From: an uncultured Anaerolinea sp.
GTDB lineage: Bacteria > Chloroflexota > Anaerolineae > JAAEKA01
Direction of reading: 5' to 3'
Assembly (NCBI GenBank): GCA_964626845.1
Contig: CAZVGR010000005.1
Location: forward strand, 36,557-100,556
Length of the DNA stretch: 64,000 nt
Shown here: positions 1-64,000 of the stretch, one piece after another
How positions within the stretch are numbered: the first letter of the stretch is position 1
Layout: each line of letters opens with the position of its first letter
Translations under genes and position numbers: made by a program
The notes under the pieces: generated by a model
Databases searched by the model: none
What the model saw: the letters and a program-made list of their open reading frames with translations, nothing else
What the model was told of the DNA's origin: nothing

Positions 1-1354
1 CGTGGCAGTCGTTGCACTGCAACGCCTTCTCCTTGGCCTGCACCATATGGGTCGTCGGATAGGCCATGGTGGTCTCGGTGAAGCCGAACTGGCCGGAGAA
101 GTCCAGACCCGCGTCCTGCGCGCCCAGCGCCAGGGCCGATGGCCAGTCGAAGGTGGTCCAGAAACCGCCCTCGCCAGCCGTGCGCGGCGGAATCAGGATC
201 TGGTTGAGCGTGTCGTAGGGCTGGTTGGCGGTGTGGATCTTGAAGGGGAAGATCTTGGCCGTGGGATCGTTGAAGCTGCCGGCTGGCGTCACCAGCGCCG
301 TGGTCTGCGTTGGATCGATGGGATCGCCCAGCAGGTAGCGGTAGGCCACGTTGCCGTTGAACCACAGATAGGTGGGTTGCAGGTTCTTGTCGTAGTTGAA
401 CGTGCCCTTGATCTTCAGATATTCGTAGTGATCTTCCGGCAGATCTTGGCCGGCCGTCGACCAGTCCCAGGTGGTCTTGGTGGGATTCTTCAGCGCCATG
501 GCGGGGATGTGGCAGGTCTGGCAGGCCACACTCTTGCTGTGCAGGGCGATGCGCTCGTCCTGGTGGAAAGAACCTTGATGGCAGTCCTCGCAGGCCACTT
601 GCTCGGCCGGGTCGATGACGATGTTGTCGGCCAGCAGCCGGCCCTTGATCACGTGATCCTGCGTGGTGTGGCAGTCGGTGCAGATCATGTTGTGGCGGCC
701 CATATGCACGTCCAGGTTCTCCGACGGGAAGTAGAGGCTCTCGTCCAGATCGCCATGCTTGACGTTGTTGCCGCCGCCGCCGTCGAAGTGGCACTTGCCG
801 CACTCCTCGCGCGTCGGCGCGCGCACCGATTTCGCCGCCGCCGCCAAGTCAATGGTCTCGGCCGGCAGGCCGTAGTCGTCCTTGTTGTAGATCGCAGCGT
901 CGGCGTGGCAGGCCAGGCAGTCCACGTTGGCCGGCTCGGCGAAGTCGAAGCTGTCGTCGGCCCAGCCATAGCCCGCGTGGCAGGTCATGCACTGCCGCTC
1001 GTTGCCCTGGGCGCTGATGCAGAAGTTGTTGATCTGGTTGGCCTTGCCCACCGTCACCGGCTCGTCGCGCCAGGCCACGTCAAACGGCTCGCTCTCCCAA
1101 GTCCAGTGCGTGGTGTGCATGAAGTCCTCAGCCGCCTGGGCGTGGCACTCCAGGCAGGCGCGGGTCACGTCCTGGCCAGTCGCGAAGGGTCCCTTGACGA
1201 TGCTGCTGTGGTCGGTGTGGACCGGCCGCTTGGGCACGAAGGACCACGGATCTGAGTTGGCTGCGGCGCTTTGCGAGCTGGCTGCAGCGCTACAGGCGGC
1301 TAGCAAAAGCCCGGCTACCAGGAGGATTAAAGGCAGGAGAAGTTTTCGTGGCAT
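1..1354 (-). CDS. Multiheme c-type cytochrome lipoprotein (>=8 CXXCH; octaheme tetrathionate-reductase/HAO-like family), 3' end runs off window
   Basis: Manual minus-strand translation from ATG 1354: MPRKLLLPLILLVAGLLLAAC (signal + lipobox LAAC) then CLECH, CMTCH, CLACH, CGKCH, CTDCH, CEDCH, CQTCH, CNDCH. The listed + ORF 2..1255 is its antisense shadow. Not in the ORF track because no stop lies inside the window. Confidence 0.75.
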   Translation of the reverse strand, partial: MPRKLLLPLILLVAGLLLAACSAAASSQSAAANSDPWSFVPKRPVHTDHSSIVKGPFATGQDVTRACLECHAQAAEDFMHTTHWTWESEPFDVAWRDEPVTVGKANQINNFCISAQGNERQCMTCHAGYGWADDSFDFAEPANVDCLACHADAAIYNKDDYGLPAETIDLAAAAKSVRAPTREECGKCHFDGGGGNNVKHGDLDESLYFPSENLDVHMGRHNMICTDCHTTQDHVIKGRLLADNIVIDPAEQVACEDCHQGSFHQDERIALHSKSVACQTCHIPAMALKNPTKTTWDWSTAGQDLPEDHYEYLKIKGTFNYDKNLQPTYLWFNGNVAYRYLLGDPIDPTQTTALVTPAGSFNDPTAKIFPFKIHTANQPYDTLNQILIPPRTAGEGGFWTTFDWPSALALGAQDAGLDFSGQFGFTETTMAYPTTHMVQAKEKALQCNDCH

Positions 1355-1389
1355 GGGGTCTCTGCGCGACAATCGTAGCTCGAAAAATG

Positions 1390-1530
1390 GTAACTGCTCA
1401 GCCGGCCGGTCAGAAACCGGGTTTTCTCGTTGGGCAATGATTTCTGAGCTTGCAAACGCATTGCTCGGGGCTATGATAGCCGCTTCCGCAGCAAAAACCC
1501 GGTTTCTCTAAGCCCAGCCTGAGCAGTAAC
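1390..1530. mobile_element. MITE-like element, family 2 (141 bp, imperfect ~35-bp TIRs GTAACTGCTCAG.../...CTGAGCAGTAAC), flanked by perfect 8-bp direct repeat GAAAAATG
   Basis: Near-identical 142-bp copy at 30449-30590. TSD GAAAAATG at 1382-1389 and 1531-1538. Internal inverted repeat GAAACCGGGTTTT/AAAAACCCGGTTTC. Confidence 0.8.
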
Positions 1531-1540
1531 GAAAAATGAT

Positions 1541-1619
1541 GATCCGTGCTCGGTGACCGATAGACGATGATCGGTGAAGCGCGGGCCGACCAGCGAATAT
1601 CGGTCACCGAGCACGGATC
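1541..1619 (-). terminator. Long hairpin (22-bp perfect arms GATCCGTGCTCGGTGACCGATA / TATCGGTCACCGAGCACGGATC, 35-nt loop) overlapping the stop of the PocR regulator gene; possible terminator or structured element
   Basis: Perfect inverted repeat read directly. On the minus strand it is followed by ATCATCATTTTT. Atypical for an intrinsic terminator (long loop). Confidence 0.3.
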
Positions 1620-2409
1620 ATTGTCCATTCGCCTGAGACGTGAGCTCCGCTATCCGTGCCAGCGTCTGCCGGGCTTGGTAGCTCTGATAACCAATGCTGG
1701 AGATGGCGTTGGCGATGGTTTGCAGGAGGGCCGTGATCTGTAACGCCTGCTCGTGCGAGATGACGGTGAGCGTATCCATGGCTTCTGTCAGCGCTTCGCC
1801 GGAGACGCCCAGTCGCTCCCCGGTGGCCAGGGCGCGCTGGCGAAACAACACAGGGTCAGGCGGCTCGGTGAAGAACTGGCCGGCCGTGACCAGGCCAAAG
1901 CGCAGCCGGTTGACGCTGACCGGCGCGCTGGCGTATTGGATGCCGGCGTGACAGACGTGGATCGCCGCGTCTTCCCTGTCCAGCAGCGCAATCGAGCGCC
2001 ACGACTCCTGGCAGGCCGCCATGCCCTCGGGCTGACTGTGGATGATCTGGCAAAAGCGGCTGCAGCGGCTGCACGGCGCGAAGGGCTGGCCCTCCAGGTC
2101 CGTGATGAAGGCCGCCACGCCCACCAACTGGGCGAACTGGTTTTGGATCGCTTGCAGCGTCGCGACGTCGATCAGATCGTCCAGCTCCAGGTTCACCAGA
2201 TCAGGTGCAGGCTCCTTGAAGCCAGACCTGGACGCCGGCTCGCCCTGCTGCCCGGCCAGCCAGCGATCGATGGCTTCGGCCGAGAAGCGCCACTGGCCGC
2301 CTATGCGCAGTGCGGGCAGCTCGCCGTCCTTGACCATGCGGTAGATGGTCACGCGGTCCAGTTGCAGGTGGTCTTGTAGTTCACGGGTAGTAAGTAGTCG
2401 GTCGGCCAT
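1618..2409 (-). CDS. Transcriptional regulator: N-terminal excisionase/MerR-like helix-turn-helix + C-terminal PocR sensory domain
   Basis: 263 aa. N-term LTTRELQDHLQLDRVTIYRMVKDGELPALRIGGQWRF (HTH_17-like). C-term PocR-like region with conserved cysteines (APCSRCSRFCQ ... VCHAG). Divergent from an AT-rich promoter region at 2410-2560. Confidence 0.7.
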   Translation of the reverse strand: MADRLLTTRELQDHLQLDRVTIYRMVKDGELPALRIGGQWRFSAEAIDRWLAGQQGEPASRSGFKEPAPDLVNLELDDLIDVATLQAIQNQFAQLVGVAAFITDLEGQPFAPCSRCSRFCQIIHSQPEGMAACQESWRSIALLDREDAAIHVCHAGIQYASAPVSVNRLRFGLVTAGQFFTEPPDPVLFRQRALATGERLGVSGEALTEAMDTLTVISHEQALQITALLQTIANAISSIGYQSYQARQTLARIAELTSQANGQ

Positions 2410-2560
2410 AGCTTACCCTCTGGATCAAGTGAGGTCTGGTAGCAGCATGGGGCCTTGAAAACAAGTTTGATTATGCTAGAGAATACGATTAAAGTAACTT
2501 TTTGTCAAATTTTATAAAATCATATATCATTCTGGTAAGAACGATAAGAAGGAGTTACCT

Positions 2561-2971
2561 GTGAAGATTGCAGTCGTCACTGATAATCAAACTACCATCA
2601 GTCAGCACTTTGGCCGCGCCCACTATTATCTGGTCTTCACCGTTGAGGATGGACAGGTCGTGCAGCAGGAGTTGCGTGACAAGCTGGGCCACGACCAGTT
2701 CCAGCATGAGGAGCACAGCCATCATGATCATGATCACGGCCATCAACAAGGGCATGGCTTCGGCCAGCACTCGCAGGACAAACACAGCCGCATGATGGCC
2801 AATCTGACCGACTGCCAGGTCTTGCTGGCCGGCGGTATGGGCATGGGCGCCCACGCGAACCTGGAAGCCATTGGGGTCAGGCCGATCCTGACCAGCGTGC
2901 GGGAGATCGACGCGGCGCTGCAAGCCTATCTGGCCGGCGAGCTGGCGGACCAGCCAAGGCTGCTGCACTAG
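2561..2971 (+). CDS. NifX/NifB-C-terminal (dinitrogenase FeMo-cofactor-binding family, PF02579-like) protein with a His-rich insertion
   Basis: GTG start preceded by AAGGAG. MKIAVVTDNQTTISQHFGRAHYYLVF is the hallmark N-terminus of this family. Insert HEEHSHHDHDHGHQQGHGFGQH. C-term DCQVLLAGGMGMGA. Confidence 0.7.
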   Translation: MKIAVVTDNQTTISQHFGRAHYYLVFTVEDGQVVQQELRDKLGHDQFQHEEHSHHDHDHGHQQGHGFGQHSQDKHSRMMANLTDCQVLLAGGMGMGAHANLEAIGVRPILTSVREIDAALQAYLAGELADQPRLLH

Positions 2972-3144
2972 GGCGATCCGCGGCGCGGCTGGAAACACCG
3001 GCGGTGGGCGTGGATTACCGAGTCTCCAATCTACGTTTACCCCGGTGTTCCCAGCCGCGGCTGATGTGCCCCCGTTTCTCCACTATACGCGTCTGCTGAC
3101 GCCCCCTCCAGTGACTGCGCAGAAGGTCATCGCAGCTTGGGCAG

Positions 3145-4302
3145 CTAGGCAGGGGCTAACTCCAACAACACCTGCTCCAAGGGCGCTTCTGGCGGGCCGG
3201 CCGGCAGCGTGAACCAGAAGGTACAGCCCTGGCCCAGCCCGGCGCTCTCGACTCCCACCTGGCCGTTGAGCTTGGTCACAATACGCTGTACGATGGACAG
3301 GCCCAGGCCGTGGCCGATCGCCTGACCTTGATCGATCCGGGTGAAAGCGCTATACAGCCTGGCTTGCTGCTCCGGCGTCAGGCCAGGTCCGTGGTCGCGC
3401 ACCCAAAAGCGCACGTAGCCATCGATCGGCTCGGTGGCGCCCAGCTCGATCTGCGCCGGGCTGCCGCCATATTTGATGGCGTTGCTGATATAATTCACCC
3501 ACACTTGCTCCAGCCAGGGGACATAGCCCAGCGCCGAAGGCCAGGTTTCTGGCGCCTGTATCTGCGCTCCGGCTTCTTTTGCTTCCCCCGCCAGGCGCTC
3601 CAGGGCTTCATGCACCGGCTGCTCCATGCTCACCGGCGCCACGCGCAGCTCCATCTGGCGAACCTCGGCCAGCAACAGCAGTTCTTTGGTGATGGTTGAC
3701 ATCTTGAGGAGGATCTCAGTCAGGCTGGCCAGAAAAAGCTGGCGGTCTTCCGGTGGATACAGATCCTCTGCGCCTTGAAGCAGATCGGCATAGCCCAAAG
3801 CCACCGCAATTGGGTTGCGCAGGTCATGGGCCACGGTGTGTGCATAGGCGTGCAGATCGGTGATCAGCTCATCGCGCTCGACAATCTGCTGCTCAAGCCG
3901 CCGCTGGAGGCTGCGCAGCGTGAGGTGAGTTTGCACCCGCGCCAGAATCTCCTCCAGTTGAAATGGCTTGGTAACATAGTCTACGCCGCCCGCGGTGAAC
4001 GCCTTGATCTTATCCTCGGTCTCGCTCAGCGCGCTGATGAACAGGACCGGAATGTCACGCGTGCGCGGGTCGGCTTTCAGCAACTTGCAAACCTCGTAGC
4101 CGTCCATGCCTGGCATCCGAATGTCCAGCAGAATCAGGTCGGGCGGCAAGGTCTGCGCGGCGGCCAGAGCCTGAGGACCACTGCGCACCGGCCGGGCTTG
4201 ATAGCCGTTTTCGGTCAGCATCTGAGACAGCAGACGCAGATTGGCCGAGGTATCGTCGACGACCAGAACACTGGCAAGACGATCAGTTGGTTGGGAGGTC
4301 AT
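3145..4302 (-). CDS. Response-regulator receiver fused to histidine kinase (REC-HisKA-HATPase)
   Basis: VLVVDDTSANLRLL...DLILLDIRMPGMDGYEV...KPF (REC), then HDLRNPIAV (H-box) and HATPase motifs (GLGLSIVQ). 8 bp downstream of the preceding kinase gene. Confidence 0.8.
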   Translation of the reverse strand: MTSQPTDRLASVLVVDDTSANLRLLSQMLTENGYQARPVRSGPQALAAAQTLPPDLILLDIRMPGMDGYEVCKLLKADPRTRDIPVLFISALSETEDKIKAFTAGGVDYVTKPFQLEEILARVQTHLTLRSLQRRLEQQIVERDELITDLHAYAHTVAHDLRNPIAVALGYADLLQGAEDLYPPEDRQLFLASLTEILLKMSTITKELLLLAEVRQMELRVAPVSMEQPVHEALERLAGEAKEAGAQIQAPETWPSALGYVPWLEQVWVNYISNAIKYGGSPAQIELGATEPIDGYVRFWVRDHGPGLTPEQQARLYSAFTRIDQGQAIGHGLGLSIVQRIVTKLNGQVGVESAGLGQGCTFWFTLPAGPPEAPLEQVLLELAPA

Positions 4303-4310
4303 GGTAATCC

Positions 4311-6493
<2,183 letters not shown>

Positions 6494-6497
<4 letters not shown>

Positions 6498-8449
6498 AAC
6501 GAGCTCTCTTGGTATTCTGGCGTATGATCTTCTTGGCGATAGCATTCATCAAGGGTGAAGTAGAAGCCAGCGCCTTGGGCAGGGGCGGCGTCGGCCCAGA
6601 TTTTTCCGCCGTGGCGGTGAATGATGCGCTGGACGATGGTCAGGCCGATGCCGGTGCCAGGGAACTCAGAAGCCTTGTGCATCCGCTGGAACGGGCCGAA
6701 CAGCTTTTGGGCGTAGGCAGGATCGAAACCGGCTCCGTTATCCCGCACCACAAATGCCGGCTGGCCATCCAGGTCAACCTGGCCGAACTCGATGCGCGCC
6801 TGCGCCGTCTTGCTGGTGAACTTGAAGGCGTTGTCCAGCAGGTTACTCAGCGCAATCTCCAGCAGGTTGGCGTCGCCGATGGCGGTCAGCCCCGGCTGGA
6901 TGACGAACGTCACCTGCCGCTGCGGGGCTGATGCTTGCAGCGTGGCGGTCAGCCGTGCGGCCATGGCGCTCAGGTCGACCGGCTGGCAGCGCATCTCGGC
7001 GCGCGCCAGCCGCGCCAGGTTGAGCAGGTCGTCGATCAGCCGGGCCATGCGTTGGGTCTCGGAACGCACCCGATGCAGGTAGCTTTGCGCCTGCGGGTCA
7101 AGCTGGTCACCGTAGTCTTCCAGCAGGGCCAGGCTCCAACCGTCGATCCCGCGCAGCGGCGAGCGCAGGTCGTGCGATACCGAATAAGAGAACGCCTCTA
7201 GCTCGCGGTTGGCCGCCTCCAGTTGGCGCGTGCGCTCCCGCACCCGCTGCTCCAGCTCGGCGTTCATCTGTTGAATTCTGGCCTCTGCCAGCCGGCGTTC
7301 GGTCACATCTTCCCCGATGCTGGCGACGCCAATGACCTCGCCTTTGGTGTTGCGCAGGATGGTGTTGTTGAACCGCACCCACCGCACATCACCCGAGCGG
7401 GTCAGCAGCGGATTTTCGGCATGGGCGGGCATATCTTCGCTGCGCAGCCGGGAGAGGATGGTCTCCTTCACCTGCTGCCAGTTGGACGGCGCAAAGCGCG
7501 GGAAGTACTCCTGGCCCAGCACTTCCTCGCGCGGCCAGCCGGTCAGTTGCAGCAAGTAATCGTTGCAGAACGTGACGCGGCCCTCCAGGTCCAGCGTAAC
7601 CGCCACCAAATCTACTTGCTCCAGCAGCTCGCGGTAGCGCGCCGCGTTGAGCCGGGAAAGCGCCCAGTAGTTCTGGGCAAAAAAGACCGAGCTGAGCATC
7701 AGGGCCGAAAGAGTCAGGCTGACAGCCAGGCTCCTCTGGGCGCTGGTCGCTTCAAGGCGCCAGTGTTGCTCGGTGGGCGCAAAGAACAGGTTCAAAACCT
7801 GGGCGTCTTGCAGGTTGATACTTTCTCTGACTTCATCGCCCGCGTGGCGCTCTGTCCAGTTCTCCGACACGTAAACGGCGTTTGCTTCGTTGAGGAGCTG
7901 CACGGCGTAATCTGCCAGGAGGTCTTCGGTCAGCGGCGCGGTGAAGCTGGGCAGATCGACGATGCCCAGCACGAAGCCCTCCAGCCGGCTGCCGGTATAG
8001 ACGGGCGCCAACAGCCTGATCTGGGAGGGCAACAGGGGGATGGCGCTGGCTAACTGGCCTACCAGGCCCTCTCCTGCGGCCGTTGGCACACTGAGGCGCA
8101 GCATGTAGTCCCGGTCGATCCAATGGATGGTCTCAAGGCCCGCAAACGAGTCGATGTAAAACGCGGCGTCCTTGATCCACAACTCCTCTTTCTGGGGGGT
8201 ATCCAGCCGGCCGCGGCCGGCCAGCCGATTAACGGCGTTGACGATGCCGCGATAGCGGATCTCGGCGTCGCTGGAAAGCGCAATCGCGTTGGCTTCGGTT
8301 TTTGCGCGCAGTTGCGCGAGGTTGCTTGCCTCTTGTGCTTTCCAGACAACAATTGAAAGGGCCGTCAGACCGACCGCCAGCACAGCCAGGAAGAGATTGC
8401 TGGCCAGAAAAGGCTGGGATCTGCCAGACTGCGTGTTCGAGGGGGCCAT
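6494..8449 (-). CDS. Sensor histidine kinase with N-terminal TM + extracytoplasmic sensing domain, PAS, HisKA, HATPase
   Basis: TM LFLAVLAVGLTALSIVVW, ~230-aa periplasmic region, second TM, PAS, H-box SHDLRSPLRGI, HATPase (GTGIGLTIVQ). 22 bp downstream of the solute-binding protein gene. Confidence 0.8.
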
Positions 8450-8470
8450 GCGCCGTGCGCTCCTTGGAGC

Positions 8471-10021
8471 CTAGGACCGTTGTTTTTGCCAGGCCGTGTT
8501 CCAGATATCCACGATCGTCCTCGCGCCAAGCTGCTCCAGCTCAGCCAGGTAGGCATCCCAATCCTGGTCGATATCCAGCTCACCGGTGATGAACTGCATG
8601 CTGGTTCGGGCTACGTAGGGGGAAAGTCGTTCGTTGATCAGGCGGATAACCTCAATCGACTGGGCATCCAGCGTGAGCTGCGGGCTGAGCTCAGCCGTCT
8701 CATTGGCCGCAAGGGATCGATCCAGAAAGGCGACGATCTCGTCCGGCTTTTTGTAGTCCTCGAACTCCTCGTTCTCAACCAGGTTGAACATCTGGTTAAA
8801 GCCGTACTCTGCGGCGACATCCAGCGTACCGTCGGGGTTTTTGGGGGTCTTGATGTGGGGCAGGAAGACCTTGCCATCGGCGGTGTTTTCATAGGTCAGG
8901 CCCTCGACGCCCCACACGGTCAGGGTGCGGCCTTCATCGGAATAGATCGCCCAGTCCAAAAAACTGAGCAGCGCAGGCAAGCGGGGATCGTCGGCCATGC
9001 GCGAGGAGATGGCCAGCCCTTTGCGGAAGGGGTCTACGGCAGGCAGCGCCCTGATGCCGATGGTGCTTGCTGGCACAGGCAGAGACGCCCATTCGGCGTC
9101 GGGGAAGCCGTTTTCGTGCAGCGCGTTGTTCCAGTTGGCAAAGCCCGACGTGATCCAGGTGACTGTGACGAAAGCCCGACCGTCTTGCAGCTTGGCATAG
9201 AATTTATCGTCGCTCTGGGTGAACAGCTCTGGATCCAGGATGCCAGCGTCGTAGCTGCGCCGCAGGAAGGAGTACATCGCGCGGTAATTCTCTGTAGCCG
9301 GAGCATACTCCCAGCGGTCCTCGGCGGCGTTGTAGGCGCTGACGCCAGCCCAGCCGGCCGGGATGCCGTAGCCCGCGCCCATCATGGCGAACAAATGCGC
9401 GCCGCCCCACAGTGTGCTGAGCGGAGTCGACTCAGGGTAGAGTTCTTTCAGCTTCACCAGGGCAGCAAACAACTCGTCGTAGGTGGTCGGCGTAGGAATC
9501 TGATGCGCCTCGAACAGATCGCGGCGGTAGATCCACTGCTGCACCTGAATCCTGCGTTGATAGCCGGGCAGCAGATAGTACTTGCCGTTGGCCAGGCGCA
9601 GTTTGTCCAGCTCGCCTTGCAGATTGTTCTGCTCGATGTAGGCCTGGAAATAGGGCATCTGGTCTACATAGTCACTAATTGGCAGCAGCACTCCGGCGTT
9701 AGCATAGCTTTCGATGGGCTTGGGCCAGACCTTCAGGATGATGTCGGGTGGATCGCCCGACTCGAGAGCCTGGACAACGGCTTTTTCGTAGTCCGAGTCA
9801 GCCCCCAGGCGCACATCGAGACTGACGTTCTGGCGTCGTTTGTACTCCTCCAGAATCAGCCAGTCTGGTCGAAAAGGGGCGATCTCACTGTTGTTGAACA
9901 GCACCGAAAAGGTCACCGGTTCAGCGGGTTGAATGGGCTGAGCTGGCTGGGCAGGCGGGGGGACGCACCCAACGGCAAGCAACCCGAGCAGCAAGGCAAT
10001 CACCAACCTTCTGGCGCGCAT
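8471..10021 (-). CDS. Extracellular solute-binding lipoprotein (ABC-type family-1 sugar-binding-protein fold), orphan: no permease/ATPase genes nearby
   Basis: MRARRLVIALLLGLLAVGC (lipobox), PQ-rich linker, ~490-aa SBP-like body. Immediately upstream of and co-oriented with sensor kinase 6494-8449. Confidence 0.7.
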   Translation of the reverse strand: MRARRLVIALLLGLLAVGCVPPPAQPAQPIQPAEPVTFSVLFNNSEIAPFRPDWLILEEYKRRQNVSLDVRLGADSDYEKAVVQALESGDPPDIILKVWPKPIESYANAGVLLPISDYVDQMPYFQAYIEQNNLQGELDKLRLANGKYYLLPGYQRRIQVQQWIYRRDLFEAHQIPTPTTYDELFAALVKLKELYPESTPLSTLWGGAHLFAMMGAGYGIPAGWAGVSAYNAAEDRWEYAPATENYRAMYSFLRRSYDAGILDPELFTQSDDKFYAKLQDGRAFVTVTWITSGFANWNNALHENGFPDAEWASLPVPASTIGIRALPAVDPFRKGLAISSRMADDPRLPALLSFLDWAIYSDEGRTLTVWGVEGLTYENTADGKVFLPHIKTPKNPDGTLDVAAEYGFNQMFNLVENEEFEDYKKPDEIVAFLDRSLAANETAELSPQLTLDAQSIEVIRLINERLSPYVARTSMQFITGELDIDQDWDAYLAELEQLGARTIVDIWNTAWQKQRS

Positions 10022-10065
10022 GGGACTACTCCTTTGTGCTGATTACAGCGTGAACAAAGTCTTTG

Positions 10066-10131
10066 AGGTGCCCGGCACTTGATGCGAGGTCGTCATTACG
10101 TGCGAATCGTCGCATCAAGTGCCGGGCACCT
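10066..10131. mobile_element. MITE-like palindromic element, variant subfamily (core GGTGCCCGGCACTTGATGCGA ... TCGCATCAAGTGCCGGGCACC)
   Basis: 22-bp perfect inverted arms sharing the GTGCC(C/G)GGCAC core with family 1. Related copy at 45796-45899 in opposite orientation. No clear TSD. Confidence 0.5.
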
Positions 10132-10159
10132 ATGCGCAGTTACTTGGTTGACGCTGTAC

Positions 10160-13201
<3,042 letters not shown>

Positions 13202-13234
13202 CCTTCACCTGCCTTTGTGATAAGCCCAACGCCA

Positions 13235-16200
13235 TCAGGTCGTACTCAAGCTGTGGAACAAAGGTCTGTCCATCATTATACCACCAGTCTCCAGGATCGC
13301 ATCGTAGTCAAAATCGTCGATTGAGCGCCGCAGCGCAGCAGCCAGCTCGGGCTGTGCGGCCTCGACCTCGGCCGCCAGCGCCAGAAGCTGCCCGGCGTCG
13401 GCCGCCAGCGCGGCCTGGCGCACCTGCGCCGCCCAGCCGTCCGGCAGCGCCGTCAGGTCGATCGCCGGCGGGGCAGCCGCTGGAGTGACCGACGGCGCGT
13501 CGGCGTAGACCATCTGCACGCCCAGATGTCTGACCAGGCAGGCCACGATCTCTTCTGCGCGATAGGGCTTGCCCACGAAATCGTCGCAGCCATCGGCGCG
13601 CATCGCTGCGTGTTTATCGCTCAGAACACCGGCCGAGATGGCCACGATCACCGTTTGCTGACCCTGGGCGGTGGCCTTGATGCGCCGCGTGGTTTCATGG
13701 CCGTCCAGCGCTGGCATGCGCATGTCCATCCAGATCAGGTGCGGCTGCCACTCCTCCCACACCTGGATCGCCTCCTGCCCGTTCCCGGCCGTGCGCACGG
13801 CGAAACCCAACTGGGTCAGCAAGCCGGCCAGCAGCTCACGGCTTTCGGCGTGATCCTCCGCCACCAACAGGCGGTAATCAGGCTGGCCCGGCGCCAGGAA
13901 GGCTGTGCGCGGCCTGTCCGCCAGCGGCCTGCCAGTCTCGCCGTCCGCAACCGCCAGGCGCAGCGGCAAGACCACCTCAAAGCGGCTGCCCTCGCCAGGG
14001 ATGCCCGCGCTGAAGGCCGTCAGATCACCGCCCATCAGACGGGCGAATTGCTGGCTAATGGGCAAGCCGAGCCCGGTGCCGTCAGGCGCGTTGTGCCCAT
14101 TGGCAGACTGCACAAACGGCTCGAAGATCGCTGTCAGGTCGGCGGGCAAGATGCCAGAGCCGGTGTCTTGCACGGCGATCAGCAAACGGTCGTCGTCGCC
14201 GCCAGTTCGCTGCGCCGACAAGTCGATGCGACCGGACGGGGTGAACTTGACGGCGTTGCTCAGCAGGTTGATCAATATCTGGCGCAGCTTGCCTTGGTCG
14301 GCGTGGACCCAACGCGGCAGGCCGGGCCAGACTGTCAACGTCAGACTGATCCCCTTGGACTCGGCGCGCAGGCGGAACAGATCTGCAATATCTTCCAGCA
14401 GGTGGTGCAGGTTGAAGTCGCCCTCTTGCAGCACGGTGCGGCCTGCCTCGATCCTGGCCATGTCCAGCACATCGTTGATCAAAGCAAGCAAGTGATCACC
14501 GCTGCGGTTGATGATGGCCAGATTCTCGTGTTGCTTGGCGGTAAGATTGGCATCTCGGGCCATCAGTTCAGAGAAGCCCAGAATGGCGTTCAGCGGTGTG
14601 CGCAGCTCATGGCTGATGCTGGCCAGAAACTGGCTCTTGGCGCGATTGGCCGCTTCGGCCTGAGCGGCCATCTGGCTGGCGTGAGCTGTCTGCGCCGCCA
14701 ACTGGGCATTGGCCTGCCGCAGTTCCTCTTCGGCCCGTTTGCGTTCCCTGATATCGCGACTCACGCCGAGAATCTCCACGAAACCGCCGCTGGGACTGAG
14801 GATCGGAAACGCCATGACCTCGGCCCAGATGGTAGAGCCATCCTTATGGATGTATTCAAGCTCTCCCCGAAAACTCTCCAGCGGAAGACCTGCCTCTACA
14901 GCGGCCCATAAGTTCTGGTAGTACGCCTGGACAACAGCCTGGGAAGCAGGCGTAAGGATTTGCTCCAGCGGCTGCTGCAACGACTCGGCAGGCTTTACAC
15001 CACGCATCTGTTCGACCGATGGGCTGACATAAGTCATGCTGCCGTCAAGTCCATTCACCCAAACGACATCTCTGGCATTTTCGGCCAACAGCCGGTGGCG
15101 TATTTCGCTGATGCGCAGCGCTTCCACGGCCTGTTTGCGTTCCACTACAGACCAGACGGCATCCATCAACAATGACACCTGGAAGACATCGTCTTCCTGA
15201 TAGTCGGTTGCTTTGTTGGCCAGGCCGATCACGCCCACGATTTGTTGGCCCCGCCAAATCGGCGTCGTCATAAAACTCGTCAATCGTACATGGCCATCTG
15301 GAAGGCCTTTTTTCAAAGCATGGTTGGCCTGGAAGTCGTTGACAATGATCGGTCTGCGCTGACGAACGGCCTCACCCCAGATGCCGGTCTTGTCCAGCTC
15401 ATAACAGGTCTGCGGATTCACCACGTCGCAGTCAGGCATAACCTCCTTCGACCACGTGTTGAGGACAAATTCCTGGCGGTCCTCGTGGTAATGATAGATA
15501 TAGCCGATCTTGCTTTCAGTCAGCTCAATCGCCTCGGCCAGGGCGTAATCGAGGAATTGCTGGACGGACTCGGCCGGGTGTTTCAGAATGTTGACCAGTT
15601 TCTGCAGACGCATGTTGCTGCGTGTGATCTGCTCCTCTGCCTGCTTACGCTCGGTGATGTCCTGAAAAACCCCATAAACGCGCGCCGCCTGGCCGTCTTC
15701 TCGGTCAACATTACCAATGGCTCGCACCCAGAGATGATTTCCCTTCGCCGTGATGAAAGGCAATTCAAGATCAAAGGGCAGGTCTTCGGTCAGCGCCCGC
15801 TCAATTGCTTTCTGTATAACCGGCCGGGCGCTGGGTGCATAGAAGTTGATGGCAGAGTCCAGCTCAAGACGAAAATCAGGCTCCACCTCGTGAATCCGGT
15901 AGGTCTCTCGGGTCCAGGTGAGTTGGTTGGTCTTCAGGTCAAGCCCCCAGCCGCCGACCTTGGCCAGACTGCCCATGGTGCTCAGCAATTCCTCGCTCGC
16001 CCGCAGATCGTTCTCCATCTGCTTGCGTTCGCTGATATCGCTGATGCTGGACATGACACACGGTTCGTCGTTGACCACGATGACCTGCGCCGAGATCAGC
16101 CCGGTAAGCAACTCGCCTGATTTGCGGCGAAACTGAACCTCGCGTGCCGGCAAATGGCCCTGCGCTACCAGCCCTTCCAGCAGGCTGTTGCGATCTTCCG

Positions 16201-17038
16201 GGTTAGCCCAAACGTTCAGGTCCAGCATGGTCTTGCCCACAATCTCATCTCCGGTGTAGCCGCTCATCTGGACGAAGCCGTCGTTGACCTCGAAGATTTG
16301 CCCGGTTGGCAGGCTGGTAAGCGTGACCGCGTAGGGGGCGGAACGAAAAACTCGGGCGTATTTCTCCTCCTGTGCCAGGATCTGTTCCACCAGCCGCCTG
16401 TTGACCATGGCTATCAGGCTGATGGTCAGCGAGACGTTGAGCATGATGTAGAAGGTCATGGCCAGCGAATTCACCAGCCCGGTCTGGAAAAAATCGTTGG
16501 TTTGGGCGGGGATGACCAGGTGCAGACTGATGCGGGTCAGGCTGACGGCGGCATAGCCGGCCAGCACCAGGCCGGTCAGGCGGGTCACGGGGCGCAGGCT
16601 GGGGCTGACTCTTCGCAGCAGCAGCCAGGAAGCCTGAGCGGCGAAGAGCAGCAGCGCTGCCGAGATGACGATCTCGCGCACTTTCAGGCTCGGCTGCACG
16701 AACAGGAAATAGGTCAACAAGACTGGCGCGGCAGCCGCCGCGACATAGTTCCAGCCTTGCCGGCGCTGCTTGCCTGTAAAGCGCTCCAGTCCGATGAGTA
16801 GCAACAGCGCCCCGCTGATTACAAATGTGTTGGCGACGACGACCGACAGAAAATCGGGCACGCGGCCGCGCACCAGGATTAGCCCTGCGCCCGCGAACTG
16901 GCACATCATATCGGCCAGCCAGAACGAGATGCCAGCAAAACGACGGCGGTTGTTCAGCCACAGCAGCCACAGCGCGCCCATGTTGATGGTCGCAATTGCC
17001 AGCAGCAGCAGGATCAGTGTCTTGATGTCAAAGATCAT
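13235..17038 (-). CDS. Membrane-bound hybrid sensor histidine kinase (N-terminal polytopic domain, PAS, GAF, PAS, HisKA, HATPase, REC, C-terminal tail)
   Basis: Probable start MIFDIKTLILLLL at 17038, 5 bp after the upstream gene's stop (the track ORF extends to 17323, N-terminal 95 aa implausible). ~7 hydrophobic helices, GAF-like region (YIYHYHEDRQEFVL...), H-box ISHELRTPLNAILGF, REC, tail SIDDFDYDAIL. Confidence 0.8.
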   Translation of the reverse strand: MIFDIKTLILLLLAIATINMGALWLLWLNNRRRFAGISFWLADMMCQFAGAGLILVRGRVPDFLSVVVANTFVISGALLLLIGLERFTGKQRRQGWNYVAAAAAPVLLTYFLFVQPSLKVREIVISAALLLFAAQASWLLLRRVSPSLRPVTRLTGLVLAGYAAVSLTRISLHLVIPAQTNDFFQTGLVNSLAMTFYIMLNVSLTISLIAMVNRRLVEQILAQEEKYARVFRSAPYAVTLTSLPTGQIFEVNDGFVQMSGYTGDEIVGKTMLDLNVWANPEDRNSLLEGLVAQGHLPAREVQFRRKSGELLTGLISAQVIVVNDEPCVMSSISDISERKQMENDLRASEELLSTMGSLAKVGGWGLDLKTNQLTWTRETYRIHEVEPDFRLELDSAINFYAPSARPVIQKAIERALTEDLPFDLELPFITAKGNHLWVRAIGNVDREDGQAARVYGVFQDITERKQAEEQITRSNMRLQKLVNILKHPAESVQQFLDYALAEAIELTESKIGYIYHYHEDRQEFVLNTWSKEVMPDCDVVNPQTCYELDKTGIWGEAVRQRRPIIVNDFQANHALKKGLPDGHVRLTSFMTTPIWRGQQIVGVIGLANKATDYQEDDVFQVSLLMDAVWSVVERKQAVEALRISEIRHRLLAENARDVVWVNGLDGSMTYVSPSVEQMRGVKPAESLQQPLEQILTPASQAVVQAYYQNLWAAVEAGLPLESFRGELEYIHKDGSTIWAEVMAFPILSPSGGFVEILGVSRDIRERKRAEEELRQANAQLAAQTAHASQMAAQAEAANRAKSQFLASISHELRTPLNAILGFSELMARDANLTAKQHENLAIINRSGDHLLALINDVLDMARIEAGRTVLQEGDFNLHHLLEDIADLFRLRAESKGISLTLTVWPGLPRWVHADQGKLRQILINLLSNAVKFTPSGRIDLSAQRTGGDDDRLLIAVQDTGSGILPADLTAIFEPFVQSANGHNAPDGTGLGLPISQQFARLMGGDLTAFSAGIPGEGSRFEVVLPLRLAVADGETGRPLADRPRTAFLAPGQPDYRLLVAEDHAESRELLAGLLTQLGFAVRTAGNGQEAIQVWEEWQPHLIWMDMRMPALDGHETTRRIKATAQGQQTVIVAISAGVLSDKHAAMRADGCDDFVGKPYRAEEIVACLVRHLGVQMVYADAPSVTPAAAPPAIDLTALPDGWAAQVRQAALAADAGQLLALAAEVEAAQPELAAALRRSIDDFDYDAILETGGIMMDRPLFHSLSTT

Positions 17039-19469
17039 CGTGGGCCGCCTTTGCCCTGCCGTTGAGAGCGGCAAGAATTGCGTCGTAGTCGTAGTCGTTG
17101 ATCCACACCCGCAGGGCATCGGCCAGCGCGGGCTGCACAGGCTGGGCGGCTGCGGCCAGATCGTCGAGCTGCGCTGTGTCGGCCGCCAGCGCGGCCTGGC
17201 GCACCTGATCGCTCCAGCCGGCCGGCAGAGCGGCGAGATCGAAAAGCTGCCGGGCGCCTTCTTCCGGATTGACTGGCGCATAAAGCATGCGCACGCCCAG
17301 ATGCCTGACCAGACAGTCGACAATCTCGTCGGCGCGGAAGGGCTTTTGCAGGAAATCGTCGCAACCGTCGGCCAGCACGGCGGCGCGCTCCTCTTCCAAC
17401 ACGCTGGCCGAAAGGGCGATGATCACCGTGGCCTGGCCTTGGGGGGTGGCCTTGATGCGCCGCGTCGCCTCGTGGCCATCCATCACCGGCATGCGCATGT
17501 CCATCCAGATCAGGTGCGGCTGCCACGCCTCCCACTGTTGCACAGCTTGCACGCCGTTCTCAGCGGTGCGCACGGCAAAGCCCCACTGGCTGAGCCACTG
17601 ATACAACAGTTGCCGGCTTGCCGGGTGATCCTCCACCACCAACAGGCGGTAGGCTGGCTGGTCAGGCTCCAGGCCAAGGACGCGCGGCCCGCCTGCGCGC
17701 AGACCGGCGCGTTCCTCAGGTTCCTCGACCGGTTCCAGGGGGATGCTGAACTGGAAGAGGCTGCCCTGGCCCGCCACGCCAGCGCTAAAGGCCGTCAGCT
17801 CGCCGCCCAGCAGGTGGACATACTGGCGGCTGATGGCCAGGCCCAGCCCGGTCCCTTCGCGGGCAGCGTGACCGTTGCCAGCCTGCACGAAGGGATCAAA
17901 AATAGTCGCCAGCTCCTCAGGTGCAATGCCGGGGCCGCTGTCCTGCACGGCGAAAAGCAGCCGCCCGCTGCCGTCGTCGGCCCAACTCACCGACAGCTCG
18001 ACCAGGCCGGTCTCGGTGAACTTCACTGCGTTACCCATCAGGTTGATCAGCACCTGGCGCAGCTTGCCCTGGTCGCCATGCACCCAACGAGGCGCATCGG
18101 GCCAGAGCGTGAGAACCAGCAGCAGCCCTTTGGCTTCAGCGCGCAGCCGGAACAGATCGACCAGGTCTTCCAACAGTTGGTGCAGGTTGAAGTCGACCTG
18201 GTTGAGCGTGCTGCGGCCGGCCTCGATCTTAGCCAGGTCCAGCACATCGTTGATCAGGCTTAAGAGGTGGGCGCCGCTGTGATTGATGATGGCCAGGGTG
18301 TCCGCCTGTTGGCGTGAGAGTCCGGGATCTCGGCTCATCAGCTCGGAGAAGCCCAGAATGGCGTTCAGCGGCGTGCGCAGCTCGTGGCTCATGCTGGCCA
18401 GGAAGATGCTCTTGGCGCGATTGGCGGCCTGGGCCACATCTCTGGCGTGAGCCAGCTCTTCTTCGTTCTGTTTTCGCTGGGTGATATCGTGCAGTGTGGC
18501 CAGCCGGCCGGTTGCGTGCTGAAAACGGTCAACCAACGGCGCCACATACACGTCATAGATGTGCTGGCAGCCCAGGGGCGTGCATAGCTCGCGATGGGTT
18601 TCCTGGTCACAGTCCAGCACCTCGTTCAGCTCAGGCCAGGAGCGCAGCGCCAGCGCAGCCGGCTGGCCGATGACGGCGGGGGACAGTTGCGTGATCCGCT
18701 GCGCGGCCGGGTTGATGTCCACGATGCGCCGCTGAGGGTCGAGCACGATCACGCCGTCGGCCATGCTCTCAACCAGCTTGTCGCGCGCAATGGGCGCCAC
18801 ATCCAGCAGGTGATAGTAAAACAAACCAACGGCGAACATCAGCCCGGACAGGGTGAAGACGAAGGGGGTGATGTCCAGGTCAGGAAAAGGGCTGAGCCCG
18901 GCGATGCTGATGACGTTGCCTATCCACGGCAAAAGCGCGCCCAGGAGGATAACGCCGGTCTGGGGGCGATAAAAAGCCGGGGTGCGCCGATAGGCCCGCA
19001 CCAACAGCGCCACTGCCAGCAACAGCAAGCCATAGGAATAAAGGGCATTGAACCAGAACGCCGGGCCGCCATTGAGGATTGAGCCGGTGGTGCGCCGGCC
19101 GCCGTAAAACAGGCCGTGCCAATCGTCGGTCCAGAGCAGGATCAGAGTCAGCGCCGGCGCCACGCAAAGCAACAGGAGCCTGCGCCGCGTCAGCCAGTGC
19201 GCACGGCCGGTGTATTGCAAGACGAAGATCAAAAACGCGACAGGAATGAGCACAACCCCGAAGTAGGTGGCATCCAGCCAAAAATACTGCTTTGGCAGAT
19301 CTGAAACATGCCAGCGGATGGCGTAGGTCAGGGACCAAATCACCAACGCTGACATGAAGAGTATCATCGCCGGCGCGCCGGGGGCGCTGCGACGACGCCA
19401 ACTGAGCGCCACAACTGCGGCCGCCATAAGGGCTGAAAGGATGAGAGCCAGGGAATAGTGCCAGTTCAT
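17028..19469 (-). CDS. Hybrid sensor histidine kinase with N-terminal 7TM sensor domain (PAS, HisKA, HATPase, REC, C-terminal tail)
   Basis: Seven predicted TM helices in the first ~220 aa, PAS, H-box MSHELRTPLNAILGF, REC (HLIWMDMRMPVMDG), tail WINDYDYDAILAAL. 4-bp overlap with the upstream gene. Confidence 0.85.
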   Translation of the reverse strand: MNWHYSLALILSALMAAAVVALSWRRRSAPGAPAMILFMSALVIWSLTYAIRWHVSDLPKQYFWLDATYFGVVLIPVAFLIFVLQYTGRAHWLTRRRLLLLCVAPALTLILLWTDDWHGLFYGGRRTTGSILNGGPAFWFNALYSYGLLLLAVALLVRAYRRTPAFYRPQTGVILLGALLPWIGNVISIAGLSPFPDLDITPFVFTLSGLMFAVGLFYYHLLDVAPIARDKLVESMADGVIVLDPQRRIVDINPAAQRITQLSPAVIGQPAALALRSWPELNEVLDCDQETHRELCTPLGCQHIYDVYVAPLVDRFQHATGRLATLHDITQRKQNEEELAHARDVAQAANRAKSIFLASMSHELRTPLNAILGFSELMSRDPGLSRQQADTLAIINHSGAHLLSLINDVLDLAKIEAGRSTLNQVDFNLHQLLEDLVDLFRLRAEAKGLLLVLTLWPDAPRWVHGDQGKLRQVLINLMGNAVKFTETGLVELSVSWADDGSGRLLFAVQDSGPGIAPEELATIFDPFVQAGNGHAAREGTGLGLAISRQYVHLLGGELTAFSAGVAGQGSLFQFSIPLEPVEEPEERAGLRAGGPRVLGLEPDQPAYRLLVVEDHPASRQLLYQWLSQWGFAVRTAENGVQAVQQWEAWQPHLIWMDMRMPVMDGHEATRRIKATPQGQATVIIALSASVLEEERAAVLADGCDDFLQKPFRADEIVDCLVRHLGVRMLYAPVNPEEGARQLFDLAALPAGWSDQVRQAALAADTAQLDDLAAAAQPVQPALADALRVWINDYDYDAILAALNGRAKAAHDDL

Positions 19470-22400
19470 CGGGCTTGATCCAGATCAGACAGGAGGGGCT
19501 CTGCTGGCTCGGCGGCGGCCAGCAAAGCCAGGATCGCGTCATAGTCATAGACATCCAGCCAATCGCGCAACACATCGGCCAGCACAGGCCACTGCTCGTT
19601 CACATCGTCTGCCAGGCGCAGCAGGCGAGTAGCGTCGGCTGCGATAGCCGCCTGTTGCACCTGGTCTCGCCAGGCAGGGGGCAGGCTGGCGAGGTCGATG
19701 CCTGCCAGCTTCTGCTGGCTGGCCTGCGTTTGCTTGTCTGGCGTTGCAGCATAGAGCATGCGCACGCCCAGGTGATTGACCAGGCAGTCCACGATCTCGG
19801 CCATGCGGAAGGGCTTGCGCACGAAGTCATCGCAGCCGCTGGCCAGCATCAATGCTTTCTGTTCAGCCAGAACGCTGGCCGAGATGGCGATGATGACGGT
19901 GTCCTGGCCGTTGGGCATGGCCTTGATGCGCCGTGTAGCCTCATAGCCGTTCATCACCGGCATGCGGATGTCCATCCAGATCAGATGCGGCCGCCAGTCC
20001 TGCCAGACATCGAGGGCCTCCAGGCCGTTGTCGGCTGTGCGCACGGCGAAGCCCAACTGTGTCAGCAGGCTGGTCAGCAGCCGCTGGCTTTCGGGGCGAT
20101 CCTCGACGACCAGCAGGCGATATTCAGGCTGGCCCGGCTCCAGGCCGATGGCATGTTCGCTGGGCGTGGCGTGTTCGTGGGTGAACTCAGCCACTTCCGG
20201 TAAGGCAATGGCAAACTCGAAGCGGCTGCCCTGGCCCGGCTCGCCTGTGCTGGCAGCGATCAGATCGCCGCCCATCAAGCGCACAAACTCGCGGCTGATG
20301 GGCAGGCCCAGGCCGGTGCCCTGCGGCGCAATGTGCTCGTTGCTTGACTGCATGAAAGGCTCGAAAATCACCGTCAGATCGTCGGCCGGAATGCCCAGGC
20401 CGGTGTCCTGCACGGTGAAGACCACGCGGCCGCTGCCATCGTCCGCGCAGCGCACTGTCAGGTCGACGCTGCCTGCGTCGGTGAACTTGAACGCGTTGTC
20501 CAGCAGGTTGATCAACACCTGGCGCAGCTTGCCTTCGTCGGCATGAACCAGACGAGGGACGTCAGCAGAGCGGGCGCAGCGCAGCTCGATATTCTTGACA
20601 ATCGCACGCAGGCCGAACATCTCGTCCAGCTCATCCAGCATTCGGTGCAGGTCGAAGCTATCTTCTTGCAGCGTGATGCGCCCCGACTCGATTTTGGACA
20701 CGTCTAACACGGTGTTGATCAGGCCCAGCAGATGCTCGCCGCTGCGGTTGATGATGGTCAGATTCTCCCGTTGGTCCGGCGTCAACCCAGGGTCGCGCGC
20801 GATCAGCTCGGAGAAGCCCAGGATAGCGTTGAGCGGCGTGCGCAGCTCGTGACTCATATTGGCCAGGAACTGGCTTTTGGCGCGGTTGGCGGCCTCAGCG
20901 GCCTCCTTGGCCTCGGCCAGTGCGGCTTCGGCCAGTTTGCGCTCGGTGATGTCGTGGCCCTGAGCGATGGTGGCGACCACAGTCTGGCCATCGGGGCCAT
21001 AGAGCATGGCCGAGTTCCACAGCAGCGTGTGCAGCTTGCCAGTGCTGTCTTCGATGGTGATCTCCACCGTTTCCCAGCGGCGCCCCGTGGTGGTGTAGAT
21101 GTAGTTCAAGGAGGCTTGGCGCTGCTCGACCGGAAAGAGAAGCCCCAGCCCCTGGCCCAGCATGTCGCTGGCGCTGCGGCCGGTCAGCCGCTCGAATGCC
21201 TTGTTGAACTGGGTAATCTTATAGTCAGCGTCCCAGACAATGATCGGCGCGTTGGCGTAGTTCAGCAGGTTTTGCAGGTATTCACTGGTCTCGTGCAGGG
21301 CATGCTCGACGCGGGTGAGCTCGGTGATTTCACGGGCAAGCTGGATGCGGCTGTAGCTGAGGTTAGAGATCATTTCGGCGAACTGCGAGTAAAACTGCAT
21401 GATCTCGTCGACGCGTTGATGGCTGAAACGCGGCGCCCGCGCCAGGGCTGCCAGATAGGTCTTCTCCTCGAAGCCGTAGAACTGAGCCTGAGCGCGGAAG
21501 AGCTCGATGTCAGGTTCCTCATCCTCAAAGAAGAACTGGCTGAGAAACAGGTTGCCAATGGGGTTGCCAGCTACCACGATGGGAGTGGCCACGTCCTGCA
21601 TGTGATTCCTGCATTTATAGATCTTGAAGTTGCCCGGCTCGGCTCCCTGCGCTAAAACCGTGGCGCTTTCGATGCAAAAGCTGCACGACACAGGGTCCGC
21701 CCGGTGGAACCGGGTGCAGATATCCTGCCGGCCGGTGGAGACCAGGATGTTGCCACGCATATCCATGATCGAGATGCCTATCTGGGTGATGGCGTAGAGA
21801 TGATCCAGCATGGCCTGGACGGCCGGCAGGTCGATGATGTCTCGCAGCTCCAGCTTGCTGATGTCCGCATCGGGGGTGAGAATGGCGTCGAGCCGCGCCC
21901 GCACCTGATCCTTTTCGCGGCGCAGGTTCGCCTCGCTCTCACGCAGCGCATCCTCAGCGCGCTTGCGTTCGCTGATGTCGCGCGCCAGGCCGCAGATATA
22001 GGCGCGGTCATGGAACTGAATATAGTTGGTCTGCACTTCAACAGGCAGCAACTCGCCTGTCTTCTTACGATGCCACCCTTCGATAGCCAGCGACTTCTGG
22101 CGCTGCATCTCCTGCCATCGGTCTTGCCACTGTTCAGGCGTCACATCCGCGTCCACCTGCCACACAGACATGCTCAGCAGCTCGTCCTGGGAATAGCCCA
22201 GTTGCGCACAAGCAGCTCTGTTGACATAGGCCAGACGACCATCGGCAGTTGCCCAGTAGGCCGCGTCGGCGCTGTGATCGACGACGAACTGGGTGAAGTG
22301 CAGCCGCTCCTCAGCCTGAATTCGCTCGGTGATGTCCTGGATGGTGGCCACTGCGTACTGCACTGAGCCGTCAGGCTGGCGCACACAGCCCACCGAGAGC

Positions 22401-23230
22401 ATGACCCAGAGGATGGTCCCGTCCTTGCGAATGAAGCGTTTCTCCAGCCCATAGGTGTCGATTTCGCCGGCCAGCAGCCGTTGGAACTGCTGCAAATCGG
22501 CGGGCAGGTCATCAGGGTGGGTCAGCTCAGCCCAGGTCATGCCGGCCAGCTCTTCGGCAGAATAGCCGAGCATGGCGCAGATGCTATGGTTGACCTCCAG
22601 CCATCCTTTTTCCAGCGACGTAACAGCCAGGCCGACATAGGGGGCATCAAAGTAACTGCGCAGTTGCGCCTCGCGCTCGGTCAGCCTGGCGGCGGTCTGC
22701 TCGGCGCCCCTCTTCGCCTGCTCCAAAGCGGCGGTACGCTCTTGCACCCTGTCTTCCAGCAAGGCGCGCTCAGCAGCCAGCTCGCGCAGCGCCTCCCGCC
22801 GCTGCCGCACGGCTGTGAGCAGATAAGCTGTCAGCAGCAGAAAGAAGATCAGCAGGACCAGCGCGCCGATAGCCGGCCACACGATGTCCCGCCAATGCGA
22901 AAGCGGCCTTGGGTGTTCGATGCGGGCGTTACCCTGCGGCAGAGCGCGTTTCGCAGTAGGGCTATCGAGGACTGCGCCGGAGAATTCAGTCGGGGGGTGT
23001 GAGGCCGCCAGCGCATCAAGCAGGCTGCGTTGACTCCCTGTGTACCGTGAGTAGCTTAGAGAGGCTGCATTGAGCGCCAACTTGCTGGGGGGCTGGTCAG
23101 CGGCGCTCTGCGCTTCGACGGCGGCGGGGGCGGCCATGGCCAGCGTCACAAGCACGAACAAACACAGCGTTGGCCTGTTGATCCAGTGGGGCAGGCGGCA
23201 AGACATCGTTCGAAGATAGGAAAAGATCAT
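19466..23230 (-). CDS. Hybrid sensor histidine kinase with signal peptide/periplasmic segment, TM, PAS domains, a PocR sensory domain, HisKA, HATPase, REC, C-terminal tail
   Basis: Signal-like MSCRLPHWINRPTLCLFVLVTLAMAAPAAVEA, TM WPAIGALVLLIFFLLLTAYLL. PocR-like block with cysteines (CTRFHRADPVSCSFC...YKCRNH). H-box MSHELRTPLNAILGF, REC, tail WLDVYDYDAILALL. Confidence 0.8.
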   Translation of the reverse strand: MIFSYLRTMSCRLPHWINRPTLCLFVLVTLAMAAPAAVEAQSAADQPPSKLALNAASLSYSRYTGSQRSLLDALAASHPPTEFSGAVLDSPTAKRALPQGNARIEHPRPLSHWRDIVWPAIGALVLLIFFLLLTAYLLTAVRQRREALRELAAERALLEDRVQERTAALEQAKRGAEQTAARLTEREAQLRSYFDAPYVGLAVTSLEKGWLEVNHSICAMLGYSAEELAGMTWAELTHPDDLPADLQQFQRLLAGEIDTYGLEKRFIRKDGTILWVMLSVGCVRQPDGSVQYAVATIQDITERIQAEERLHFTQFVVDHSADAAYWATADGRLAYVNRAACAQLGYSQDELLSMSVWQVDADVTPEQWQDRWQEMQRQKSLAIEGWHRKKTGELLPVEVQTNYIQFHDRAYICGLARDISERKRAEDALRESEANLRREKDQVRARLDAILTPDADISKLELRDIIDLPAVQAMLDHLYAITQIGISIMDMRGNILVSTGRQDICTRFHRADPVSCSFCIESATVLAQGAEPGNFKIYKCRNHMQDVATPIVVAGNPIGNLFLSQFFFEDEEPDIELFRAQAQFYGFEEKTYLAALARAPRFSHQRVDEIMQFYSQFAEMISNLSYSRIQLAREITELTRVEHALHETSEYLQNLLNYANAPIIVWDADYKITQFNKAFERLTGRSASDMLGQGLGLLFPVEQRQASLNYIYTTTGRRWETVEITIEDSTGKLHTLLWNSAMLYGPDGQTVVATIAQGHDITERKLAEAALAEAKEAAEAANRAKSQFLANMSHELRTPLNAILGFSELIARDPGLTPDQRENLTIINRSGEHLLGLINTVLDVSKIESGRITLQEDSFDLHRMLDELDEMFGLRAIVKNIELRCARSADVPRLVHADEGKLRQVLINLLDNAFKFTDAGSVDLTVRCADDGSGRVVFTVQDTGLGIPADDLTVIFEPFMQSSNEHIAPQGTGLGLPISREFVRLMGGDLIAASTGEPGQGSRFEFAIALPEVAEFTHEHATPSEHAIGLEPGQPEYRLLVVEDRPESQRLLTSLLTQLGFAVRTADNGLEALDVWQDWRPHLIWMDIRMPVMNGYEATRRIKAMPNGQDTVIIAISASVLAEQKALMLASGCDDFVRKPFRMAEIVDCLVNHLGVRMLYAATPDKQTQASQQKLAGIDLASLPPAWRDQVQQAAIAADATRLLRLADDVNEQWPVLADVLRDWLDVYDYDAILALLAAAEPAEPLLSDLDQAR

Positions 23231-23504
23231 CGCAGGGGGCTTTCATAAGCTCAGCAGTCCACAACTCACCCCCGTAGTATGCACTCTGGTGCGCCAAAGG
23301 ACTACGGGCCGAATCGTGGACTACTGACTGACCTGCTCCAGCGGCCAGCGTCTGAGTGGGGGGTAATTACTGGGCCGCAGGAGTATCCACGTCGTCTTGC
23401 CACATTGTAGCACGCTGCTATCACTTAAGCAACAGTGCATTTATTCACCTTGGACGCCGGGCGCTTGAGCCCACACCCATCGATGACCAGCGCCCGGCGC
23501 CTTA

Positions 23505-26500
23505 TCAGTCACGCAACCGTTGTCTGGCCAGCCTGCTGGCTCCGGCCGCGGCCGCCAGAAGGGCCAGCGCAGGCAGCCAGGCGGGCGCGCCGGTCTGCGC
23601 CGCGGCATGGAAGCTGCTCCAGACAACGGCGGTGGGCGCATCGAACCGCGCCGAGACCGGACCAAAACGCTGCACAGAGCCATCCAGCGCCACAGCCTCC
23701 AGCCAATACCAGTAAGTCTCGCCAGGCAGCACATCCAGGTCGTCGTAGGCATAGAAGAAGCCGCCCGATGCGCCGGGGGACTGCGCCGGGATAAACGCCA
23801 ACAGATGCTGCCCGCCCTGGCTGGCGTCACTGCGCAGCAGGTGGAAGCCCTGGTTGTCCAGCTCGCTGGCCGTTTGCCACTGGATCTGCACGCGATCCGG
23901 CTGGCTGACCGCGCTCAGCATCTCCAGGGTCACGGCCAACGGCGTCTGGAACAAGGCTGAAACCGGCCCGAAGCTCTGGGTACTGCCGTCCGTGTCGAGA
24001 GCCTCCAGCCAGTACCAATAGGTGACGCCTGAGATCACGTCGTAGTCTTTGTACTCATACATGAAGCCGGCGGGACTGCCCGTGGACTGAGAGGGGATGT
24101 AGGCCAACGACTGGGGCGGCCCCTGGCTGGAGGTGCTGCGCAACAGGTAGAAGCCGCGGTTGTCCAGCTCGCTGGCCGTCTCCCATTCGACCAGGATATG
24201 GTCCATCTTACGCTCGGCCGCGAACGACACCATGGTCACAGCCGTCGGGCCGACGATGATGGGCGTGGTGTACACGTCCAGGCCCTCTGCCAGATTGGTG
24301 TAGCCGCTGGGCGGGATGATCTCGGCCATCATCACCAGATCGGCCGGGCCTGCAGTGGGCGCCACCGTCCCAACCACGGTAATCGTGATGATCCCGCCCG
24401 GCTGCAAGGTAAGGGTCTGGCTGAAACCGTTGCTGCCGCTAGGCGTCGTGCAGGAAGAGCCGCTGGAGGCGACGCATTGCCAGGTGACGCTGCCAAGCTC
24501 CTCTGGCAACGTGTCGCTGACAATGGGCGAGGCTGCAGTCGGGCCGTTGTTGGTGATCACAATCGTGTGCGTGATCAGATTCCCCTGCTTGACTGGGTTG
24601 GGTGTGCCGCTGATCTTCAACGGAATGTTGATCACCGGCTGCAGCACGCTGCCCGCGCCGCTCTCGCCGCTGTAGCTGATAGCATAGCCGTTCTGGTAAC
24701 TGGTAGTCGCCCGGTTAGTCAGCAGATTGCTGCCGCTGGCCAGCACGGTGATGGTATGGCTGTCAGTGGCCAGACTGCCCAGCCCGTCGCGCGCCGTTAC
24801 CACCGCCGTGTAGACGCCCGGCGTGCTGTAGGTGTGCTCGATGCTGGTGTTGGTAGTATACGACGCGCTCTGGTTGTCCCCGAAGCTGATGGTGTAGCTG
24901 AAGGGCAGCTTGCCGCGCAGCAATGGCAACATGGAAAACGTGACTTCTTCATCTTCCAGAGTTATCGATGGGGCGGTGACAAAGGGCACCGAGCGGCTAA
25001 AGGAGGCCTCCAGACGGTACAACAGGGCTGGATGGTCCTTGCCGCCGTATTCGGGGTGGCCGCCGTGGGTGCTGCCGGTGAGGCGCAGGGCCAGCAGGTT
25101 GACGCCGGCCAGCACGGCGCTGCTGACATCAGTGGCCGCGGCGTGACCCGCGCCATACTGAGTGGCCATATAGCGGCCATTGACGTAGATATCGACGATG
25201 TCGTCGCTGGCCGTCTGCAAGCTGGCCTGAAAACCGCGCGCGTTGGGCGGCAGGTAGAAGTATTGGCGGAAGAAGCTGTAGTTGCGGTCGATCTGCGGCT
25301 CCGGCTCGACCGCCACCCACTCGGCGCCCAGGGTTGCAGCCGGCAGCCAGTAAGGCTCGGTCGTCGCCGGGGGCTTCACGGTCTCCCAGAGCGAGTCGTC
25401 AAAGATCGGGCCATCAAGCTGTGGATTGCTCGTCCAGCCGGCCGGGCCAACCGGGTTGGCGTCGCCCCAGTAGCCCAGGATCGTGGAACAGCCCGCCGAG
25501 AAGCACCACGGACTGCTCACCGACTTGACGGTCGAGGTCAGAACCAGTGAACCTGAGGCGCTCTCGCTGCTGGCGGTGGGGGCTGACTGGCTGGCGCCGC
25601 CCGCGCCCACCCCGACCGTGACGGCAAAGCTGACCTGCCCGGTGGCGCCGACCCCCAGGTTGCCCAGATTCCAGGTGACCTTGCCACCGTTGGCGCTGCC
25701 GCCGCCGCTGATGCTGCCCGCAACCAGTGTCGTGTTGGCGGGGATCACATCGCTGATGACAACGCTGCGGGCTGCGACCGGGCCATCGTTGCGATAGACA
25801 ATGGTGTACGTGATCTGTCCGCTGACATAGCTCTGGCCGGCCACGCTCTTTTCCAGCACCAGGATGGGGCGAGCAATGCGCACGATATCCTCGGCGCTGT
25901 TGGTGCTGGGGTCCGGGTCTGGCCCACCAGCGCCGTCGTCGTCGATCTCCACCCGGTTGATGGTCAATTCGCCTGAGGCCGAAGCATCGACGGTGGCGGT
26001 CAGCACGATGGCGTGGGGACCATCGACAGCCACCTCGCCCAGGGTCCAGGTGACGACGCCAGCAGCATGGATGCCGGGTGGAGCGCTCTCCACGTAGGTC
26101 ATCCTTGGGTCCAGGGTGTCGGTGATGAGCACGCCCGAGGCCACCTGGCTGCCTGTGTTGCTGTAGGTGAGCGTGTACCGGACAGTCTGGTTGGCCTCGA
26201 AGTAGGTGCCGCTGTGGCTCTTGCGGATCACCAGGTCGGGCTGGGCGTTAACCGCCATCACCGCGGTGGACTGGTTGTCGGCCAGCACAGGGTCGCCCAC
26301 AGACGAGGTAATGTAGGCCGTGTTGCTGATCTGCTCCACGCCGGCCGGCAGCACATCGGTGATGCGCACGGTGAAGCTGATCACCCCGCTGGCGCCGGCT
26401 GCCAGATCGCCCAGGCTGAAACTGATCACCCGGCTTGCGCTGATATATTGCCCCTGATCTTCGTCATCGCCATCCGTCACGGGGCTGCCGTTCTGCTTCA

Positions 26501-28982
26501 GGCTGTTGGGGACATAGCTGGTATTGGCCGGGATGACGTCGGTCAGCACGGTATTAGTCGCGACCTCGTTGCCCAGGTTGCCATAGCGCAGGCGATAGAG
26601 CATCAGCTCGCCAGGCAGCGCGGGAATGGTGGTAGGAAAGGCGTTCTTTTGCACGTACACATCGGCCCCAGCCTGCGCGCTGAGCACCAGTGTCGATATG
26701 TTATCGGCCGGATCCAGGTCCAGTTCAGCGCTGGTGACCTCGGCCGTGTTGGTGATCAGCGTGACGCCAGGGGGCAGCGTGTCAGTCACCGTGGCGGTGT
26801 AGCGCAGATAGCCGGCTGCGCCCGGCGGCATATTGGGCAGGTTGAGGAGCAACTGCTTGATGGCGCTGTTGTAGGTCGCCGTCACCGGATAAGTAGTGCC
26901 TCCCACCACTAACACGGCAGAGCCGGGGACGTAGGTGGTGTTGCTGTCCAAAGTATCGGTGATGCGCACGCCGGTGGCGATGGCGCCGCCCCGGTTGTCG
27001 CCGATGTAGGTGTAGGTGATGGTGCTGCTGGCTGCAATCGGCACCGAGTCAGCCGTGGCGCTCTTGAAGATCGTCAGATCAGGACGGGCCAACACCTGGG
27101 TGGTGGCGATACGCTGGTTGTTGGTCAGGTCAGCTTCCAGGCTGGTGGTTGTGGCACGCGCCAGGTTGCTCAGCGTTGTAAGGCCATAGGGCATCGGGAT
27201 GGCGACGCGCGCGTTGAGGGTGAACACCTTTTGTTCGCCGATGGCCAGATTGCCCAAAGACCACCTCAGCGTGTTGGTGGGATTCTCAGTGGGCGTTATG
27301 CCGCTGGTGTCGCTGACATAGGCGGTGTAGCTGGGCAGCACGTCGGTCAGGATGACGCTGTTGGCGATCAGGCTGCCCTGGTTGCGCACGGTCAGGGTGT
27401 AGCTGATCAGCTCGTCAGGATAGACCAGGGTGCGGTTCGCGGTCTTCAGCACCAGCAGATCGGCCGTGGCCAGAGCCAGGTTCTGCGTGTTGTTGCACGC
27501 CGTCAGCGTTGGCGTTGCGGTCTGGGTCTGATAGTTCGTCTTGCTGGCGCGCACCGTGGCCGCCCCCGTGCGCAGCAGCTTGCTGGGCGTGCTGCTGAAG
27601 CTATACGCGCCGCCGCTGCCAGAAGTGGTCTCCCAGCGTGTGCCGACCGAATCGGTCAGAACCACAGTAGCGCCGACAATCGGCACACCCGTGCCCTGGT
27701 CGGTCACCACGCCGCTCAGCAGAGTTGGCGCCAGGGCCACGTTCTGGACATTGATGACCCCTTCAACCACGGCTGTGCTCAACGTCTTGGGGCAATAGCC
27801 AGTGGTGGAAACCTTCATCGACACCGGGCCGGCGTTGATGGGATTCTCAGTGCTGGCCGTGAACGAGTAGATGCCAGTCGTCTCGACAGCAACCGTGCTG
27901 TAGCTGTGCCTGGGCGTGCCAGTGTCAGTGATGACCACGGTGGCGCCGGGCAGAGGCGTGCTGCTGGTCTGGTCGGTCACCTGGCCGCGCAAAATGGTCG
28001 GCAGATTCTTGGCCGTAACCGTCAGGTTGCGGATCTCGTGATAGTTGGTGGAGCCGCCAGTGGAGGCCGCAAAGCCCATCTTCAGCGTTTCGGGGGGAGC
28101 ATTCGGCAGCAGATAAGACCCTATAATCGTCTGCAGCGCACCGGTGGCCCCGAACTGAATCTTGACCATGATGGTGTAGCTGCCCGTGCCAGTGGGCGTG
28201 ACGTCGATCTGGATCTTGCGATAGCCCGCGCCATTGATGTCAGGCCGGGTGGTCACGTTGGGCACGTCCAGCCGTTGTGAGGCTTGCACGCCCGTCAGGT
28301 AGACATAGCCGCTCATCCCGTTGCCCGGACCGCGCACCACCACGGCGCGCCCAACCCGGCCTGGCCCGCCGATGCGGCCCTCGGTCGGGTTGGAGAAGTT
28401 GCCGAATTCGTCGATGCCGATGCCCACATAACCGCTGGAGAGACCGTTGAAGCCAGAGCGCTGGGCATAACCCAACGAGCCGCCATAGCCGCCAATGTTG
28501 AAGCTTTGCTGGCCCGGTTCGCCCACATTGCCATCATAAAGAAAGAAGGTCAGGCCATCAGCGCCGGTGCCGCCCCAGCTCATATACTCAAAGGTGATCG
28601 CCAGGCCATTGGTCGACTCGAAAGACCGGTCGTAAATCGCATAGCCCTTTTTGTTGTACTCCTTGGTGGTCAGACGCAGCCAGCCATCGCCGTTGGGGTC
28701 CACGCCGGTCAGAGCCGTCAAGGAGGCATCGTCGCCGAGAATCCAGCCGTCGGCGAGGGTGCTATAACGAAACGACTCGGTGATCGGGAACGTGGCGGTC
28801 GGCGCCCGATGCTCGGCCGCGCTGACCGGCGGCTGGCCCTGCTGCAAGCTGCCGGCCGCAGCCGGCTGGCTGAAAGCCAGCGATAGCCATAAAGCGGCCA
28901 GCAAAGCGCCGCTGAGCAACAGACCGGTAGCCAGCAGAGCTACTGGCAGCGGGTGGCGAGAGTTGTGAGTCGTGTTCATCAT
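23505..28982 (-). CDS. Giant secreted/cell-surface protein: N-terminal L-type (legume-like) lectin domain, carboxypeptidase-regulatory-like and multiple DUF11/TIGR01451 repeats, PKD-like domain, two tandem ~95-aa C-terminal repeats, hydrophobic + basic C-terminal tail
   Basis: 1825 aa. Signal peptide. Lectin-like GWLRLTTKEYNKKGYAIY...GLAITFEY...ADGLTFFLYDG. DUF11 repeats (e.g. LLVLKTANRTLVYPDELISYTLTVRNQGSLIANSVILTDVLP). PKD-like FSMLPL...YTAVVTARDG. Tandem repeats WETASELDNRGFYLLRS / WQTASELDNQGFHLLRS. C-term PAWLPALALLAAAAGASRLARQRLRD. Confidence 0.85.
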   Translation of the reverse strand: MMNTTHNSRHPLPVALLATGLLLSGALLAALWLSLAFSQPAAAGSLQQGQPPVSAAEHRAPTATFPITESFRYSTLADGWILGDDASLTALTGVDPNGDGWLRLTTKEYNKKGYAIYDRSFESTNGLAITFEYMSWGGTGADGLTFFLYDGNVGEPGQQSFNIGGYGGSLGYAQRSGFNGLSSGYVGIGIDEFGNFSNPTEGRIGGPGRVGRAVVVRGPGNGMSGYVYLTGVQASQRLDVPNVTTRPDINGAGYRKIQIDVTPTGTGSYTIMVKIQFGATGALQTIIGSYLLPNAPPETLKMGFAASTGGSTNYHEIRNLTVTAKNLPTILRGQVTDQTSSTPLPGATVVITDTGTPRHSYSTVAVETTGIYSFTASTENPINAGPVSMKVSTTGYCPKTLSTAVVEGVINVQNVALAPTLLSGVVTDQGTGVPIVGATVVLTDSVGTRWETTSGSGGAYSFSSTPSKLLRTGAATVRASKTNYQTQTATPTLTACNNTQNLALATADLLVLKTANRTLVYPDELISYTLTVRNQGSLIANSVILTDVLPSYTAYVSDTSGITPTENPTNTLRWSLGNLAIGEQKVFTLNARVAIPMPYGLTTLSNLARATTTSLEADLTNNQRIATTQVLARPDLTIFKSATADSVPIAASSTITYTYIGDNRGGAIATGVRITDTLDSNTTYVPGSAVLVVGGTTYPVTATYNSAIKQLLLNLPNMPPGAAGYLRYTATVTDTLPPGVTLITNTAEVTSAELDLDPADNISTLVLSAQAGADVYVQKNAFPTTIPALPGELMLYRLRYGNLGNEVATNTVLTDVIPANTSYVPNSLKQNGSPVTDGDDEDQGQYISASRVISFSLGDLAAGASGVISFTVRITDVLPAGVEQISNTAYITSSVGDPVLADNQSTAVMAVNAQPDLVIRKSHSGTYFEANQTVRYTLTYSNTGSQVASGVLITDTLDPRMTYVESAPPGIHAAGVVTWTLGEVAVDGPHAIVLTATVDASASGELTINRVEIDDDGAGGPDPDPSTNSAEDIVRIARPILVLEKSVAGQSYVSGQITYTIVYRNDGPVAARSVVISDVIPANTTLVAGSISGGGSANGGKVTWNLGNLGVGATGQVSFAVTVGVGAGGASQSAPTASSESASGSLVLTSTVKSVSSPWCFSAGCSTILGYWGDANPVGPAGWTSNPQLDGPIFDDSLWETVKPPATTEPYWLPAATLGAEWVAVEPEPQIDRNYSFFRQYFYLPPNARGFQASLQTASDDIVDIYVNGRYMATQYGAGHAAATDVSSAVLAGVNLLALRLTGSTHGGHPEYGGKDHPALLYRLEASFSRSVPFVTAPSITLEDEEVTFSMLPLLRGKLPFSYTISFGDNQSASYTTNTSIEHTYSTPGVYTAVVTARDGLGSLATDSHTITVLASGSNLLTNRATTSYQNGYAISYSGESGAGSVLQPVINIPLKISGTPNPVKQGNLITHTIVITNNGPTAASPIVSDTLPEELGSVTWQCVASSGSSCTTPSGSNGFSQTLTLQPGGIITITVVGTVAPTAGPADLVMMAEIIPPSGYTNLAEGLDVYTTPIIVGPTAVTMVSFAAERKMDHILVEWETASELDNRGFYLLRSTSSQGPPQSLAYIPSQSTGSPAGFMYEYKDYDVISGVTYWYWLEALDTDGSTQSFGPVSALFQTPLAVTLEMLSAVSQPDRVQIQWQTASELDNQGFHLLRSDASQGGQHLLAFIPAQSPGASGGFFYAYDDLDVLPGETYWYWLEAVALDGSVQRFGPVSARFDAPTAVVWSSFHAAAQTGAPAWLPALALLAAAAGASRLARQRLRD

Positions 28983-29049
28983 GATGTCGATCCTTAGCTG
29001 GTATCTGGGTGGGTAACTGACGGCGAGTAGAATGACGGGCTGTTACGCG

Positions 29050-29112
29050 GTTACTACTCAGGTGCCGGGCACTTGCACCCCAAGTGCCCGGCACCTGGGC
29101 CTGAGTAGTAAC
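29050..29112. mobile_element. MITE-like element family 1 (63 bp, minimal copy: TIRs GTTACTACTCAGGTGCCGGGCACTTG / CAAGTGCCCGGCACCTG-GGC-CTGAGTAGTAAC) with perfect 8-bp TSD GTTACGCG
   Basis: Direct repeats GTTACGCG at 29042-29049 and 29113-29120. Lies in the divergent promoter region between the surface-giant gene and the phosphoesterase gene. Confidence 0.8.
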
Positions 29113-29340
29113 GTTACGCGTAGATATTCAAGCTACTGACCAGCATCCAACAGCCTGCTGGCTGTCCAGTTTTGCGAGCAAGTCCTGGCAATTCGCTTGA
29201 AAGATACATCACAAGTATAAAGACTCCCAGGCGTCAAAGTCAATAGGACATTAGTACCATCTACTGTATCGAGGACTGGCGCTATTTCATCATGAAATTC
29301 CGGAATCGAGCCAGATGCCCATACGCTGGGCGGCGATCCC

Positions 29341-29369
29341 TTGCGCAATGACCGCAACAGGGCTATAAT
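29341..29369 (+). promoter_or_regulatory. Sigma-70-like promoter TTGCGC-N17-TATAAT upstream of metallophosphoesterase gene
   Basis: TTGCGC 29341-29346, 17-nt spacer, TATAAT 29364-29369. ~80 nt upstream of ATG 29451. Local AT-rich context. Confidence 0.5.
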
Positions 29370-29450
29370 GGCCGCAGTTGCACAGCAGACCATGACAGGA
29401 GGAGCCAGAGCGCTTGAGGCGGCAGCGCCTGACGTTCCGGAGAACTCTCA

Positions 29451-30446
29451 ATGACCAACTACAATGCCACAGTGGCCAGACGCCTGGCCGAAGTCCATGC
29501 CAACGCCACGGTCGACGATGGTCGCGAGCTGGCCGATCTGCGCCTGATCATCTTTTCTGACTTGCACAAAGGCCAGCGCGATGGCGCCGACGACTTCCAG
29601 CCCTGCGAGCAGACCTACCTGGCCGCGCTGGCCCAGTACTGGCAGCAGGGCTTCGAGCTGTTTCTACTGGGAGACGTGGAGGAGCTGTGGGAGAACTGGC
29701 CCGGTCCTGTGATTCGCGAGTACAGTGCGGTGCTCAACCAGGAGTTGCTCTTTGCTGAGAGTCGCACCCCCGCCCGCTATCTGCGCTTTGTGGGCAACCA
29801 CGATGACCTGTGGTACGACCGCGATCAGGTGCAGCGCCATCTGGACCCCTTTCTGGCCGGCCAGCCAGTGATCGAGGGCCTGCGTTTGACGGTACACGAA
29901 CAAGGGCAAGAACTGGGCGAGCTGCTCTTCCTGCACGGGCACCAGGGAACCCCCGACTCGGATCGCTTCGCTCGTTTATCTGCGCTTCTTGTCCGCTACA
30001 TCTGGCGCCCCATCCAGCGCGCCTTCAACGTCCGCCTCAATACCCCCAGCGCCAACTTTGAGCTGCGCCAGAAGCATGAGCTGGCCATGTACAGCTACGC
30101 CGCCAGCCAGCCGCGCCTGGTGCTCGTCGCCGGCCACACCCACCATCCCGTCTGGGAGGGCCTGGGCTTCGAGCAGGCCATGCAACAGATGGCGGTGCGA
30201 GGTCTGACGCCCCAGGTCGACCCGGCCTGGCTGAACGAGCAGATGGCCGAGGCTGTGGCGCTGCCCGGCCGCAAGCCCAGCTACTTTAACACCGGCTGCT
30301 GCGCCTACGTCGATGGCTCCATCACCGGCATCGAGATCGCCGACGGCGAGATTCGCCTGGTGCGCTGGATCGCAGCCGCCCAGCCCACACGCACAGTGCT
30401 CTTCAGCGCGGCGCTGCGCGATGTCTTGGCTGCAGTGGCCGGATAA
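29451..30446 (+). CDS. Calcineurin-like metallophosphoesterase
   Basis: Motifs IFSDLHKG, GDVEELW, GNHDD, HGHQG, GHTHH in canonical order. Confidence 0.8.
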   Translation: MTNYNATVARRLAEVHANATVDDGRELADLRLIIFSDLHKGQRDGADDFQPCEQTYLAALAQYWQQGFELFLLGDVEELWENWPGPVIREYSAVLNQELLFAESRTPARYLRFVGNHDDLWYDRDQVQRHLDPFLAGQPVIEGLRLTVHEQGQELGELLFLHGHQGTPDSDRFARLSALLVRYIWRPIQRAFNVRLNTPSANFELRQKHELAMYSYAASQPRLVLVAGHTHHPVWEGLGFEQAMQQMAVRGLTPQVDPAWLNEQMAEAVALPGRKPSYFNTGCCAYVDGSITGIEIADGEIRLVRWIAAAQPTRTVLFSAALRDVLAAVAG

Positions 30447-30448
30447 TC

Positions 30449-30590
30449 GTAACTGCTCAGCCGGCCGGTCAGAAACCGGGTTTTTCTCGTTGGGCAATGA
30501 TTTCTGAGTTTGCAAACGCATTGCTCGGGGCTATGATAGCCGCCTCCGCAGCAAAAACCCGGTTTCTCTAAGCCCAGCCTGAGCAGTAAC
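30449..30590. mobile_element. MITE-like element, family 2 (142 bp) with perfect 8-bp TSD GGATAATC, which includes the phosphoesterase stop codon
   Basis: Near-identical to the copy at 1390-1530 (a few substitutions and one extra T). TSD at 30441-30448 and 30591-30598. Confidence 0.8.
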
Positions 30591-30617
30591 GGATAATCAA
30601 CGACAACGCGCGCAGCT

Positions 30618-30646
30618 TTGCGCTTTTGCCCGCTGTAACTTATAAT
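30618..30646 (+). promoter_or_regulatory. Sigma-70-like promoter TTGCGC-N17-TATAAT upstream of Ala/Gly-rich protein gene
   Basis: TTGCGC 30618-30623, 17-nt spacer, TATAAT 30641-30646. Same hexamers as the promoter at 29341. Confidence 0.45.
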
Positions 30647-30760
30647 GCAGTGCGTCATAAACGTAACAAACCCTGGCGCTGAAGCGCGGCCAGGCATCCC
30701 GAATTCGTAACCAAACCAGGCTATTCTCCCCAGCATAGCCATTTCCTCGGAGACAATCCC

Positions 30761-31438
30761 ATGAGCGAACAAGAGACCTCCGCCCCCCAAGGCGTAATGG
30801 CCGAGCGACTGCGCAAGGCCAAGGAACTGACCGACATGACCGTGCAGGGCGCACGCTCCACGGTGGACAGCGTGGCGGGCATGGCTGCCAGCGAGGCCAG
30901 CGCAACGGCCGAAGCCGCGTCCTCTGCTACCCAGGGCCTGGCCGAGACCCTGGGCGGCGCCACCACCCACGCCATGCAGGGTGTGGCCCACACCACCGGC
31001 GCGGTGGTGGGTGGAGCCAAGGGCACAGCCGGCGGCCTGATCATGGCAGCCCAGATCATGGGCGGCGCTACATTCGATGCCGCCAAGAGCCTGGCCGGCA
31101 GCACAGCCAAAGCGGCCGGCGGCCTGGCTGAGGGCTTCGCCGTGGCGCTGGACGACCAGGCCCAGGGCGCCGAGCAGGTTAAACAGACCGCCAAAGCCTT
31201 CGCCCAGCAAGCCTTCGACGCCACGGCCGGAGTCGGCTTTGGCGCGTTGGGCGGCGCTACCACCGCAACGGGCGCAGTGCTGGGCGGCGTCAAGGGCGCG
31301 GCCGCTGGCACGCTGGAAGGCGCCAAGGAGATCGTCGATGCCGGCGCTGACGTGGCTTACTCGGTGACCAAGGAAGCCAGCAAGGGCGGCACGGAAGTGG
31401 CCCGTCGCGTGCTGCGCCGGCCTGATGACGAGGCGTAA
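30761..31438 (+). CDS. Hypothetical Ala/Gly/Thr-rich low-complexity protein (possible amphipathic-helix stress/coat protein)
   Basis: 225 aa, RBS GGAG 8 nt upstream. Repetitive A/G/T composition with periodic charged residues. The overlapping minus ORF 30305-31459 reads through a MITE and is judged a shadow. Confidence 0.5.
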   Translation: MSEQETSAPQGVMAERLRKAKELTDMTVQGARSTVDSVAGMAASEASATAEAASSATQGLAETLGGATTHAMQGVAHTTGAVVGGAKGTAGGLIMAAQIMGGATFDAAKSLAGSTAKAAGGLAEGFAVALDDQAQGAEQVKQTAKAFAQQAFDATAGVGFGALGGATTATGAVLGGVKGAAAGTLEGAKEIVDAGADVAYSVTKEASKGGTEVARRVLRRPDDEA

Positions 31439-31464
31439 CCCAGGTCCGCTAGACTGCACAGATC

Positions 31465-31579
31465 GTTACTTACTACTCAGCCATAGGTGCCGGGCACTGG
31501 AATCTGCGCCTGCAACGAAGTCTGTGGAGCCGATCTCAGCCGCCCATGAGCTGCAAGTGCCCGGCACCTGAGTAATAAC
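31465..31579. mobile_element. MITE-like element family 1 (115 bp), degenerate TSD (CACAGATC / CACAAAAC, 6/8)
   Basis: Ends GTTACTTACTACTCAG...CCATAGGTGCCGGGCAC and CAAGTGCCCGGCACCTGAGTAATAAC. Left arm carries a 6-nt insertion (CCATAG), as in the 57119 copy. Confidence 0.7.
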
Positions 31580-31590
31580 CACAAAACAAC

Positions 31591-31626
31591 AAAAGAACCC
31601 TCGCCGCGGCGAGGGTTCTTTTGTTG
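31591..31626. terminator. Bidirectional Rho-independent terminator (GAACCCTCGCC-GC-GGCGAGGGTTC followed by TTTTGTTG, preceded by AAAA)
   Basis: 11-bp perfect GC-rich stem, 2-nt loop, T-tract. Sits between convergent genes 30761-31438 (+) and 31631-31999 (-). Confidence 0.75.
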
Positions 31627-31630
31627 TCCG

Positions 31631-31999
31631 TCATTCCTCGGTGTTCATCAAGCCTTGGCCTGCATCCAACACATGAAAGACGTGACTGGCGACCGGTTGC
31701 CCGCCCAGGATGTGTTCGTCCACGATGCGGTCGATCAACGCCTCGTCCACATGATGGTACCAAACGCCGTCAGGGTAGACCACGAGGAGCGGCCCGCGCA
31801 TGCAGACGCCGACGCAGGGCGTCAGGCTGACCTTGACCCGTTGCGGGTTCAGGTAGTCGCCCAGCGCGCCGAGGCGCCTGCTCAGGTAAAGATCCAGGCG
31901 GCGGGCCTTCTGCTCAGGGTCACAGTGGTCGCTGTACTCGCCGGTGCAGATGAAGATGTGGCGGCTGTAGGGCGCCAGGTAGGGGGCGTCGTCGTCCAT
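31631..31999 (-). CDS. Thioredoxin-like [2Fe-2S] ferredoxin
   Basis: Start MDDDAPY at 31999 (the track ORF is extended upstream). Cys ligand pattern [11 protein letters not shown]...[11 protein letters not shown] typical of thioredoxin-like 2Fe-2S ferredoxins (NuoE-like). Confidence 0.7.
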
Positions 32000-32142
32000 G
32001 GCGTTGTCTCGGGGTGGTTGTGGGCTTAGGCGGGCTCGGTCAGGAGACCGGCCCGAGCAATGCGAAGTGCGGGCTCGGTCGGCCCCATCCGGGGTGCTTC
32101 GCAAAGACCGGCCCGAGCGACCAGGAGACCCGGTCTGAGCAG

Positions 32143-32982
32143 TCAGGCATGACGGGCCAGGTGGCGCGCCACCGACTCGTCCATGCTCAGCTCGCCGGCC
32201 AGCACGGGCGCCTCGTAGTCCAGCGCCCACTGGAAAAGCTGCGAGCGGGACAGGCGCAGCTCTTGCAGCATCAGGCGGGCCAGCGCGCCGCCGTCGCTCA
32301 GAAAGCCTGTATCCAGGTAGTCCTGCTCGGTCTGCTGGCGGTCATAGGCCACGCGCACGATCTCGGCCTGCCAGCCGCCGCGCCGCCAGGTGAGCCGGCC
32401 GTAGCTGGCCCGCGGGTCGCCGTCGAAGGGCATGCCCACCGCGCCCACGTTGACCACCAGCGTGCCGTCCACGCGGCGCACCAGCGGCACGTGGGTGTGG
32501 CCCACCACCAGCAGCGGCGCATGGGGCCGGCCGACCTGCACGCGCAGCACGTGATCAGGGGTTTCGGGGAAGACGCCGTCGCGTGTGCCGCGCATCGAGG
32601 CATGGACGACGCGCGCCTCGCTGCCGTCGGGCGCCAGAAGGGTCTGGCTGAAGGGCAATGCGTACAGCGTGGCCATCTGGCCGTTGAGCCGTTGGTAGGT
32701 CCAGTAGGAGCTCTGGAAGATCTCGAAGCGCGGGCCGCTGCGCGCAGCTTCCGGCTGGGCCTGATGCAGCACATATTCTTCGTGGTTGCCCAGCAGCAGC
32801 CGCCAGCCGGCCGCGCGCTGCCGCTCCTCGACCAAACGCAGGCACTCGTCTGGCCGCGGCCCGCGGTTGACGGTATCGCCAGCCACCACGACGGCGTCTG
32901 GCCGCCACGCGTCGATGCTCTCCAACACAGCGAGCAGCGCGGGCAAGTTAGCATGGATGTCGGCAAGAACGGCAAGTTTCAT
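32143..32982 (-). CDS. Metallophosphoesterase (ApaH/YfcE-like phosphoesterase family)
   Basis: [21 protein letters not shown] motifs. Confidence 0.8.
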
Positions 32983-33244
32983 GGTTGGCGCTGAATCAAA
33001 GAGACGAGCGGCCTGGCAGGGCCGCTCGCATGATCAAACGGTTAGGGCGAGTATAGCGCGTTGGGGAGAGATGTCAAGCCTCAGGGACTGTTTGAAAAGC
33101 CCCGGACCGGTGGTTGGAAACCGACCGGCTGACAGCACAAAGGCCCCTCAGGGCCTGGAATCCAGCGGCTGAGGCCGCTTCGTACTTTCAGCCAGATGGT
33201 TTCAACCTCTGATTCCGATGCTGCCGGGCTTTTCAAACAGCTTC

Positions 33245-33760
33245 TTAGGGCTGGCGCACCTCGGCCTCGACCGTCAACGTGGCGCCGCTGGCAAATTGGA
33301 GCGTCAGCGGGAACTTGTCGCCCACGTTCAGGTCGCGGGTCAGGCCGATCAGCATGACGTGCAGGCCGCCGGGCCGCAGCTCGACCTGGCCGCCGGCCGG
33401 CACCTCGATGCCGCCCTGGACCTCGGCCATGCGCATCACGTCCCCTTCCATCTTTGTCTCGTGGATCTCGATGGCGTTGGACACATCCGCCTGGGCAGCC
33501 ACCAGCCGGTCGGCCGCGGCGCTGCCGTTGGCCAGCACCATGTAGACCGCGCTGTTGGCGCCGCCGTGCTGCATCTGCTGGCTGTCGCCCTCCATCGGCA
33601 TGCTGCCCATCATCTTGGCCGGCCTGGCCCAGACGTTCTGGGCGGTGACGCCCTGGCTGGCCGCCGGCGCCGGCGGCGGCTGGGTGCAGGCTGTGGCCGC
33701 CAGCAACAGGACCATGATTGCTGCCAGCAGCAAGTAGACGCGTGCGTTGCGATACTGCAT
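33245..33760 (-). CDS. Periplasmic copper chaperone PCu(A)C-like lipoprotein (DUF461)
   Basis: Lipobox LLAATAC. Conserved H-x-M-rich copper site IEIHETKMEGDVMRMAE. Met/His-rich insert GSMPMEGDSQQMQHGG. Confidence 0.7.
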   Translation of the reverse strand: MQYRNARVYLLLAAIMVLLLAATACTQPPPAPAASQGVTAQNVWARPAKMMGSMPMEGDSQQMQHGGANSAVYMVLANGSAAADRLVAAQADVSNAIEIHETKMEGDVMRMAEVQGGIEVPAGGQVELRPGGLHVMLIGLTRDLNVGDKFPLTLQFASGATLTVEAEVRQP

Positions 33761-33772
33761 AGTGGTTCTCCT

Positions 33773-34318
33773 CTAGAAGTGCATGGATGTGCGGACAAAG
33801 GCCAGCGCCCCGTCCAAATCGACTATCTCACCGCCGAAACCAGCCTGAAAGCGCTGGGCGTCAGCCAGAGCCTCGAAGGCCAGCACGGTGGGCGTGCAAC
33901 AGATGGCAATCTCCGGCGCAGCCAGGTAGGCGGCGCTGCGTCCGTTGACGGTCCGGCCAAAGAGAAAATCGGTCACCAGGATGCTGGTAATCGCCTCGGC
34001 GCTGCGGGCCAGCGCCATCAAGCCGCAGTGGGGACAGCAAGCCAGGCGCTGGCTGCCATCGCTCCAGTGCAGGACGACCTGAGTGCGCGGGTTGAGCGAG
34101 CCATAACAGGCCAGGCAGCGCTCGCCGGCCGGCGCTGGCTCTGCGGGCACGGCGCCGCCGCGCACCTTGCGCAGCCGGCCGGCCTGGGCCAGTTGGTCCA
34201 GATCGCGGTGGATGGTCATGGTCGACACACCTAGCGTGTGAGCCAGATCGTCGATGCCAACCGCTCCCTGGTCGGCCAAGCGATCCAGAATATGGCGTTG
34301 ACGGTGGTCAGGGTTCAT
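33773..34318 (-). CDS. DeoR-type HTH transcriptional regulator fused to a C-terminal TRASH-like metal-binding domain (C-x2-C-x22-C-x3-C)
   Basis: Likely start ATG 34318 (MNPDHRQRHILDRLADQG...). The track's GTG at 34348 adds 10 aa. HTH GIDDLAHTLGVSTMTIHRDLDQL. TRASH-like CLACYGSLNPRTQVVLHWSDGSQRLACCPHCG. Confidence 0.65.
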   Translation of the reverse strand: MNPDHRQRHILDRLADQGAVGIDDLAHTLGVSTMTIHRDLDQLAQAGRLRKVRGGAVPAEPAPAGERCLACYGSLNPRTQVVLHWSDGSQRLACCPHCGLMALARSAEAITSILVTDFLFGRTVNGRSAAYLAAPEIAICCTPTVLAFEALADAQRFQAGFGGEIVDLDGALAFVRTSMHF

Positions 34319-34360
34319 GGGTTGTGCGATTCCATGTGATATCAACACAGATTTCGCAAC

Positions 34361-35281
34361 TTATAACACAAAGCGCTTCTGGGTGTCAAATAGCACGGCG
34401 TCCACGAAGGTCCAGAACGCGTTGGTGGCTGGTGAATGGGCGACCTGAGAGTCGTCGACCAGGTAGAGCCAGCGCTTCATAGCCACCCCCTCGATCTCCA
34501 CAATCTTGAGCTTGCCCACAGGCAGATGGCGCTGCACCGTGACCCTGGGCACAAAACTGAGCCCAATGTGCTCCTCCACCGCCATCAGGATCGCCTCTGA
34601 GTTGTCCAACACCAGCACAACTTCCATGCGGTCGAAATCGACTCCCACCTGGTCCAGCGTCTCGACCAGAGTCATTTGGGTGCCTGAGGACATCTCCCGC
34701 AGCACAAAGCGCTCCTGATAGAGCTCGCGCGGCGCGATCGAGGCGCGTGCGGCCCAGGGATGGTCGGCCGGCGCCACCAGGACGATCTCGTCCTCGAAGA
34801 AGCGGCGAAAATGCAGGCCCGCGCGCTGGACGCGATCGCTGGTCACAGCTACGTCGACGACGCCGGCGTGCAGCCAGTCCAGCACCTGGCTGCGCGCGCC
34901 CACCTTGACTGCCGCGCGCACCAAGGGATAGCGCTGGCGGTAGCGGGCCAAAATACCAGGCACCAGATACTTGCCCGACGACGTGGAACAGCCCAGGGTA
35001 AGATGGCCCGCCACCTCGCCGGCCAGCGCGTGCGCAGCCTCTTCTACCTGGCGGCAGTTGCGGATCAGGTCCTGCACCAGCGGCAGCAACACCTCGCCGG
35101 CCGGGCTGAGGCTGATACGACGGCCATTGCGCTCGAAAAGCGCCACGCCCAACGACTGCTCCAGCCCCTGGATGTGCTGGCTGACGGCCGGTTGGCTCAT
35201 GTGCAAGCGCTGGGCGGAGCGGGTGAAGTTCTCGGTTTCGGCTGCGATGGTGAAGATTTGCAGGCTTTCTAAATCAAGCAT
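34361..35281 (-). CDS. LysR-family transcriptional regulator
   Basis: N-terminal HTH LESLQIFTIAAETENFTRSAQRLHMSQPAVSQHIQGLEQSLGVALFER, plus C-terminal substrate-binding fold. Divergent from the rhodanese/cytochrome operon. Confidence 0.85.
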   Translation of the reverse strand: MLDLESLQIFTIAAETENFTRSAQRLHMSQPAVSQHIQGLEQSLGVALFERNGRRISLSPAGEVLLPLVQDLIRNCRQVEEAAHALAGEVAGHLTLGCSTSSGKYLVPGILARYRQRYPLVRAAVKVGARSQVLDWLHAGVVDVAVTSDRVQRAGLHFRRFFEDEIVLVAPADHPWAARASIAPRELYQERFVLREMSSGTQMTLVETLDQVGVDFDRMEVVLVLDNSEAILMAVEEHIGLSFVPRVTVQRHLPVGKLKIVEIEGVAMKRWLYLVDDSQVAHSPATNAFWTFVDAVLFDTQKRFVL

Positions 35282-35299
35282 GGCAGGCGACCTCTGTGA

Positions 35300-35411
35300 G
35301 TTACTCTACTCAGGTGCCGGGCACTTGCAGCTCATGTGCGGCTTGAATAGGTTCGGCAGACATCGCTGCAAACGTAGATTCAAGTGCCCGGCACCATAGC
35401 TGAGTAGCAAC
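35300..35411. mobile_element. MITE-like element family 1 (112 bp) with perfect 8-bp TSD CTCTGTGA, inserted in the LysR/cytochrome-operon divergent promoter region
   Basis: Ends GTTACTCTACTCAGGTGCCGGGCACTTG ... CAAGTGCCCGGCACCATAGCTGAGTAGCAAC. TSD at 35292-35299 and 35412-35419. Confidence 0.8.
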
Positions 35412-35440
35412 CTCTGTGATAAAATTCCCGAATAGAAGTA

Positions 35441-35457
35441 TATCAGAGACTCTGATA
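35441..35457. promoter_or_regulatory. Perfect 17-bp palindrome TATCAGAG-A-CTCTGATA (contains a T-N11-A LysR-type box) in AT-rich promoter region
   Basis: Read directly. Lies ~90 bp upstream of the operon start (35550), between the divergent LysR gene and the operon. Confidence 0.45.
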
Positions 35458-35549
35458 ATAAAACATGATCTATATCATACGCTTTTATCAAAAATCCTGG
35501 TATGATTGGGCCGTTGCAGACTATACTCAAGGTTTCTCAGGAGGAGACT

Positions 35550-37556
35550 ATGTCTCGTTTGCGTGTTCTACCAATCCTATCGATCCTGCTGATCCTGGCG
35601 CTGCTGGTTGCAGGCTGCGGCCAGCAAGCCACGCCAGAGCCGACGCCCGTCCCGCCGACAGCTACCCCCGTGCCGCCGACGGCCACGCCGGTCCCGCCCA
35701 CGGCCACCCCTGTGCCGCCCACGGCTACGCCGGTGCCGCCAACACCCACGCCTGTACCGCCCACGCCAACCCCCGAACCGGAACCAGAGTCGGGCGTGTT
35801 GGATGATGCCATGGCCTTCTTTGGCGCTGGCGTGAAGTTGATCTCGGCTGACGCCCTCTACGAGAACCTCAACGACGGCGACGCCAGCAACGATCCCTTC
35901 ATCATCTCATTGCGCTCGGCCGAACATGACGCCGTAGGCCAGATCCCAGGCGCCTACAACATCAGCGTCAAGGAGCTGATGTCACCCGAGGTGCTGGCCA
36001 CCCTGCCCACCGACCGGCAGATCGTCGTCTACTGCTACACCGGCCAGAACTCAGCCCAGGCCGTGACAGCGCTGAACATGGCCGGCTTCGACGCAGCCAG
36101 CCTCACCTATGGCATGAGCGGCTGGACCACCGATCCGGCGGTCTATGTCAACCGCTTCAACGCAGAAACGACCCCGCGCCAGTTCGCAACCTTCACCGAC
36201 ATGCCGGAATGGAGCGACGAGACCTTCGCGCTGGCCACGCCATTGGCCGAGACCAGCGCCGAGGCCGCCTACGCCTACCTGAGCGCCAACGGCGCCAAGA
36301 TGATCGCGGCCGATGCGGTGTACGAGAACCTCAACGACGGCGACGCCAGCAACGACCCCTTCATCATCTCGGTGCGGGCCCAGGAAGACTACGCCAAGGG
36401 ACACCTGCCTGGCGCGCTGTGGACGACGCCCAAGGACCTGTTCACCCCTGAGATGCTGGCCAAGCTGCCCACCGACCGCCAGATCCTGGTCTACTGCTAC
36501 ACCGGCCAGAACTCCGGCTTCGTGGTGGCGGGTCTGAACATGCTGGGCTACGATGCCATCAGCCTGACCCACGGCATGAGCGGCTGGACCGACGATCCGG
36601 ATGTCTTCGTTCGCCGCTTCAACGCCGAGACGACGCCGCGCAACTTCCCCACCGAGGCTGGCGCCGTGCGCTCGCTGGCTGCCGGCTCGGACGGCGACCT
36701 GGCCACGGCCGCAGATGCTTACTTCAGCGGCGGCCCGAAGACTATCACCGCCGACGCGCTGTTCGAGATCCTCAACGACGGCGACGACAGCAACGACCCG
36801 ACGATCATCTCGGTGCGCAAGGCTGAGGATTTCGCTAAGGGCCACCTCCCTGGCGCGATCAACCTGACCCACGCCCAGCTCTTCACGCCCGATGTGCTGG
36901 CGACGATCCCGCAGGACAAACCGGTGGTGGTCTACTGCTACACCGGCCAGACGGCCAGCCAGGCAGTCTCGGTGCTGAACATGCTGGGCTACGACGCCCG
37001 CAACCTGGTCTTCGGCATGAGCGGCTGGACGACAGACCCTGAGGTCTACGTGACCCGCTTCGACCCCACCAAGGCCAACGACTTCCGAACGACCACGGAA
37101 GGCTTTGAGGCTGAGGGCGAGTACGACCTGCCCGAGCCGCTGGCGGCCACCGTGCTGGATGCAGCAGCGGTCTACTTCGGTGCAGGGCTGAAGACAATCC
37201 AGGCGCCGGCGTTGTACGAAAATCTGAACGACGGCGACGAGAGCAACGATCCCTACATCATCTCGGTGCGTTCGGCAGAGCACTACGCACTGGGCCATTT
37301 GCCAGGCGCAGTCTGGTACGACGCCAAGGCGCTGTTCACGCCAGACAGCCTGAGCACCCTGCCCAACGACCGCCCCATTGTGGTCTACTGCTATACCGGC
37401 CAGACCGCCAGCCAGGTGACTTCGGTGCTCAATCTGTTGGGCTACGATGCCAGCAACCTGGTGTTTGGTATGGGCAACTGGACCAACGATCCTGCGGTCT
37501 ACGTCAATCGCTTCAACCCGGAGACGACCCCGCGCGACTTTCCGGTTGAGAAATAG
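35550..37556 (+). CDS. Lipoprotein with four tandem rhodanese (sulfurtransferase) domains, each retaining the catalytic Cys (CYTGQ)
   Basis: Start MSRLRVLPILSILLILALLVAGC with strong RBS AGGAGG (the track ORF starts 48 nt earlier). PT-rich linker (TATPVPP x4). Four repeats ending ...VVYCYTGQNSAQ / LVYCYTGQNSGF / VVYCYTGQTASQ / VVYCYTGQTASQ. Confidence 0.85.
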   Translation: MSRLRVLPILSILLILALLVAGCGQQATPEPTPVPPTATPVPPTATPVPPTATPVPPTATPVPPTPTPVPPTPTPEPEPESGVLDDAMAFFGAGVKLISADALYENLNDGDASNDPFIISLRSAEHDAVGQIPGAYNISVKELMSPEVLATLPTDRQIVVYCYTGQNSAQAVTALNMAGFDAASLTYGMSGWTTDPAVYVNRFNAETTPRQFATFTDMPEWSDETFALATPLAETSAEAAYAYLSANGAKMIAADAVYENLNDGDASNDPFIISVRAQEDYAKGHLPGALWTTPKDLFTPEMLAKLPTDRQILVYCYTGQNSGFVVAGLNMLGYDAISLTHGMSGWTDDPDVFVRRFNAETTPRNFPTEAGAVRSLAAGSDGDLATAADAYFSGGPKTITADALFEILNDGDDSNDPTIISVRKAEDFAKGHLPGAINLTHAQLFTPDVLATIPQDKPVVVYCYTGQTASQAVSVLNMLGYDARNLVFGMSGWTTDPEVYVTRFDPTKANDFRTTTEGFEAEGEYDLPEPLAATVLDAAAVYFGAGLKTIQAPALYENLNDGDESNDPYIISVRSAEHYALGHLPGAVWYDAKALFTPDSLSTLPNDRPIVVYCYTGQTASQVTSVLNLLGYDASNLVFGMGNWTNDPAVYVNRFNPETTPRDFPVEK

Positions 37557-37681
37557 TCGATCTTCCCCTGCTGGTCAGCGCTGCCAAGGCGCTGACCAGG
37601 CGCACACGTGGGTGACTCTGCCTGCCTCACCAGCCAATGGTGAGGCAGGCAAGTCCCTTTTTTGGAAAGGAGCCCCCTGAA

Positions 37682-38035
37682 ATGCAGATAAAGGCGAAAC
37701 GACGCTGGCTGTGGGGGTTGGCGGCCATCGCTGTGGTGCTGATTGGCGTCGCCATTTTCCAGCCGGCCTTTGGCGGCGAGCAAGCGGCCCTCCCTGCGGT
37801 GGATGCCGTGGCGGCGCTGCCTGCGGTCGATCTGGTCCAGGCCGAGCCTGCCCCGGCCGAAGTTCAGCCGGCTGAACCATCGTCGTCCGTGGAACTAAGC
37901 GATCACGAGGCGCCGGTTGCGCAGACGCCGTCGTCCGACAACTGCATCGCCTGCCACACCAACCAGGCCCTGCTCCAGCAACTGGCCGTCGAGCCAGAAA
38001 AGGTCAAGTCGGAGCTGGCCGGCGGCGAGGGCTGA
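37682..38035 (+). CDS. Membrane-anchored monoheme c-type cytochrome (possibly the N-terminal part of the following decaheme gene, see findings)
   Basis: RBS GGAAAGGAG. MQIKAKRRWLWGLAAIAVVLIGVAIF (TM/signal anchor), CIACH. In the same frame as the next ORF, separated by a single TGA. Confidence 0.6.
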   Translation: MQIKAKRRWLWGLAAIAVVLIGVAIFQPAFGGEQAALPAVDAVAALPAVDLVQAEPAPAEVQPAEPSSSVELSDHEAPVAQTPSSDNCIACHTNQALLQQLAVEPEKVKSELAGGEG

Positions 38036-38044
38036 GCTGGCGAG

Positions 38045-39151
38045 TTGCCTCCGTTGGAGGCATGGCAAAAGGTCCTGGTGAGCGAAAAGTTCCTGACGGA
38101 CGACGTACACAGCAAGCCTGGCTGCATCGCCTGTCACGGCGGCACGCCTGGCGTGGTCGACAAGGAACAGGCCCATACCGGGATGTACAAGCTGGCAGCA
38201 GCGAACCCAGACCGCGCTTGCGGCGGCTGCCACGTGGCCGTCGTCGACCAGGCGCAGACCAGCTCGCATCGCCTGCTGCCCGGCTATCTGACCGTCATGT
38301 CGGAGCGCGGCGCAGACTTCACGATGCCAGAAACGGTGCGGGCCTACACCACCCATTGCACCAAGTGCCACGCGACCTGCGGCGACTGCCACATCAGCCG
38401 GCCCCAGGCGCTGGACGGCGGCCTGATCGATGGACACGTGGTCAAGCGAGTGGCCTCGGTGTTCACTACCTGCGGCGGCTGTCATAGCGCGCGCATCGCC
38501 GACGAATACAGGGGCGCCCATGAGGGCATCCCGGCTGATGTCCACTGGCAAAAGGCAGGTATGCCCTGCACCCGCTGCCACACCATGGAGGAGTTCCACG
38601 AGGGCCAACACGGCACGCGCTACGACTCCGAACCCAGCGTAGACTGCATCGACTGCCACCAGGAAGATGTGCAACTGGGCGGCGACAACTTGCAGCACAC
38701 CATCCACACCAACACTGTGCAGTGCCACGTTTGCCACTCAGCCGGCGAGTACAAGTCCTGCTTCACCTGCCACACCGGCGAGGACGACAAGGGCATTCCC
38801 TACTACACCACCGAGCCATCGCAGATGACCTTCAAAATCGGCCGCAACCCGATCCAGAGCGAGAGCCGGCCCTGGAACTACGTGCTGCTGCGCCATGCGC
38901 CCACCAATCCCGACCTGTGGGCCTTCTACGGCGACGACCTGCTGCCGACCTTCGACAACCTGCCCACATGGAAGGCGACGACGCCGCATAACATCCAGAA
39001 GATCACGCCACAAAACGCTACCTGCAATAGTTGCCACGGCCAGGAGGAGTTGTTCCTCACCGAAGCCGATGTGGCGCCCGACCTGCTGGAGGCCAATCGT
39101 CGTGTGATCGTGACCAGGATCCCGCGTACGCTGCCGGAGGTCGAGCCATGA
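38045..39151 (+). CDS. Decaheme c-type cytochrome (10 CXXCH), no own signal peptide
   Basis: TTG-start ORF. CIACH, CGGCH, CTKCH, CGDCH, CGGCH, CTRCH, CIDCH, CHVCH, CFTCH, CNSCH. Stop overlaps the next start (ATGA). Confidence 0.7.
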   Translation: MPPLEAWQKVLVSEKFLTDDVHSKPGCIACHGGTPGVVDKEQAHTGMYKLAAANPDRACGGCHVAVVDQAQTSSHRLLPGYLTVMSERGADFTMPETVRAYTTHCTKCHATCGDCHISRPQALDGGLIDGHVVKRVASVFTTCGGCHSARIADEYRGAHEGIPADVHWQKAGMPCTRCHTMEEFHEGQHGTRYDSEPSVDCIDCHQEDVQLGGDNLQHTIHTNTVQCHVCHSAGEYKSCFTCHTGEDDKGIPYYTTEPSQMTFKIGRNPIQSESRPWNYVLLRHAPTNPDLWAFYGDDLLPTFDNLPTWKATTPHNIQKITPQNATCNSCHGQEELFLTEADVAPDLLEANRRVIVTRIPRTLPEVEP

Positions 39152-40284
39152 CCACACGCACCTACGCGGCTGGGATGATCGTTGTCCTGGCAACCCTCGC
39201 TCTGGCCGGCCTGCTCTTTGCGGCGCAGCCAGCCAAAGCTCAGGAGACTCCCCCGCTCCCTGGCAGCGCCAATCCGGACAACGTCGCCTGCCTTGCCTGC
39301 CACCGGCAGGAGGGGCTGCACCTGGTGTTCCCATCGGGCGAAGCGCTGCCAGTCACTATGGACGCCACAGAGCTGCTCGGATCGGTCCACGCTACGTTGG
39401 CCTGCCAGGACTGTCACACCGACATCGCCGGCTACCCCCACGGCGCGCCGCCAGCCAACGACCATCGCGATCTGCAGATCCACTACAGCCATAGCTGCGC
39501 CAACTGCCATGACCAGCAGGCCATGCAAGAGGTCGACAGCATCCATGCCCAGCTTCAGGCCTCCGGCATGAGAGAAGCCGCCGTCTGCGCCGACTGCCAC
39601 GGCAGCCACAACATCCAGCCGATCGACCGGGACAAGCACCCCGAGGTGTCGCCTACGGCCTCGGCCGAGATCTGTGCGCAGTGCCACAGCGGCATTTATA
39701 ACCAGTTCGCCGACAGCGTGCATGGCGAGGCGTTGATCTCCGGCAACCCCGACGTGCCGACCTGCATCACCTGCCACCCCGCGCACACCGCTACCGATCC
39801 GCGCACGCTGGCCTTCCGCCTGCAATCGCCGGAGATGTGCGGCGAGTGCCACGCCGACCAGGCGCTGATGGCCAAGTACGGCATCTCCACCGAGGTGTTC
39901 GACACCTACGTGGCCGATTTTCACGGCACCACAGTAATGCTGTTCGAGAAGACCCATCCTGGCCAGCCCACCAACAAGGCCGTCTGCATCGACTGCCACG
40001 GCGTGCATGACATCGCCCCGGCTACGCGCGACAGCGAGCTGATCCAGGCCAACATCCTGCCCCGCTGCCAGGAATGCCATCCCGACGCGTCGATCAACTT
40101 CGCGGCCAGTTGGCTGGGCCACTACGCCCCTAACTTCGAGACTGCGCCCTTAGTGACCACAGTGACCTGGTTCTACCGCATCCTGATCCCGCTGGTGATC
40201 GGGTTCTTTGTGGTCTACGTCGGCCTCGACGCCTATCGCCACATCATGGACCGGCGCGAGCGCCGCAAGGAGGTGAAAGCATGA
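39148..40284 (+). CDS. Nonaheme c-type cytochrome with N-terminal signal peptide and C-terminal TM anchor
   Basis: Start MTTRTYAAGMIVVLATLALAGLLFAAQPAKAQE. CLACH, CQDCH, CANCH, CADCH, CAQCH, CITCH, CGECH, CIDCH, CQECH. C-term helix WFYRILIPLVIGFFVVYVGL. ATGA overlap with both neighbours. Confidence 0.85.
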   Translation: MTTRTYAAGMIVVLATLALAGLLFAAQPAKAQETPPLPGSANPDNVACLACHRQEGLHLVFPSGEALPVTMDATELLGSVHATLACQDCHTDIAGYPHGAPPANDHRDLQIHYSHSCANCHDQQAMQEVDSIHAQLQASGMREAAVCADCHGSHNIQPIDRDKHPEVSPTASAEICAQCHSGIYNQFADSVHGEALISGNPDVPTCITCHPAHTATDPRTLAFRLQSPEMCGECHADQALMAKYGISTEVFDTYVADFHGTTVMLFEKTHPGQPTNKAVCIDCHGVHDIAPATRDSELIQANILPRCQECHPDASINFAASWLGHYAPNFETAPLVTTVTWFYRILIPLVIGFFVVYVGLDAYRHIMDRRERRKEVKA

Positions 40285-41378
40285 GCGAAAGCACGCAACG
40301 CTACCTGCGTTTCCTGGTCAGCGACCGGGTGCTGCACCTGCTGCTGCTGATCTCCTTCACGGCGCTGGCCATCACTGGCCTGGTACAGAAGTATGCCGAT
40401 TTTGGCATCTCAGTAACGCTGATCCGGGCTATGGGCGGCATCGAACAGACGCGCGTCTTCCACCACACCTTCGCGGTGGTGCTGATCCTGACCAGCATCG
40501 CCCATGCGGTGCAGGTCGGCTACCGCGTCTACGTGCAGCGCAAATCGATGAGCATGCTGCCAACCCTGCGCGACGTAACCGACTTCGTGGCTGCGGTCAA
40601 ATACAACGCCGGGCTGAGCAAGCAACGGCCTCACTTCCCCCGCTTTAACTTCATGGAGAAGGTCGAGTACTGGGCGGTGGTATGGGGCACGGTGCTGATG
40701 ACCATCACCGGCTACGTGCTGTGGAATCCGGTGTTGATCACCCAGTACCTGCCGGGCGAAGTGGTGCCAGCGGCCAAGATCGCTCACGGCCTGGAGGCGG
40801 TGCTGGCGGTGTTGTCGATCTTGATCTGGCACGCCTACTACGTCCATGTTAAGGTCTTCAACAAGAGCATGTTCACCGGCTATCTGACCGAAGAGGAGAT
40901 GGAGGAAGAACATCCCGCCGAGTTGGAGAAGATTCGCCACGGCAAAGTCTGGCATCCGCCGGCTCCAGAAGTACGCTATAGCCGCATCAAGCTCTATGCG
41001 CCTTTGGCAACGCTCTTTGTGTTGGTATCGGTGCTGGGCACCTGGCGCTGGCTGACGGCCGAAACGACAGCCATCACCACCGTGCCGCGCGCTGTGGTGG
41101 AACAGGCGGCCTATCAACCGGTGCTGCCCACCCCGCGCACGGTCAGGCTGGAGGCGACACCCGCGCCCACGCCGCTCAGCGTGCTGGCTGTCAGCGACCT
41201 GGCCAGCCAGCCGCCGGCCGAGGCGCCGTTGATCCCCCACGCCATCGGCGGGGAGCGCTCGCAGTGCCTGGTTTGTCACGACGTCTACAGCATGATCAAG
41301 CCAGCGCCGCGCGACCATGCCGGCTTGACTGAAGATACCTGCCAGACCTGCCACAGCCCGCAAGGAGAGACGCCATGA
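40281..41378 (+). CDS. Dihaem cytochrome b (FdnI/HydC/HyaC-type, 4-5 TM, quinone-reactive) fused to a C-terminal dihaem c domain (CbcL-like)
   Basis: TM helices with conserved His (HLLLLISF, FHHTFAVVLIL, IAHGLEAVLAVLSILIWHAYYVH). C-term CLVCH and CQTCH. ATGA overlap with both neighbours. Confidence 0.8.
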   Translation: MSESTQRYLRFLVSDRVLHLLLLISFTALAITGLVQKYADFGISVTLIRAMGGIEQTRVFHHTFAVVLILTSIAHAVQVGYRVYVQRKSMSMLPTLRDVTDFVAAVKYNAGLSKQRPHFPRFNFMEKVEYWAVVWGTVLMTITGYVLWNPVLITQYLPGEVVPAAKIAHGLEAVLAVLSILIWHAYYVHVKVFNKSMFTGYLTEEEMEEEHPAELEKIRHGKVWHPPAPEVRYSRIKLYAPLATLFVLVSVLGTWRWLTAETTAITTVPRAVVEQAAYQPVLPTPRTVRLEATPAPTPLSVLAVSDLASQPPAEAPLIPHAIGGERSQCLVCHDVYSMIKPAPRDHAGLTEDTCQTCHSPQGETP

Positions 41379-43054
41379 CTCCCCATGCACGCCCCCATCT
41401 GGCTGGCTGGGCCGTCCTGGCGTTCTTCTGCCTGCTGGCCCTGGCTCTAGGGCCGCAGCCTGCCCACGCCCAGCCGCCTGAGCCGCACCAATTCATGCAG
41501 GACTACAAAGGCCCGGTCACTTGCCGGATCTGTCACGGCGACGTAGCCGACCAGGTGATCCACAGCGTCCACTACACGTGGGAGCAGAAGATGGATCACT
41601 ATAGCCCGGTGGCCGGCAGCATTGCCCGCATCAACTGGCTGGGGATGCTCAACGAGACCCTCAACATCCCCGGCGGCTGCGGCCGCTGCCACGTGGGCAG
41701 CGGCGCGTTGCCTGTGTCCCCTGACCAGGCGACCACCGCCGACAAGAACGGCATCGACTGCCTGATCTGCCACTCGCCAGTTTACGACACCAGCCTGCGC
41801 TTCCCGGTGCAGGACGAAAACGGCAACTGGACGTTGACCCAGGATCGCAACGTGCTGACCGCGCGCCAGGCGCAGCGCCCCACCACCGAGAACTGCCTGT
41901 TCTGCCACCAAAACGTGGGCGGCGGGCCGATGCTCAAGCGCGGGGTGGACTTCGCGCCCATCGAGGACAAGCACGGCGAAGACAGCAAGGCCGATGTCCA
42001 CGCCAGCGCCGGCCTGACCTGCGTTGACTGCCACGCCTCGCAGGACCACAAGATCATGGGCTTTGCGCCCGACATCTGGAGCCGCGACCTGCCCGACCAG
42101 CGCCTGACCTGCGATAGCTGCCACACCTCCGCGCCGCACGCCGATCCGCTGCTCAACGTGCAGCACGCGCGGCTGGATTGCCGTACCTGTCACGTGGAGG
42201 GAACCGGCGGGCTGGTCAGCCGCGACTGGACTGCGCCGCCAGTCTACGATCCGATCACCGAGCTGTATGCGCCGGTGGACGACCTGCGCGCGCCCAACTC
42301 GGTGCAGCCAGTCTATATGTGGCACAACGGCCAGCCGGCGCTGCCAGGCGAACCCTGGCCCGGCAGCCGCTCCGACCTGACGTCGCGCATCCAACCCTTC
42401 AAGCTGTTCCAGGCCACTGCGCCGGTGGACGCCAGCAGCAGCGAACCAATCCCGCTCAAGCTGGGCATCTTCTACACGCAGGGCGACCTGGAGCAGGCCA
42501 TCCGGGTTGGCGCGGCCGAGTCGGGCATGGCCTACAGCGGGTCATGGCAGACCGGCCAGCTCGACGCGCCTTTGCAGATCAGCCACGGCGTGGTGGGAGC
42601 GCAGTATGCCCGCCAGTGCCAGGACTGCCACGTGCCGGACGGCATCATCGACTTCGCCAACATGGGCTACACGCCGCAGGAAGTGGCCGTGTTGAGCACC
42701 ATCAGCTCAGAAAGCGCCGGTCAGCGCCAGCCCTTGCAGATGTCGGTAGTGATCCCGGCCGCGCAGCCGCTGCCCACACCAGTGCTGCTGTCAGGCAACC
42801 TGGAGGCTGCGCGCGGCTTCGGCGTTCAGATCCCGTGGAACCCGTTCCTGGTACTGCTGGCCTCGATCGCCATCGTCGCCGGCGGCGGTTACTGGCTCTA
42901 CCGCCAGAAGCCGGTCGCTGCGCCGCCGCCGGTGCAGACCGCAACGGCAGGAGCACCCGCAACGCCAACACCCGAGGCTACCGCGGCGCAGGACACGCCA
43001 GATGAGGCTGCGGCGGAGCAATCCGCAGTTGAACGATCTACCGGAAGCGACTAA
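41375..43054 (+). CDS. Octaheme c-type cytochrome with signal peptide and C-terminal TM anchor + Pro/Ala/Thr-rich tail
   Basis: Signal AVLAFFCLLALALGPQPAHA. CRICH, CGRCH, CLICH, CLFCH, CVDCH, CDSCH, CRTCH, CQDCH. TM LVLLASIAIVAGGGYWLY. Confidence 0.85.
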   Translation: MTPHARPHLAGWAVLAFFCLLALALGPQPAHAQPPEPHQFMQDYKGPVTCRICHGDVADQVIHSVHYTWEQKMDHYSPVAGSIARINWLGMLNETLNIPGGCGRCHVGSGALPVSPDQATTADKNGIDCLICHSPVYDTSLRFPVQDENGNWTLTQDRNVLTARQAQRPTTENCLFCHQNVGGGPMLKRGVDFAPIEDKHGEDSKADVHASAGLTCVDCHASQDHKIMGFAPDIWSRDLPDQRLTCDSCHTSAPHADPLLNVQHARLDCRTCHVEGTGGLVSRDWTAPPVYDPITELYAPVDDLRAPNSVQPVYMWHNGQPALPGEPWPGSRSDLTSRIQPFKLFQATAPVDASSSEPIPLKLGIFYTQGDLEQAIRVGAAESGMAYSGSWQTGQLDAPLQISHGVVGAQYARQCQDCHVPDGIIDFANMGYTPQEVAVLSTISSESAGQRQPLQMSVVIPAAQPLPTPVLLSGNLEAARGFGVQIPWNPFLVLLASIAIVAGGGYWLYRQKPVAAPPPVQTATAGAPATPTPEATAAQDTPDEAAAEQSAVERSTGSD

Positions 43055-43093
43055 AGTCGCCACTACGAACTCCGACACGGATTGACCTCGAAC

Positions 43094-43131
43094 GGCCCCT
43101 GTTGATGACAATCAACAGGGGCCGTTTCATT
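43094..43131 (+). terminator. Rho-independent terminator after the cytochrome operon (GGCCCCTGTTGAT-GACA-ATCAACAGGGGCC + GTTTCATT)
   Basis: 13-bp perfect stem, 4-nt loop, U-rich tail, 40 nt after the octaheme gene's stop. Confidence 0.7.
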
Positions 43132-44491
43132 GCTGGCGTCAGCGGGTTTTGGTTTACACGTCTCGGCATGGTACACTGCCGGCGAAGCCATCATGTCGCC
43201 AACCACCAGCCCCCGCCTCTCTCCGCTGGCCCACGGACGCGCAGCCGTAGCGGCGCTGCACGCTCATTACGTGCCTGCCGTCTTCATCGGCCTGAGCTAC
43301 ATGGCCATCGCCACCATGTGGACGCTGTACAGCGCCTACGTGCCGGTACTTCTGCAGGTCGATTTCGGCCTGCGGGCCACGGCCATCGGCCTGGTGATGA
43401 TGCTGGACAACCTGCTGGCGCTGCTGATCCAGCCTTGGATCGGCGCGCGCAGCGACCGGCTGCGCAGCCGCTGGGGCAAGCGGCTGCCGATCATCGTCGC
43501 TGGTACGCCCTTCGCCGCCATTGGCTTTGCGCTGATCCCGCTGGCCGGCGACTTCTTCGACGGGCTGCCCGGCTTTGTCGCCACGGTGATGATCATGCTG
43601 GTCGCCATGGCCGCAATCCGCGTGCCTCTTTTTGCGCTGCTGCCCGACCTGACCGCGCCGGAGCGGCGCAGCACCGCCAACGGCATCATCAACCTCTTCG
43701 GCGGCATCGGCATCCTGATTGCCACTCTGGGGCTGGGCTGGCTGTATCGCATCAACCGGGCAGGCCCGTTCGCTGTAGGCGCGCTGATGTTGGTGCTATC
43801 GACGCTGCTGCTGGCAGCCGTGCTGCCCAGGCTGACGCAACGCTATGCCGTGGACGAAAACGGGGTCGAAAACGGGGAAACTCCCACCAACTCCTTCCAG
43901 ATGCTGCTGGATGTGCTGGCTGAGAACTGGCGCAGCGTGCCGCTGCTGCTGCTGGCCATTCTGCTCTACACCTTCGGCATCAATGCTATCGAGACCTTCT
44001 TCAGCCTCTACGGCCGCAATGTGCTGGGGATCAGCGAAGACCGGGCGCTGATGATCCTGGGGGTGTTCTTCATCGCCTATATCATCGCCTCCGTCCCCGC
44101 GGGCCTGGTGGGCGAGCGCTTCGGCCGGCGCCGCACCATGACGGCCGGCTTGCTGGTCATCTCCGTGCTGGTGTTCGGCGCCTTCTTCCTGCGCTCAGCG
44201 CCGGCCATGCTGGCCATCATGCCGCTGGGCGGGGTGGCCTGGGCGCTGGTCAACACCAACGCCCTGCCGGCCTTGCTGGGCATGTCCACCCCCGGCCGCG
44301 CCGCCAGCACGGTGGGCCTGTTCTACGCCACCACCACGCTGGCCTCGATCCTCAGCCCGGTCACGAACGGCTGGTTTATCGATCTGGGCGGCGACAACTA
44401 CAACATCGCCATCCTCTCCACCAGCATCGTGGCCGGCCTGGCCGCGTTGGTTTTGTTCGTTATGGGACGCTTTGAGCGCGGGGAGCGGTGA
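43130..44491 (+). CDS. MFS-family transporter (12 TM)
   Basis: Hydrophobic helices throughout. MFS loop motifs GARSDRLRSRWGKR and GERFGRRR. Start may be the internal ATG at 43193 (MSPTTSPRL...). Confidence 0.75.
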   Translation: MLASAGFGLHVSAWYTAGEAIMSPTTSPRLSPLAHGRAAVAALHAHYVPAVFIGLSYMAIATMWTLYSAYVPVLLQVDFGLRATAIGLVMMLDNLLALLIQPWIGARSDRLRSRWGKRLPIIVAGTPFAAIGFALIPLAGDFFDGLPGFVATVMIMLVAMAAIRVPLFALLPDLTAPERRSTANGIINLFGGIGILIATLGLGWLYRINRAGPFAVGALMLVLSTLLLAAVLPRLTQRYAVDENGVENGETPTNSFQMLLDVLAENWRSVPLLLLAILLYTFGINAIETFFSLYGRNVLGISEDRALMILGVFFIAYIIASVPAGLVGERFGRRRTMTAGLLVISVLVFGAFFLRSAPAMLAIMPLGGVAWALVNTNALPALLGMSTPGRAASTVGLFYATTTLASILSPVTNGWFIDLGGDNYNIAILSTSIVAGLAALVLFVMGRFERGER

Positions 44492-44535
44492 GCGATGAGC
44501 GGGGAGCGGACGTTTACCGCTTGCCGTTCACCGTT

Positions 44536-45735
44536 TTACCGTTCACCGGCAACAGCGTCCAGCGCTTGCTCCAGGTCAGCGATGATATCGGCTGCGTCCT
44601 CAATGCCGATGCTGAGGCGCAGCAGGCCGTCGGTGATGCCCAGGCGAGCGCGCTCGGCCGGGGGCACGGCGCGGTGGCTGGCCATGACGGGGTGCAGCGC
44701 CAGGGAGTACACATCCCCCAAGGTCGTGGCGGGCAGGACCAGCCTGAGCGCGTCCAGGAAGCGGAAGGCCGCAGCCTGCGTGTCAGCGCCCAGCTCGAAG
44801 GCGATCATGCCGCCGTAGCCGCGACCGCCGAACAGCCGCCGGGCCAGCGCGTGCTGGGGATGGTCCGCCAGGCCGGGGTAGTGGACGCGAGCCACGGCCG
44901 GATGGGCCGCCAGCCACTGGGCCACGTGCAGCGCATTGGCGCAGTGGCGCTCCATGCGCAGCGGCAGCGTCTTCAGCCCGCGCAGCGCCAGCCAGGCCAC
45001 CTCCGGCGCCAGCACAGCGCCGAGAAGCTTCTCCAGGGCGAAGAGCCGCTGCCTGTTCTCGGCCGATGTCACCACCACGCCGGCCAGCACGTCGCCATGG
45101 CCGCCGATGTACTTGCTGGCCGAGTGGACGACGTAGTCCGCGCCCAGGCTGAGCGGCTGGCACAGGTAGGGCGTGGCAAAGGTGCTGTCCACAATCAAGG
45201 CCGCGCCGGCCGAGTGGGCCAGCTCAGCCAGCGCGGCGATGTCGGCCAGCTTGAGCAGCGGGTTGGACATAATCTCCACTAGCAGGGCGGCCGGCCGGCG
45301 CTCAGCCAGCGCAGCCTGCACCTGGGCCAGGTCGGTCACATCCACAAAGGCCGCGGTCACGCCCTGCTCGGCCATCAGCGCGTCGAGCAGGCTGTAGGTA
45401 GCGCCATAGCAGTCCTGGGCTGCGACCACGGCGCGGCCGCTGCGCACGCCGGCCGCCAGCAGCGCAGCATGGATGGCTGCCATGCCTGATGCGGTGGCAA
45501 AGGCCGCCTCGCCGCCCTCCAGCGTCGCCATAGCCTGCTCAAAGGCGTCCACCGTGGGGCTTCCATAGCGGCGGTAGACGTAGCCGGCCTGCTCGCCGGC
45601 GAACACCGCATCCATGCGGGCGGCCGACGGCTCCAGATAGGCCGCTGCGTGGTAGATGGGGGTGGTAACAGATGTTTCAACCGGTACGGGCTGCCGTTCA
45701 CCGGCGTGGACGGCTTGGGTGTAGATGGATGGCAT
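44536..45735 (-). CDS. PLP-dependent Cys/Met-metabolism enzyme (cystathionine gamma-synthase / beta-lyase / methionine gamma-lyase family)
   Basis: 399 aa. PLP-lysine motif SASKYIGGHGDVLAGVV. Family-typical N-terminus TTPIYHAAAY and VYRRYGSPT. Confidence 0.8.
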   Translation of the reverse strand: MPSIYTQAVHAGERQPVPVETSVTTPIYHAAAYLEPSAARMDAVFAGEQAGYVYRRYGSPTVDAFEQAMATLEGGEAAFATASGMAAIHAALLAAGVRSGRAVVAAQDCYGATYSLLDALMAEQGVTAAFVDVTDLAQVQAALAERRPAALLVEIMSNPLLKLADIAALAELAHSAGAALIVDSTFATPYLCQPLSLGADYVVHSASKYIGGHGDVLAGVVVTSAENRQRLFALEKLLGAVLAPEVAWLALRGLKTLPLRMERHCANALHVAQWLAAHPAVARVHYPGLADHPQHALARRLFGGRGYGGMIAFELGADTQAAAFRFLDALRLVLPATTLGDVYSLALHPVMASHRAVPPAERARLGITDGLLRLSIGIEDAADIIADLEQALDAVAGER

Positions 45736-45795
45736 GGGAACCTCACGGAAAAGTTTGAATGCCTCAGGTTTTCTCGAGGCGGGCCTTTACTACAC

Positions 45796-45899
45796 CGTAA
45801 ACAAATTAACTGCGTATCGGTGCCCGGCACTTTGGCGACGATTCGCACATGATCAGAGGCTCGTGTCAAGTGCCGGGCACCTCAACAACTTTGTTTACG
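45796..45899. mobile_element. MITE-like element, variant subfamily (outer TIR CGTAAACAAA, inner palindromic core GGTGCCCGGCAC...GTGCCGGGCACC)
   Basis: Outer 10-bp inverted repeat CGTAAACAAA / TTTGTTTACG. Core and adjacent segments homologous to the copy at 10066-10131 in opposite orientation. No TSD seen. Confidence 0.5.
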
Positions 45900-46138
45900 A
45901 TGTATTTACGACTGTCCAGGGCTGGCTCAGTCTCGATGAGTGCTTTCTCTGCCGCCGAATTATACCTGAGCAGATGCTTCAGGGTCAATGTCGCCGGACC
46001 TGGTGCATTGCGCCCAGAGTATGGACACATGGCTAGCCGAACTATGGACAATAGGCGCAACGATGGCTGGACGACGACCTTCCCAGCCGAGGCCAAGAAC
46101 CAATGGCTGGCTCAGAAGGCCAGCCCGATAGAGTTGGT

Positions 46139-46166
46139 TTGACATTCGGTTAATCTCACTTACAAT
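46139..46166 (+). promoter_or_regulatory. Sigma-70-like promoter TTGACA-N16-TACAAT
   Basis: TTGACA 46139-46144, TACAAT 46161-46166. ~125 nt upstream of ATG 46292. Confidence 0.5.
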
Positions 46167-46291
46167 GAGATCATCCCCTGTCTATCGCTGTGCGGGTGCT
46201 CGGACCTGGCAGATCCGTGCTGCTCCACGCCGAGTCCGCTCAGCGATGGGGCATCCTGCCCATCGATCGTGTACCGGCAAGGAGGATTGTC

Positions 46292-47299
46292 ATGCGCCGT
46301 CATCGCATCGTATCTGCGGCACTGGGTCTTTGTTGTCTCGCGGCGCTCGGCTTGGCGCTGCTGGCCAGCGCTGTCACGATCCGCTCGTTGGCGCGTCCGG
46401 TCTTCGCATCGTCGCCTATAGCATCGCCCGCAGTTAATCTGGAGCAAGCGGTCTTGGAGCAGGCGGCCCAGGCTCTGGGTTGCGGGTCCAGCGTCGGTGT
46501 TGTCGTGCGACCGCCTGAGGTCTTCTCTGAGGCCATCTATCAGGCTGCTATAGCGCAGGGACTGTTCTCCTCGACCACGTTGCATCAGATATATCTGCCC
46601 TTGCTGATGCGATCTGGTTCCGACTCTGCGCTGCCAGACCTGCGGATCGACTCGATGGTCATTGAGGCCGATCCCTGGGTCGCGTGCGATGATCCACCTC
46701 CACCGCTGGGACTCACCGTTCACTTCTCCAACATTGGCGATGGCGACGCCAGCCCCTTCGTGTTGGACGCCAACGGCGAGGAGTTGTTCCTGCCTGGCCT
46801 GGCGGCGCGCAGCTCGAGCGTCGCCCGCGCCCAGACCTATGTGGCTGGCGGTCCCAACACTGCGTTCATCGACTCTACGGATCTGGTGGCGGAGAGCGAC
46901 GAAACGAACAACCGGCTCAGCCAGATGTTGCCCATTCCCACACCCCTGCCACCCTGCACACCGACCCATACGCCAACCCCCACACGTACCGCTACGCCCA
47001 CGCCTACTCCCACCGTCACGACCTGGCCAACCGGAGATCTCTGGTGGTCGAGGCAGGTCCACGTCTATGATGCCCGCGTTGGGCCACAAGCAGGCGTTTC
47101 AGGCGCGCGTGTCGACGCTGTGGCTTTGTCAACAGATACCTGCACCACTGACAGCAGCGGCAACTGCATGGTAACCGTTCATGCGCATGATACCGGCACA
47201 GTGCGAATTTCCGTTTCCGCTTCCGGCTACCAGTCGTTTAGTGGTGAGTATTCGGGTATGCCTCCGTCAGGAATAATCAACATTGGTTTGACTCCATGA
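46292..47299 (+). CDS. Secreted hypothetical protein (signal peptide, CARDB-like domain, TP-rich linker, C-terminal beta-rich domain)
   Basis: Start MRRHRIVSAALGLCCLAALGLALLASAV with RBS AGGAGG (the track ORF starts 102 nt earlier). Linker TPTHTPTPTRTATPTPTPT. Confidence 0.6.
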   Translation: MRRHRIVSAALGLCCLAALGLALLASAVTIRSLARPVFASSPIASPAVNLEQAVLEQAAQALGCGSSVGVVVRPPEVFSEAIYQAAIAQGLFSSTTLHQIYLPLLMRSGSDSALPDLRIDSMVIEADPWVACDDPPPPLGLTVHFSNIGDGDASPFVLDANGEELFLPGLAARSSSVARAQTYVAGGPNTAFIDSTDLVAESDETNNRLSQMLPIPTPLPPCTPTHTPTPTRTATPTPTPTVTTWPTGDLWWSRQVHVYDARVGPQAGVSGARVDAVALSTDTCTTDSSGNCMVTVHAHDTGTVRISVSASGYQSFSGEYSGMPPSGIINIGLTP

Positions 47300-47395
47300 G
47301 CAAGCTGGCCTTCTCTCTGGCGCTAACCACGATACTTGATGAATATGGCATACTCGTTCCCAGTTCCTCCCGGTTACCCTGAGTTGATGTGCTTG

Positions 47396-48550
47396 CTATG
47401 CGATCACCATCGCATCCCCAAACGAATAAAACCGATACCCCTCCGCCACCGCCTCGGCATAGGCCCGGTCGATCAACTCCTTCCCAGCGAACGCGCTGAC
47501 CAGCATCAGCAGGGTGCTGCGCGGCAGGTGGAAGTTGGTGATCATGGCGTCCACGGCGCGGAAACGGTAACCGGGGCGGATGAAGAGGTTGGTCTCGCCC
47601 TCGAAGGCGGCGGTGCGCTTCCAGGGGCAGGCCTCCACGTCGTAGGGGTCCAGCCCCTGCGCGCCGGTGGCGGCCCACTCCAGCGTGCGCACGGCCGTGG
47701 TGCCGACGGCGATGACCCGGCCGCCAGCCAGCGTGGTGTCGTTAATCTGGCGCGCCACGTCGCGCGACAGGCTGGCCCACTCGCTGTGCATGGGGTGATC
47801 CTCGACGCGCGCGACCTTGACCGGCTGGAAGGTGTCCAGGCCGATGTGCAGGGTGACGAAGGCCAGCCCAACGCCGCGCTCCCGCAGGTCGAGCAGCAGC
47901 TCCGGCGTGAAGTGCAGCCCGGCCGTGGAGGAAGCCGCCGAGCCCTCGACGCGGCTGTAAACGGTCTGGTAGCGTTCGCCGTCGGCCAAGGGGGTATGGA
48001 TGTAGGGCGGCAGCGGCGTCTCGCCCAGGTCGTAGAGCCACTCGGCCGTGGGCCGGTTGAAGCTGACCAGCCGGCCGGCCTCGTCCAGCTCGGCCTCGAT
48101 GGTGGCGACAATGGGTGCTGGCTCGGTCAGAGACCGGCCAGAGCGGTGGAGGGGGGTGATCACCACCTGCACGCCGGGCCGCAGTCCCTTGCCGCCCACC
48201 AGGCACTCCCACGCCTCGCCGCCAGACCCGAAGGGTTTCCGGGCGCGACTCGCATCATCCCCTGGACTTGCATCGAGACCCTTCGGGTCTGGGACCGGCC
48301 GCAGCAGCAGGATCTCCACCTGCCCGCCGCTGGCCTTGCGGCCATGCAGCCGCGCCGGAATCACGCGGCTGTCGTTGGCCACCAGCAGGTCGCCCGGCTG
48401 CAAATACTCGCCGATGTCGCGGAAGGTGCGATGCTCCAGCCGGCCGGTCTGGCGATGCACCACCAGCAGCCGCGACGAGTCGCGCGGCTCAATCGGCGTC
48501 TGGGCGATCAGCTCAGGGGGGAGGGTGTAATCGAAGTCAGATGTGTTCAT
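47396..48550 (-). CDS. queA: S-adenosylmethionine:tRNA ribosyltransferase-isomerase
   Basis: Start MNTSDFDYTLPPELIAQTPIEPRDSSRLLVV (QueA N-terminus). Conserved QueA blocks through the C-terminus (...YRFYSFGDAMVI). Confidence 0.9.
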   Translation of the reverse strand: MNTSDFDYTLPPELIAQTPIEPRDSSRLLVVHRQTGRLEHRTFRDIGEYLQPGDLLVANDSRVIPARLHGRKASGGQVEILLLRPVPDPKGLDASPGDDASRARKPFGSGGEAWECLVGGKGLRPGVQVVITPLHRSGRSLTEPAPIVATIEAELDEAGRLVSFNRPTAEWLYDLGETPLPPYIHTPLADGERYQTVYSRVEGSAASSTAGLHFTPELLLDLRERGVGLAFVTLHIGLDTFQPVKVARVEDHPMHSEWASLSRDVARQINDTTLAGGRVIAVGTTAVRTLEWAATGAQGLDPYDVEACPWKRTAAFEGETNLFIRPGYRFRAVDAMITNFHLPRSTLLMLVSAFAGKELIDRAYAEAVAEGYRFYSFGDAMVIA

Positions 48551-48604
48551 GGGAGGAAGCGTGAAGCGTGGAACGTGTAGGTTCAAGCGAGATGTGTTTG
48601 CTTT

Positions 48605-48691
48605 ACGTAATGCGTAACACGTAACTCGTAACTCGGAACACCTGCTGGTTGCGAGAAGTGTCCGGTTACGGGTTACGGGTTACGGGTTACG
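48605..48691. repeat. Inverted pair of short tandem-repeat arrays: (CGTAAC)x4 ... (GTTACG)x4, separated by ~30 nt
   Basis: ACGTAATGCGTAACACGTAACTCGTAACTCGG ... CCGGTTACGGGTTACGGGTTACGGGTTACG. The last unit overlaps the stop codon of gene 48687-49394. Between queA and that gene. Confidence 0.7.
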
Positions 48692-49394
48692 GGTTACGCG
48701 CCGCGCCAACAAACTCACTGAACAGCCGCCGGTGCCGCTCGTCCAGCTCGTAGAAGCGCTCCGGGTGCCACTGGACGGCCAGCACCCAGCGACGGGCAGG
48801 CGCTTCGATGCCTTCCAGCAGCGCCGGACCCTCGACGGTCGCGGCCGATGCTTGCAACCCGGCCGCCAGGCGTTCGGCGGTCACGGCCTGGTGATGGTAG
48901 GTGTTGACGGCGAAGCGCCCGTCCAGCCCCAGCGTGCGGGCCAGCAGCGTGTCCGCTTGCACGGCGACGTCGTGGTAGGCGACCGCTTCCTTGGGCGAGC
49001 GGTGACCGTCCACATGCTGCACCAGGCTGCCGCCCAGGGCCACGTTCAGCACCTGGAAGCCGCGGCAGACGCCCAGGATAGGCAGATCGACGGCCAGCGC
49101 GGCGCGGGCCAGGCTCAACTCCAGCGTGTCACGGCCGTCGTGGATATAGCGCTTCTCGCTGCCCTGCATGCGCTCGTTGTAGTGCTTCGGATGCACGTCG
49201 CCGCCGCCGGAGAGCAACAGGCCGTCCAGTTGCGCCGCTTGCTGTTCAGGCGGCAACAGCGCCGTCTCCGGCGTCAGCAGCACGGGCTGGCCGCCGGCCC
49301 AGGTCACAGCCCACCAATAGTTGCGCACCCAGCCGTCGAAGTAGATTTTGTCGTTGCTGCGGGCGGTGATGCCGATGCGGGGGGGAAGTGTCAT
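48687..49394 (-). CDS. Class-I glutamine amidotransferase-like peptidase C26 (gamma-glutamyl-GABA hydrolase family)
   Basis: Catalytic Cys in GVCRGFQ, His in the VQWHPE region. 235 aa. Confidence 0.75.
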   Translation of the reverse strand: MTLPPRIGITARSNDKIYFDGWVRNYWWAVTWAGGQPVLLTPETALLPPEQQAAQLDGLLLSGGGDVHPKHYNERMQGSEKRYIHDGRDTLELSLARAALAVDLPILGVCRGFQVLNVALGGSLVQHVDGHRSPKEAVAYHDVAVQADTLLARTLGLDGRFAVNTYHHQAVTAERLAAGLQASAATVEGPALLEGIEAPARRWVLAVQWHPERFYELDERHRRLFSEFVGAARNP

Positions 49395-49398
49395 GTGT

Positions 49399-49430
49399 CA
49401 GGTTGCAAGTGGCAGGTTGCAGGTTGCAAG
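49399..49430. repeat. Short tandem repeat (C)AGGTTGCA x3
   Basis: CAGGTTGCAAGTGGCAGGTTGCAGGTTGCAAG, between the 48687-49394 gene start and the ruvB stop. Confidence 0.6.
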
Positions 49431-49439
49431 GATCGCGCG

Positions 49440-52034
49440 TCAAGACAGGTCGCCGTTGACAGTCGACGGATCTGGGGTAAACAGGCTGGGCTGGGCGGCG
49501 CCAGACTGGGCCTTCTCCGGCCAGACGGCGCCGATATGCTCGTAAGCCAGCCGCGTGGCGGCGCGGCCGCGCGGCGTGCGGTCCAGGAAGCCCAGTTGCA
49601 GCAGATACGGCTCGACCACGTCCATGATGGTGCCCGAGTCCTCGCTCAGCGCCGCAGCGATGGTCTCCAGCCCCACCGGCCCGCCGTCGAACTTCTCCAC
49701 CAGCAGGCGCAGCACCTTGCGGTCCAGGTCGTCCAGGCCCAGCGCGTCGATCTCCATCAGGCGCAGGGCCTGGTCGGCTGTCTCGGCCGTGATCACGCCG
49801 TCGCCGCGCACCTGGACGTAGTCCCGCACGCGGCGCAGCAGGCGCAGGGCCACACGCGGCGTGCCGCGGGCCCGGCGGGCGATCTCGCTGGCGCCGTCGT
49901 CGCTGATGGTCACCTGCAAGAGCGCGGCCGCGCGGCGCACGATCTCCTCCAGCGCGGCCTGCTCGTAGAAGTCGAAGCGGTAAATGGCGCCGAAGCGCGA
50001 GCGCAGCGGCGCAGTCAGCAGGGCCAGCCGCGTCGTCGCGCCGATCACCGTGAAGCGGGGCAGCTTGAGGCGGATCGAGCGCGCGCTGGGGCCTTTGCCG
50101 ATGACGATATCCAGCGCGAAGTCCTCCATGGCCGGGTAGAGGATCTCCTCCACGGCCCGGCCCAGGCGGTGGACCTCGTCGATGAAGAGGATGTCGCCCT
50201 TGTGCAGGTTAGTCAGGATCGCCGCCAGATCGCCGGCCCGCTCGATAGCCGGCCCGGCCGTCGTCTTCATGGCTACGCCCATCTCGTTGGCCAGGACGTG
50301 GGCTAGCGTCGTGTTGTGATTGAAGAATCCGTTGGCTACAAATGAATGGCTACCAGGAACGACGAAATCATAGGTCGCTGCGAAGCCTTCCTCAATCTGC
50401 TTCACGCGATCCCAATAAATAGCCGGATCTGTCAACGAACATAGCGTTTGGTACTCCGGAGTTTCCTGAATCCAGGGCGGCAGAAGTTCGAGGTAGCGTT
50501 GAATCTGTTGTCGCGTTGGAGTTCGATCGTTGCGACTCGCATGGCTAAACGCCTTATGAGTCGAATGTGGGTGAGGCCCTGATAGATGAAGCAAGGAGCG
50601 TAGACTAGAGTTCGAACATGGAACGAGTTCACTCCGACTCCAGCCGCCTGTTCGCATCCTTAGGCCCTCTGCTCGGTCCCGCTTACGGCCTAGACGAAAA
50701 CTGACAATATCGTGATAGCGCTCGGCGTCGATTCCACCAACGAAGAGTGTCCAGTAGTCTACGGCTTTGATTCTCTTCCGGTTACGGCTAGCAATAATGC
50801 CAAGGTTGGCTAGAAGCAACTGCACTTGTTGGGCGAGTTGTTTTGAGCGCGTACCATATTCTACATAACCTTCTGGCCAGACATTTCCATCAGCATCAAA
50901 CAAGCCTTGCAAGAATCCGATAGCTGTCGAGCGCTCTCCTGATAACACGCTGGCAGGCACCACCTTGTTGGACGCGAGTTCAGCCTTCATCCCTAAGGCA
51001 AGCATGAGATGCCCGATTGTCTGACTGAAACGCAACTGCGGCGCCCTGTCGCCGTACTGTCGTATTTCAGGAGCTTGGCCGAATAGTCTCTGTGCAATCC
51101 GCTGCAATTCAACCTGTATCTCAGGCTCGCTGCAGGTGATAACAAAGGCGGGGGAATTCTGTCCGCGTTCGAAGTGACCATCTCCAACTAGCATTCCCAT
51201 CACGTAAGCCAAGTCCGCGTCAAGATCGATTACGCGAGCTCTGTTGTCGACAAGTTCAGTGGTAAAGCGCCACGGCGAAGCTTCCACGTCAACTGATCGC
51301 CCATCAGTTAGCGAGAGACCCAATCGTTTGGCTGCTACTTCCGGCGTTGGATTCTTGCTGGCTGCACCCATGTAAGCGTGTCTCAGTTCAATGGCTGCGG
51401 GAGGTCTTCCCAGACCATTGACCAAATCTTCGTAGATGTGGCGGATCCTGCAATCCGTCCAAGCGCGTCGCATGCTAGATGCGTCTGGCTGCCAAGATGC
51501 AGACTGCGGTTGACCCCACTGGTTCATGCCGCGACCGATAGCCACATAATCTTCAGTGGAAATCTCTTCAAGGCGTTTCCATTGGGGACCGCTTGGCGTG
51601 GCAACCAACAAGGCATGGTTTGGCGTGCCTTCGATTTCGAAGCCCGCTTTGGTGATGATGCGACGTGTCGTTCCGTGACCACTAGCATAGACGTATGAAG
51701 TCGTTTCGATGCCGTTGAGACCATAGACCAAGGTGCGACAAGGCACGTAAGTATCTGGTGCGAGGGTGTCTGGAATGAACGAATCGAAGGACTTCCATCC
51801 CTGCTCGGTCAGAATGAGCGAGGTGGCAGTGATGCACTTGCCCAGTCCGGGCGGACCATACAAGAGCACATGATCCAGCGACTCGCTGCGTTGCTGGGCG
51901 GCCTGTAAGAGGATCTCCAGGTTGTCGCGCAGGCGGTCCTGGCCGATCATCTCGGCCAGGCGCTTGGGGCGCAGGGCGGCGTCCAGCGCGGCTTCTTCGG
52001 GGCGTTTGCGGGCGGAAACGGTGCGGTCGTCCAT
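49440..52034 (-). CDS. ruvB: Holliday-junction branch-migration ATPase RuvB interrupted by a ~508-aa intein in the Walker-A P-loop
   Basis: N-extein ...[11 protein letters not shown]-extein [13 protein letters not shown]...FIDEVHRL...[14 protein letters not shown] (RuvB sensor/winged-helix regions). 864 aa total vs ~340 for typical RuvB. Confidence 0.9.
50313..51836 (-). other. Intein with LAGLIDADG homing-endonuclease domain inserted between GLGK and TT of the RuvB P-loop
   Basis: Cys1 ([13 protein letters not shown]), C-terminal ...VANGFFNHN followed by +1 Thr. LAGLIDADG motifs [14 protein letters not shown] and [14 protein letters not shown]. Visibly lower GC (~50%) than the flanking extein DNA. 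Confidence 0.8.
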
Positions 52035-52039
52035 GAGTC

Positions 52040-52063
52040 GGTAGATTGGTAGATTGGTAGATT
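52040..52063. repeat. Tandem repeat (GGTAGATT)x3 occupying the 5' leader immediately upstream of the ruvB start codon
   Basis: TCGGTAGATTGGTAGATTGGTAGATTGGTCGG. On the coding strand the leader reads ...CCAATCTACCAATCTACCAATCTACCGACTC-ATG, with no Shine-Dalgarno-like purine run. Confidence 0.65.
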
Positions 52064-52156
52064 GGTCGGGTTGCGCCTGGTTTTGGGTGGTTGGTCAGTG
52101 GGGATTATACACGAAGGGGCGCAGATTGGTCGAAACCTGATCTGCGAAACCACACA

Positions 52157-52190
52157 AAAGCCCCCGCTTGTACACCAAGTGGGGGCTTTT
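52157..52190. terminator. Bidirectional Rho-independent terminator (AAAAGCCCCCGCTTG-TACAC-CAAGTGGGGGCTTTT)
   Basis: GC-rich stem with one G.U pair, flanked by an A-tract and a T-tract. Downstream of gene 52228-52920 (minus). Confidence 0.7.
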
Positions 52191-52227
52191 GTGGTTAATC
52201 TGCATCACAGCCGCAGCGATCAGCGAC

Positions 52228-52920
52228 CTACAGCCAGCGCTGGTCCTCCAGGAACTGGGTCAGGCCGCGGATGCGGAAGCGCTTGCCGTTGTAGGCCAAC
52301 ATGGCATAGTAGAGCGGCAGCAGCCACAGCGCAATGCCGACCGGCAACAGCAAACACAGACACAACAACATGATCCAGCCCACGGTAATCCAGGACATGG
52401 TGTAGATCAGGGCCAGCAGCCAGATGATCGAGCCCACGGCCAACGACTGCACCGCATGATAACGCTGGAAGGGCCGCTTCTTGCTGGTCTCGGAGATCAG
52501 CAGAATGATCGGCAGCACAAAGCCCAGCGGGAAAACGAGCTGGCTGATGTAAGCCAGGGCCGCCATGACCCGATCGTCGTTGGTCGCGTCGGGGTCAAAC
52601 TCGCGACTCTCAGTCAGCCGATCGGTCAGGGTCTGCTTGCGGGCGCCGTTCTCCTGGCGTGGCGGCGCGGCTACAGGCACGGGCAAACCGCCCTGGCTGG
52701 CTGGCTGTTCATCGACGGGCAGCGTCTCGGCGATCTCGGCCGCCTGGCTGCTGCCTGCATCGGCCAGCGCCTCAATGGCTGCCTCAGCCTCGTTGGCGGC
52801 GTCGGCGGCCGCCTGGCTGCCAGCGTCTACCGCGGCGTCGATAGCTGCCAGCGTCTCTTCGATCTTTTCGCCGCCATCCTGCGACGTTGCGCCCTCCAGG
52901 GGCGTCTCATTCTCGTTCAC
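52228..52920 (-). CDS. Membrane protein with acidic Ala/Glu-rich N-terminal region and C-terminal DUF4870-like 3-TM domain
   Basis: C-terminal RVMAALAYISQLVFPLGFVLPIILLI...QRYHAVQSL... resembles the DUF4870/TM2 family. N-terminal 120 aa low complexity (AAIDAAVDAGSQAAADAANEAEAAIEALADAG). Confidence 0.55.
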   Translation of the reverse strand: MNENETPLEGATSQDGGEKIEETLAAIDAAVDAGSQAAADAANEAEAAIEALADAGSSQAAEIAETLPVDEQPASQGGLPVPVAAPPRQENGARKQTLTDRLTESREFDPDATNDDRVMAALAYISQLVFPLGFVLPIILLISETSKKRPFQRYHAVQSLAVGSIIWLLALIYTMSWITVGWIMLLCLCLLLPVGIALWLLPLYYAMLAYNGKRFRIRGLTQFLEDQRWL

Positions 52921-53404
52921 GTCTACCTCCTGAAACTCAAACCTCAGCGCTAAGGCACCTGCGCTGCGTGCTTACTGTCGTTTTCTAACCCACTATACGC
53001 TCTACCTGGCATAAGGTTACACGCGCCTGCGCATAATTTCCCAGCGCCCAATTTCAACACTTCACGATTCTCACACAGAGACGCCAAGAGAATCTACTAA
53101 GAAACTGGCATTATGTCATGCTGAGATCCGCCGAAGCATCCCCAGTTTCTCCTTCAGTACGAATGGCGCCGCGGCGCCTTATGCAACTCAGTACTTCACG
53201 ATTTTGGTCTCACGCCAAGACGCAAAGATCACAAAGCCCAGAAAATCTTGGCGTTCTTGGCGGCTTTGCGTGAGAATCATGAACTACTGAATCTGCCTTC
53301 CATTGCGGTCTTTGCGCCTTTGCGTGAGCCAAAATCATGAAGCGCTGAATTTACCTGTTTGCCATTTCTCTGTGCTACAATCGCCGCTACAGAGGTTTTT
53401 TAGC

Positions 53405-54334
53405 ATGACACGCACAATCTTCATGGGCACCCCCGACTTTTCTGTGCCAACATTGGCGGCCCTGGTGCAGCAGGGCTATGACGTGGCAGCGGTGGTTACA
53501 CAGCCAGACCGTCCAGTCGGTCGCGGCCGGCGGCTGGAGCTTTCGCCGGTCAAAGCATTTGCCATGCAGCAGGGCCTGACCGTCTTGCAGCCCCCAACCC
53601 TCAAAGCGCCCGAGGCTGTGGCCGAGCTGGCGGAGCTGCGGCCAGATGTGATTGTGGTGGCTGCCTTTGGCCAGATCCTGCGGCCGGCCGTGCTGGATCT
53701 GCCGCCTTATGGCTGCATCAACGTTCACGCCTCGCTGCTACCGCGCTGGCGCGGCGCAGCCCCGGTGCAGGCCGCCATCCTGGCTGGCGACAAGGTGACC
53801 GGCAGCACCATCATGCGCATGGACGCGGGCATGGACACGGGACCCATCCTGGCCCAGGCTGCGCTGGCCATCCAGCCCGATGACAGCGGCGGTACGCTCA
53901 CTGCCCGGCTGGCGCAGCAGGGGGCCGATCTGCTGATCGAAACCTTGCCCCGCTGGCTGGCCGGGGAGATCAGCCCTCAGTTCCAGGACGCCAGCCTGGC
54001 CACGCTGTGCCGGCCGCTGCGCAAGGAGCAGGGTCTCATCGACTGGGCGCAGCCAGCCAGCCAGATCGCACAGGCCGTGCGCGCGTTCAACCCCTGGCCG
54101 GCCGCCAGCACGGTCTGGCAGGGACAGCCGCTCAAAATCTTACAGGCCGAGGCCCTGCCCGACCAGACTGGCAAGGAGGCAGGCCAGGTCAGGCTGGCTG
54201 GCGCGGCTGTCGTCGTCACGACGGGCGCCGGCCTGTTGCGGCTTGATCTGGTGCAGCTCGCCGGCCGCGCGGCCATGCCGGCCCAGGACTTTGTGCGCGG
54301 CCAGCGCAGCTTTGTCGGCAGCCGGCTGGGCTGA
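53405..54334 (+). CDS. fmt: Methionyl-tRNA formyltransferase
   Basis: Start MTRTIFMGTPDFSVPTL (canonical Fmt N-terminus; the track ORF starts 102 nt upstream). HASLLPRWRGAAP motif and C-terminal domain. Confidence 0.9.
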   Translation: MTRTIFMGTPDFSVPTLAALVQQGYDVAAVVTQPDRPVGRGRRLELSPVKAFAMQQGLTVLQPPTLKAPEAVAELAELRPDVIVVAAFGQILRPAVLDLPPYGCINVHASLLPRWRGAAPVQAAILAGDKVTGSTIMRMDAGMDTGPILAQAALAIQPDDSGGTLTARLAQQGADLLIETLPRWLAGEISPQFQDASLATLCRPLRKEQGLIDWAQPASQIAQAVRAFNPWPAASTVWQGQPLKILQAEALPDQTGKEAGQVRLAGAAVVVTTGAGLLRLDLVQLAGRAAMPAQDFVRGQRSFVGSRLG

Positions 54335-54360
54335 GGCGGCTTTCCCCGAAGCCCCCGCAT

Positions 54361-54389
54361 TTGGCGTTTCCCCTACCCCGTGCTATAAT
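54361..54389 (+). promoter_or_regulatory. Sigma-70-like promoter TTGGCG-N17-TATAAT for tRNA-Pro
   Basis: TATAAT ends 11 nt before the tRNA 5' end. Confidence 0.55.
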
Positions 54390-54400
54390 TGCTACTGTCT

Positions 54401-54477
<77 letters not shown>

Positions 54478-54508
54478 GATAATCACGGGTCGCTGACTTG
54501 ACTCGGTA

Positions 54509-56059
54509 GTGCCTTGGGCCGATGGCAACAGCGCTGTCGGCTCTTTTTTTGTCCAGCTTACATGCCGTTCACAGACTCCTATGGAAGCAACGGAACCTAC
54601 CAGGTGGCGCGATCGCTTCTCGCCAGACGAGTTGCAGCTTTTGCAGCAGGTGCAATGCGGCATGCCGCTGACGGCCGATATCAGCCGCGCCGATGTCATG
54701 CTGCTGGTGCTGGAAGATGATGCGGCGTTGGTCATCGCTCAGGCCCAGCCCCACTCCATCGCCTCGTTGTATCGCAGCCCCTGGATCGACCGGCTCCTGC
54801 CGCTGAACGAATACCCCTTTCTGGCAGCCGGCCTGCGAGACGGCCGCAGAACCTCAGAGCATCGCCGCAACTTGATGGAGCAGGGCACGCCCATCGTCGA
54901 ACAAGTGCTGCCGGTTGTGTCCGAGGCCGGCCGGCCGATCGCAGTGCTTCAGATTGAGACCAACCTGATCGCCTGGGAGCGGCATCGCCGGCGTCATCAG
55001 GCTTTTCGCTCGGCGGTTGGCTGGCTGCAAGAGATGACCCTGCGCGGCGAATTGGCCTGCGCACAACAGCTTAGCCGCTTCAGCGAGTGGGACGGCGTTC
55101 TGTTCGTCGATCCGGAGTACCGTATCCGCTACCTGAGCGGCATTGCCAACAATCTGTATCGGCGGCTCAACTACCTCAACGACCTGCAAGGGGAACACAT
55201 CGGCGACCTGAACACCAAAGACGAGTTGCTGGTGCGCCAGGCCTTCGAGACCGGCGGCTGCTATGAGCATGAGGTGATGGAGGGCAGCCGCTACTGGAAC
55301 CGCAAGGTGGTGCCGCTGCTCAGCTATGAGAGCAGCCGCTGGCCCTTCGCCCCCAAGACACCCAAGCCCATGCTGCGCGGCGCGCTGATCATGGTGCATG
55401 ACGAGACCGAAGAGCGGGAAAAAGCGGTCGAATTACACGTCAAGACCACCATGATCAAAGAGGTGCATCACCGGGTCAAGAACAACTTGCAGACCGTGGC
55501 CTCTATTCTGCGTATGCAAAGCCGCCGGGCTGAGAGCGCTGAGGTGCAGGTGCAGCTCAACGAGGCGGTCAACCGGGTGCTGGCGGTGGCAGTCATTCAC
55601 GAGTTCCTCTCGCGCGACGACGATCAGGCCATCAACATCCGCGACGTTTGTCAGCGTATCATCACCCAGACGCAGCGCGCCGCGGTGACGCCAGACAAAC
55701 AGATCACGCTGCGGGTGCAGGGACCGGCGATCTATCTGCCCAGCCAGCAGGCCACGGCCTGCGCCTTGGTGGCCAACGAACTGGTGCTCAACGCGCTGGA
55801 GCATGCCTTCCCCGGCCGCGAGCAAGGCGTTGTGCTCATGCAACTGGCCGACGAGGGCGATCAAGTCGTGCTGGAGGTGATTGACGACGGCGTTGGCCTG
55901 GAGGACGAGAGCGAGCAAGGGCCTAGCGGCAGCCTGGGACTGACCATCGTGCGCACGCTGGTCGAAGGCGACCTCAAAGGCCAGCTCGTGATGAAGCGAG
56001 CTGATCCAGGCACGCGCGTCATTGTGCGCTTTGGCAAGGATGTGCGCGGCGGGGGCTGA
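54509..56059 (+). CDS. Sensor histidine kinase of the HisKA_2 type (PdtaS-like: N-terminal GAF/PAS-like sensor, [10 protein letters not shown]-box, HATPase)
   Basis: H-box [23 protein letters not shown]. HATPase motifs [11 protein letters not shown] and DDGVGL. Start uncertain (GTG 54509 or ATG 54581). Confidence 0.75.
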
Positions 56060-56193
56060 GCTGGCGCGCTGGTCAGCGCAGTCTCCAACCTTCAACGCCA
56101 TTGTACACTGCCTGTTGTCCGAATTGCCAGCTTGCCCTGTCTGGCGTATACTTCGTTTCAGTTTACACAAAGCCGCCCGTGGAGGTTATCACC

Positions 56194-56778
56194 TTGGAAC
56201 GCAAACGCATTATTATTGCCGACGACGAGGCACTTATTCGTCAGGACCTGCGCGAGATGCTCACCAACCTGGGCTACCTGGTGGTGGGCGATGTGGGCGA
56301 CGGCCGCAGCGCTGTCCACCTGGCGCGAGAGCTCAAGCCCGATCTCTTGATTATGGACATCCGCATGCCTGACATGGATGGCATCGAGGCAGCCCGCATT
56401 CTGACAGCAGAAGGGATTGCGCCGGTGCTGCTGCTGTCAGCCTACAGCCAGCGCGATCTGGTCGAGCGGGCGGCGTCGGCTGGCGTGTCGGGCTATGTCA
56501 TCAAGCCATTCGACGAGTCCAACCTGCTGCCGGCCATCGAGGTCGTGCTGGCCCGCTTCAACGAATATCAAGAGATCTCTAAGGAAGCCGCCCGGCTGGA
56601 AGAACGCCTGGAGACACGCGTCATCGTAGACCGCGCCAAGGGCATTCTGATGGACCATCGCGGCATGAGCGAGCAGGAGGCCTTCCGCAACATCCAGCGC
56701 ATCAGCATGAACAGCCGCAAATCGATGCGCGAGGTCGCCGATGCTATCATCCTGGCGCACCAAATGACTGTACCGTAG
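56194..56778 (+). CDS. Response regulator with ANTAR RNA-binding output domain (PdtaR/EutV/NasT-like)
   Basis: Proposed TTG start 8 nt after GGAGG (the track ORF begins at an upstream ATG with an implausible Cys-rich N-term). REC RIIIADDEALIRQDLREML...LLIMDIRMPDMDG. ANTAR VIVDRAKGILMDHRGMSEQEAFRNIQRISMNSRKSM. Confidence 0.8.
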   Translation: MERKRIIIADDEALIRQDLREMLTNLGYLVVGDVGDGRSAVHLARELKPDLLIMDIRMPDMDGIEAARILTAEGIAPVLLLSAYSQRDLVERAASAGVSGYVIKPFDESNLLPAIEVVLARFNEYQEISKEAARLEERLETRVIVDRAKGILMDHRGMSEQEAFRNIQRISMNSRKSMREVADAIILAHQMTVP

Positions 56779-56802
56779 CGAACAGGCCAGCAGGCATGGA
56801 GA

Positions 56803-56848
56803 TAAAAAAAGCAGCGGGCCACCTCCCAGTGGTTGCGCTGCTTTTTTG
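56803..56848. terminator. Bidirectional Rho-independent terminator (AAAAAAAGCAGCGGGCCACC...GGTTGCGCTGCTTTTTTG)
   Basis: A-tract, GC-rich hairpin, T-tract. Between convergent genes 56194-56778 (+) and 56873-57076 (-). Confidence 0.65.
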
Positions 56849-56872
56849 TTGCGGTTCGGCGAAGTCTGGCGC

Positions 56873-57076
56873 TCAACCGAGCAGGCTGCCCAGCAGTCCG
56901 AAGCCAGTCACAGACAAAGCCAGCCCGATCAGCGCAAGGATCAAAACAAGGATTACAGTCGCGATCAGACCAGCGACAAAGAAACCGCAGCCAAAGAGAA
57001 AGCCGTCGCCGAAGCTCAGCCCGGTGGGAGGCCGTTGGGGGAATTGGGACTCTGGAAGACTCTCCGGGGACGCCAT
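56873..57076 (-). CDS. Small hydrophobic membrane protein (67 aa), hypothetical
   Basis: ATG with RBS AGGAG 7 nt upstream. Two predicted TM helices (GFLFGCGFFVAGLIATVILVLILALIGLALSVTGFGLLG). Followed by a terminator. Confidence 0.4.
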   Translation of the reverse strand: MASPESLPESQFPQRPPTGLSFGDGFLFGCGFFVAGLIATVILVLILALIGLALSVTGFGLLGSLLG

Positions 57077-57118
57077 GCAACACTCCTGAGATGGTGGATA
57101 ATCGATTGAATCTGGCTG

Positions 57119-57229
57119 CGTTACTACTCAGGCATAGGCGCCGGGCACTTGAATCTGCGCCTGCAAGGATGTCTGCCGAGCTTATTCACGCTATGCAGGG
57201 GCTGCAAGTGCCCGGCACCTGAGTTGTAA
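57119..57229. mobile_element. MITE-like element family 1 (111 bp) with perfect 8-bp TSD CTGGCTGC
   Basis: Ends GTTACTACTCAGGCATAGGCGCCGGGCACTTG ... CAAGTGCCCGGCACCTGAGTTGTAAC. TSD at 57111-57118 and 57230-57237. Confidence 0.8.
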
Positions 57230-57428
57230 CCTGGCTGCGCGAATTGTAGCACACATGCAGGGCAGCTACAAGATCAGCTTTGCCATCTAAGCCTGGCTGG
57301 GCTATAATCCCCTCTGTGCGCTGGCCGTCCAGGCCGGCGTTTCCTATGTCTTTTGGCTCTCGGCGCCAGCCCTAGCGCTGGGCCGGTCTGCGCGCAGACA
57401 GCGCGTCCAGCCCCTTTCAGGAGGATAC

Positions 57429-58160
57429 GTGAAGATCTCCATTCTGATCCCGGTCTACAACGAGCAGGCTACTCTGCGCGAGATTCTGCGTCGGGTGCGC
57501 GCCGTGGATTTGACGTTCGACAAACCGTTGACTATCTACGCTGACATGCCTCTGCTGATTGAGAAGGAGATCGTCGTCGTGGACGACGGCTCCACCGACG
57601 GTTCCCAGGATATCCTGCGCGAGGAAGAGGCCAAGGGCGACCTGACGGTGGTGCTTCATCCCCGCAACCAGGGCAAGGGCGCAGCCGTGCGCACGGCCAT
57701 CGCCTCGGCCACCGGCGATATCCTGCTGATTCAGGATGCCGATCTGGAATACGACCCGCGCGACTTTCCTGCGCTGATCCTGCCCATCATCGAGGGCCGC
57801 GCAGATGTGGTCTATGGCTCGCGCTTCCTGGGCGGGCCGCGCAAGGCCATGCTTTTCTGGCACATGATCGCCAACAAGCTGATTACCCTGATGACCAATG
57901 TGCTCTACGACGCCATCCTGTCCGACGTCGAGACCTGCTACAAGGCTTTCCGCGCAGACGTGATCCAGACCATCCCGCTGCGCTCGCAACGCTTCGAGAT
58001 CGAACCTGAGATCACCGCCAAGGTACTCAAACGCGGCTACCGCATCTATGAAGTCCCAATCTCGTACACCGGGCGCGAGTACCAGGAAGGCAAGAAAATT
58101 GGCATGAAGGATGCCTTCGAGGCCGTCTGGGCATTGTTACGCTACCGTGTCGTCGAGTGA
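57429..58160 (+). CDS. Family-2 glycosyltransferase (polyprenol-phosphate sugar synthase, DPM1/CsbB-like)
   Basis: GTG start with RBS GGAGG. ISILIPVYNEQATL, VVDDGSTDGS and IQDADLEYDP motifs. Confidence 0.85.
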   Translation: MKISILIPVYNEQATLREILRRVRAVDLTFDKPLTIYADMPLLIEKEIVVVDDGSTDGSQDILREEEAKGDLTVVLHPRNQGKGAAVRTAIASATGDILLIQDADLEYDPRDFPALILPIIEGRADVVYGSRFLGGPRKAMLFWHMIANKLITLMTNVLYDAILSDVETCYKAFRADVIQTIPLRSQRFEIEPEITAKVLKRGYRIYEVPISYTGREYQEGKKIGMKDAFEAVWALLRYRVVE

Positions 58161-58204
58161 TCCGACGCTGACGTTGCCGCAACGTCCCTGAGCGAGATTG
58201 CTTC

Positions 58205-59869
58205 GTGCAGCGCTCGATTCTCTCCCCCCGCCTCAGCCCCTTGAGCGTGCGCATTAGCCGGCCGCGCACGGCCAGTTTGTCGCGCGCCGCTGTGGGCGCG
58301 GCCCTGGCTGTGGGCATTGTGCTGCGCGGCGCGCTGTTGCATCAGCCTGGCCTGCATCCCGACGAGGCCCTTTATGCCAGTTGGGCGCTGCGCATCGCCG
58401 ATGGCAGCGATCCTGCCCTGCTGGCAGTCTACGTGGACAAGCCGCCGCTGGCGCTTTACCTGCTGGCCGCCCTCTTCAGGCTGGCCGGTTTCGACGGACA
58501 AGCGCTGTTGCATCCTGGGCAGTTGATCCTGGCCGGCCGGCTGGCTGCGCTGATGGCCAGCGCCGTCAGCCTGGCCCTGCTGTGGCTGATCGCCCGCCGC
58601 GTCTATGGAGCGCGCGTCGCCCTGGCCGCGCTGACCCTGCTGGCCCTGTCGCCCTTGGCCGTCAAGCTGGCGCCGACCCTGTTCACCGACCCCTGGCTGA
58701 CGCTGTGGCTCCTGGCGGGGCTATTAGCTGCGTTGGGACAGCGCGCCTGGCTGGCCGGCATTGCTTGCGGCCTGGCCTACGCCACCAAACAGCAAGGGGT
58801 GCTCTTCTTGCCGTTGGTGCTGGCAGTCCTGCTGCTGAGCCAACCCCAGTCAGCGCCGCGCGGCACATCTGAGGCCCTCTCCCGCCGCCGCCTGGCCTGG
58901 CGCTGGCTGAACGGCTTTGCCATCGTTGCGGTCGCCGTGCTGTGGTGGGATAGCCTGCGCTGGCAGTGGATGCCCAGCTATTGGGATCGCAGCGCCCAAA
59001 CCTACGGCGGCCTGGCCCTCGCCCTGGACGCCGGCCTGACCCAACGGCTGGCCCAGTGGGGCGAGCTGTTGAGCTACGGCTTTGGCTGGCCATTCTGGCT
59101 GGCCGCGGCGGGGCTGGTCTTCTGGGCTGCAGCCAGCGTTGTTACGCGCCGCGCCACAACGCGCCAAAGCCAGCAACCGGCTTTTAGTCGTGCTGAACAG
59201 GCCTGGCGGCCCCTGGCAGCGGACAGCGTAGCCCGCTGGTTCGACCGGCTGTTGTTGGCCTACGTCCTCAGCTATCTGCTTCTGCACATCGTCACCAATC
59301 TTGCCCCGTGGGACCGGTACTTGCTGCCGCTGGCGCCGTTGCTGGCCCTGCTGCTGGCGCGCGCCCTGTTCTGGGCTTGGGATGTGATCCCCCAGCCTGC
59401 GGGCCGTGTAGGCTGGGGCCGGGCCGTGGCAGGGGTTGGCTTGGCGGCCGGCCTGCTCTATGCCGGTTACCTGGCCGGCTTTGCCCGCCTGCCCCTGAGC
59501 GATGGCGGCGCCTACGACGGCGTGCAGCAGATTGCAGCCCATGTGCGCAGCACCGAAAAATCTGACGCCATTCTCTACCATCACTGGCTGGGCTGGCATT
59601 ACAACTTCTACCTGTACGGCGCGCCGGTGGAGCTGCGCTGGTGGCAGGATCCGGCCGATCTGACCCGCAAAGCCGCCGCCGCACCGGGTCAACGCCAGTT
59701 GATTGCCTTCCCGGCCGGTCGAAGCGAGGACAGCGTGCGGGCTGCGCTGGCTGGGGCCGGGCTGGCTCTCAGCCCCGTTCTGCAAGCAGCCGATGCCCAC
59801 GGCGCGCCCTCGGTGATGTTGTACAGCATCGAACCGCTTGTGGCTGGAGCGCCGGACTATGGTCCCTGA
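58205..59869 (+). CDS. Polytopic membrane glycosyltransferase, GT39/ArnT/PMT-like
   Basis: ~12 TM. First extracytoplasmic loop contains the DE motif (HPDEALYASWA) typical of GT-C mannosyl/arabinosyl transferases. Confidence 0.7.
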   Translation: MQRSILSPRLSPLSVRISRPRTASLSRAAVGAALAVGIVLRGALLHQPGLHPDEALYASWALRIADGSDPALLAVYVDKPPLALYLLAALFRLAGFDGQALLHPGQLILAGRLAALMASAVSLALLWLIARRVYGARVALAALTLLALSPLAVKLAPTLFTDPWLTLWLLAGLLAALGQRAWLAGIACGLAYATKQQGVLFLPLVLAVLLLSQPQSAPRGTSEALSRRRLAWRWLNGFAIVAVAVLWWDSLRWQWMPSYWDRSAQTYGGLALALDAGLTQRLAQWGELLSYGFGWPFWLAAAGLVFWAAASVVTRRATTRQSQQPAFSRAEQAWRPLAADSVARWFDRLLLAYVLSYLLLHIVTNLAPWDRYLLPLAPLLALLLARALFWAWDVIPQPAGRVGWGRAVAGVGLAAGLLYAGYLAGFARLPLSDGGAYDGVQQIAAHVRSTEKSDAILYHHWLGWHYNFYLYGAPVELRWWQDPADLTRKAAAAPGQRQLIAFPAGRSEDSVRAALAGAGLALSPVLQAADAHGAPSVMLYSIEPLVAGAPDYGP

Positions 59870-62852
59870 GCAGGGCGGACGCCATCGGGAGGCCTTAGGC
59901 TGGCTGTCAGCAGCGCTGGCGCTGGCCGCGGGCGTGCTGCTGGTCTATGCGCCGCTGCTGTTGACCAACCGTGTGCTGGCCACCGGCGACGCCTTCACCT
60001 ACTTCACCCCGTATCGTGACTATGCCAACGCAGCCCTCAGCGCCGGCCGGCTGCCGCTGTGGAACCCCTATCTCTTCTTGGGCGTGCCCTTCCTGGCCAA
60101 CCCCCAGACCGCCATCTTCTACCCGCTGCACTGGCCCTTGATTGCGCTGCCAGCCGCCCAGAGCCTGTTGGCAGCGTTAGCCCTGCACCTCTGGCTGACC
60201 GGCATGGGGGCGGTGGTTTATGGGCGGCAGGTGGCGCGGCTGGGCTGGCTGGCAGCAGTGACCATCGGCCTGATCTGGAGCTTGAGCGGCTATGTGGGGG
60301 CGCGCGCCGGCCAGATCAACCAGGTCAGCGTCATCGCCTGGCTGCCCTGGCTGCTGACCCTGCTGGAGCTCAGCGCTCCCCGCTGGCGTTTGACCGCTGA
60401 CGGCCTGCCCACTGACCAGATGGGGCTTCGTTTCCGCTGGCTGGCCTTCGCGGCGTTGGCGTTGGTCATTGCGCTGCAACTGCTGGCCGGCCACACCCAG
60501 TCTTCCTTTATTAACCTGACCGGCCTGCTGCTGGCGGCGGTCTGGCCGGGGCTGGCGGCGCTGTTGCTGCTCCTGTGGACGGCCGTGCGGCGGCAACGCT
60601 CCCGCCTGGAATGGGCAGCTTTGCACGCCGCTGCTGGCCGGGTGTTGGTCGTGCTGAGCGCCGTGGCGCTCGGCTTTGCGCTGTCGGCGGTACAGCTTCT
60701 GCCAACGCTGGAACTGTCGGAGCTGTCGATCCGCAGCGGCGGTCTGTCCTGGCGCGAGGCGGTCTCGTTTTCCTTGCAACCGCGCGGCCTGCTGTTGACG
60801 TTGCTGCCCAGCTACGGCGAAAATCTGGCCGATCACTTTGCCACGCCGGCTTATGGCGAGTATGTGGCCTATGTCGGCGTGGTCGGGCTGCTCTTAGCGC
60901 TGCTGGCCCTGGCGCGTTGGCGCAACAGCGCCGGCCGCCGGCCGCTGAGCTCGCCCTGGGGACTGGCTGCAGCCCTGGCCCTGGCAGGCTTGGCCCTGGC
61001 GCTGGGCGCGTTCAACCCCCTCTACCTGATCCTGGTCAAGATTGTGCCCGGTTTCGACCTGTTCCGCGCCCCGGCGCGCTGGATGGCGCTCTACACCTTC
61101 GGCGTCAGCGTGCTGGCTGGCTACGGCGTGGCTGCGTTGGCGCAGGTGAGGCTGGCACAGTGGCGCTGGCCCGGCCTGCCTCAGGGCCGGCGCCGCTGGC
61201 TGGTTGCAGCCTTGACATTGACAGCCGCAGCCCTGCTGGCCGTACAACACTGGCCGGGCTGGACGACGGCGGCGCTGTGGCTGGCAGTGGGCGTTGCGGC
61301 AGTGGGCGTTGCAGCCTGGCAGACCCGACAGCCGCGGGCTGTGCTGCTGCTGGCCCCCTTGCTGCTGATCGAGCTGGCAGCCGCCAGCCTGGCGCTGGAG
61401 CACCGGCGCCCCACAGCGCCTGAGGCCATCACCAGCCTGCGCACCGCTCCCGCTCACCTGCTGGCCGCCGCCCAACAGGCCGAGCGCGAAGGCCGCATCC
61501 CTGGTCGTTTCCTCAGCATCTCTGGCATCACCTACGACCCTGGCGACCTGGCCGAGATCGAGCAGATCTTCAGCGGCCGCCTGCCCGAACAGGCCATCTA
61601 TGACCTGGTGGTGGCCAGCAAGCTGCAAGAGATCGTGGCGCCCAACCTGCCGCTGCTCTGGCGTTTGCCAGCCGTGGACGGCTACGACGGCGGCGTGCTG
61701 CCGCTGCGGCGTTATGTGGACTTGCAGACGCTGTTCATTCCGGCTGGCCAATTGGCCGAAGACGGCCGGCTGCGCGAGCAGCTCCAGACCGTGCCGCCCA
61801 GCCGGCTGCTGCGCCTGTTGGGCGTCGAACATGTGCTCACCGACAAGGGCTTCGATGTGTGGTGGGATGATGTGTACTACGATCTGGAACTGAGCACGCG
61901 GCTCCAGCCGGGTGAGGCTGTGACCGTGCTGGAGGCTGATCGGCTGGAGGCTACCGGGCTGGGGCTGTGGAGCTATCTGGAAGGCGGCGCGGCCTTGCCC
62001 GACGGCGCGCCTGTGGCTGAGGTGTGGGTGGAGGGGAGGGACGACGGACGAGCCTTGACGCTGCGCGCCGGCCAGGACACGGCCGAAGGGCTATGGCGCA
62101 CAGACACGGCCCACGCCCAGCCTGCTGCGCGCCGGCCCTGGCCGCGCGAGCAGGCCGGCTGGGACTACCTGGCCCGCGCCGATTGGTCTGAGCCATTGCT
62201 GCCGCTGCGCATCGTCGTGCGCAACGTGGCAGCGGAGGGCGACCTGATCCTGCGCGGCATCAGCCTGCTGGACGAACGCACAGGAACTCATGCCGCCTTG
62301 ACGATGCCAGCCGACGGCCAGTTTCGCCGCGTCCATTCGGGCGATGTGAAGATCTATCAAAACGTCCAGGCGTTGCCGCGGGCCTACCTGGCCGGCCAGG
62401 TCCTGGCAGCCGACGATGATGCAGCCGCACTGGCTGTGCTGGCCGGCCCTGAGTTCGAGCCTGCCAGGCAGGTGGTGGTGTTGGCCGAAGAGTTGGCTGC
62501 GGCGGGGCTGCTGGCGCTGGCGGCGCGGCTTGACAACCCCGCCGTCACAGGCGCTGTCCAGGTGACCGAATACCAGCCGGAAGAGGTTGTGCTGGACGTC
62601 AGGCTGGAGGCGCCTGGTGTATTGGTGTTGGCTGATACCTGGTATCCTGGTTGGCGGGCGACGGTGGACGGCGCGCCCGCGACGCTGCTGCGCGCCAACT
62701 ATCTGTTTCGGGCGCTGCTGCTGCCAGCCGGCCAGCATCGCGTCCAGTTCGAGTACCGGCCGGCTTCGCTCAGCCGCGGCGCTGGCATCAGCCTGGCTGC
62801 GGCGGTGCTGCTGGCGCTCATCGGCGCTGTGGGCGTGCGCCGGCGAGCGTGA
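59838..62852 (+). CDS. YfhO-family membrane protein (GT-C-like; large polytopic N-terminal domain + extracytoplasmic C-terminal domain)
   Basis: 1004 aa. N-terminus VLATGDAFTYFTPYRDYANAALSAGRLPLWNPYLFLGVPFLANPQTAIFYP typical of YfhO. Overlaps the upstream gene by 11-32 nt (alternative start 59859). Confidence 0.75.
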   Translation: MWLERRTMVPEQGGRHREALGWLSAALALAAGVLLVYAPLLLTNRVLATGDAFTYFTPYRDYANAALSAGRLPLWNPYLFLGVPFLANPQTAIFYPLHWPLIALPAAQSLLAALALHLWLTGMGAVVYGRQVARLGWLAAVTIGLIWSLSGYVGARAGQINQVSVIAWLPWLLTLLELSAPRWRLTADGLPTDQMGLRFRWLAFAALALVIALQLLAGHTQSSFINLTGLLLAAVWPGLAALLLLLWTAVRRQRSRLEWAALHAAAGRVLVVLSAVALGFALSAVQLLPTLELSELSIRSGGLSWREAVSFSLQPRGLLLTLLPSYGENLADHFATPAYGEYVAYVGVVGLLLALLALARWRNSAGRRPLSSPWGLAAALALAGLALALGAFNPLYLILVKIVPGFDLFRAPARWMALYTFGVSVLAGYGVAALAQVRLAQWRWPGLPQGRRRWLVAALTLTAAALLAVQHWPGWTTAALWLAVGVAAVGVAAWQTRQPRAVLLLAPLLLIELAAASLALEHRRPTAPEAITSLRTAPAHLLAAAQQAEREGRIPGRFLSISGITYDPGDLAEIEQIFSGRLPEQAIYDLVVASKLQEIVAPNLPLLWRLPAVDGYDGGVLPLRRYVDLQTLFIPAGQLAEDGRLREQLQTVPPSRLLRLLGVEHVLTDKGFDVWWDDVYYDLELSTRLQPGEAVTVLEADRLEATGLGLWSYLEGGAALPDGAPVAEVWVEGRDDGRALTLRAGQDTAEGLWRTDTAHAQPAARRPWPREQAGWDYLARADWSEPLLPLRIVVRNVAAEGDLILRGISLLDERTGTHAALTMPADGQFRRVHSGDVKIYQNVQALPRAYLAGQVLAADDDAAALAVLAGPEFEPARQVVVLAEELAAAGLLALAARLDNPAVTGAVQVTEYQPEEVVLDVRLEAPGVLVLADTWYPGWRATVDGAPATLLRANYLFRALLLPAGQHRVQFEYRPASLSRGAGISLAAAVLLALIGAVGVRRRA

Positions 62853-62868
62853 CCTGTTGAGGTGAAGT

Positions 62869-63429
62869 GTGAACGTGATCAATCGTATCGTCACCATCCT
62901 GGTGGTGATCCTGTTGTGGGCGCTGATTGTTCTGGTCGCGATTGTACCGGAGCAGGCCCTGTTCTGGGGGCGCCAGGCGATCGACTGGATCGAGATCAGT
63001 CTGTTTCAGTTGGCAGCCATGCAGCCGGCCTGGCTCTATCCCCTCCTGCGCGGGGCAACGGTGATCGTGACGACGCTGCTTGCTCTGGCATGGCTGATGC
63101 AGGAACTGCGCCGCAAACAGACGCCCGTGGTCAAAATGCGCCTGGCGTCGGGCGGCGAGGCCGCCGTAACCGCCGACTCTATCAGCCGGCGGCTGGCCTG
63201 GCATATCGATCAACTGGCCGATGTGAACAGCGTGAGGCCGGTGGTGCGCACACGCGGCGCGGCCGTGGATGTTGATTTGAACCTGCAAACGGCGCCAGAT
63301 GTGGACGTGCCAATGAAGACGGAGGAAGTGGTGGCGGTGGCGCGTGAAGTCATTGAGACGCAGATGGGCCTGCAGCTCAACAAGGTCAAGGTCAACATCG
63401 ATCATGCGCCCTTTAAGCCTGCGCTGTGA
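62869..63429 (+). CDS. Membrane-anchored Asp23/Gls24-family protein (AmaP-like)
   Basis: GTG start. N-terminal TM IVTILVVILLWALIVLVAIV. C-terminal RGAAVDVDLNLQTAPDVDVPMKTEEVVAVAREVIETQMGLQLNKVKVNI resembles the Asp23 fold. Confidence 0.45.
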   Translation: MNVINRIVTILVVILLWALIVLVAIVPEQALFWGRQAIDWIEISLFQLAAMQPAWLYPLLRGATVIVTTLLALAWLMQELRRKQTPVVKMRLASGGEAAVTADSISRRLAWHIDQLADVNSVRPVVRTRGAAVDVDLNLQTAPDVDVPMKTEEVVAVAREVIETQMGLQLNKVKVNIDHAPFKPAL

Positions 63430-63546
63430 GAAGCAGGTCAACTGCTGGCAGCGGCGCAGGCTGCATCACTGTCAATCACAGCCAAAACGCGCATGCGCTG
63501 GATGGTAACGCAGCGAGCTGGCGGTGCATCTTAACGGTGTTGCATG

Positions 63547-63658
63547 ATTACTACTCAGGTCCAGGTGCCGGGCACTTGCATTTGCGCCTACTAACGAAGT
63601 CTATGAAGCCGATTTTAGCCGTCAATGAACTGCAAGTGCCCGGCACCTGAGTAGCTAC
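63547..63658. mobile_element. MITE-like element family 1 (112 bp) with perfect 8-bp TSD GTTGCATG
   Basis: Ends ATTACTACTCAGGTCCAGGTGCCGGGCACTTG ... CAAGTGCCCGGCACCTGAGTAGCTAC. TSD at 63539-63546 and 63659-63666. Confidence 0.8.
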
Positions 63659-63706
63659 GTTGCATGAACCATAACCCATAAATCCCGCCTACGGAGAGAG
63701 CAAAAT

Positions 63707-64000
63707 CATGGCATTGTTTGAGTCTGTCAAGAAAACGTTCAATAAGCCGGCGCCTGTGCATCAGACCTCGCAGACCGAAGCTGCCCAGTCAGCCGGCCGC
63801 CAGCACGCAGCGCAGCCAGAGCCGCTGGTGGTACCTGAAATCCAGCCGGCTGATCTAATTCCTCAATATCGCAACGGCGCTGCTCCTAAGCTGTTGGATT
63901 GTCGAGAGCCATTTGAGTGGGCGCAGGTGCGCATACCTGGCAGTTTGCACATTCCTATGAATGACATCCCAGCTCGTCTGAGCGAACTGGACCCTGACGA
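63707..64000 (+). CDS. Single-domain rhodanese-like protein, 5' partial (runs off window)
   Basis: ATG 63707 with RBS GGAGAG. MALFESVKK...LLDCREPFEWAQVRIPGSLHIPMNDIPARLSELDPD is a typical rhodanese N-terminal half. Confidence 0.6.

Follow-up and report, generated by a model that had tools for sequence, protein, structure and literature searches.

YcnK and other copper-responsive systems

Few bacterial regulators are known to turn on copper acquisition instead of efflux, and YcnK of Bacillus subtilis is one of them. The protein has a chain length of 190 aa and carries the KEGG name [quoted passage not shown]. The gene order in Bacillus is ycnK-ycnJ-ycnI, where ycnJ encodes a CopC-CopD-YtkA protein and ycnI a DUF1775 protein. 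YcnK is described as a Cu-dependent repressor of ycnKJI (PMC8424229, PMC13344008). Expression of the operon rises in copper-starved cells and falls in copper-replete ones (PMC12154828, PMC8424229), and a delta-ycnK mutant acts like a copper over-importer (PMC13344008). One of these sources is not uniform on this point, as it terms YcnK a Cu-dependent repressor, yet also states that Cu+ "is proposed to antagonize" YcnK (PMC13344008). In the open literature so far, copper binding by the YcnK sensor domain has not been worked out.

Archaeal regulators that join a winged helix-turn-helix (wHTH) to a TRASH domain are copper-responsive and control efflux (copA). In CopY, DNA binding is switched by Cu(I), which occupies a cluster of Cys residues at the C-terminus. 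Chaperones of the PcuC type have additional Met/His-rich segments that bind further copper.

The regulator and PCuAC genes

The window analyzed here, i.e. the whole stretch of 64 kb of Chloroflexota DNA, contains a copper regulator gene and a PCuAC copper chaperone gene. Both are on the minus strand, as are all promoter, operator and domain features given below. The regulator open reading frame is at positions 33773–34318, has an ATG start and encodes 181 aa. A GTG at position 34348 was considered as an alternative start and rejected, since it falls within the operator/leader region and the homologous proteins begin in register with the ATG at 34318. The PCuAC open reading frame is at positions 33245–33760 and encodes a predicted lipoprotein of 171 aa.

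The regulator terminates with a TAG stop codon (33773–33775), which is followed by a 12-nt gap, AGGAGAACCACT (33761–33772), and then by the PCuAC ATG. The gap sequence displays a putative Shine-Dalgarno element for this ATG. A spacer of this length with a Shine-Dalgarno element indicates that the regulator and PCuAC genes are co-transcribed as a two-gene operon. The first-pass annotation of this DNA listed the two genes, the 12-bp gap, the helix-turn-helix, the Cys spacing and the Met/His-rich insert, and all of these are found where it had placed them. It also proposed a copper module with a one-component copper sensor and a PCuAC; a one-component metal-sensing regulator co-transcribed with a PCuAC is supported here. 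The reading that we favor, at a probability of about 65%, is that of an autoregulated two-gene operon, in which a copper-sensing repressor of the YcnK family is encoded together with its target, the lipoprotein PCuAC.

Family assignment of the regulator

The regulator displays a DeoR-type winged helix-turn-helix at aa positions 6–58 (nt positions 34145–34303). The Pfam HTH_DeoR model PF08220 matches this region with an E-value of 4.8e-14 (52.3 bits; cutoff 21), which bears out the earlier DeoR assignment, and the AF2 model shows helices at positions 3–17, 22–29 and 33–45 followed by a beta-wing. Classical DeoR/GlpR sugar repressors have a total chain length of about 250 aa and a DeoRC effector-binding domain, whereas the regulator has 181 aa and shows no Pfam match to a C-terminal DeoRC domain. 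NCBIfam DeoR-type models (~250 aa) match it over their first 56–70 positions only, with all scores far under the cutoff. A PDB search with the single regulator sequence gave HTH proteins only.

The closest described relative is YcnK itself. The regulator aligns with the YcnK cluster of the B. subtilis group (P0121) over 174 of its 181 aa, at 36% identity and an E-value of 3e-38. This cluster was retrieved with an approximate B. subtilis YcnK query, to which it has 88% identity, and the comparisons were made against the retrieved cluster; it includes proteins named [quoted passage not shown]. The 36% identity extends end to end, both proteins combine a DeoR-type HTH with a Cys-rich NosL-like domain, and all seven Cys residues and the His discussed below align. 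Both genes are also the first gene of an operon for extracytoplasmic copper-handling proteins. The differences are in the targets (ycnJ and ycnI in Bacillus, PCuAC here), in the C-terminal CxC tail of YcnK, which is absent from the window regulator, in the predicted operator, and in the phylum, i.e. Bacillota versus Chloroflexota.

A homologue search with the regulator found 278 sequences, and at E ≤ 1e-10 the YcnK family comprises 309 cluster representatives, many of them in Chloroflexota. The family thus reaches well past Bacillota. Several of the homologues have the JGI name [quoted passage not shown]. The first-pass annotation could name no characterized protein of this architecture; B. 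subtilis YcnK, to which the regulator is homologous over the full length, has it. Judged by its sequence, the regulator is an ordinary further member of the YcnK family that has a different target gene, and its architecture is already known.

The Cys-rich sensor domain

The remainder of the regulator, from about residue 65 to residue 181 (33776–34126), is the Cys-rich sensor domain. Its first part contains the sequence C68-LA-C71-x22-C94-CPH-C98 at residues 68–98 (34025–34117), i.e. a TRASH-type C-x2-C-x22-C(C)-x-H-C motif in the first treble-clef lobe. The second lobe contains the pair Cys140-Cys141 (33896–33901). Residues C68, C71, C94, C95, H97, C98, C140 and C141 are invariant across 58 homologues, the identity of which is as low as 28%, and the motif is therefore under selection and not a chance occurrence. 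The C-x2-C-x22-C-x3-C spacing of the Cys4 cluster noted earlier is confirmed, although the conserved set is larger, seven Cys and one His. A lack of conservation in orthologues, raised in the first-pass annotation as a possible argument against the cluster, is not what these 58 sequences display.

The assignment of this region to a TRASH domain is only partly upheld. The signature spacing is present, and by fold comparison the isolated first lobe has a treble-clef fold resembling the TRASH-family fingers. However, the Pfam models of the TRASH clan, PF08394 included, show no match at E ≤ 10 to the regulator, to its C-terminal half or to the 42–51-aa Cys4 segment. Among 29 homologous Cys4 segments only sub-threshold matches were found, to zf-FCS in two (best E-value 0.0012) and to ATPase-cat_bd in four (best E-value 0.04), both of which we take to belong to the TRASH clan.

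Sequence profiles reached NosL only weakly, so that a fold search was required. This shows that the sensor domain is a complete NosL fold, built from a pair of TRASH-like treble clefs. The Pfam NosL model PF05573 scores 14.9–16.1 bits with the regulator, under the cutoff of 24, but some of its homologues score higher (best E-value 3e-8). Identity of the window domain to NosL is 16% (S. denitrificans 7og7; A. cycloclastes 2hpu/2hq3). The CxxC, the C-x3-(D/C) and the lobe-2 Met positions of NosL correspond to positions in the regulator, the lobe-2 correspondence coming from the main profile alignment and that of the CxxC from a weakly aligned, below-threshold stretch. In this alignment C140 falls on Met109 of A. 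cycloclastes NosL, the reported equivalent of Met145 of S. denitrificans NosL, a Cu(I) ligand (PMC8457098). The Zn/Cu site of NosL is made up of C59, C62, M64, C88, D92 and M145 (PMC8457098). The residue equivalent to M64, two positions past the second Cys, is Gly at position 73 of the regulator.

NosL is an exported lipoprotein and a Cu donor to N2O reductase. The window domain, in contrast, has no signal peptide in front of it (the N-terminus is the HTH), is located in the cytoplasm as part of a fusion with a DNA-binding domain, and probably acts as a sensor. The Met and Asp ligands of NosL are replaced by Cys, which would give an all-thiolate site; Cu(I) is its probable ligand metal, perhaps alongside a structural Zn. 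The locus thus offers a concrete metal-site model, in which the NosL ligand positions are all Cys.

A more specific model can be put forward tentatively, with somewhat less than even odds. In this model the YcnK-type sensor would be a NosL fold re-used in the cytoplasm, with Met/Asp ligands changed to Cys, and the site would be a binuclear switch (Cu2 or Zn/Cu) with thiolate ligands only, bridging both TRASH-like lobes. Metal would lock the lobes and set the DNA affinity, and in Chloroflexota the switch would directly set the supply of an extracytoplasmic PCuAC that has a Met-rich loop for copper capture. If true, the cytosolic copper level would govern a chaperone that acts outside the membrane. 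To our knowledge neither such a metal site nor a YcnK-PCuAC regulon has been described before.

A role of the Cys/His cluster other than copper sensing must also be considered. It could hold a structural Zn or an Fe-S center, or it could sense another thiophilic signal (Zn, Cd, Hg, Ag or thiol oxidation), and the linkage to PCuAC could be part of a wider envelope/redox response. The buried ion at the equivalent CxxC...C...D of NosL is a structural Zn(II) (PMC8457098), the treble-clef fingers of the TRASH type are for the most part Zn sites (PMC4999995), and MerB, which shares the fold, binds Hg. We consider this improbable, as the invariant thiolates exceed the needs of one Zn, the extra CC pair is exactly at the Met position of the NosL Cu(I) ligand, YcnK is copper-responsive in vivo, and the family is linked almost solely to copper genes in three phyla.

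The archaeal wHTH-TRASH regulators (CopR/CopT type; Ettema et al. 2003) resemble the window protein in having C-x2-C-x19-22-C-x3-C, a treble-clef lobe, and a winged helix combined with a Cys-rich copper sensor. However, the HTH of the window regulator is DeoR-type, there is no Pfam TRASH match, and its sensor contains two copies of a TRASH-like unit (the NosL fold), both of which contribute ligands. In addition, the YcnK-type family accompanies acquisition and insertion genes.

The PCuAC chaperone

The PCuAC assignment is by Pfam PF04314, which matches residues 62–164 with an E-value of 1.7e-35 (121.7 bits; cutoff 29.4), and by orthologues that adjoin the regulator gene in related genomes. The chaperone with a Met/His-rich insert proposed earlier is confirmed. 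A predicted N-terminal hydrophobic signal peptide extends to the lipobox Cys25 (LLLAATA-C; 33686–33760), and the lipobox Cys column is conserved among the homologues as LLSAC, LAGC or VAC. The protein is thus probably extracytoplasmic and lipid-anchored.

The putative Cu(I) ligand motif is H100-x10-M111-x22-H134-x-M136 (33353–33463). Its four columns are conserved in 31 PCuAC sequences, in an alignment built from tblastn segments, and the second spacer is one residue longer than that of H(M)-x10-M-x21-H-x-M. The Met/His-rich insert, AKMMGSMPMEGDSQQMQHGG, is at residues 48–67 (33560–33619), where the alignment places it after the WARP strand and ahead of the conserved ANSAVYM strand. It is confined to the closest relatives (loci L001, L002, L003, L006, L015, L029, L053 and L054), in which its length is variable, and most other PCuACs are without it.

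The strong Pfam match, the H-x10-M-x21/22-H-x-M motif and the export are shared with the known PCuAC chaperones, e.g. Thermus TtPCuAC, Rhodobacter PccA and Bradyrhizobium PcuC. Unlike these, the window PCuAC is lipid-anchored, and it is under a dedicated YcnK-type regulator whereas the known proteins are encoded in cox, sco or nos clusters. The Met/His-rich segment of PcuC-type proteins is a C-terminal tail; in the window PCuAC it is an internal loop in the N-terminal part.

Promoter and predicted operator

Upstream of the regulator gene there is a putative -35 box, TTGACA (34384–34389), in the 3′-terminal part of the LysR gene that precedes the operon. A putative -10 box, TTATAA (34361–34366), is 17 nt downstream of it and is supported by the conserved layout. 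The -10 box was missed by a consensus promoter scan, which demands T at hexamer position 6. The operon is probably transcribed from this TTGACA-N17-TTATAA promoter within the 3′ end of the LysR gene.

An inverted repeat, TGTTATA-N20-TATCACA (34335–34368), is predicted to be the operator on the basis of half-site counts and conserved layout. On the minus strand its half-sites run from 34368 to 34362 and from 34341 to 34335 and start 50 and 23 nt before the ATG. The -10 box overlaps both the LysR stop codon (34361–34363) and the left half-site. The 7-mer TGTKATA/TATMACA has five copies on both strands of the window, two of which make up the operator pair at -50/-23. In related loci there are 6.4 half-sites per kb within 120 nt upstream of the regulator genes and 0.14 per kb elsewhere, a difference of about 45-fold, and in many of these loci the half-sites have a start-to-start spacing of 27 or 37 nt. 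The arrangement of -35 box and predicted operator also recurs across relatives, with TTGACA about 17 nt upstream of the left half-site in at least 12 related loci. The predicted operator would lie over the -10 box and the start region, a placement expected of a repressor.

The TGTKATA half-site is absent upstream of ycnK in the B. subtilis-group locus (L082), and operator recognition thus differs from that in Bacillus. The Bacillus YcnK site is reportedly a direct repeat, according to work of Hirooka and colleagues from 2012.

Conserved gene linkage and direction of the copper response

The linkage of regulator and PCuAC genes is conserved. PCuAC is in the flank of 34 of the 67 full-length regulator relatives found in genomes, and it adjoins the regulator gene in 33 of 45 Chloroflexota loci. 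Other partner genes of the family encode YtkA-like, SCO1/SenC, PepSY_TM, MbnP, NosL, DsbD_2 plus cupredoxin, CopC-CopD and DUF1775 proteins; across three phyla the neighbors are nearly all copper-trafficking genes. In most Chloroflexota loci the presumed target gene is thus one for a PCuAC chaperone, preceded by a clear and conserved predicted operator.

By analogy with B. subtilis YcnK, the Cu-loaded regulator would bind the predicted operator when cytoplasmic copper is sufficient, and both genes would be off. When copper is scarce the apo regulator would leave the DNA and the output of PCuAC would rise. The Met/His-rich loop and the H/M site of PCuAC may then capture Cu(I) outside of the membrane, and the captured copper may pass to CuA/CuB-type centers of enzymes encoded elsewhere in the genome. 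The direction of this response in the Chloroflexota regulator is borrowed from Bacillus.

A response of the opposite direction, in the manner of CopY or CsoR, is unlikely but deserves consideration. Here Cu(I) would free the regulator from DNA, and the Met-rich PCuAC would be induced by copper excess and would protect the cell by buffering extracytoplasmic Cu(I) or passing it on. Met-rich loops like that at residues 48–67 are typical of copper-resistance proteins (PcoC, CusF and CopC-type), and in one relative (L067) the family regulator is next to a CopA-type, HMA-bearing P-type efflux ATPase. All-Cys Cu(I) clusters cause DNA release in CopY (Enterococcus/Lactococcus; Zn/Cu(I) exchange), which is, like the window regulator, a small winged-helix repressor with a C-terminal Cys cluster. 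However, the CopY cluster is a CxCx4CxC tail of unrelated fold, not a NosL fold, and copper releases CopY so that efflux is induced, the opposite of the reported behavior of YcnK. The partners of the family are mostly for acquisition or cofactor insertion (PCuAC, Sco, YtkA, CopCD, MbnP and NosL) and not for efflux. The induction of ycnKJI by copper starvation and its repression in replete copper (PMC12154828, PMC8424229), together with the over-importer character of the delta-ycnK mutant (PMC13344008), also argue for a repressor of the YcnK type. The reach of the family, the metal-site model and the usual PCuAC partner together provide a handle on the rationing of copper to respiratory enzymes in an under-studied phylum and do not overturn current understanding.

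Genes surrounding the operon

The neighbors of the locus encode haem proteins, a rhodanese, a LysR regulator and a phosphoesterase. The first-pass annotation had regarded the regulator as an uncharacterized DeoR+TRASH fusion, akin to the archaeal CopR type, that tunes the copper supply to the adjacent oxidoreductases. The C-x2-C-x22-C-x3-C motif agrees with the TRASH signature, the isolated lobe folds like the TRASH-family fingers, and the archaeal regulators with this domain respond to copper. However, YcnK, which has been studied, has the same architecture, the sensor is a full NosL fold and no Pfam TRASH model matches. The neighboring oxidoreductases, moreover, are multihaem cytochromes c and one cytochrome b561, and none of the 28 larger open reading frames of the window scanned against Pfam is a copper enzyme, which leaves local copper delivery unsupported. 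The PCuAC linkage is widespread, but the LysR/rhodanese surroundings are retained in just the two closest genomes. A DeoR+TRASH fusion with local copper delivery is thus largely refuted and very improbable.

Co-transcription of the upstream LysR gene with the operon was judged unlikely, as the conserved promoter is at the 3′ end of LysR and no relatives other than L002 and L006 retain this gene. An Rfam scan of the entire window gave a single match, a tRNA at positions 54401–54474.

Regulator and chaperone open reading frames

The regulator open reading frame starts at ATG position 34318 of the minus strand, ends with a TAG stop codon at positions 33773–33775 and has a translated sequence of 181 aa. 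It displays an HTH_DeoR domain at aa positions 6–58 (Pfam, E-value = 4.8e-14), followed by the cysteine motif C68-LA-C71, 22 residues and C94-C95-P-H97-C98, i.e. C-x2-C-x22-C-x3-C. A 12 nt spacer with a good Shine-Dalgarno sequence (AGGAGAACCACT) lies between its stop codon and the start of the PCuAC open reading frame (33760–33245, minus strand, 171 aa). The PCuAC copper chaperone displays an N-terminal signal peptide whose last residue is the lipobox Cys25, an extra loop at residues 48–67 (AKMMGSMPMEGDSQQMQHGG), the PCuAC domain at residues 62–164 (Pfam, E-value = 1.7e-35) and the chaperone ligand set H100-x10-M111-x22-H134-x-M136. The DeoR helix-turn-helix, cysteine spacing, 12 nt gap, PCuAC gene and insert reported in the first-pass annotation are correct in every particular.

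Relationship to YcnK

A search of 5.8 billion proteins gave 278 homologues of about 180–200 aa, and those with an organism name are from Chloroflexota metagenome bins. Several are named by JGI [quoted passage not shown], the name under which Bacillus subtilis YcnK is listed in databases. A YcnK sequence, used only as a search query, retrieved cluster P0121, which is 88% identical to this query. The cluster has 262 members, named [quoted passage not shown], and the Bacillus gene context is the expected operon ycnK-ycnJ(CopC-CopD-YtkA)-ycnI(DUF1775). Of the 181 residues of the window protein, 174 align with P0121 at 36% identity (E-value = 3e-38), with all cysteines in register. Thus the domain fusion, at first taken to be uncharacterised, is the architecture of YcnK. 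The YcnK family and its founding member are already known and annotated in public databases. The novelty is modest and consists of the assignment of the Chloroflexota protein to this family, PCuAC as its usual target in Chloroflexota, a predicted operator for the Chloroflexota regulator, and a residue-level hypothesis for the metal site of the YcnK-type domain.

Cys-rich NosL-like domains are by no means rare. A set of 1.84 billion cluster representatives contains 309 matches at E ≤ 1e-10, and 814 when the threshold is relaxed to E ≤ 1e-3; most of these proteins have about 180–200 aa and carry the domain in their C-terminal two-thirds. Atypical relatives were also seen (P0291, P0334, P0344, P0350, P0363, P0387 and P0401); some are 267–454 aa with two or three domain copies, and others are shorter (140–170 aa), apparently lack an HTH and have the domain close to the N-terminus.

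Proposed metal site of the C-terminal domain

Among 58 aligned proteins, drawn from both phyla, there is no variation at C68, C71, C94, C95, H97, C98, C140 and C141. The conserved metal-ligand set therefore has seven Cys and one His rather than Cys4, and the cysteine cluster, whose loss in orthologues had been put forward as an argument against a copper-sensing role, is retained in all 58.

The only C-terminal Pfam match of the regulator is NosL, at 14.9–16.1 bits and thus below the cutoff of 24; all 58 family members reach E ≤ 1 against NosL, with 3e-8 as the best value. Even with the E-value limit raised to 10, neither the window protein nor its Cys4 segment matched a TRASH-clan model in Pfam. 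The comparison that bears on the TRASH assignment gave values of 6.7 for NosL, about 5 for ribosomal L24e/Rlp24, 4.9 for both MerB2 and phenol hydroxylase, up to 4.4 for MYND fingers and 3.1 for the MYM-type “TRASH domain” (2das). The TRASH treble-clef family includes L24e and MYND-type fingers (Kaur and Subramanian). As to fold and ancestry, the proposed TRASH relationship thus holds for the first lobe, which resembles L24e and MYND, but this lobe is not a stand-alone TRASH domain.

In holo-NosL a Zn(II)/Cu(I) pair is held by C59, C62 (bridging), M64, C88, D92 and M145, the last supplied by the second lobe; Met109 of A. cycloclastes NosL is the equivalent of SdNosL Met145 (PMC8457098). In a profile of YcnK-type C-terminal domains, C140, which opens the invariant CC pair, aligns with this Met109. 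The CxxC stretch aligns with “ECHVCGM” of P. stutzeri NosL below threshold (−2.8 bits), so this correspondence is weak. These alignments suggest that the YcnK-type domain resembles a NosL site with cysteines in place of the Met and Asp ligands.

Predicted promoter and operator

Upstream regions in Chloroflexota share the pattern TTGACA, about 17 nt, then TGTTATA(T), with an inverted copy, (A)TATAACA, 27 or 37 nt from the TGTTATA(T) start. On the minus strand of the window, the −35 box TTGACA (34389–34384), an N17 spacer (34383–34367) and the −10 box TTATAA (34366–34361) are present, the last of them sharing bases with the stop codon of LysR, the upstream gene. The left half-site TGTTATA (34368–34362) starts 50 nt before the ATG and the right half-site TATCACA (34341–34335) 23 nt before it, both on the minus strand, a start-to-start spacing of 27 nt. 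The TGTKATA/TATMACA 7-mer has five copies on both strands of the 64 kb window, two of which form the operator pair. Across the loci, half-sites number 6.4 per kb within the 120 nt that precede regulator genes vs. 0.14 per kb elsewhere. The predicted operator lies across the −10 box and start region, which is a repressor layout; together with the 12 nt gap it predicts an autoregulated two-gene operon. Unlike the window operon, the B. subtilis-group ycnK locus (L082) has no TGTKATA half-site upstream of ycnK, so the recognised sequence has diverged.

Gene linkage across relatives

One genome per species was scanned, and 67 loci with full-length regulator relatives were found. Forty-five carry Chloroflexota names (Anaerolineae, Caldilineales, Ardenticatenales, Herpetosiphon and Chloroflexia); the remainder are in Bacillota, Desulfuromonadales and relatives, and single bins labelled Aquificota and Ignavibacteria. 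By tblastn, PCuAC is in the flanks of 34 of the 67 loci, including 33 of the 45 from Chloroflexota, and in none of the Bacillota or Desulfobacterota loci. It is directly downstream on the same strand in 21 loci and divergent upstream in six. Where PCuAC is absent, the adjoining gene usually encodes another copper-handling protein, e.g. YtkA-like, SCO1/SenC, PepSY_TM, MbnP, NosL, DsbD_2+cupredoxin, an HMA-bearing P-type ATPase, or CopC-CopD with DUF1775. In a small number of loci the neighbour is unrelated to copper (e.g. flagellar rod protein, RNA methyltransferase, EamA transporter). A purely structural Zn role for the cysteines, or an effector other than copper, is less likely, as the gene context is almost exclusively copper-related.

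The order rhodanese-LysR-regulator-PCuAC-phosphoesterase is found only in the closest genomes (L002, L006 and partly L001), therefore the durable unit is the regulator plus a copper gene. A Herpetosiphon sp. MAG locus (L022) has four tandem PCuAC-like segments in one long open reading frame (6599–8299) downstream of the YcnK-like gene, which may represent a multi-domain PCuAC, and a fifth copy upstream at 3105–3548.

Predicted copper response

YcnK has been described as binding upstream of ycnKJI and repressing it in a copper-dependent manner; copper starvation induces this operon, copper repletion represses it, and ycnK loss resembles copper over-import (PMC8424229, PMC12154828, PMC13344008). 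By homology, the Cu-loaded window protein would sit on its operator and the apo form would leave it, and scarce copper would raise PCuAC synthesis. The opposite logic appears unlikely but is kept as a rival because one recent paper has Cu+ “proposed to antagonize” YcnK (PMC13344008) and an efflux-type ATPase adjoins one relative (L067).

Surroundings of the operon

Among the 28 larger open reading frames scanned in the window, no copper enzyme was identifiable. The suggestion that the chaperone serves neighbouring oxidoreductases is thus not borne out, and the PCuAC clients are probably encoded elsewhere. Adjoining the operon are the LysR gene (34361–35281, minus strand) and a four-domain rhodanese gene (35502–37556), a pair that is syntenic in L002 and L006; an MFS transporter gene is also near. 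The divergent LysR/rhodanese region has a perfect palindrome at 35441–35457, TATCAGAG-C-CTCTGATA (T-N11-A type), a plausible candidate LysR box.

A unique near-perfect hairpin of roughly 170 nt (33079–33249; RNA MFE −87.5 kcal/mol, z −6.6) extends over the PCuAC stop codon and matches no Rfam family. CCCTAAG and CCCTGAG flank the hairpin, and its terminal inverted repeats, CTGTTTGAAAAGCCC, are found only here. In L001, the closest genome, GGCTTGACA comes directly after the stop codon of PCuAC, so the window hairpin looks like a MITE-like insertion.

The metallophosphoesterase gene (32143–32982, minus strand) has its own conserved promoter. Its leader (33004–33077, minus strand) displays a near-consensus TTGACA-N16-TATACT (11/12), then a 10 bp GC-rich hairpin and T-rich run (CTCTTTGATT). 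The arrangement is kept in L001 and L003, matches no Rfam family and may be an attenuator or regulatory leader.

A family of REP-like intergenic palindromes, with arms GGTGCCGGGCACTT and AAGTGCCCGGCACC, has seven pairs in the window (10067–10130, 29061–29095, 31486–31568, 35313–35395, 45819–45881, 57137–57219 and 63564–63647) vs. 0.08 matches expected by chance. One copy is just upstream of the LysR gene.

Also near the operon, a plus-strand cluster at 37637–43054 encodes multihaem cytochromes c (Cytochrome_C7, MtrC/MtrF-like, paired CXXCH) and a cytochrome b561-type membrane protein, which may together transfer electrons outside the cell or in the periplasm. Farther off are housekeeping genes and many hybrid histidine kinases. 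Six large hybrid kinases/sensors (PAS/GAF/PocR/7TM) form a run at 1618–23230 of the minus strand, accompanied by a PocR-HTH regulator and a solute-binding protein. The RuvB gene (49440–52034, minus strand) is split by an intein that carries a LAGLIDADG homing-endonuclease domain, and the GC minimum of the window, 0.567, falls at this place.

Follow-up and report, generated by a model that had tools for sequence, protein, structure and literature searches.

Geobacter sulfurreducens encodes MccSep (ExtKL, GSU2937-2936), a pentahaem cytochrome that contains selenocysteine (Sec) and was described in 2026 as a reductase of polysulfide and also selenite (PMC13510729). In the extHIJKLMNOPQS cluster, a rhodanese lipoprotein (ExtH) and this Sec multihaem polysulfide reductase are encoded together with a cytochrome b and additional cytochromes of the multihaem type (PMC13510729, PMC5877670). 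ExtH and MccSep/ExtKL are the closest known system to the locus described here, and the cluster is a close functional analogue of it. Other systems share individual elements with it. In Wolinella succinogenes, the periplasmic rhodanese-type protein Sud transfers polysulfide sulfur to feed the polysulfide reductase PsrABC. Geobacter CbcL fuses a HydC/FdnI-type cytochrome b to a multihaem c domain. The His/Cys-ligated haem enzymes TsdA, SoxAX and DsrJ carry out sulfur-sulfur chemistry with a side-chain chalcogen placed at the active haem.

Organization of the locus

The window, a stretch of 64,000 nucleotides from an uncultured Anaerolinea sp., carries a cluster (Table 1) predicted earlier from its sequence to contain six co-oriented genes. 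The open reading frames (ORFs) were recovered where predicted, all on the plus strand, and their CXXCH motifs (1 + 10 + 9 + 2 + 8) give the expected 30 c-haems. The genes are co-oriented, but there are five rather than six, because the supposed monohaem and decahaem cytochromes are one gene (g2+g3). The last four junctions had been read as ATGA overlaps or a 10-bp spacing; three are ATGA overlaps (g3/g4, g4/g5 and g5/g6, with one at each end of g4), but the "10-bp junction" is an in-frame TGA. Nor is translational coupling uniform. Two hairpins separate g1 from the cytochrome genes; the downstream one (37619-37651) has a 14-bp stem followed by a U-run and looks like an intrinsic terminator or attenuator, and the hairpins fold at -68.5 kcal/mol (z = -5.55; none of 200 shuffles as good). 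Because these strong structures intervene, co-transcription of g1 with the cytochrome genes is not a given, which argues against their strict co-expression; the hairpins may allow rhodanese output to exceed that of the cytochromes. The strong terminator predicted at the end of the cluster is present after g6 (-36.1 kcal/mol, z = -5.89).

Expression would be under the control of the LysR regulator. The original prediction had the cluster share a promoter region with it; the regulator gene is divergent, but a consensus scan found no sigma-70-like promoter. Of the 47 Sec-type loci, 23 have a LysR gene no more than 7 kb away. The window also carries, as noted earlier, an OTR-like octahaem cytochrome gene at its 5' edge, on the minus strand (a true OTR orthologue, E 1.5e-123), and a further rhodanese gene near its end, beginning at 63708.

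Table 1. Features of the locus, numbered from the first nucleotide of the window.
Feature	Position	Strand	Characteristics
LysR-family regulator	34361..35281	-	divergent, upstream of g1; NCBIfam NF040786
g1, four-rhodanese lipoprotein	35550..37556	+	PF00581, lipobox, AGGAGG before ATG
Two intergenic hairpins 3' of g1	37571..37664	+	terminator scan and RNA fold
g2+g3, predicted undecahaem cytochrome c selenoprotein, 489 residues	37682..39151	+	one frame, single TGA
In-frame UGA, predicted Sec (U118)	38033..38035	+	motif GEG-U-AG-E-LPPLEAW
SECIS-like hairpin	38046..38062	+	7-bp stem, GUU loop, 11 nt after UGA
g4, nonahaem cytochrome c	39148..40284	+	9 CXXCH, signal peptide, C-terminal membrane helix
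g5, FdnI/HydC-type dihaem cytochrome b + dihaem c	40281..41378	+	PF01292, TIGR01583, 2 CXXCH
g6, divergent OTR-family octahaem cytochrome c	41375..43054	+	8 CXXCH, C-terminal membrane helix
Intrinsic terminator after g6	43090..43127	+	17-bp stem, then UUUCAUU

A predicted undecahaem selenoprotein

The "monohaem" and "decahaem" ORFs lie in the same frame, with nothing but TGA 38033-38035 between them. This TGA is identical across four independent assemblies. Of 83 homologous loci in Chloroflexota and Actinomycetota, 79 keep it, within the family motif GEG-U-GG-x-(L/V)PP(L/V)EAW. In these loci, the protein is conserved in one frame on both sides of the TGA, under purifying selection. Four relatives (P0049, P0057, P0060 and P0086) have Cys at the Sec position, and homologues encoded by a single ORF have Cys or V/L/A there. 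The SECIS-like hairpin behind the UGA is paired in 94.2% of alignment cells (44-57% in slid controls), with compensatory changes in five of its seven pairs and 22 double-change cells against 2.4 expected from shuffles (0 of 500 shuffles as high); in variant loci, the hairpin recurs at this site in shifted or compensated form. Upstream, the ATG at 37682, where metagenome gene callers also begin the first piece (117 aa), is preceded by GGAAAGGAG. The translation of g3 lacks a signal peptide, without which its product could not become a mature c-type cytochrome alone, and the sole "start" of g3 as a separate ORF is a TTG inside the conserved motif. Elsewhere in the operon, TGA acts as an ordinary stop, at the ends of g2+g3, g4 and g5. 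Because of the shared frame, the conserved TGA, the covarying hairpin, the Cys-containing relatives and the lack of a signal peptide in g3, we conclude that g2+g3 is a single gene whose predicted product is one undecahaem selenoprotein, which the original prediction had missed by treating the halves as separate products.

These comparative data contradict the reading of the TGA as a true stop or a defect, with g2 and g3 as separate genes or a pseudogene, and make it highly improbable. In its favor, gene callers divide the ORFs, the single-sequence fold of the hairpin lacks significance alone (z = -1.15), and neither the window nor the 60 related loci covered by a tRNA gene scan contained selA, selB, selD or tRNA-Sec genes.

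The predicted protein has an N-terminal signal/anchor helix, a first haem motif (CIACH, residues 88-92), Sec118 about 25 residues farther on and then ten CXXCH motifs. Only 10 non-motif His residues are conserved for the 11 haem motifs, a shortfall compatible with an unusual active-site haem, and two of the 10 co-vary with Sec. A structure model of mediocre quality (pLDDT 68.5) matched no solved fold.

Comparison with MccSep and the ext cluster

Like MccSep, the Sec cytochrome is an extracytoplasmic multihaem cytochrome c with one UGA-encoded Sec that was first annotated as two ORFs, and both are encoded alongside a rhodanese-like lipoprotein, more multihaem cytochromes and a membrane cytochrome b. 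Furthermore, g3 is a weak homologue of ExtN, the decahaem cytochrome of the ext cluster (45 bits, E 5e-12). However, the protein has 11 haems rather than the five of MccSep, and its Sec is close to the N-terminus, in GEG-U-GG, rather than in a C-terminal Ig-like domain (DG-U-P). Neither g2 nor g3 matched NF040886, and membership of the MccSep family was rejected. Because the Sec cytochrome family has no conserved haem-ligating Cys, which MccSep needs, the chemistry of MccSep is not directly transferable. The locus also differs from the ext cluster in having no porin gene and in its membrane module, which is a fusion of an FdnI-type cytochrome b with c-haems where the ext cluster has a Rieske protein and cytochrome b. 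Its hosts belong to the Chloroflexota and Actinomycetota, whereas those of the Geobacter system are Desulfobacterota and Nitrospirota. Searches of the literature, NCBIfam and the PDB returned no description of the Sec cytochrome family, which is apparently undescribed, or of this exact subunit combination, whose novelty is tempered by the likeness to the ext cluster.

The rhodanese lipoprotein and the cytochrome subunits

HMM searches and the translations bear out the predicted domain content, a quinone-linked extracytoplasmic multihaem module joined to a multi-rhodanese lipoprotein beside a LysR gene. The g1 protein matches PF00581 in four stretches (204 bits, Pfam), each with a CYTGQ(N/T)(S/A) active-site loop that keeps the catalytic Cys as predicted, and has a lipobox (LVAGC) and a Pro/Thr-rich linker. 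Its start is most likely at 35550, rather than at 35441 or 35502, because AGGAGG lies 5 nt upstream of that ATG. We propose that g1 carries sulfane sulfur (or selenium).

The g4 protein matches Cytochrome_C7, Paired_CXXCH and DmsE/NrfB-like models, and both g4 and g6 end in hydrophobic helices, as predicted. g5 combines a 4-TM cytochrome b domain, a fifth TM helix and a periplasmic dihaem c domain with both CXXCH motifs C-terminal, confirming the predicted fusion (TIGR01583, 63.7 bits; FdnI 1kqf_C, E 3.7e-9). Equivalents of FdnI His18, His57 and His155 are clear in the alignment, and the fourth ligand has candidate His residues. We propose g5 as the quinol/quinone site. The likeness to CbcL that had been pointed out holds for the FdnI-type dihaem b domain joined to c-haems in one polypeptide, but the analogy is loose: g5 has two c-haems instead of nine and a different operon context (Sec, rhodanese). 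The number of c-haems varies among 1954 relatives of g5. Finally, g6 aligns with Shewanella OTR (1sp3, E 2.4e-25) over all eight haem motifs. However, it scores 163 bits against TIGR04315, below the cut-off of 375, has Ser and Gly in place of the OTR haem ligand Lys56 and Cys64, and carries a C-terminal membrane anchor. Both g4 and g6 probably serve in electron transfer, and the catalytic subunit could instead be g6.

A conserved core of rhodanese and Sec cytochrome

The Sec cytochrome family is found in at least 585 species-level genomes of Chloroflexota and Actinomycetota. Anaerolineae and Dehalococcoidia of anoxic habitats account for many of the carriers, and others belong to the Caldilineae, Acidimicrobiia and Ardenticatenales; one cultured carrier is Thermanaerothrix solaris 4228-RoL. 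Of 47 Sec-type loci, 44 have a same-strand rhodanese gene adjoining the Sec cytochrome gene, and in many cases further cytochromes are missing from the neighborhood. The two are fused in frame in four genomes (L015, L021, L022 and L043). The quinone-linked partners of this pair vary: the cytochrome b-c fusion here, Fer4 with an FdnI-type cytochrome b in Dehalococcoidia, and Fer4 with NrfD in L030, L090 and L091. Rhodanese and Sec cytochrome are the conserved core, and the quinone module is lineage-variable.

Sec-less relatives keep g3-g6 together without the rhodanese. For example, g4-g6 are retained at 67-78% identity in L023 and L080, where the rhodanese and LysR genes are missing, and L092 has no rhodanese gene directly upstream. 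Arg271 is present in all 60 Sec-type and all four Cys-type proteins and lost in all eight Sec-less ones, which have also lost His225 (seven of eight) and His405 (six of eight). No rhodanese gene adjoins the two Cys-type loci examined, which counts against the function proposed below.

The original prediction had left open whether the module is a haem wire or acts in sulfur redox. Because Sec, rhodanese and the invariant Arg are gained and lost together, and because rhodanese-cytochrome fusions occur, the comparison favors sulfur/selenium redox over a plain extracellular wire. We regard as improbable a CbcL-like quinol oxidase passing electrons through some 30 haems to extracellular Fe(III), Mn(IV) or electrodes, with rhodanese and Sec as accessories. 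Such a wire needs neither selenocysteine nor a sulfurtransferase, the conserved unit is the pair just described, and the fusions and the co-loss point to catalysis. It would account for 30 haems in membrane-anchored subunits with a cytochrome b-c fusion, for a g3-g6 sub-complex that functions alone in Sec-less relatives, and for carriers among the Ardenticatenales, a lineage that includes iron reducers.

Proposed function

We favor, with a probability of about one half, a quinol-driven reductase of rhodanese-bound sulfane sulfur, or of selenite, acting through the 11-haem Sec cytochrome, with analogous selenium species possible as substrates; here we infer both the substrate and the direction of electron flow. 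As in Sud/PsrABC, an extracytoplasmic rhodanese domain would bring sulfane sulfur to a quinol-linked terminal reductase, and some lineages pair the Sec cytochrome with PsrBC-like Fer4 and NrfD subunits. The locus differs in having no molybdopterin catalytic subunit, and catalysis would be on the Sec haem protein. Many of the host lineages are not known as sulfur reducers, which counts against this reading.

The anatomy of the locus is independent of direction, and the Sec/haem site could instead oxidize rhodanese-bound sulfane sulfur, thiosulfate or sulfide, much as TsdA or SoxAX do, with electrons passing along the haems to cytochrome b and reducing the quinone pool. This is unlikely, as the one Sec multihaem enzyme so far characterized works as a reductase (PMC13510729), the carriers include many Anaerolineae and Dehalococcoidia of anoxic habitats, and the NrfD/PsrC-type partners found elsewhere are typical of quinol-oxidizing reductases. 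None of these points is decisive. FdnI-type cytochromes b, which g5 matches, classically reduce menaquinone, and the carriers include Caldilineae and Acidimicrobiia, groups with many aerobic or facultative members. Furthermore, the known haem enzymes whose active haem has a chalcogen beside it, TsdA and SoxAX, are oxidative (discussed in PMC13510729). These enzymes and DsrJ resemble the Sec cytochrome as c-type haem proteins of chalcogen chemistry, but no sequence relation was found and the chalcogen here is selenium.

Rather unlikely, too, is a role chiefly in selenite/tellurite reduction or detoxification, with selenium bound by the rhodanese and then converted by the Sec cytochrome to Se(0) or selenide. 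The best-scoring family of the LysR protein is NF040786 ("selenium metabolism-associated LysR"; 232.9 bits, E 4e-69), but this is below the cut-off of 250 bits and the family may just mark neighbors of selenoprotein genes. Weak matches of g3 and g4 to Geobacter "selenite/tellurite reduction operon" models also point this way. MccSep reduces selenite too, and selenite/tellurite reduction is influenced by the ext cluster (PMC13510729, PMC5877670), but selenite is the poorer substrate of MccSep. Selenite is moreover scarce in most of the habitats concerned, yet the system is carried by at least 585 species-level genomes.

As a reductase of sulfane sulfur, the module would be membrane-anchored, respiratory and facing outside the cytoplasm, with g1 and the Sec cytochrome as its catalytic core. 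Polysulfide, elemental sulfur or thiosulfate would be the source of sulfane sulfur, which the rhodanese Cys residues would bind as a persulfide (or possibly a selenium analogue) and hand to the selenolate of U118. This residue may sit beside a haem, sharing a pocket with Arg271, His225 and His405, which are conserved together with it. Menaquinol oxidized at the FdnI-type dihaem cytochrome b of g5 would supply electrons. After passing through the c-haems of g5, g4 and g6, these would reduce the Se-S (or Se-Se) adduct, freeing sulfide (or Se(0)/selenide). The gene neighborhoods suggest the logic of a terminal enzyme, in which the same core pair is joined to differing quinone modules by lineage.

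Two predicted cytochrome genes joined by a probable selenocysteine codon

The open reading frames listed in the original prediction are present on the forward strand (35.4–43.1 kb) and carry the 30 CXXCH motifs it had counted (1 + 10 + 9 + 2 + 8). The observation was largely real but mis-parsed at its most interesting point. The "monoheme" (g2, 37637/37682–38035) and "decaheme" (g3, 38045–39151) open reading frames are in one frame, and a TGA codon (38033–38035) is all that separates them. The "decaheme" frame lacks a signal peptide and offers just a TTG as a "start", so its product alone would be neither exported nor supplied with hemes. The TGA is the same in four independent metagenome assemblies. 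Reassignment of UGA (genetic codes 4 and 25) is ruled out by the use of TGA as the ordinary stop codon of g2g3 and of the g4 and g5 cytochrome genes in the same operon. Together with the shared frame, the conservation of the TGA and a covarying hairpin past it, this argues for a single gene, g2g3, with selenocysteine (Sec) at the TGA (Table). Judging from the sequence, we put the probability of the selenoprotein reading at about 0.93. The locus then has five genes rather than six. Of the junctions previously taken as signs of tight translational coupling, three ATGA overlaps stand, but the 10-bp g2/g3 junction does not, as it lies within one frame.

Table. Positions of the features of the locus and of the rest of the window.
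Feature	Position	Strand	Description
OTR gene	2–1354	−	lipoprotein; Lys56 and Cys64 equivalents kept; gene extends past the window edge
Regulator gene	1618–2409	−	PocR/HTH; next to the OTR gene
Sensor genes	3145–23230	−	seven histidine kinase genes, most of them hybrid (PAS/GAF/PocR/7TM domains), and a solute-binding protein gene
Surface protein gene	23505–28982		1825 aa, DUF11/PKD
PCu(A)C and DeoR-HTH genes	33245–34348	−	copper chaperone; HTH protein with Cys-rich C-terminal domain
g2g3	37682–39151	+	489-residue undecaheme cytochrome c; Sec118; 11 CXXCH
SECIS-like hairpin	38046–38062	+	7-bp stem, G-first GUU loop, 11 nt past UGA
RuvB gene	49440–52034	−	split by an intein with LAGLIDADG homing endonuclease (Intein_splicing and LAGLIDADG_3 inside RuvB_N)
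Second rhodanese gene	63708–63998	+	PF00581, E 3e-6; cut by the window end
Palindromic repeat sites	10067–10130, 29061–29095, 31486–31568, 35313–35395, 45865–45881, 57137–57219, 63564–63647		

Most homologs are proteins of ~365 amino acids whose first residue lies exactly past the TGA site, which indicates that gene callers split them. Others are full-length single reading frames in which the site holds V, L or A, and four full-length proteins align a Cys to the TGA (P0049 and P0057 in the context G-C-S, P0060 and P0086 in C-C-A). At the DNA level, three divergent Chloroflexota metagenome-assembled genomes (MAGs) have the in-frame TGA within GEG-TGA-AG(E/G)LPPLE(A/V)W. At least 585 relatives turned up when one genome per species was scanned, and the scan returned 80 loci. 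When these were tallied with the loci of the three MAGs and of the window (n = 83), 79 had the in-frame TGA within the motif (S/E)GEG-U-(G/A)G-x-(L/V)PP(L/V)E(A/V/G)W. The hosts belong to Anaerolineae, Caldilineae, Ardenticatenales, Thermoflexales, Dehalococcoidia, Acidimicrobiia and other Actinomycetota. They include an isolate, Thermanaerothrix solaris 4228-RoL, whose predicted peptide across the UGA is …SEGVG-U-GGDVAPLEPWEK. Carrier sequences include NZ_JAUHMF010000001.1 of this isolate and two Mb-scale MAG contigs, CAVPPH010000001.1 and CAVPBH010000027.1.

Bacterial selenoproteins are recognized by a conserved in-frame UGA, Cys homologs, a covarying SECIS element, the selA, selB, selD and tRNA-Sec genes, and selenium in the protein. 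The g2g3 family has the UGA conserved with coding sequence on both sides, the Cys homologs and a SECIS stem-loop with covariation. Neither the 64-kb window nor the 60 related loci scanned yielded a tRNA-Sec gene or selA, selB or selD, and no sel genes appear among the Pfam annotations elsewhere in the window. A true stop at this codon, leaving g2 and g3 as separate genes, is very improbable; the frame and its motifs run on across the TGA.

A covarying SECIS-like hairpin

Covariation of the hairpin was computed on 76 distinct sequences. Its cells are paired in 94.2% of cases compared to 44–57% in slid controls, and five of the seven base pairs show compensatory changes (e.g., G-C to A-U, C-G or G-C), some of which force amino acid changes in the protein (e.g., PPLEA to APLEP). 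Cells in which both bases changed numbered 22 versus 2.4 in shuffled alignments, and none of 500 shuffles reached 22. Loci with a deviating sequence at this site keep a hairpin, either shifted or compensated. Three of them (L031, L040 and L070) replace CCUCC-GUU-GGAGG with the shifted hairpin CCC-CGCU-GGA-AGCG-U-GGG, which has a bulged U and lies ~14–34 nt past the TGA; it may be a second SECIS solution inside the family. The evidence for the hairpin is comparative: the single-sequence fold of the region is not significant (z = −1.15), and an Rfam scan of positions 35200–38300 matched no family and no SECIS model.

Residues that travel with selenocysteine

Residues were compared in an alignment of 60 Sec-type, 4 Cys-type and 8 Sec-less proteins. 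Arg271 (numbered from the Met at 37682) never varies in the Sec and Cys types, and all eight Sec-less proteins have another residue there. His225, present in 59 of the 60 Sec-type sequences, is lost in seven of the eight Sec-less proteins, and His405, present in all 60, is lost in six. Arg313 and Tyr314 follow the same trend. The 11 heme motifs are accompanied by only 10 conserved non-motif His, His225 and His405 included, and the 60 Sec-type sequences have no conserved Cys beyond the CXXCH motifs and the Sec position. The Sec-linked residues, the shortfall of His and the lack of an extra Cys fit a predicted catalytic pocket of Sec, Arg and His at a heme with unusual distal ligation. As the family has no heme-ligating Cys, Sec itself may ligate or cap the active-site heme; ligation of a heme by His and Sec would have no known precedent. 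A plain heme wire, which the many hemes would allow, is improbable as the main function of the locus.

A search of the PDB with the fused g2g3 sequence returned only a trivial cytochrome c7 motif match. The AlphaFold2 model of the full-length Cys-type protein P0060 (48-row alignment) had a pLDDT of 68.5 and no Foldseek match in the PDB (best E 4.7).

The constant partner is a rhodanese

For the gene neighborhoods, the proteins encoded in the window were compared with all loci by tblastn and open reading frames were surveyed; 47 Sec-type loci had enough flanking sequence. A rhodanese gene directly adjoins the Sec cytochrome on the same strand in 44 of them (38 upstream and 6 downstream). A LysR regulator gene lies within 7 kb in 23 of the 47, and a cytochrome b similar to g5 is present in only 10. 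Hence, the constant partner of the Sec cytochrome is the rhodanese gene, not g4–g6. Four loci (L015, L021, L022 and L043) even fuse one to six rhodanese domains in frame, N-terminal to the protein formed by the first heme, GEG-U and the decaheme part. Such fusions probably account for the JGI label "thiosulfate/3-mercaptopyruvate sulfurtransferase" on cytochrome fragments. Another locus, L046, codes for an 833-aa version with 20 CXXCH motifs (20 hemes).

The quinone-linked partners are interchangeable between lineages. In Dehalococcoidia, the rhodanese/Sec-cytochrome pair occurs with a Fer4 protein and a 4-TM FdnI-type cytochrome b, and in L030 with Fer4, NrfD and a decaheme cytochrome. In Acidimicrobiia and T. 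solaris the pair stands alone, adjoined by a LysR gene in T. solaris.

Loss of Sec is accompanied by loss of the rhodanese. The Sec-less loci L023 and L080 have g4, g5 and g6 homologs with 67–78% identity to those of the window, closer than the Sec-type L007, but lack the rhodanese and LysR genes. L092 and L093 have the same g3-g4-g5 core; directly upstream in L092 is a multiheme cytochrome gene rather than a rhodanese gene, and only a short stretch of upstream sequence is available for L093. These four loci keep the first heme and the g4–g6 partners but have lost Arg271, His225 and His405, and may encode a neofunctionalized version of the complex that serves electron transfer. In both Cys-type loci that were inspected, LysR, the cytochrome and a Fer4/NrfD pair occur together and the rhodanese gene is absent. 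The Sec cytochrome and the rhodanese are, in our view, very probably coupled in function.

Other genes of the locus and its surroundings

The first gene (g1) codes for the lipoprotein with four rhodanese domains described in the original prediction. Pfam recovers four PF00581 stretches (204 bits), the translation has four CYTGQ(N/T)(S/A) loops, and N-terminal to the rhodanese stretches are a lipobox (LVAGC) and a linker rich in Pro and Thr. By its fold and the catalytic Cys in the active-site loop, g1 is a rhodanese sulfurtransferase of predicted activity. Its start is most likely the ATG at 35550, with AGGAGG 5 nt upstream. Two strong hairpins separate g1 from the cytochrome genes, the second (14 bp and a U-run) just 5' of the g2g3 ribosome-binding site, so transcription of g1 may be partly uncoupled from that of the cytochrome genes. 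The strong terminator predicted 3' of g6 is borne out by a 17-bp hairpin with a U-rich tail (z = −5.89). A promoter scan of the locus found no sigma-70 consensus promoter.

The nonaheme (g4) and octaheme (g6) cytochromes each have a signal peptide and a C-terminal hydrophobic helix. The cytochrome b subunit, g5, matches PF01292 (42.5 bits) and the formate dehydrogenase gamma subunit. Its alignment to E. coli FdnI (1kqf_C, E 3.7e-9) clearly places the equivalents of His18, His57 and His155 and leaves His residues on hand for the fourth heme ligand. C-terminal to the cytochrome b part lie a fifth helix and then the two CXXCH motifs. CbcL (GSU0274) carries a nine-heme c domain in the same polypeptide as the cytochrome b. 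The proposed likeness of g5 to CbcL therefore holds for the HydC/FdnI-type diheme cytochrome b domain but not for the c domain, which has only two CXXCH; it is a likeness of domain layout.

The g6 protein is a member of the OTR superfamily (1sp3, E 2.4e-25) that falls below the family cut-off (TIGR04315, 163 versus 375 bits) and, in the alignment, has Ser and Gly in place of OTR Lys56 and Cys64. In OTR, Lys56 is reportedly the distal ligand and Cys64 lies at the active heme. The OTR-like octaheme cytochrome noted at the 5' edge of the window proved to be a true OTR orthologue (1sp3, E 1.5e-123), though on the minus strand. By sequence, its gene is a second, independent sulfur/nitrogen-oxyanion heme enzyme gene of the neighborhood.

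Several neighbors were considered as parts of the system and rejected: a PLP enzyme (Cys/Met) and an MFS transporter downstream, and PCuAC, DeoR and phosphoesterase genes upstream. They also flank Sec-less loci, which points to lineage synteny. This probably applies to the PCu(A)C and DeoR-HTH genes of the window, placed between the metallophosphoesterase and LysR genes. A palindrome in the spacer between g1 and the divergent LysR gene was ruled out as a shared operator, as it belongs to a dispersed intergenic repeat with arms GGTGCCGGGCACTTGCA ~50 nt apart (13 arms versus 0.77 expected, at seven sites). The repeat looks like a REP/MITE-type element, and another copy lies upstream of the second rhodanese gene, whose prediction was confirmed.

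Relationship to known multiheme selenoenzymes

The closest functional parallel is MccSep (ExtKL) of Geobacter, a pentaheme Sec cytochrome also first annotated as two genes. Work published in 2026 established it as the enzyme that reduces polysulfide in sulfur respiration, with selenite also reduced (PMC13510729). Its Sec325 acts beside a His/Cys-ligated heme, and members of the family have five CXXCH motifs and Sec in the C-terminal domain (…PDG-U-P…) (PMC13510729). The MccSep gene is part of the extHIJKLMNOPQS cluster, together with genes for a rhodanese-like lipoprotein (ExtH), a Rieske protein, a cytochrome b and cytochromes with 12, 10 and 4 hemes (PMC5877670). The two systems thus share Sec, hemes and a rhodanese partner, but the proteins are not orthologous. 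The MccSep/ExtKL model NF040886 (cut-off 250 bits) matched neither g2 nor g3 at E ≤ 0.01 and hit only g4 (22.9 bits). Furthermore, g2g3 has 11 CXXCH rather than five, its Sec lies at residue 118 of 489 in GEG-U-AG rather than in the C-terminal PDG-U-P, and its family has no counterpart of the heme-ligating non-motif Cys of MccSep. The g3 part matched the ExtN decaheme model NF040967 at 45.4 bits (cut-off 200; E 4.9e-12; model positions 22–349 of 415) and is, by sequence, a distant homolog of ExtN rather than a member.

A table of prokaryotic selenoproteins in a 2026 review has just three cytochrome-related entries, namely ExtKL, the GSU2204 family and the OTR family (PMC13188914). Our literature searches, which included Chloroflexota cytochrome selenoproteins, returned nothing on the g2g3 family, and NCBI records name its fragments "hypothetical" or "cytochrome c3 family". 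The subunit combination is in this sense undescribed, as first proposed, but it shares its logic with the MccSep/ext cluster.

Proposed function and significance

Analogy and co-evolution suggest a mechanism in which the rhodanese cysteines would deliver sulfane sulfur or selenium to Sec118. The resulting Se-S adduct would be reduced by electrons from menaquinol entering at g5 and passing through the c-hemes of g5, g4 and g6. We give even odds to reductive turnover of sulfane sulfur or polysulfide as the main function. The same machinery could run in the oxidative direction, which we consider unlikely. Reduction of selenite or tellurite has the precedent of selenite reduction by MccSep, and is quite unlikely as the main role. 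More tentatively, g2g3 may be a second, independently evolved family of multiheme selenoenzymes, in which a rhodanese, tethered and in some cases fused, would hand sulfane sulfur straight to the Sec of an 11-heme cytochrome.

The locus is a new, widespread, rhodanese-coupled variant of the recently discovered multiheme selenoenzymes. Experimental proof of multiheme cytochrome selenoenzymes came only in 2026 and for one family, MccSep, found mainly in Desulfobacterota and Nitrospirota. The non-homologous g2g3 family spans Chloroflexota and Actinomycetota, phyla that abound in sediments, groundwater, hot springs and reactors and whose part in the cycling of sulfur and selenium is ill defined. 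Its members are systematically mis-annotated as two proteins, one small and monoheme, the other without a signal peptide and labeled "cytochrome c3 family" or "sulfurtransferase", and so escape metagenomic surveys of sulfur metabolism. The proposal makes testable predictions about U118, Arg271, His225, His405 and the transfer of sulfur from rhodanese to Sec, and T. solaris is a cultured carrier. The Sec-type, Cys-type and Sec-less variants, with matching gain or loss of the rhodanese, offer a natural experiment on why enzymes use selenium. If the tentative rhodanese-fed reading holds, the family, found in at least 585 species-level genomes and now annotated as two hypothetical proteins, would be an unrecognized respiratory reductase of sulfur or polysulfide (or selenium) in Chloroflexota and Acidimicrobiia.

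Follow-up and report, generated by a model that had tools for sequence, protein, structure and literature searches.

A cytochrome gene split by TGA: probable member of an unlisted family of eleven-haem cytochromes that contain selenium and usually have a sulfur-carrier partner

Gene architecture and neighbourhood

The window (the whole 64,000-nt stretch of DNA that was analysed, from an uncultured Anaerolinea sp.) contains a cytochrome gene with an in-frame TGA. The following features were located at and around this gene:

34361..35281, minus strand: LysR-type regulator, divergently transcribed (Pfam HTH_1 and LysR_substrate)
35502..37556, plus strand: lipoprotein with four rhodanese domains (PF00581 in 4 stretches, E 4e-61), all carrying the active-site loop CYTGQ, and a linker rich in Pro and Thr
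37682..39151, plus strand: proposed to be a single gene read through the TGA, whose product is an 11-haem c-type cytochrome of 489 residues with selenocysteine (U) at position 118 (frame, motif count and the same architecture in 78 loci)
37682..37780, plus strand: predicted N-terminal export signal or membrane anchor (MQIKAKRRWLWGLAAIAVVLIGVAIFQPAFGG), read off the sequence
37943..37957, plus strand: haem-1 motif C88-I-A-C91-H92, the sole CXXCH upstream of the TGA, present in 79/79 TGA-type genes
38024..38041, plus strand: conserved G-E-G-U-A-G loop, in which TGA 38033-38035 is the proposed selenocysteine codon (79-gene comparison)
38045..39151, plus strand: ten-haem body, which public databases list by itself as a hypothetical protein of ~365 aa without a leader
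38046..38062, plus strand: SECIS-like hairpin, UGCCUCC-GUU-GGAGGCA, with a 7-bp stem (fold, covariation and codon constraint)
39148..40284, plus strand: multihaem c-type cytochrome that has a membrane helix at its C-terminus and a start overlapping the stop of 37682-39151 (ATGA)
40281..41378, plus strand: membrane cytochrome b of the FdnI/Ni-hydrogenase cytochrome b type with two C-terminal CXXCH (PF01292; TIGR01583 below cutoff; synteny)
41375..43054, plus strand: cytochrome of the octahaem tetrathionate reductase (OTR) family with a membrane anchor at its C-terminus (TIGR04315, 163 bits against a cutoff of 375)

The ATG at 37682 sits 8 nt past an AAGGAG sequence and opens a 117-codon ORF that ends at the TGA at 38033-38035. 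This first ORF (37682-38035) begins with MQIKAKRR and a hydrophobic stretch, followed by the haem-1 motif. The next 9 nt (GCT GGC GAG) and the TTG at 38045 share the upstream frame, which remains open until the TGA at 39149-39151. The second ORF (38045-39151) contains exactly 10 CXXCH motifs and has no hydrophobic N-terminus. The initial annotation was thus correct in placing both ORFs in one frame with a single stop between them. The read-through product has 489 residues and 11 CXXCH motifs, a number also found in 59 of 79 relatives.

Attachment of haem to CXXCH requires export of the unfolded chain. An export signal or anchor and the CXXCH motifs are found on one polypeptide in the read-through product only, and not in the downstream ORF alone. 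Homologues have either a similar N-terminal anchor or a lipoprotein-type signal with a Cys past the hydrophobic stretch, and the distance from the haem-1 motif to U is 24-27 residues in all 79 TGA-type genes. Frame, signal and relatives support the earlier suggestion of one exported 11-haem protein interrupted by a TGA, as opposed to a leaderless stand-alone decahaem.

A same-strand rhodanese gene was found within 2.5 kb upstream in 49 of 60 TGA-type loci, is fused in frame to the cytochrome in 7 and is missing in 11 of the 60. The rhodanese lipoprotein at 35502..37556 is proposed to be a carrier partner for sulfane sulfur or selenium. Multihaem cytochromes of the 39148..40284 type were co-located in 16 fetched loci. 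The cytochrome b at 40281..41378 is probably a quinol-interacting subunit; some loci carry NrfC/NrfD in its place. The product of 41375..43054 was matched to 1sp3_A by phmmer (E 2.4e-25), and the OTR segment GKKNSINNFC pairs with its segment GSIARINWLG, which leaves the Lys and Cys of this OTR segment unmatched. A LysR-type regulator was located near 31 of the cytochrome-family loci and also adjoins Cys-type genes.

Conservation of the in-frame TGA and the downstream hairpin

A scan of GTDB species-level genomes confirmed at least 590 relatives. Of 80 related loci, drawn from different GTDB species, 78 have an in-frame stop at the same residue, within a G-E-G-stop-G/A-G motif, and in these the open frame runs upstream of the stop to a CXXCH and a signal peptide. 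Carriers were found in Anaerolineae, Caldilineae, Ardenticatenales, Dehalococcoidia, Thermoflexales and Acidimicrobiia (Chloroflexota and Actinomycetota) and include the isolate Thermanaerothrix solaris, for which the predicted read-through junction would be ...SEGVG-U-GGDVAPLEPWEK.... The loci sharing the TGA span ~43-75% protein identity, and the 370 codons downstream are under obvious purifying selection. The stop codon at the site is TGA in 79/79 genes, whereas the true terminal stops of the same genes (n = 76) are TAG in 27, TGA in 25 and TAA in 24. Around U, Gly is conserved at -3 and -1 (79/79), Glu at -2 (75/79), Gly or Ala at +1 (78/79) and Gly at +2 (77/79).

The initial annotation had proposed that orthologues be compared for a continuous ORF. 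Among the matches listed, 105 of 120 homologues were ~365-aa fragments starting 0-6 residues before a conserved Trp, and the remaining 15 were full-length, continuous single ORFs. Seven of these 15 have Cys at the U column (P0049, P0057, P0060, P0082, P0086, P0105 and P0117), and TGC codons at the site were confirmed in L083 and L085. The other eight have V, A, L, P or W, with Trp in one homologue (P0108), and never Gly. Given these eight homologues, the residue at the U column is dispensable in some lineages.

No convincing SECIS-like hairpin past the TGA had been recognised in the initial annotation; one exists at 38046-38062. It begins 10 nt past the UGA, with its loop beginning 17 nt past the UGA, and overlaps the codons for L-P-P-L-E-A. 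Across 76 aligned sequences the spacing between UGA and hairpin showed zero length variation. Paired bases made up 94.2% of the alignment cells and compensatory changes were found in 5 of the 7 stem pairs; some of them replace amino acids encoded by both arms, turning LPPLEA into VAPLEP or VPPLEG. The pairing score was reached by 0/500 shuffles, and slid controls were 44-57% paired. The apical loop is GUU or GGU among loci, and the loop nucleotide G21 is invariant. Synonymous sites in the hairpin are near-fixed on codons that are otherwise rare (Pro CCT in 72/74 versus 10% background, Leu TTG in 61/66 versus 15%, Ala GCA in 48/53 versus 11%), whereas flanking codons vary freely.

The hairpin was absent from the three non-TGA homologues examined, which have the Cys codon TGC or another sense codon at the site, and an Rfam search returned no family matching it. 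The same hairpin from locus L013 folds alone at -11.5 kcal/mol. The 71-nt hairpin region was no more stable than shuffled sequences (z = -0.11), so that the significance of the hairpin comes only from comparison with other loci. Published rules for bacterial SECIS elements specify a loop of 3-9 nt, a stem of 4-16 bp, a G in the first two loop positions, a distance of 16-37 nt from the UGA and a minimum free energy of -7.5 kcal/mol or lower (PMC13188914). The hairpin fits every one of these rules, with a GUU/GGU loop, a 7-bp stem, 17-nt spacing and ~-11.5 kcal/mol.

Decoding of the UGA and proposed function

Region 37682-39151 is most likely one gene, in which the UGA at 38033-38035 would be read as selenocysteine via the hairpin at 38046-38062 (estimated probability about 0.85). 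Stop-codon readthrough or recoding had been one of several options in the initial annotation. It survives specifically as selenocysteine insertion, because TGA is the exclusive stop at the site, full-length homologues have Cys in its place and a conserved, covarying hairpin lies at SECIS distance.

Programmed read-through of the UGA by a near-cognate Trp, Cys or Arg tRNA, stimulated by the hairpin and giving short and long products, is improbable. Stable hairpins behind a stop codon are known in general to be able to stimulate read-through, Trp occupies the site in P0108, and Sec machinery was found neither in the 64-kb window nor in ~0.8 Mb of related loci. However, Cys is the commonest sense residue at the column (7/15), the classic counterpart of Sec; the site lies in an invariant G-x-G-U-G/A-G loop, as expected of a functional residue; and the hairpin obeys every bSECIS constraint, loop G included. 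It is rather less probable still that two real proteins are made, a monohaem anchor ending at the TGA and a decahaem started by translational coupling and exported by other means. Gene callers in every public source annotate 117-aa and 365-aa genes, and Leu and Val codons at +4 and +7 provide potential TTG, CTG or GTG starts in most loci. Against this, the second product has no signal peptide of its own in any of the 79 genes, yet its haems could be attached only after export; the initial annotation had named the presence of such a peptide in orthologues as evidence for separate proteins. The two parts share one frame in every case and neither TAA nor TAG ever separates them, the 15 continuous homologues include seven with Cys at the site, and two separate proteins would give the conserved RNA hairpin and the rare-codon constraint no role.

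A lone in-frame nonsense codon in an intact gene is how an error of sequencing or assembly, or a young pseudogene, would look in one sequence, and both had been raised in the initial annotation. Sequencing error is excluded by six independent Logan run assemblies that are 100% identical over 1470 nt, TGA included. Recent pseudogenisation is excluded by the same TGA in 78 of 80 loci, each in a separate species-level genome, down to ~43% identity with purifying selection downstream; artefact or decay thus has next to no probability. A reassigned code with UGA as a sense codon is of equally negligible probability. The residues flanking the site are glycines, and Gly at UGA, as in code 25, would turn the loop into GEGGAG in this protein and into GEGGGG in the majority of relatives. 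TGA is nevertheless an ordinary stop in the window, as noted initially, ending 19 of 35 likely genes (TAA 9, TAG 7), this cytochrome gene among them. It also accounts for 25 of 76 terminal stops in relatives, and no homologue with a sense codon has Gly there, the residues being Cys, V, A, L, P or W. Sense reassignment was rejected on this terminal use of TGA in the window and relatives.

If the UGA encodes selenocysteine, the hairpin would act as a bacterial SECIS that recruits SelB with Sec-tRNA(Sec) at the standard distance, and the ribosome would then read through to the 489-residue product. This product would be exported by its N-terminal signal or anchor and would acquire its 11 c-type haems on the outside of the membrane, with Sec118 placed in the glycine-rich GEGUAG loop between the haem-1 and haem-2 motifs. 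The 64-kb window and ~0.8 Mb of related loci were searched for the decoding machinery; selA, selB and selD were not found by tblastn with the E. coli proteins, and tRNA-Sec was not found by ARAGORN or Rfam, which returned only a tRNA-Pro. Pfam scans of the remaining window gave no selenium-related genes. That the host organism can decode Sec is an assumption based on its phylum; Sec decoders are known in Chloroflexi and Actinobacteria (PMC1794560; PMC5736913).

Sec118 may be the catalytic nucleophile of an oxidoreductase acting on sulfane sulfur or selenium. Sulfur of the persulfide or polysulfide type, or selenium, would be passed to Sec by the lipoprotein with four rhodanese domains encoded upstream, and the haem chain would reduce the resulting Se-S bond. 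Electrons may reach the haem chain from the quinone pool via the downstream cytochrome b and multihaem subunits. Such a mechanism would parallel that of Geobacter MccSep (ExtKL) with its rhodanese ExtH, to whose family the 11-haem cytochrome does not belong. The model draws support from the rhodanese gene, adjacent in 49/60 loci and fused in 7, from the precedent of MccSep (PMC13510729), and from the OTR-like fold of the body together with the OTR-family gene of the same operon; the substrate and the direction of electron flow of the 11-haem cytochrome are purely conjectural.

In the family alignment ten conserved non-motif histidines are set against eleven haems, with no other conserved Cys or Lys, so that one haem has no obvious distal ligand; Sec is the sole further redox residue that is conserved. 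The AlphaFold model of the Cys-type homologue P0049 is of low confidence (~54) in the block with the Cys79 loop. Sec118 could be the sixth (distal) ligand of one haem, a natural His/selenolate c-type haem receiving sulfur or selenium directly from the partnered or fused rhodanese, though this tentative assignment is unlikely. If true, selenium would have the role at this site that sulfur has in the His/Cys haems of TsdA, SoxA, DsrJ and MccSep, and ligated Sec together with the rhodanese would define a sulfur/selenium respiratory module at the cell surface of Chloroflexota and Actinomycetota.

The split gene most likely represents a family of eleven-haem cytochromes that contain selenium, in most cases alongside a sulfur carrier. 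Not until 2026 was Sec in a multihaem cytochrome characterised by biochemistry and structure (MccSep; PMC13510729). The cytochrome-related entries of a 2026 review of prokaryotic selenoproteins comprise only ExtKL, the GSU2204 family and some OTR-family proteins; the eleven-haem family is absent from this list and has no NCBIfam model. Records from NCBI, JGI, ENA and Logan-derived sources give its members as a leaderless 'hypothetical protein' of ~365 aa or mislabel them as sulfurtransferase. If the reading as selenocysteine is true, hundreds of genomes need re-annotation, and Chloroflexota and Actinomycetota join the phyla that use selenium in respiration. Pairing and fusion of the cytochrome with rhodanese would then offer a testable handle on cell-surface sulfur and selenium in abundant, mostly uncultured bacteria. 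Thermanaerothrix solaris is a cultured carrier, so the prediction is directly testable.

Comparison with known selenocysteine elements and multihaem cytochromes

The minimal SECIS of E. coli is a 17-nt stem-loop ~11 nt past the UGA. The hairpin at 38046-38062 resembles the fdhF-type elements of E. coli and those of bSECISearch in being a stem-loop within the coding sequence just past the UGA, with a small apical loop of G then U, and its loop-to-UGA distance lies within the canonical bSECIS range of 16-37 nt. As a putative SelB target it differs in its very short, perfect 7-bp stem and 3-nt loop, without a bulged U.

The ten-haem body resembles OTR in fold. The protein had no match to TIGR04315 (OTR) at E < 0.01 and stayed below its score cutoff. 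It has 11 haems as against 8 in Shewanella oneidensis OTR (PDB 1sp3), its U is placed 26 residues downstream of the His of haem 1 and 30 upstream of the Cys of haem 2, where the corresponding distances of the OTR Cys are 38 and 10, and it has no conserved counterpart of the Lys of OTR.

ExtN (NF040967), from a selenite/tellurite reduction operon of Geobacter, was the only family model whose alignment spans the ten-haem body in full (E 1.2e-11; residues 127-462, model positions 20-349), although its 44 bits lie far below the cutoff of 200. The match leaves out the N-terminal module of haem 1 and Sec, and ExtN is not listed as a selenoprotein. ExtN comes from the same Geobacter locus as ExtKL and the rhodanese ExtH, and extH lies in one gene cluster with extKL. 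Reference 58 of PMC13510729 is, by its title, concerned with the rhodanese-like lipoprotein ExtH of G. sulfurreducens.

MccSep/ExtKL of Geobacter sulfurreducens (GSU2937-2936) is a Sec-containing pentahaem polysulfide reductase (PDB 9wt8 and 9wt9; PMC13510729). Searches of a PDB set that includes 9wt8 and 9wt9 matched neither entry, whether run with the protein (E <= 1) or with its family profile (E <= 10), and the protein does not match NF040886 (MccSep/ExtKL). [quoted passage not shown] In MccSep a strictly conserved non-motif Cys (C239) ligates the active-site haem, whereas Sec-type members here have no such Cys; all invariant Cys columns fall in CXXCH motifs, and a CC pair at the site occurs in some Cys-type members only. 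The hosts are Chloroflexota and Actinomycetota here and Desulfobacterota and Nitrospirota for MccSep. Membership of the MccSep family was rejected on sequence, haem number and Sec position. Both are nevertheless extracytoplasmic multihaem c-type cytochromes with one in-frame UGA for Sec (predicted here), both genes are split in two by annotation and have a SECIS-like stem-loop past the UGA, and both families have Sec-type and Cys-type relatives. By analogy, a chemistry like that of MccSep is proposed for the product of 37682-39151, in which Sec would attack a chalcogen-chalcogen bond and the haems would carry out the reduction.

The split cytochrome gene

The cytochrome gene (37682-39151, + strand) and the element beyond its in-frame TGA comprise the following features.

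37682-38035, + strand: upstream ORF of 117 codons, with ATG at 37682 preceded by AAGGAG, closed by TGA at 38033-38035
38045-39151, + strand: downstream ORF with ten CXXCH motifs
38046-38062, + strand: hairpin UGCCUCC-GUU-GGAGGCA, a perfect 7-bp stem with a GUU loop, starting 10 nt past the TGA

The product of the upstream ORF has a positively charged N-terminus and 18 hydrophobic residues, followed by a linker rich in Pro/Ala/Glu and a single haem motif (C88-I-A-C91-H92). Past the TGA, the frame continues through GCT GGC GAG to a TTG at 38045 and is unbroken to 39151; the downstream ORF lacks a hydrophobic N-terminus. The sequence matches the initial annotation, which had described two in-frame cytochrome ORFs split by one TGA. 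It had also held TGA to be a normal stop in the window, and TGA is indeed an ordinary stop here, terminating 19 of the 35 likely genes.

The read-through product, with Cys substituted for U, was compared with 5.8 billion proteins, and the 120 best matches were tallied. Of these, 105 were fragments starting 0-6 residues ahead of a conserved Trp located ten residues past the TGA position, so relatives down to ∼45% identity share this split. The remaining 15 were continuous, with an N-terminal signal and the haem-1 motif, and carried Cys at the TGA column in seven cases and V, A, L, P or W in the others. Many truncated fragments (P0001, P0002, P0007, P0017 and others among the protein matches) bear the JGI name 'thiosulfate/3-mercaptopyruvate sulfurtransferase', a label probably carried over from relatives whose cytochrome is fused to a rhodanese domain.

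At the DNA level, one genome per GTDB species was scanned, yielding at least 590 confirmed relatives, and the best 80 of these were fetched. They belonged to Anaerolineae, Caldilineae, Ardenticatenales, Thermoflexales, Dehalococcoidia, the isolate Thermanaerothrix solaris, and Acidimicrobiia and other Actinomycetota. In 78/80 loci the frame 5′ of the annotated start crosses a single stop and reaches a CXXCH, beyond which lies a signal peptide, a lipoprotein signal or a rhodanese domain; the exceptions were L071 (a partial locus) and L075 (a sense codon at the site). Residues around the stop follow the motif G(79/79)-E(75)-G(79)-stop-G/A(78)-G(77)-x-L/V-P-P-L/V-E-x-W(79). The in-frame stop was TGA in 79/79 genes (window counted), and the true terminal stops of those genes were TAG in 27, TGA in 25 and TAA in 24. 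These genomes use all three stops freely, yet TAA and TAG never occur at the in-frame site, which is therefore no neutrally drifting termination signal.

The initial annotation had considered sequencing error, recent pseudogenisation and recoding. The exact downstream cytochrome b protein was present on contigs of many independent sequencing runs, six of which extend to the TGA site; all six were 100% identical to the window across 1470 nt including the TGA, which eliminates a sequencing error. A recent pseudogene is excluded by retention of the same in-frame stop in 78 of the 80 relatives' loci, which come from different GTDB species. The invariant TGA (79/79), Cys in full-length homologues and the conserved, covarying hairpin bear out the recoding option: judged from the compared sequences, the site is not damage but most likely a conserved selenocysteine recoding site. 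We estimate a probability of about 0.85 that one Sec-containing protein spans both ORFs. Neither selA, selB, selD nor tRNA-Sec was found within the 64-kb window or the fetched relatives' loci. Sec decoders exist among Chloroflexi and Actinobacteria (PMC1794560; PMC5736913), and Sec-decoding capacity was assumed for this organism; the recoding mechanism itself is standard.

The hairpin after the TGA

No convincing SECIS-like hairpin had been seen past the TGA in the initial annotation, a view overturned by the perfect 7-bp element. The 42 nt from the UGA were aligned gap-free for 76 sequences. Stem columns 14-20 with 24-30 formed standard pairs in 94.2% of cells, falling to 44-57% when the partner was slid by 1-3 columns. 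Changes on both sides were found in 5/7 stem pairs, and 0/500 column shuffles attained the observed pairing/compensation values. Some stem compensations need amino-acid changes in both arms: Thermanaerothrix and relatives have VAPLEP in place of LPPLEA, and a Caldilineaceae group has VPPLEG. Synonymous codon use was compared with the remainder of the same genes.

Codon use after the U, with background from the remainder of the same genes
Pro +5: CCT in 72/74, background 10%
Pro +6: CCG in 72/72, background 43%
Leu +7: TTG in 61/66, background 15%
Ala +9: GCA in 48/53, background 11%

Codons +1, +2 and +11 to +13 were free to vary. G21, which is invariant, opens the loop and at the same time completes the second Pro codon as its third base. 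The bacterial SECIS model specifies a 3-9-nt loop bearing a G in its first two positions, a 4-16-bp stem, a distance of 16-37 nt from the UGA and an MFE of ≤ −7.5 kcal/mol (PMC13188914); the hairpin falls within every constraint quoted there, with a spacing of 17 nt and an MFE of about −11.5 kcal/mol. It was not found in any of the three non-TGA genes examined, two of them Cys-type (TGC codon) and one non-Cys. Shuffled versions of the 71-nt region fold as well as the region itself, and since stability alone is unremarkable the case for the hairpin rests on comparison.

Gene cluster and proposed role

The putative selenoprotein gene is second in a co-directional cluster, from which a LysR regulator diverges; ATGA overlaps join the last four genes.

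35502-37556, + strand: four-domain rhodanese lipoprotein, a CYTGQ active-site loop in each domain
37682-39151, + strand: read-through cytochrome
39148-40284, + strand: membrane-anchored multihaem cytochrome
40281-41378, + strand: cytochrome b (PF01292), a b-type/c-type fusion since its C-terminal extension has two CXXCH
41375-43054, + strand: octahaem cytochrome of the tetrathionate reductase (OTR) family (E 2.4e-25 to 1sp3)

The N-terminal part of the rhodanese lipoprotein (35590-35800, + strand) contains a lipobox, LVAGCG, and a linker of tandem PTATPVPP repeats; in many cytochrome relatives, too, a similar Pro/Thr-rich linker stands ahead of the haem-1 motif. The interval separating the rhodanese stop codon (37556) from the cytochrome ATG (37682) holds a GC-rich hairpin of 14 bp with CCCTTTT after it (37619-37651, + strand), ∼30 nt ahead of that ATG. 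This element looks like an intrinsic terminator or attenuator within what is otherwise an operon; a second inverted repeat is at ∼37570-37600. The OTR-family product is anchored in the membrane at its C-terminus and has a tail rich in Pro/Ala/Thr. In the 1sp3 alignment, GSIARINWLG takes the place of GKKNSINNFC, the OTR segment lying between haem motifs 1 and 2; the Lys and Cys of this segment are thus not conserved, and the product may not itself be a tetrathionate reductase.

A rhodanese gene was located on the same strand ≤2.5 kb upstream in 49 of the 60 TGA-type loci with enough upstream sequence, was fused in frame to the cytochrome in 7 TGA-type loci, and was within 2.5 kb upstream in 0/3 non-TGA loci. 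The rhodanese is thus the constant partner; the quinol module differs among relatives, being cytochrome b plus partners or NrfC/NrfD. Two Cys-type members were examined, in loci L083 (8001-11814) and L085 (1153-4977); both have 13 CXXCH and a C-terminal anchor, a LysR regulator before, NrfC-like 4Fe-4S and NrfD-like membrane subunits after, and no upstream rhodanese. L083 also has an adjoining second, inverted cytochrome-NrfC-NrfD module.

In Geobacter, the gene for the Sec pentahaem cytochrome MccSep (ExtKL) shares a cluster with the rhodanese-like lipoprotein gene extH. Going by its title, a paper cited in PMC13510729 has ExtH as its subject. Work published in 2026 showed that MccSep reduces polysulfide (and selenite) (PMC13510729). 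The rhodanese-plus-Sec-cytochrome arrangement follows the same logic, and because of this parallel layout the product might be a Sec-dependent reductase that acts at the cell surface on sulfane sulfur or selenium supplied by the rhodanese; the specific sulfur/selenium role is put forward tentatively.

Immediately upstream of the cluster's LysR regulator, a PCuAC copper-chaperone gene and that of a DeoR-type HTH protein with a Cys-rich C-terminal half (CLAC...CCPHC...CC) adjoin each other (33245-34348, − strand). Elsewhere, an unbroken run of sensory kinase genes (3145-23230, − strand) comprises seven ORFs with HisKA/HATPase (receiver domain in six, PAS in six, 7TM sensor in one, PocR sensor in one), with a solute-binding protein gene (8471-10021) amid them; a PocR-domain HTH regulator is encoded at 1618-2409. 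An 1825-aa protein (23505-28982, − strand) with six DUF11 repeats and lectin-like, PKD and CarboxypepD_reg domains is probably at the cell surface. The RuvB gene (49440-52034, − strand; 864-aa ORF) is interrupted by an intein, with Intein_splicing and LAGLIDADG_3 homing-endonuclease domains (Pfam) inside the RuvB_N P-loop domain.

The protein and known cytochromes

Pfam gave generic multihaem domains only for the read-through cytochrome, and no NCBIfam model scored above its cutoff. The sole model aligning along the ten-haem body was ExtN, from the Geobacter selenite/tellurite reduction operon (44 bits, cutoff 200). The Cys-type homologue P0049, modelled with AlphaFold (mean pLDDT 77, Sec/Cys loop at low confidence), had no Foldseek match in the PDB. 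The family alignment contains ten conserved non-motif histidines for eleven haems, leaving one haem without an obvious distal ligand, and no conserved Cys outside the CXXCH motifs; Sec may be the distal ligand of that haem or lie adjacent to an open haem.

The cytochrome-related entries in a 2026 review table of prokaryotic selenoproteins are ExtKL, the GSU2204 family and OTR-family proteins only. No description of the present family was found in the literature searched, and an earlier one may exist elsewhere. Its sequences suggest a widespread selenoprotein family of new architecture that has gone unrecognised and is mis-annotated throughout public databases.

The window cytochrome is related to OTR in fold but does not match the TIGR04315 model. 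MccSep is closest in concept; membership of its family is excluded on sequence, haem number, Sec position and the lack of a conserved haem-ligating Cys. MccSep sequences in the PDB set searched were matched by neither the window cytochrome nor the family profile. The window cytochrome has 11 haems and MccSep 5; Sec is N-terminal in a GEGUGG loop here, whereas in MccSep it is C-terminal, in the DGUP motif of an Ig-like domain, and MccSep, unlike the present family, has a conserved haem-ligating Cys.

Follow-up and report, generated by a model that had tools for sequence, protein, structure and literature searches.

A Full-Length LAGLIDADG Intein in the Walker A Motif of RuvB from a Caldilineales-Type Chloroflexota Bacterium

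Introduction

Regulatory models of P-loop inteins come from Pyrococcus horikoshii RadA (Pho RadA), where single-stranded DNA triggers splicing, and from mycobacterial DnaB; in such models the rate of splicing is set by the substrate of the host protein or by stress. The Pho RadA intein lies in the P-loop of its host, has Cys1 and a +1 Thr as nucleophiles, and splices in response to single-stranded DNA (PMC5238726); it is a mini-intein of ~170 aa without an endonuclease, carried by an archaeal protein of RecA fold. Novikova et al. (PMC4760082) have argued that P-loop inteins are selectively retained. Larger inteins of solved structure, among them TliVMA and PhoVMA (7qss, 7qsu, 7qst), PI-PkoII (2cw7), PI-PfuI (1dq3) and yeast PI-SceI (1vde), have a Hint domain split by a two-motif LAGLIDADG endonuclease together with accessory DNA-binding regions, and their hosts are the V-ATPase A subunit, DNA polymerase and ribonucleotide reductase (RNR).

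RuvB is already recorded as an intein host in Table 1 of a review (PMC5874633) and intein-bearing copies are abundant in public data, so it is not a new host. We found no study dedicated to RuvB inteins in the literature, where, beyond that table, RuvB and inteins occur together only in incidental co-mentions; RuvB goes unmentioned in the body of the article by Novikova et al. (2016), and NCBIfam holds no model for an intein-containing RuvB, the database entries being named simply RuvB. Here we describe an intein-containing ruvB in a 64,000-nucleotide stretch of Chloroflexota DNA (the window, meaning the whole stretch analyzed) and place its intein as a new member of a RuvB-specific family that is widespread but has hardly been described.

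Results

The gene is an uninterrupted reading frame of 864 codons on the minus strand. Its product scores 476.6 bits, in two stretches, against the NCBIfam RuvB equivalog NF000868 (cutoff 282) and 427.4 bits against TIGR00635 (cutoff 299); Pfam finds AAA_lid_4, RuvB_C and a RuvB_N broken into two stretches, and the sequence also shows Walker A, Walker B and the RSRF arginine-finger region. To judge from these equivalog scores and this domain architecture, the host protein is RuvB, the Holliday-junction branch-migration AAA+ ATPase. The features of the locus are given below, with a slash at each splice junction and residue conservation counted over 109 family members.

49440..52034, minus strand: ruvB gene for the intein-containing precursor, 864 codons and a stop (ORF list, NCBIfam and Pfam)
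51837..52034, minus strand: N-extein (RuvB residues 1-66), closing with the first half of Walker A, GPPGLGK, at 51837..51857 (translation)
50313..51836, minus strand: 508-aa intein, class 1 by its motifs, with nested LAGLIDADG endonuclease, precursor residues 67-574 (junction motifs; blastn breakpoints against L159 and L162)
51798..51836, minus strand: block A, 13 aa, CITATS with Cys1 as first nucleophile; C1 in 109/109
51597..51644, minus strand: block B, 16 aa, T71-x-x-H74 (GTPNH); T71 in 106/109 (Ser in 3), H74 in 109/109
51174..51218, minus strand: LAGLIDADG motif 1 (block C), 15 aa, MLVGDGH with catalytic Asp219; D219 in 107/109, model helix 207-219
50964..50966, minus strand: conserved endonuclease-domain lysine K291, in 109/109
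50883..50921, minus strand: LAGLIDADG motif 2 (block E), 13 aa, GLFDADGN with catalytic Asp316; D314 in 109/109, D316 in 107/109
50328..50381, minus strand: block F, 18 aa, D490 and H497; D490 in 109/109, H497 in 107/109
50310..50327, minus strand: block G plus the +1 residue, FFNHN/T; H507 and N508 in 109/109, +1 Thr in 108/108 parsed homologues
49440..50312, minus strand: C-extein, spliced-RuvB residues 67-356 plus stop, starting TTLAHVL (the rest of Walker A)
50169..50192, minus strand: Walker B, ILFIDEVH, within the C-extein (translation)

The translated junctions read GPPGLGK/CITATS...FFNHN/TTLAHVL, so that the insert lies between the Walker A Lys and Thr of RuvB, and its excision in silico yields a 356-aa RuvB with a GPPGLGK+TT Walker A that aligns without a gap, junction included, to solved RuvB structures (7x7q). 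An earlier sequence-only reading of this DNA had proposed a 508-aa intein within the Walker A GK/T, with Thr at +1 and both LAGLIDADG motifs retained, and in each of these respects it was borne out: blocks A, B, F and G are present and nearly invariant across the family, the predicted fold matches, and Asp219 and Asp316 are kept together with K291, which, by analogy with PI-SceI and I-CreI, we take to be the active-site lysine. Inside the insert Pfam detects LAGLIDADG_3 (1.6e-17) and Intein_splicing (1.6e-12), and the C-terminus scores 20.7 bits against the NCBIfam model intein_Cterm, TIGR01443 (cutoff 15.6). With all four splicing blocks, a +1 Thr and a host motif that is regained on removal, the insert would be classed on its sequence as a class 1 intein, and it carries a two-motif LAGLIDADG endonuclease domain of the PI-SceI/PI-PfuI type. 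We do not regard it as a product of chance, because a 1.5-kb open frame contains all intein blocks, its removal leaves a perfect Walker A, and relatives have empty-site alleles. BIL domains are without a +1 nucleophile and/or the terminal HN, occur in variable regions of non-conserved proteins and have no endonuclease; we reject a BIL or other non-splicing Hint domain here, since the insert has HN/T, carries an endonuclease and occupies the motif that is most conserved in its host, an ATPase of essential type.

An AF2 model of the 508-aa intein (pLDDT 92.5, pTM 0.89) predicts a Hint fold. The best Foldseek matches were the TliVMA intein 7qss (E 1e-22), PI-PkoII (2cw7), PI-PfuI (1dq3) and PI-SceI, with 1am2 also matched, and a profile search of the PDB returned the same families; the RuvB intein thus shares with these a Hint domain split by a two-motif endonuclease with accessory DNA-binding regions, but identity over the structural alignments is just 11-18%, and both the host proteins and the domain of life differ. 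In the endonuclease core (residues 207-395) the secondary structure of the model fits the pseudo-dimeric alpha-beta-beta-alpha-beta-beta-alpha fold, with TMt values of 0.68-0.77 against I-DmoI and I-Tsp061I (Foldseek on the model), and residues ~396-470 form an additional helical region that the solved structures match unevenly. The Pho RadA intein (PMC5238726) resembles it in lying within the Walker A of a recombination ATPase and in its Cys1 and +1 Thr, and in both cases the unspliced precursor would necessarily be ATPase-dead; similarity is confined to the Hint blocks, however (PDB 4e2u and 2lqm, ~1e-9), and the RuvB intein differs in its length of 508 aa, its intact LAGLIDADG domain and its host, a bacterial AAA+ hexameric motor.

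A search with the intein alone placed RuvB in all of the best 120 of 166 matches, 108 of which parse as GxxGxGK/C...HN/T. The same-site family has more than 100 members, 43-72% identical to the window intein along their full length and with a median length of 508 aa. They come from Chloroflexota, Bacteroidota (Rhodothermales), Acidobacteriota, Abditibacteriota and other groups, and such an intein is present in about 39 GTDB species representatives, drawn from at least five phyla. Public same-site inteins (P0001, P0004 from Caldilineaceae, P0107 from Abditibacteriota, and those of Salinibacter/Rhodothermales MAGs) share the GxxGxGK/C...HN/T(T/S) site and the domain order. Next nearest are inteins of the CPR-bacterial RecA P-loop and of Chloroflexota class II ribonucleotide reductase (L040-L072), whose full-length identity is 24-30%; they too follow a Lys and precede a Thr, in RecA at the equivalent Walker A GK/T, but they have other hosts, are ~440-450 aa long and form separate families in a library of representatives at 50% identity.

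Within the family, column conservation over the 109 members is 0.64 in the endonuclease core and 0.65 in the N-terminal Hint region, and the dN/dS of the endonuclease core, taken from seven close family pairs and not from the window copy alone, is 0.06-0.31, as low as that of the Hint domain. The endonuclease domain of the family is thus under purifying selection rather than decaying. In one pair, L002 and L004, divergence over the intein and ~475 nt of C-extein is lower by a factor of ~4 than in the genome around them (Fisher p 4e-5), and the stretch looks like a recent conversion tract. In neighbor-joining trees, which carry no support values, inteins inside sub-clades mostly branch as their hosts do, and for the Blastocatellia and Bacteroidota members the intein and extein topologies conflict. 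The same site also holds derivatives, namely a 259-aa mini-intein (L046) and partial deletions, and one member (L039) apparently has Thr in place of the terminal Asn.

The RuvBs nearest to the exteins (95%, 94% and 88% protein identity) are 350-366 aa long and intein-free, and lie in loci syntenic with the window (DUF4870/MamF-like, ruvB, Peptidase_C26 GATase, queA). The intein-free alleles that the sequence-only reading had suggested looking for in related strains therefore exist; splicing blocks are present in the insert while RuvB is uninterrupted in these relatives, at 358-366 aa in the closest of them, and the insert is no normal RuvB domain. Blastn alignments to the intein-free ruvB of L159 and L162 break at window positions 51837 and 50316; for L159 the N-extein alignment, which ends at 51837, has 93.5% nucleotide identity and the C-extein alignment, which starts at 50316, has 90.1%. 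Around the insertion point the empty site of L159 reads ...GGTCCGCCGGGTCTGGGCAAG/ACGACTCTGGCGCACGTCCTG..., and at that point the DNA of L159 and L162 is CTGGGCAAG/ACGAC. Within 60 nt on each side mismatches to L159 run at ~11%, the gene average; divergence beside the junction is not raised, and this comparison shows no sign that a foreign donor left a co-conversion tract.

A third syntenic relative, L161, does carry an intein at this insertion point, 72% identical to that of the window. Because its contig is a frameshift-ridden long-read assembly and synonymous sites are near saturation, dN/dS between the two was dropped and only third-position identities were compared; synonymous-site identity is 0.43 for the inteins and 0.62 for the exteins, figures that composition confounds. 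The search for a donor turned up no intein closer than 72%, and a scan of GTDB species gave no match above 57%. The exact window protein is absent from the collections searched, in which identity reaches 61% for a full-length match and 72% for a partial one; the only 100% identical match is a 1.4-kb Logan contig (SRR13617030). IMG/VR and GenBank phages show only distant inteins (at most 31% identity), in terminases, helicases and RecA, so a phage origin finds no support in these sequences.

The window also appears to hold no second intein: a family HMM run against every six-frame ORF of 80 aa or more matched only this one, and in the nine largest ORFs of the window Pfam matches were confined to histidine kinases, a DUF11/PKD surface protein, YfhO and rhodanese proteins. 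A low-GC patch at 14.5-16.5 kb of the window falls within a PAS/GAF hybrid kinase and is not an intein.

The intein has a GC content of 0.530 and a GC3 of 0.531 (GC 0.51-0.545 at positions 50300-50699), against GC 0.677 and GC3 0.83 in the N-extein, GC 0.702 and GC3 0.92 in the C-extein and GC 0.633 in the whole window. Its GC3 is below that of all 25 window ORFs taken as genes (median 0.79, minimum 0.58), and when sliding segments no longer than 508 codons were drawn from these ORFs, each of the 117 had a higher GC3 than the intein. The compositional contrast put forward in the sequence-only reading is thus real, and the intein-to-extein gap in GC3 is among the largest in the family, but it is no sure sign of a recent arrival: GC3 is lower in the intein than in the extein at 35 of 35 RuvB-intein loci measured, and likewise for the low-GC intein of syntenic L161, which makes low GC weak evidence for recent acquisition and weakens the contrast as proof of recent import. 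The empty-site alleles are stronger evidence of gain or loss than GC, and point either to gain here or to precise loss in the L159 and L162 lineages.

Discussion

We conclude that the insert is very probably a full-length, bifunctional class 1 intein with a homing endonuclease, seated in the RuvB Walker A of a Caldilineales-type member of the Chloroflexota; splicing and DNA cleavage by the window intein we infer from its residues, its fold and the selection acting on it. On the established intein mechanism, from which the splicing steps are taken, the split P-loop would keep the 864-aa precursor from binding ATP. An N-S acyl shift at Cys1 would be followed by attack of the +1 Thr hydroxyl on the thioester (transesterification), by cyclization of Asn508, helped by His507, with release of the intein, and by an O-N shift that would form the native K-T peptide bond, the products being an active RuvB of 356 aa and the freed endonuclease of 508 aa. 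The freed endonuclease would then cut a ~20-40-bp site coding for GK/TT in intein-free ruvB alleles that enter the cell, and recombinational repair would copy the intein into the cut allele. Homing, together with the lethal cost of an imprecise deletion in the P-loop, could account both for the persistence of the intein and for its patchy distribution. Indirect evidence for homing comes from the empty sites of the relatives and from the low-divergence tract that spans intein and flank in L002 and L004.

Alternatively, one could envision an old, vertically inherited passenger that still splices but whose endonuclease no longer homes, having entered the Caldilineales lineage in ancient times and persisted solely because an imprecise deletion in the P-loop would kill the host; L159 and L162 would then have lost it precisely, and its low GC would be intrinsic. 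The 72%-identical intein of L161 at the same syntenic locus, low in GC as well, is consistent with such a history, as are the lower intein GC3 at all 35 loci, extein flanks in the window that bear no co-conversion signature, and the lack of a known close donor. However, the catalytic endonuclease residues are intact in the window copy and in 107 of 109 members, a core dN/dS as low as that of the Hint domain is unexpected for a dead domain, and the lower synonymous identity to L161 of the inteins than of the exteins is more easily explained by separate acquisitions, composition being a confounder of that comparison. We consider this history unlikely.

A mobile, homing intein must also be weighed against a domesticated one, in which conditional splicing would keep RuvB ATPase-inactive until a signal arrives, perhaps branched or single-stranded DNA bound by the exteins or the redox state at Cys1, and in which conservation of the endonuclease would stem from a secondary function or from mobility persisting beside regulation. 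The architecture is that of Pho RadA, with a P-loop site, C1 and, at +1, a Thr that doubles as the Walker A residue coordinating Mg2+ (PMC5238726); the family persists in at least five phyla at a strictly conserved site, the agreement of intein and host trees within sub-clades suggests long vertical retention, and the argument of Novikova et al. for selective retention of P-loop inteins points the same way. Conditional splicing is a demonstrated feature of the RadA intein, which the RuvB intein resembles in architecture. Close relatives, however, thrive without an intein, so that it is dispensable for RuvB function in this clade. Moreover, endonuclease residues and dN/dS point to a selected nuclease activity that would be superfluous for regulation, and the L002/L004 tract speaks for recent transfer or conversion. 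A regulatory switch therefore seems to us improbable. More doubtful still is a coupled system that would make the family something beyond a selfish passenger, in which DNA damage or branched DNA would trigger splicing, much as single-stranded DNA does in Pho RadA, and RuvB activity and homing would be co-regulated after a double-strand break; the idea arises because the endonuclease is near-universally intact in at least five phyla and because RuvB processes the recombination intermediates to which homing gives rise.

That the insert does not splice at all, leaving ruvB inactive (a dead precursor or a pseudogene) and branch migration to some other activity of the cell, is scarcely credible: the apparent terminal Thr of L039 hints that defective family copies may exist, but here the 2.6-kb frame is intact, every extein and intein catalytic residue is conserved, and exteins 94-95% protein-identical to those of intein-free relatives indicate that RuvB is still under purifying selection, on which grounds we reject a ruvB pseudogene.

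Taken by itself, the window intein is a textbook intein, a genuine but ordinary mobile element of known kind that requires no new biology, and its recognition explains the annotation of what would otherwise be an unexplained 864-aa "RuvB". This analysis documents a coherent same-site RuvB intein family that was known in the literature from one row of a review table. The family is a possible source of Thr+1 P-loop inteins with which to ask whether the splicing of recombination ATPases is under the control of their substrate. It shows all stages of the homing cycle, from empty sites through full-length copies to partial deletions and a mini-intein, and, with members that keep their endonuclease intact in five or more phyla and one apparent recent conversion tract, it is well suited to the study of intein mobility in uncultured bacteria.

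Results

Inside its Walker A motif, the window's ruvB gene is split by an intein, and the two features concerned are the following.

49440..52034, minus strand: ruvB precursor ORF, 864 open codons
51836..50313, minus strand: intein insert, 508 aa (1,524 bases), after GPPGLGK, which ends at RuvB residue 66

In translation, the product begins as an ordinary RuvB up to GPPGLGK, and the spliced 356-aa protein aligns end to end, with an ungapped junction, with the solved RuvB structures 7x7q, 6blb, and 1hqc (E down to 9e-126). The precursor passes the NCBIfam RuvB equivalog models in two stretches (476.6 bits, cutoff 282), and Pfam finds RuvB_N as two pieces, AAA_lid_4, and RuvB_C, with LAGLIDADG_3 and Intein_splicing within the insert. 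All class-1 intein hallmarks are found there: Cys1 in block A, GTPNH (T71-x-x-H74) in block B, D490 and H497 in block F, and HN followed by the +1 Thr in block G. The sequence-only reading had proposed a 508-aa LAGLIDADG intein in the P-loop and named a lack of blocks A, B, F, and G as one finding that would speak against it; with all four found, the RuvB intein is real and that interpretation is supported. Both LAGLIDADG motifs are retained, as that reading had also stated, ...MLVGDGH (D219) and ...GLFDADGN (D316) lying between blocks B and F together with a conserved Lys, K291. A confident AlphaFold2 model of the intein, computed from a family alignment of 15 sequences (mean pLDDT 92.5, pTM 0.89), predicts a fold that most closely resembles bifunctional intein-endonucleases (TliVMA 7qss, E 1e-22; PI-PkoII 2cw7; PI-PfuI 1dq3; PI-SceI) and whose central domain matches the free-standing I-DmoI and I-Tsp061I; a sequence-profile search of the PDB gave an identical list. 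The closest structures, the archaeal VMA, PI-PkoII, and PI-PfuI inteins, share 14-18% identity with the RuvB intein.

Searching with the spliced extein, we found the intein-free RuvBs P0121 (95%, 358 aa), P0122 (94%, 366 aa), and P0123 (88%, "Caldilineales bacterium", 350 aa), so that the uninterrupted alleles sought by the sequence-only reading exist, and the insert is not a normal RuvB domain of near relatives. The contigs of the first two (L159 and L162) are syntenic with the window over DUF4870/MamF-like, ruvB, Peptidase_C26 glutamine amidotransferase, and queA genes, with genes for a Cys/Met PLP enzyme and an MFS transporter farther along. Blastn alignments to both extend through the N-extein as far as window position 51837 and pick up again at 50316, so that the 1,524 bases are precisely missing from them. 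Extein DNA is 89% identical between the window and L159. Synteny extends to a third contig, the frameshift-rich long-read assembly L161, whose intein at the same site has 72% protein and 69% DNA identity to the window's. No copy of the full 864-aa protein was found in a 15-billion-protein collection; the sole public sequence found to be identical to the window's ruvB/intein is a 1402-nt Logan contig of SRR13617030 (L160), which equals window 49399-50800. The GTDB species representatives that were matched do not include the window's genome.

The otherwise conserved neighbourhood has a variable spot (window 45736-47403; L159 9497-10326). There, between queA and the PLP enzyme of Cys/Met metabolism, the window has ~1.6 kb with an ORF at 46160-47089 (minus) or 46190-47299 (plus), which Pfam does not match and whose GC3 is low (0.65); in L159 this place is taken by a MazE/PIN toxin-antitoxin pair. 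Intergenic leaders of the ruvB cluster are filled with perfect or near-perfect 7-8-nt tandem repeats (52040-52066, 49395-49428, 48605-48698, and 44478-44548): GGTAGATT x3.4 immediately precedes the ruvB ATG, which lacks a purine-rich Shine-Dalgarno; the amidotransferase gene is preceded by CAGGTTG x4.3 and queA by both GGTTACG x5 and ACGTAAC x5.3. Repeats also occupy the ruvB leader in the syntenic relatives (L159 ~5915-6000, L162 ~3930-4000, L161 ~5690-5738), with differing units at the same position (a CCAATCA/CCAGTCA series, CACCCTGT x5, and CTCACTAT x4). We take these short repeats to be reminiscent of the heptameric STRR repeats of filamentous cyanobacteria. Elsewhere, an ORF run on the minus strand (3145-23230) includes six Pfam-scanned ORFs for large PAS/GAF/PocR-domain sensor histidine kinases (744, 651, 1013, 1362, 813, and 1254 aa), five of them hybrid kinases with receiver domains, and is followed by an 1825-aa DUF11/PKD/lectin surface protein (23505-28982). 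Near the 5' end of ORF 35502-37556, encoding a four-rhodanese-domain protein, lies a Pro/Thr/Ala-rich 21/42/63-nt tandem repeat (35643-35775; unit about CCCGTGCCGCCCACGGCCACC, ~6 copies).

The intein-only search gave 166 matches. The 120 listed are without exception RuvB proteins of ~850-880 aa; automatic parsing as GxxGxGK|C...HN|T(T/S) succeeded for 108 of them, whose inteins have a median length of 508 aa. Among GTDB species representatives (one genome per species), ~39 carry it, including Anaerolineae, Caldilineaceae, Thermoflexales, Rhodothermales/Salinibacter/Rubricoccaceae, Blastocatellia/Pyrinomonadaceae, Abditibacteriaceae, and one Uhrbacteria MAG. In a 50%-identity representative library, RuvB inteins collapse to one full-length representative plus fragments, and most of the 222 other intein matches cover residues 205-508 only; RuvB inteins are a discrete family apart from these. 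The next-nearest inteins (24-30% identical) sit in the RecA P-loop at GK|T (CPR bacteria) and in class II ribonucleotide reductase at SK|T (Chloroflexota), so related inteins recur at Lys|Thr junctions. The RecA-inserted loci (L040-L045, L047; GK|T of Walker A) come from Saccharibacteria, Daviesbacteria, and Liptonbacteria, those in the class II (B12-dependent) reductase (L048-L072; NSISK|T) from Caldilinea, Thermoflexus, and Anaerolineales, and a MetK-inserted relative (L064) from Micrarchaeia.

As the sequence-only reading had noted, intein DNA is lower in GC (0.530) than the N-extein (0.677) and C-extein (0.702). Its GC3 (0.53, against 0.83 and 0.92) is lower than in any of the 25 window ORFs taken as genes, or in any sliding segment of at most 508 codons from them (median 0.79, minimum 0.58). 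Intein GC3 is, however, below extein GC3 in 35/35 family loci measured (gaps ~0.02 to 0.42), and the L161 intein is likewise low (GC 0.51 against 0.62-0.66); low intein GC is thus partly a family trait, or reflects weaker codon-usage selection.

Discussion

The mechanism proposed here builds on observed anatomy, conservation, and empty sites, and on a predicted fold. Class-1 inteins splice by an established pathway. Following it, an N-S acyl shift would occur at Cys1, the +1 Thr would attack the thioester, Asn508 would cyclise, and an O-N shift would yield the native Lys-Thr bond. The same C1/T+1 chemistry is used by the P-loop intein of Pho RadA (PMC5238726), which is the nearest analogue with functional data. 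With 508 residues between the Walker A Lys and Thr, the precursor should be unable to act as an ATPase, and RuvB function would depend on splicing. By analogy, one could envision the intein as a possible regulatory switch. As a homing element, the released intein would be expected to cut intein-free ruvB at the site coding for GK|TT, where recombinational repair would then copy it in.

Catalytic residues are well preserved in the family. Of 109 inteins, 107 retain D219 and 107 retain D316, K291 is found in every one, and the splicing residues C1, H74, D490, H507, and N508 are invariant. Mean column conservation is alike in the LAGLIDADG core (0.64) and the N-terminal Hint region (0.65), and dN/dS in seven close pairs is similarly low (0.06-0.31 in the core, 0.05-0.18 in the Hint domain); purifying selection therefore acts on the endonuclease across the family. 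Mobility is suggested by the patchy occurrence among near relatives (L161 with, L159 and L162 without) and by the partial discordance of intein and extein NJ trees, which carry no support values; in these, Chloroflexota inteins form two clades, and inteins of a Blastocatellia locus (L001) and one Bacteroidota locus (L005) join the window's clade whereas their exteins join their own phyla. In two Anaerolineae-type genomes (L002 and L004), which share 96.7% identity over 7.5 kb, the intein and the first ~475 nt of the C-extein are ~0.85% diverged against 3-4% around them (Fisher p 4e-5), a sequence pattern that looks like recent homing or gene conversion with one-sided co-conversion. In locus coordinates the low-divergence tract is 3001-5000 (~2 kb), with ~4-fold fewer differences than its flanks. 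Decay stages are represented by a 259-aa mini-intein at the RuvB GK|T site of a Rhodothermales MAG chromosome (OZ244148.1; L046 3001-3777), which has kept blocks A, B, F, and G and lost nearly the whole LAGLIDADG domain, and by smaller internal deletions in the P0038, P0095, and P0104 inteins. In another Rhodothermales MAG (JBBSMV010000047.1; L039 ~4500-4530), the intein apparently ends ...GGIVNHT|TTLAA, with Thr for the terminal Asn, which should block Asn cyclisation; either this allele is dead for splicing or the sequence is in error.

The sequence-only reading took the GC contrast to be consistent with horizontal acquisition; the contrast stands, but its value as a mark of import is weakened by its occurrence throughout the measured family. 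No extra divergence near the junction is seen in the window's extein flanks relative to L159, no close donor intein is known from GTDB species representatives, and phage sequence searches found no carrier. Gain in the window's lineage and precise loss in the lineages of L159 and L162 therefore fit alike.

Intein insertion into ATPase P-loops has ample precedent (DnaB site b, MCM site a, RFC-S, and RadA; PMC4760082), and a 2018 review places RecA among the hosts (PMC5874633). Whether RuvB inteins were catalogued, which the sequence-only reading had left to be checked, is answered by Table 1 of that review, where RuvB is listed as a bacterial host. Novikova et al. (PMC4760082) mention RuvB neither in their top-15 list nor in the main text, we found no paper in the literature devoted to a RuvB intein, and NCBIfam, which offers models of intein-containing GyrA, RecA, and Tes, lacks one for RuvB. 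The RuvB intein family is thus already recorded yet under-described, and the window's copy is a new member of it.
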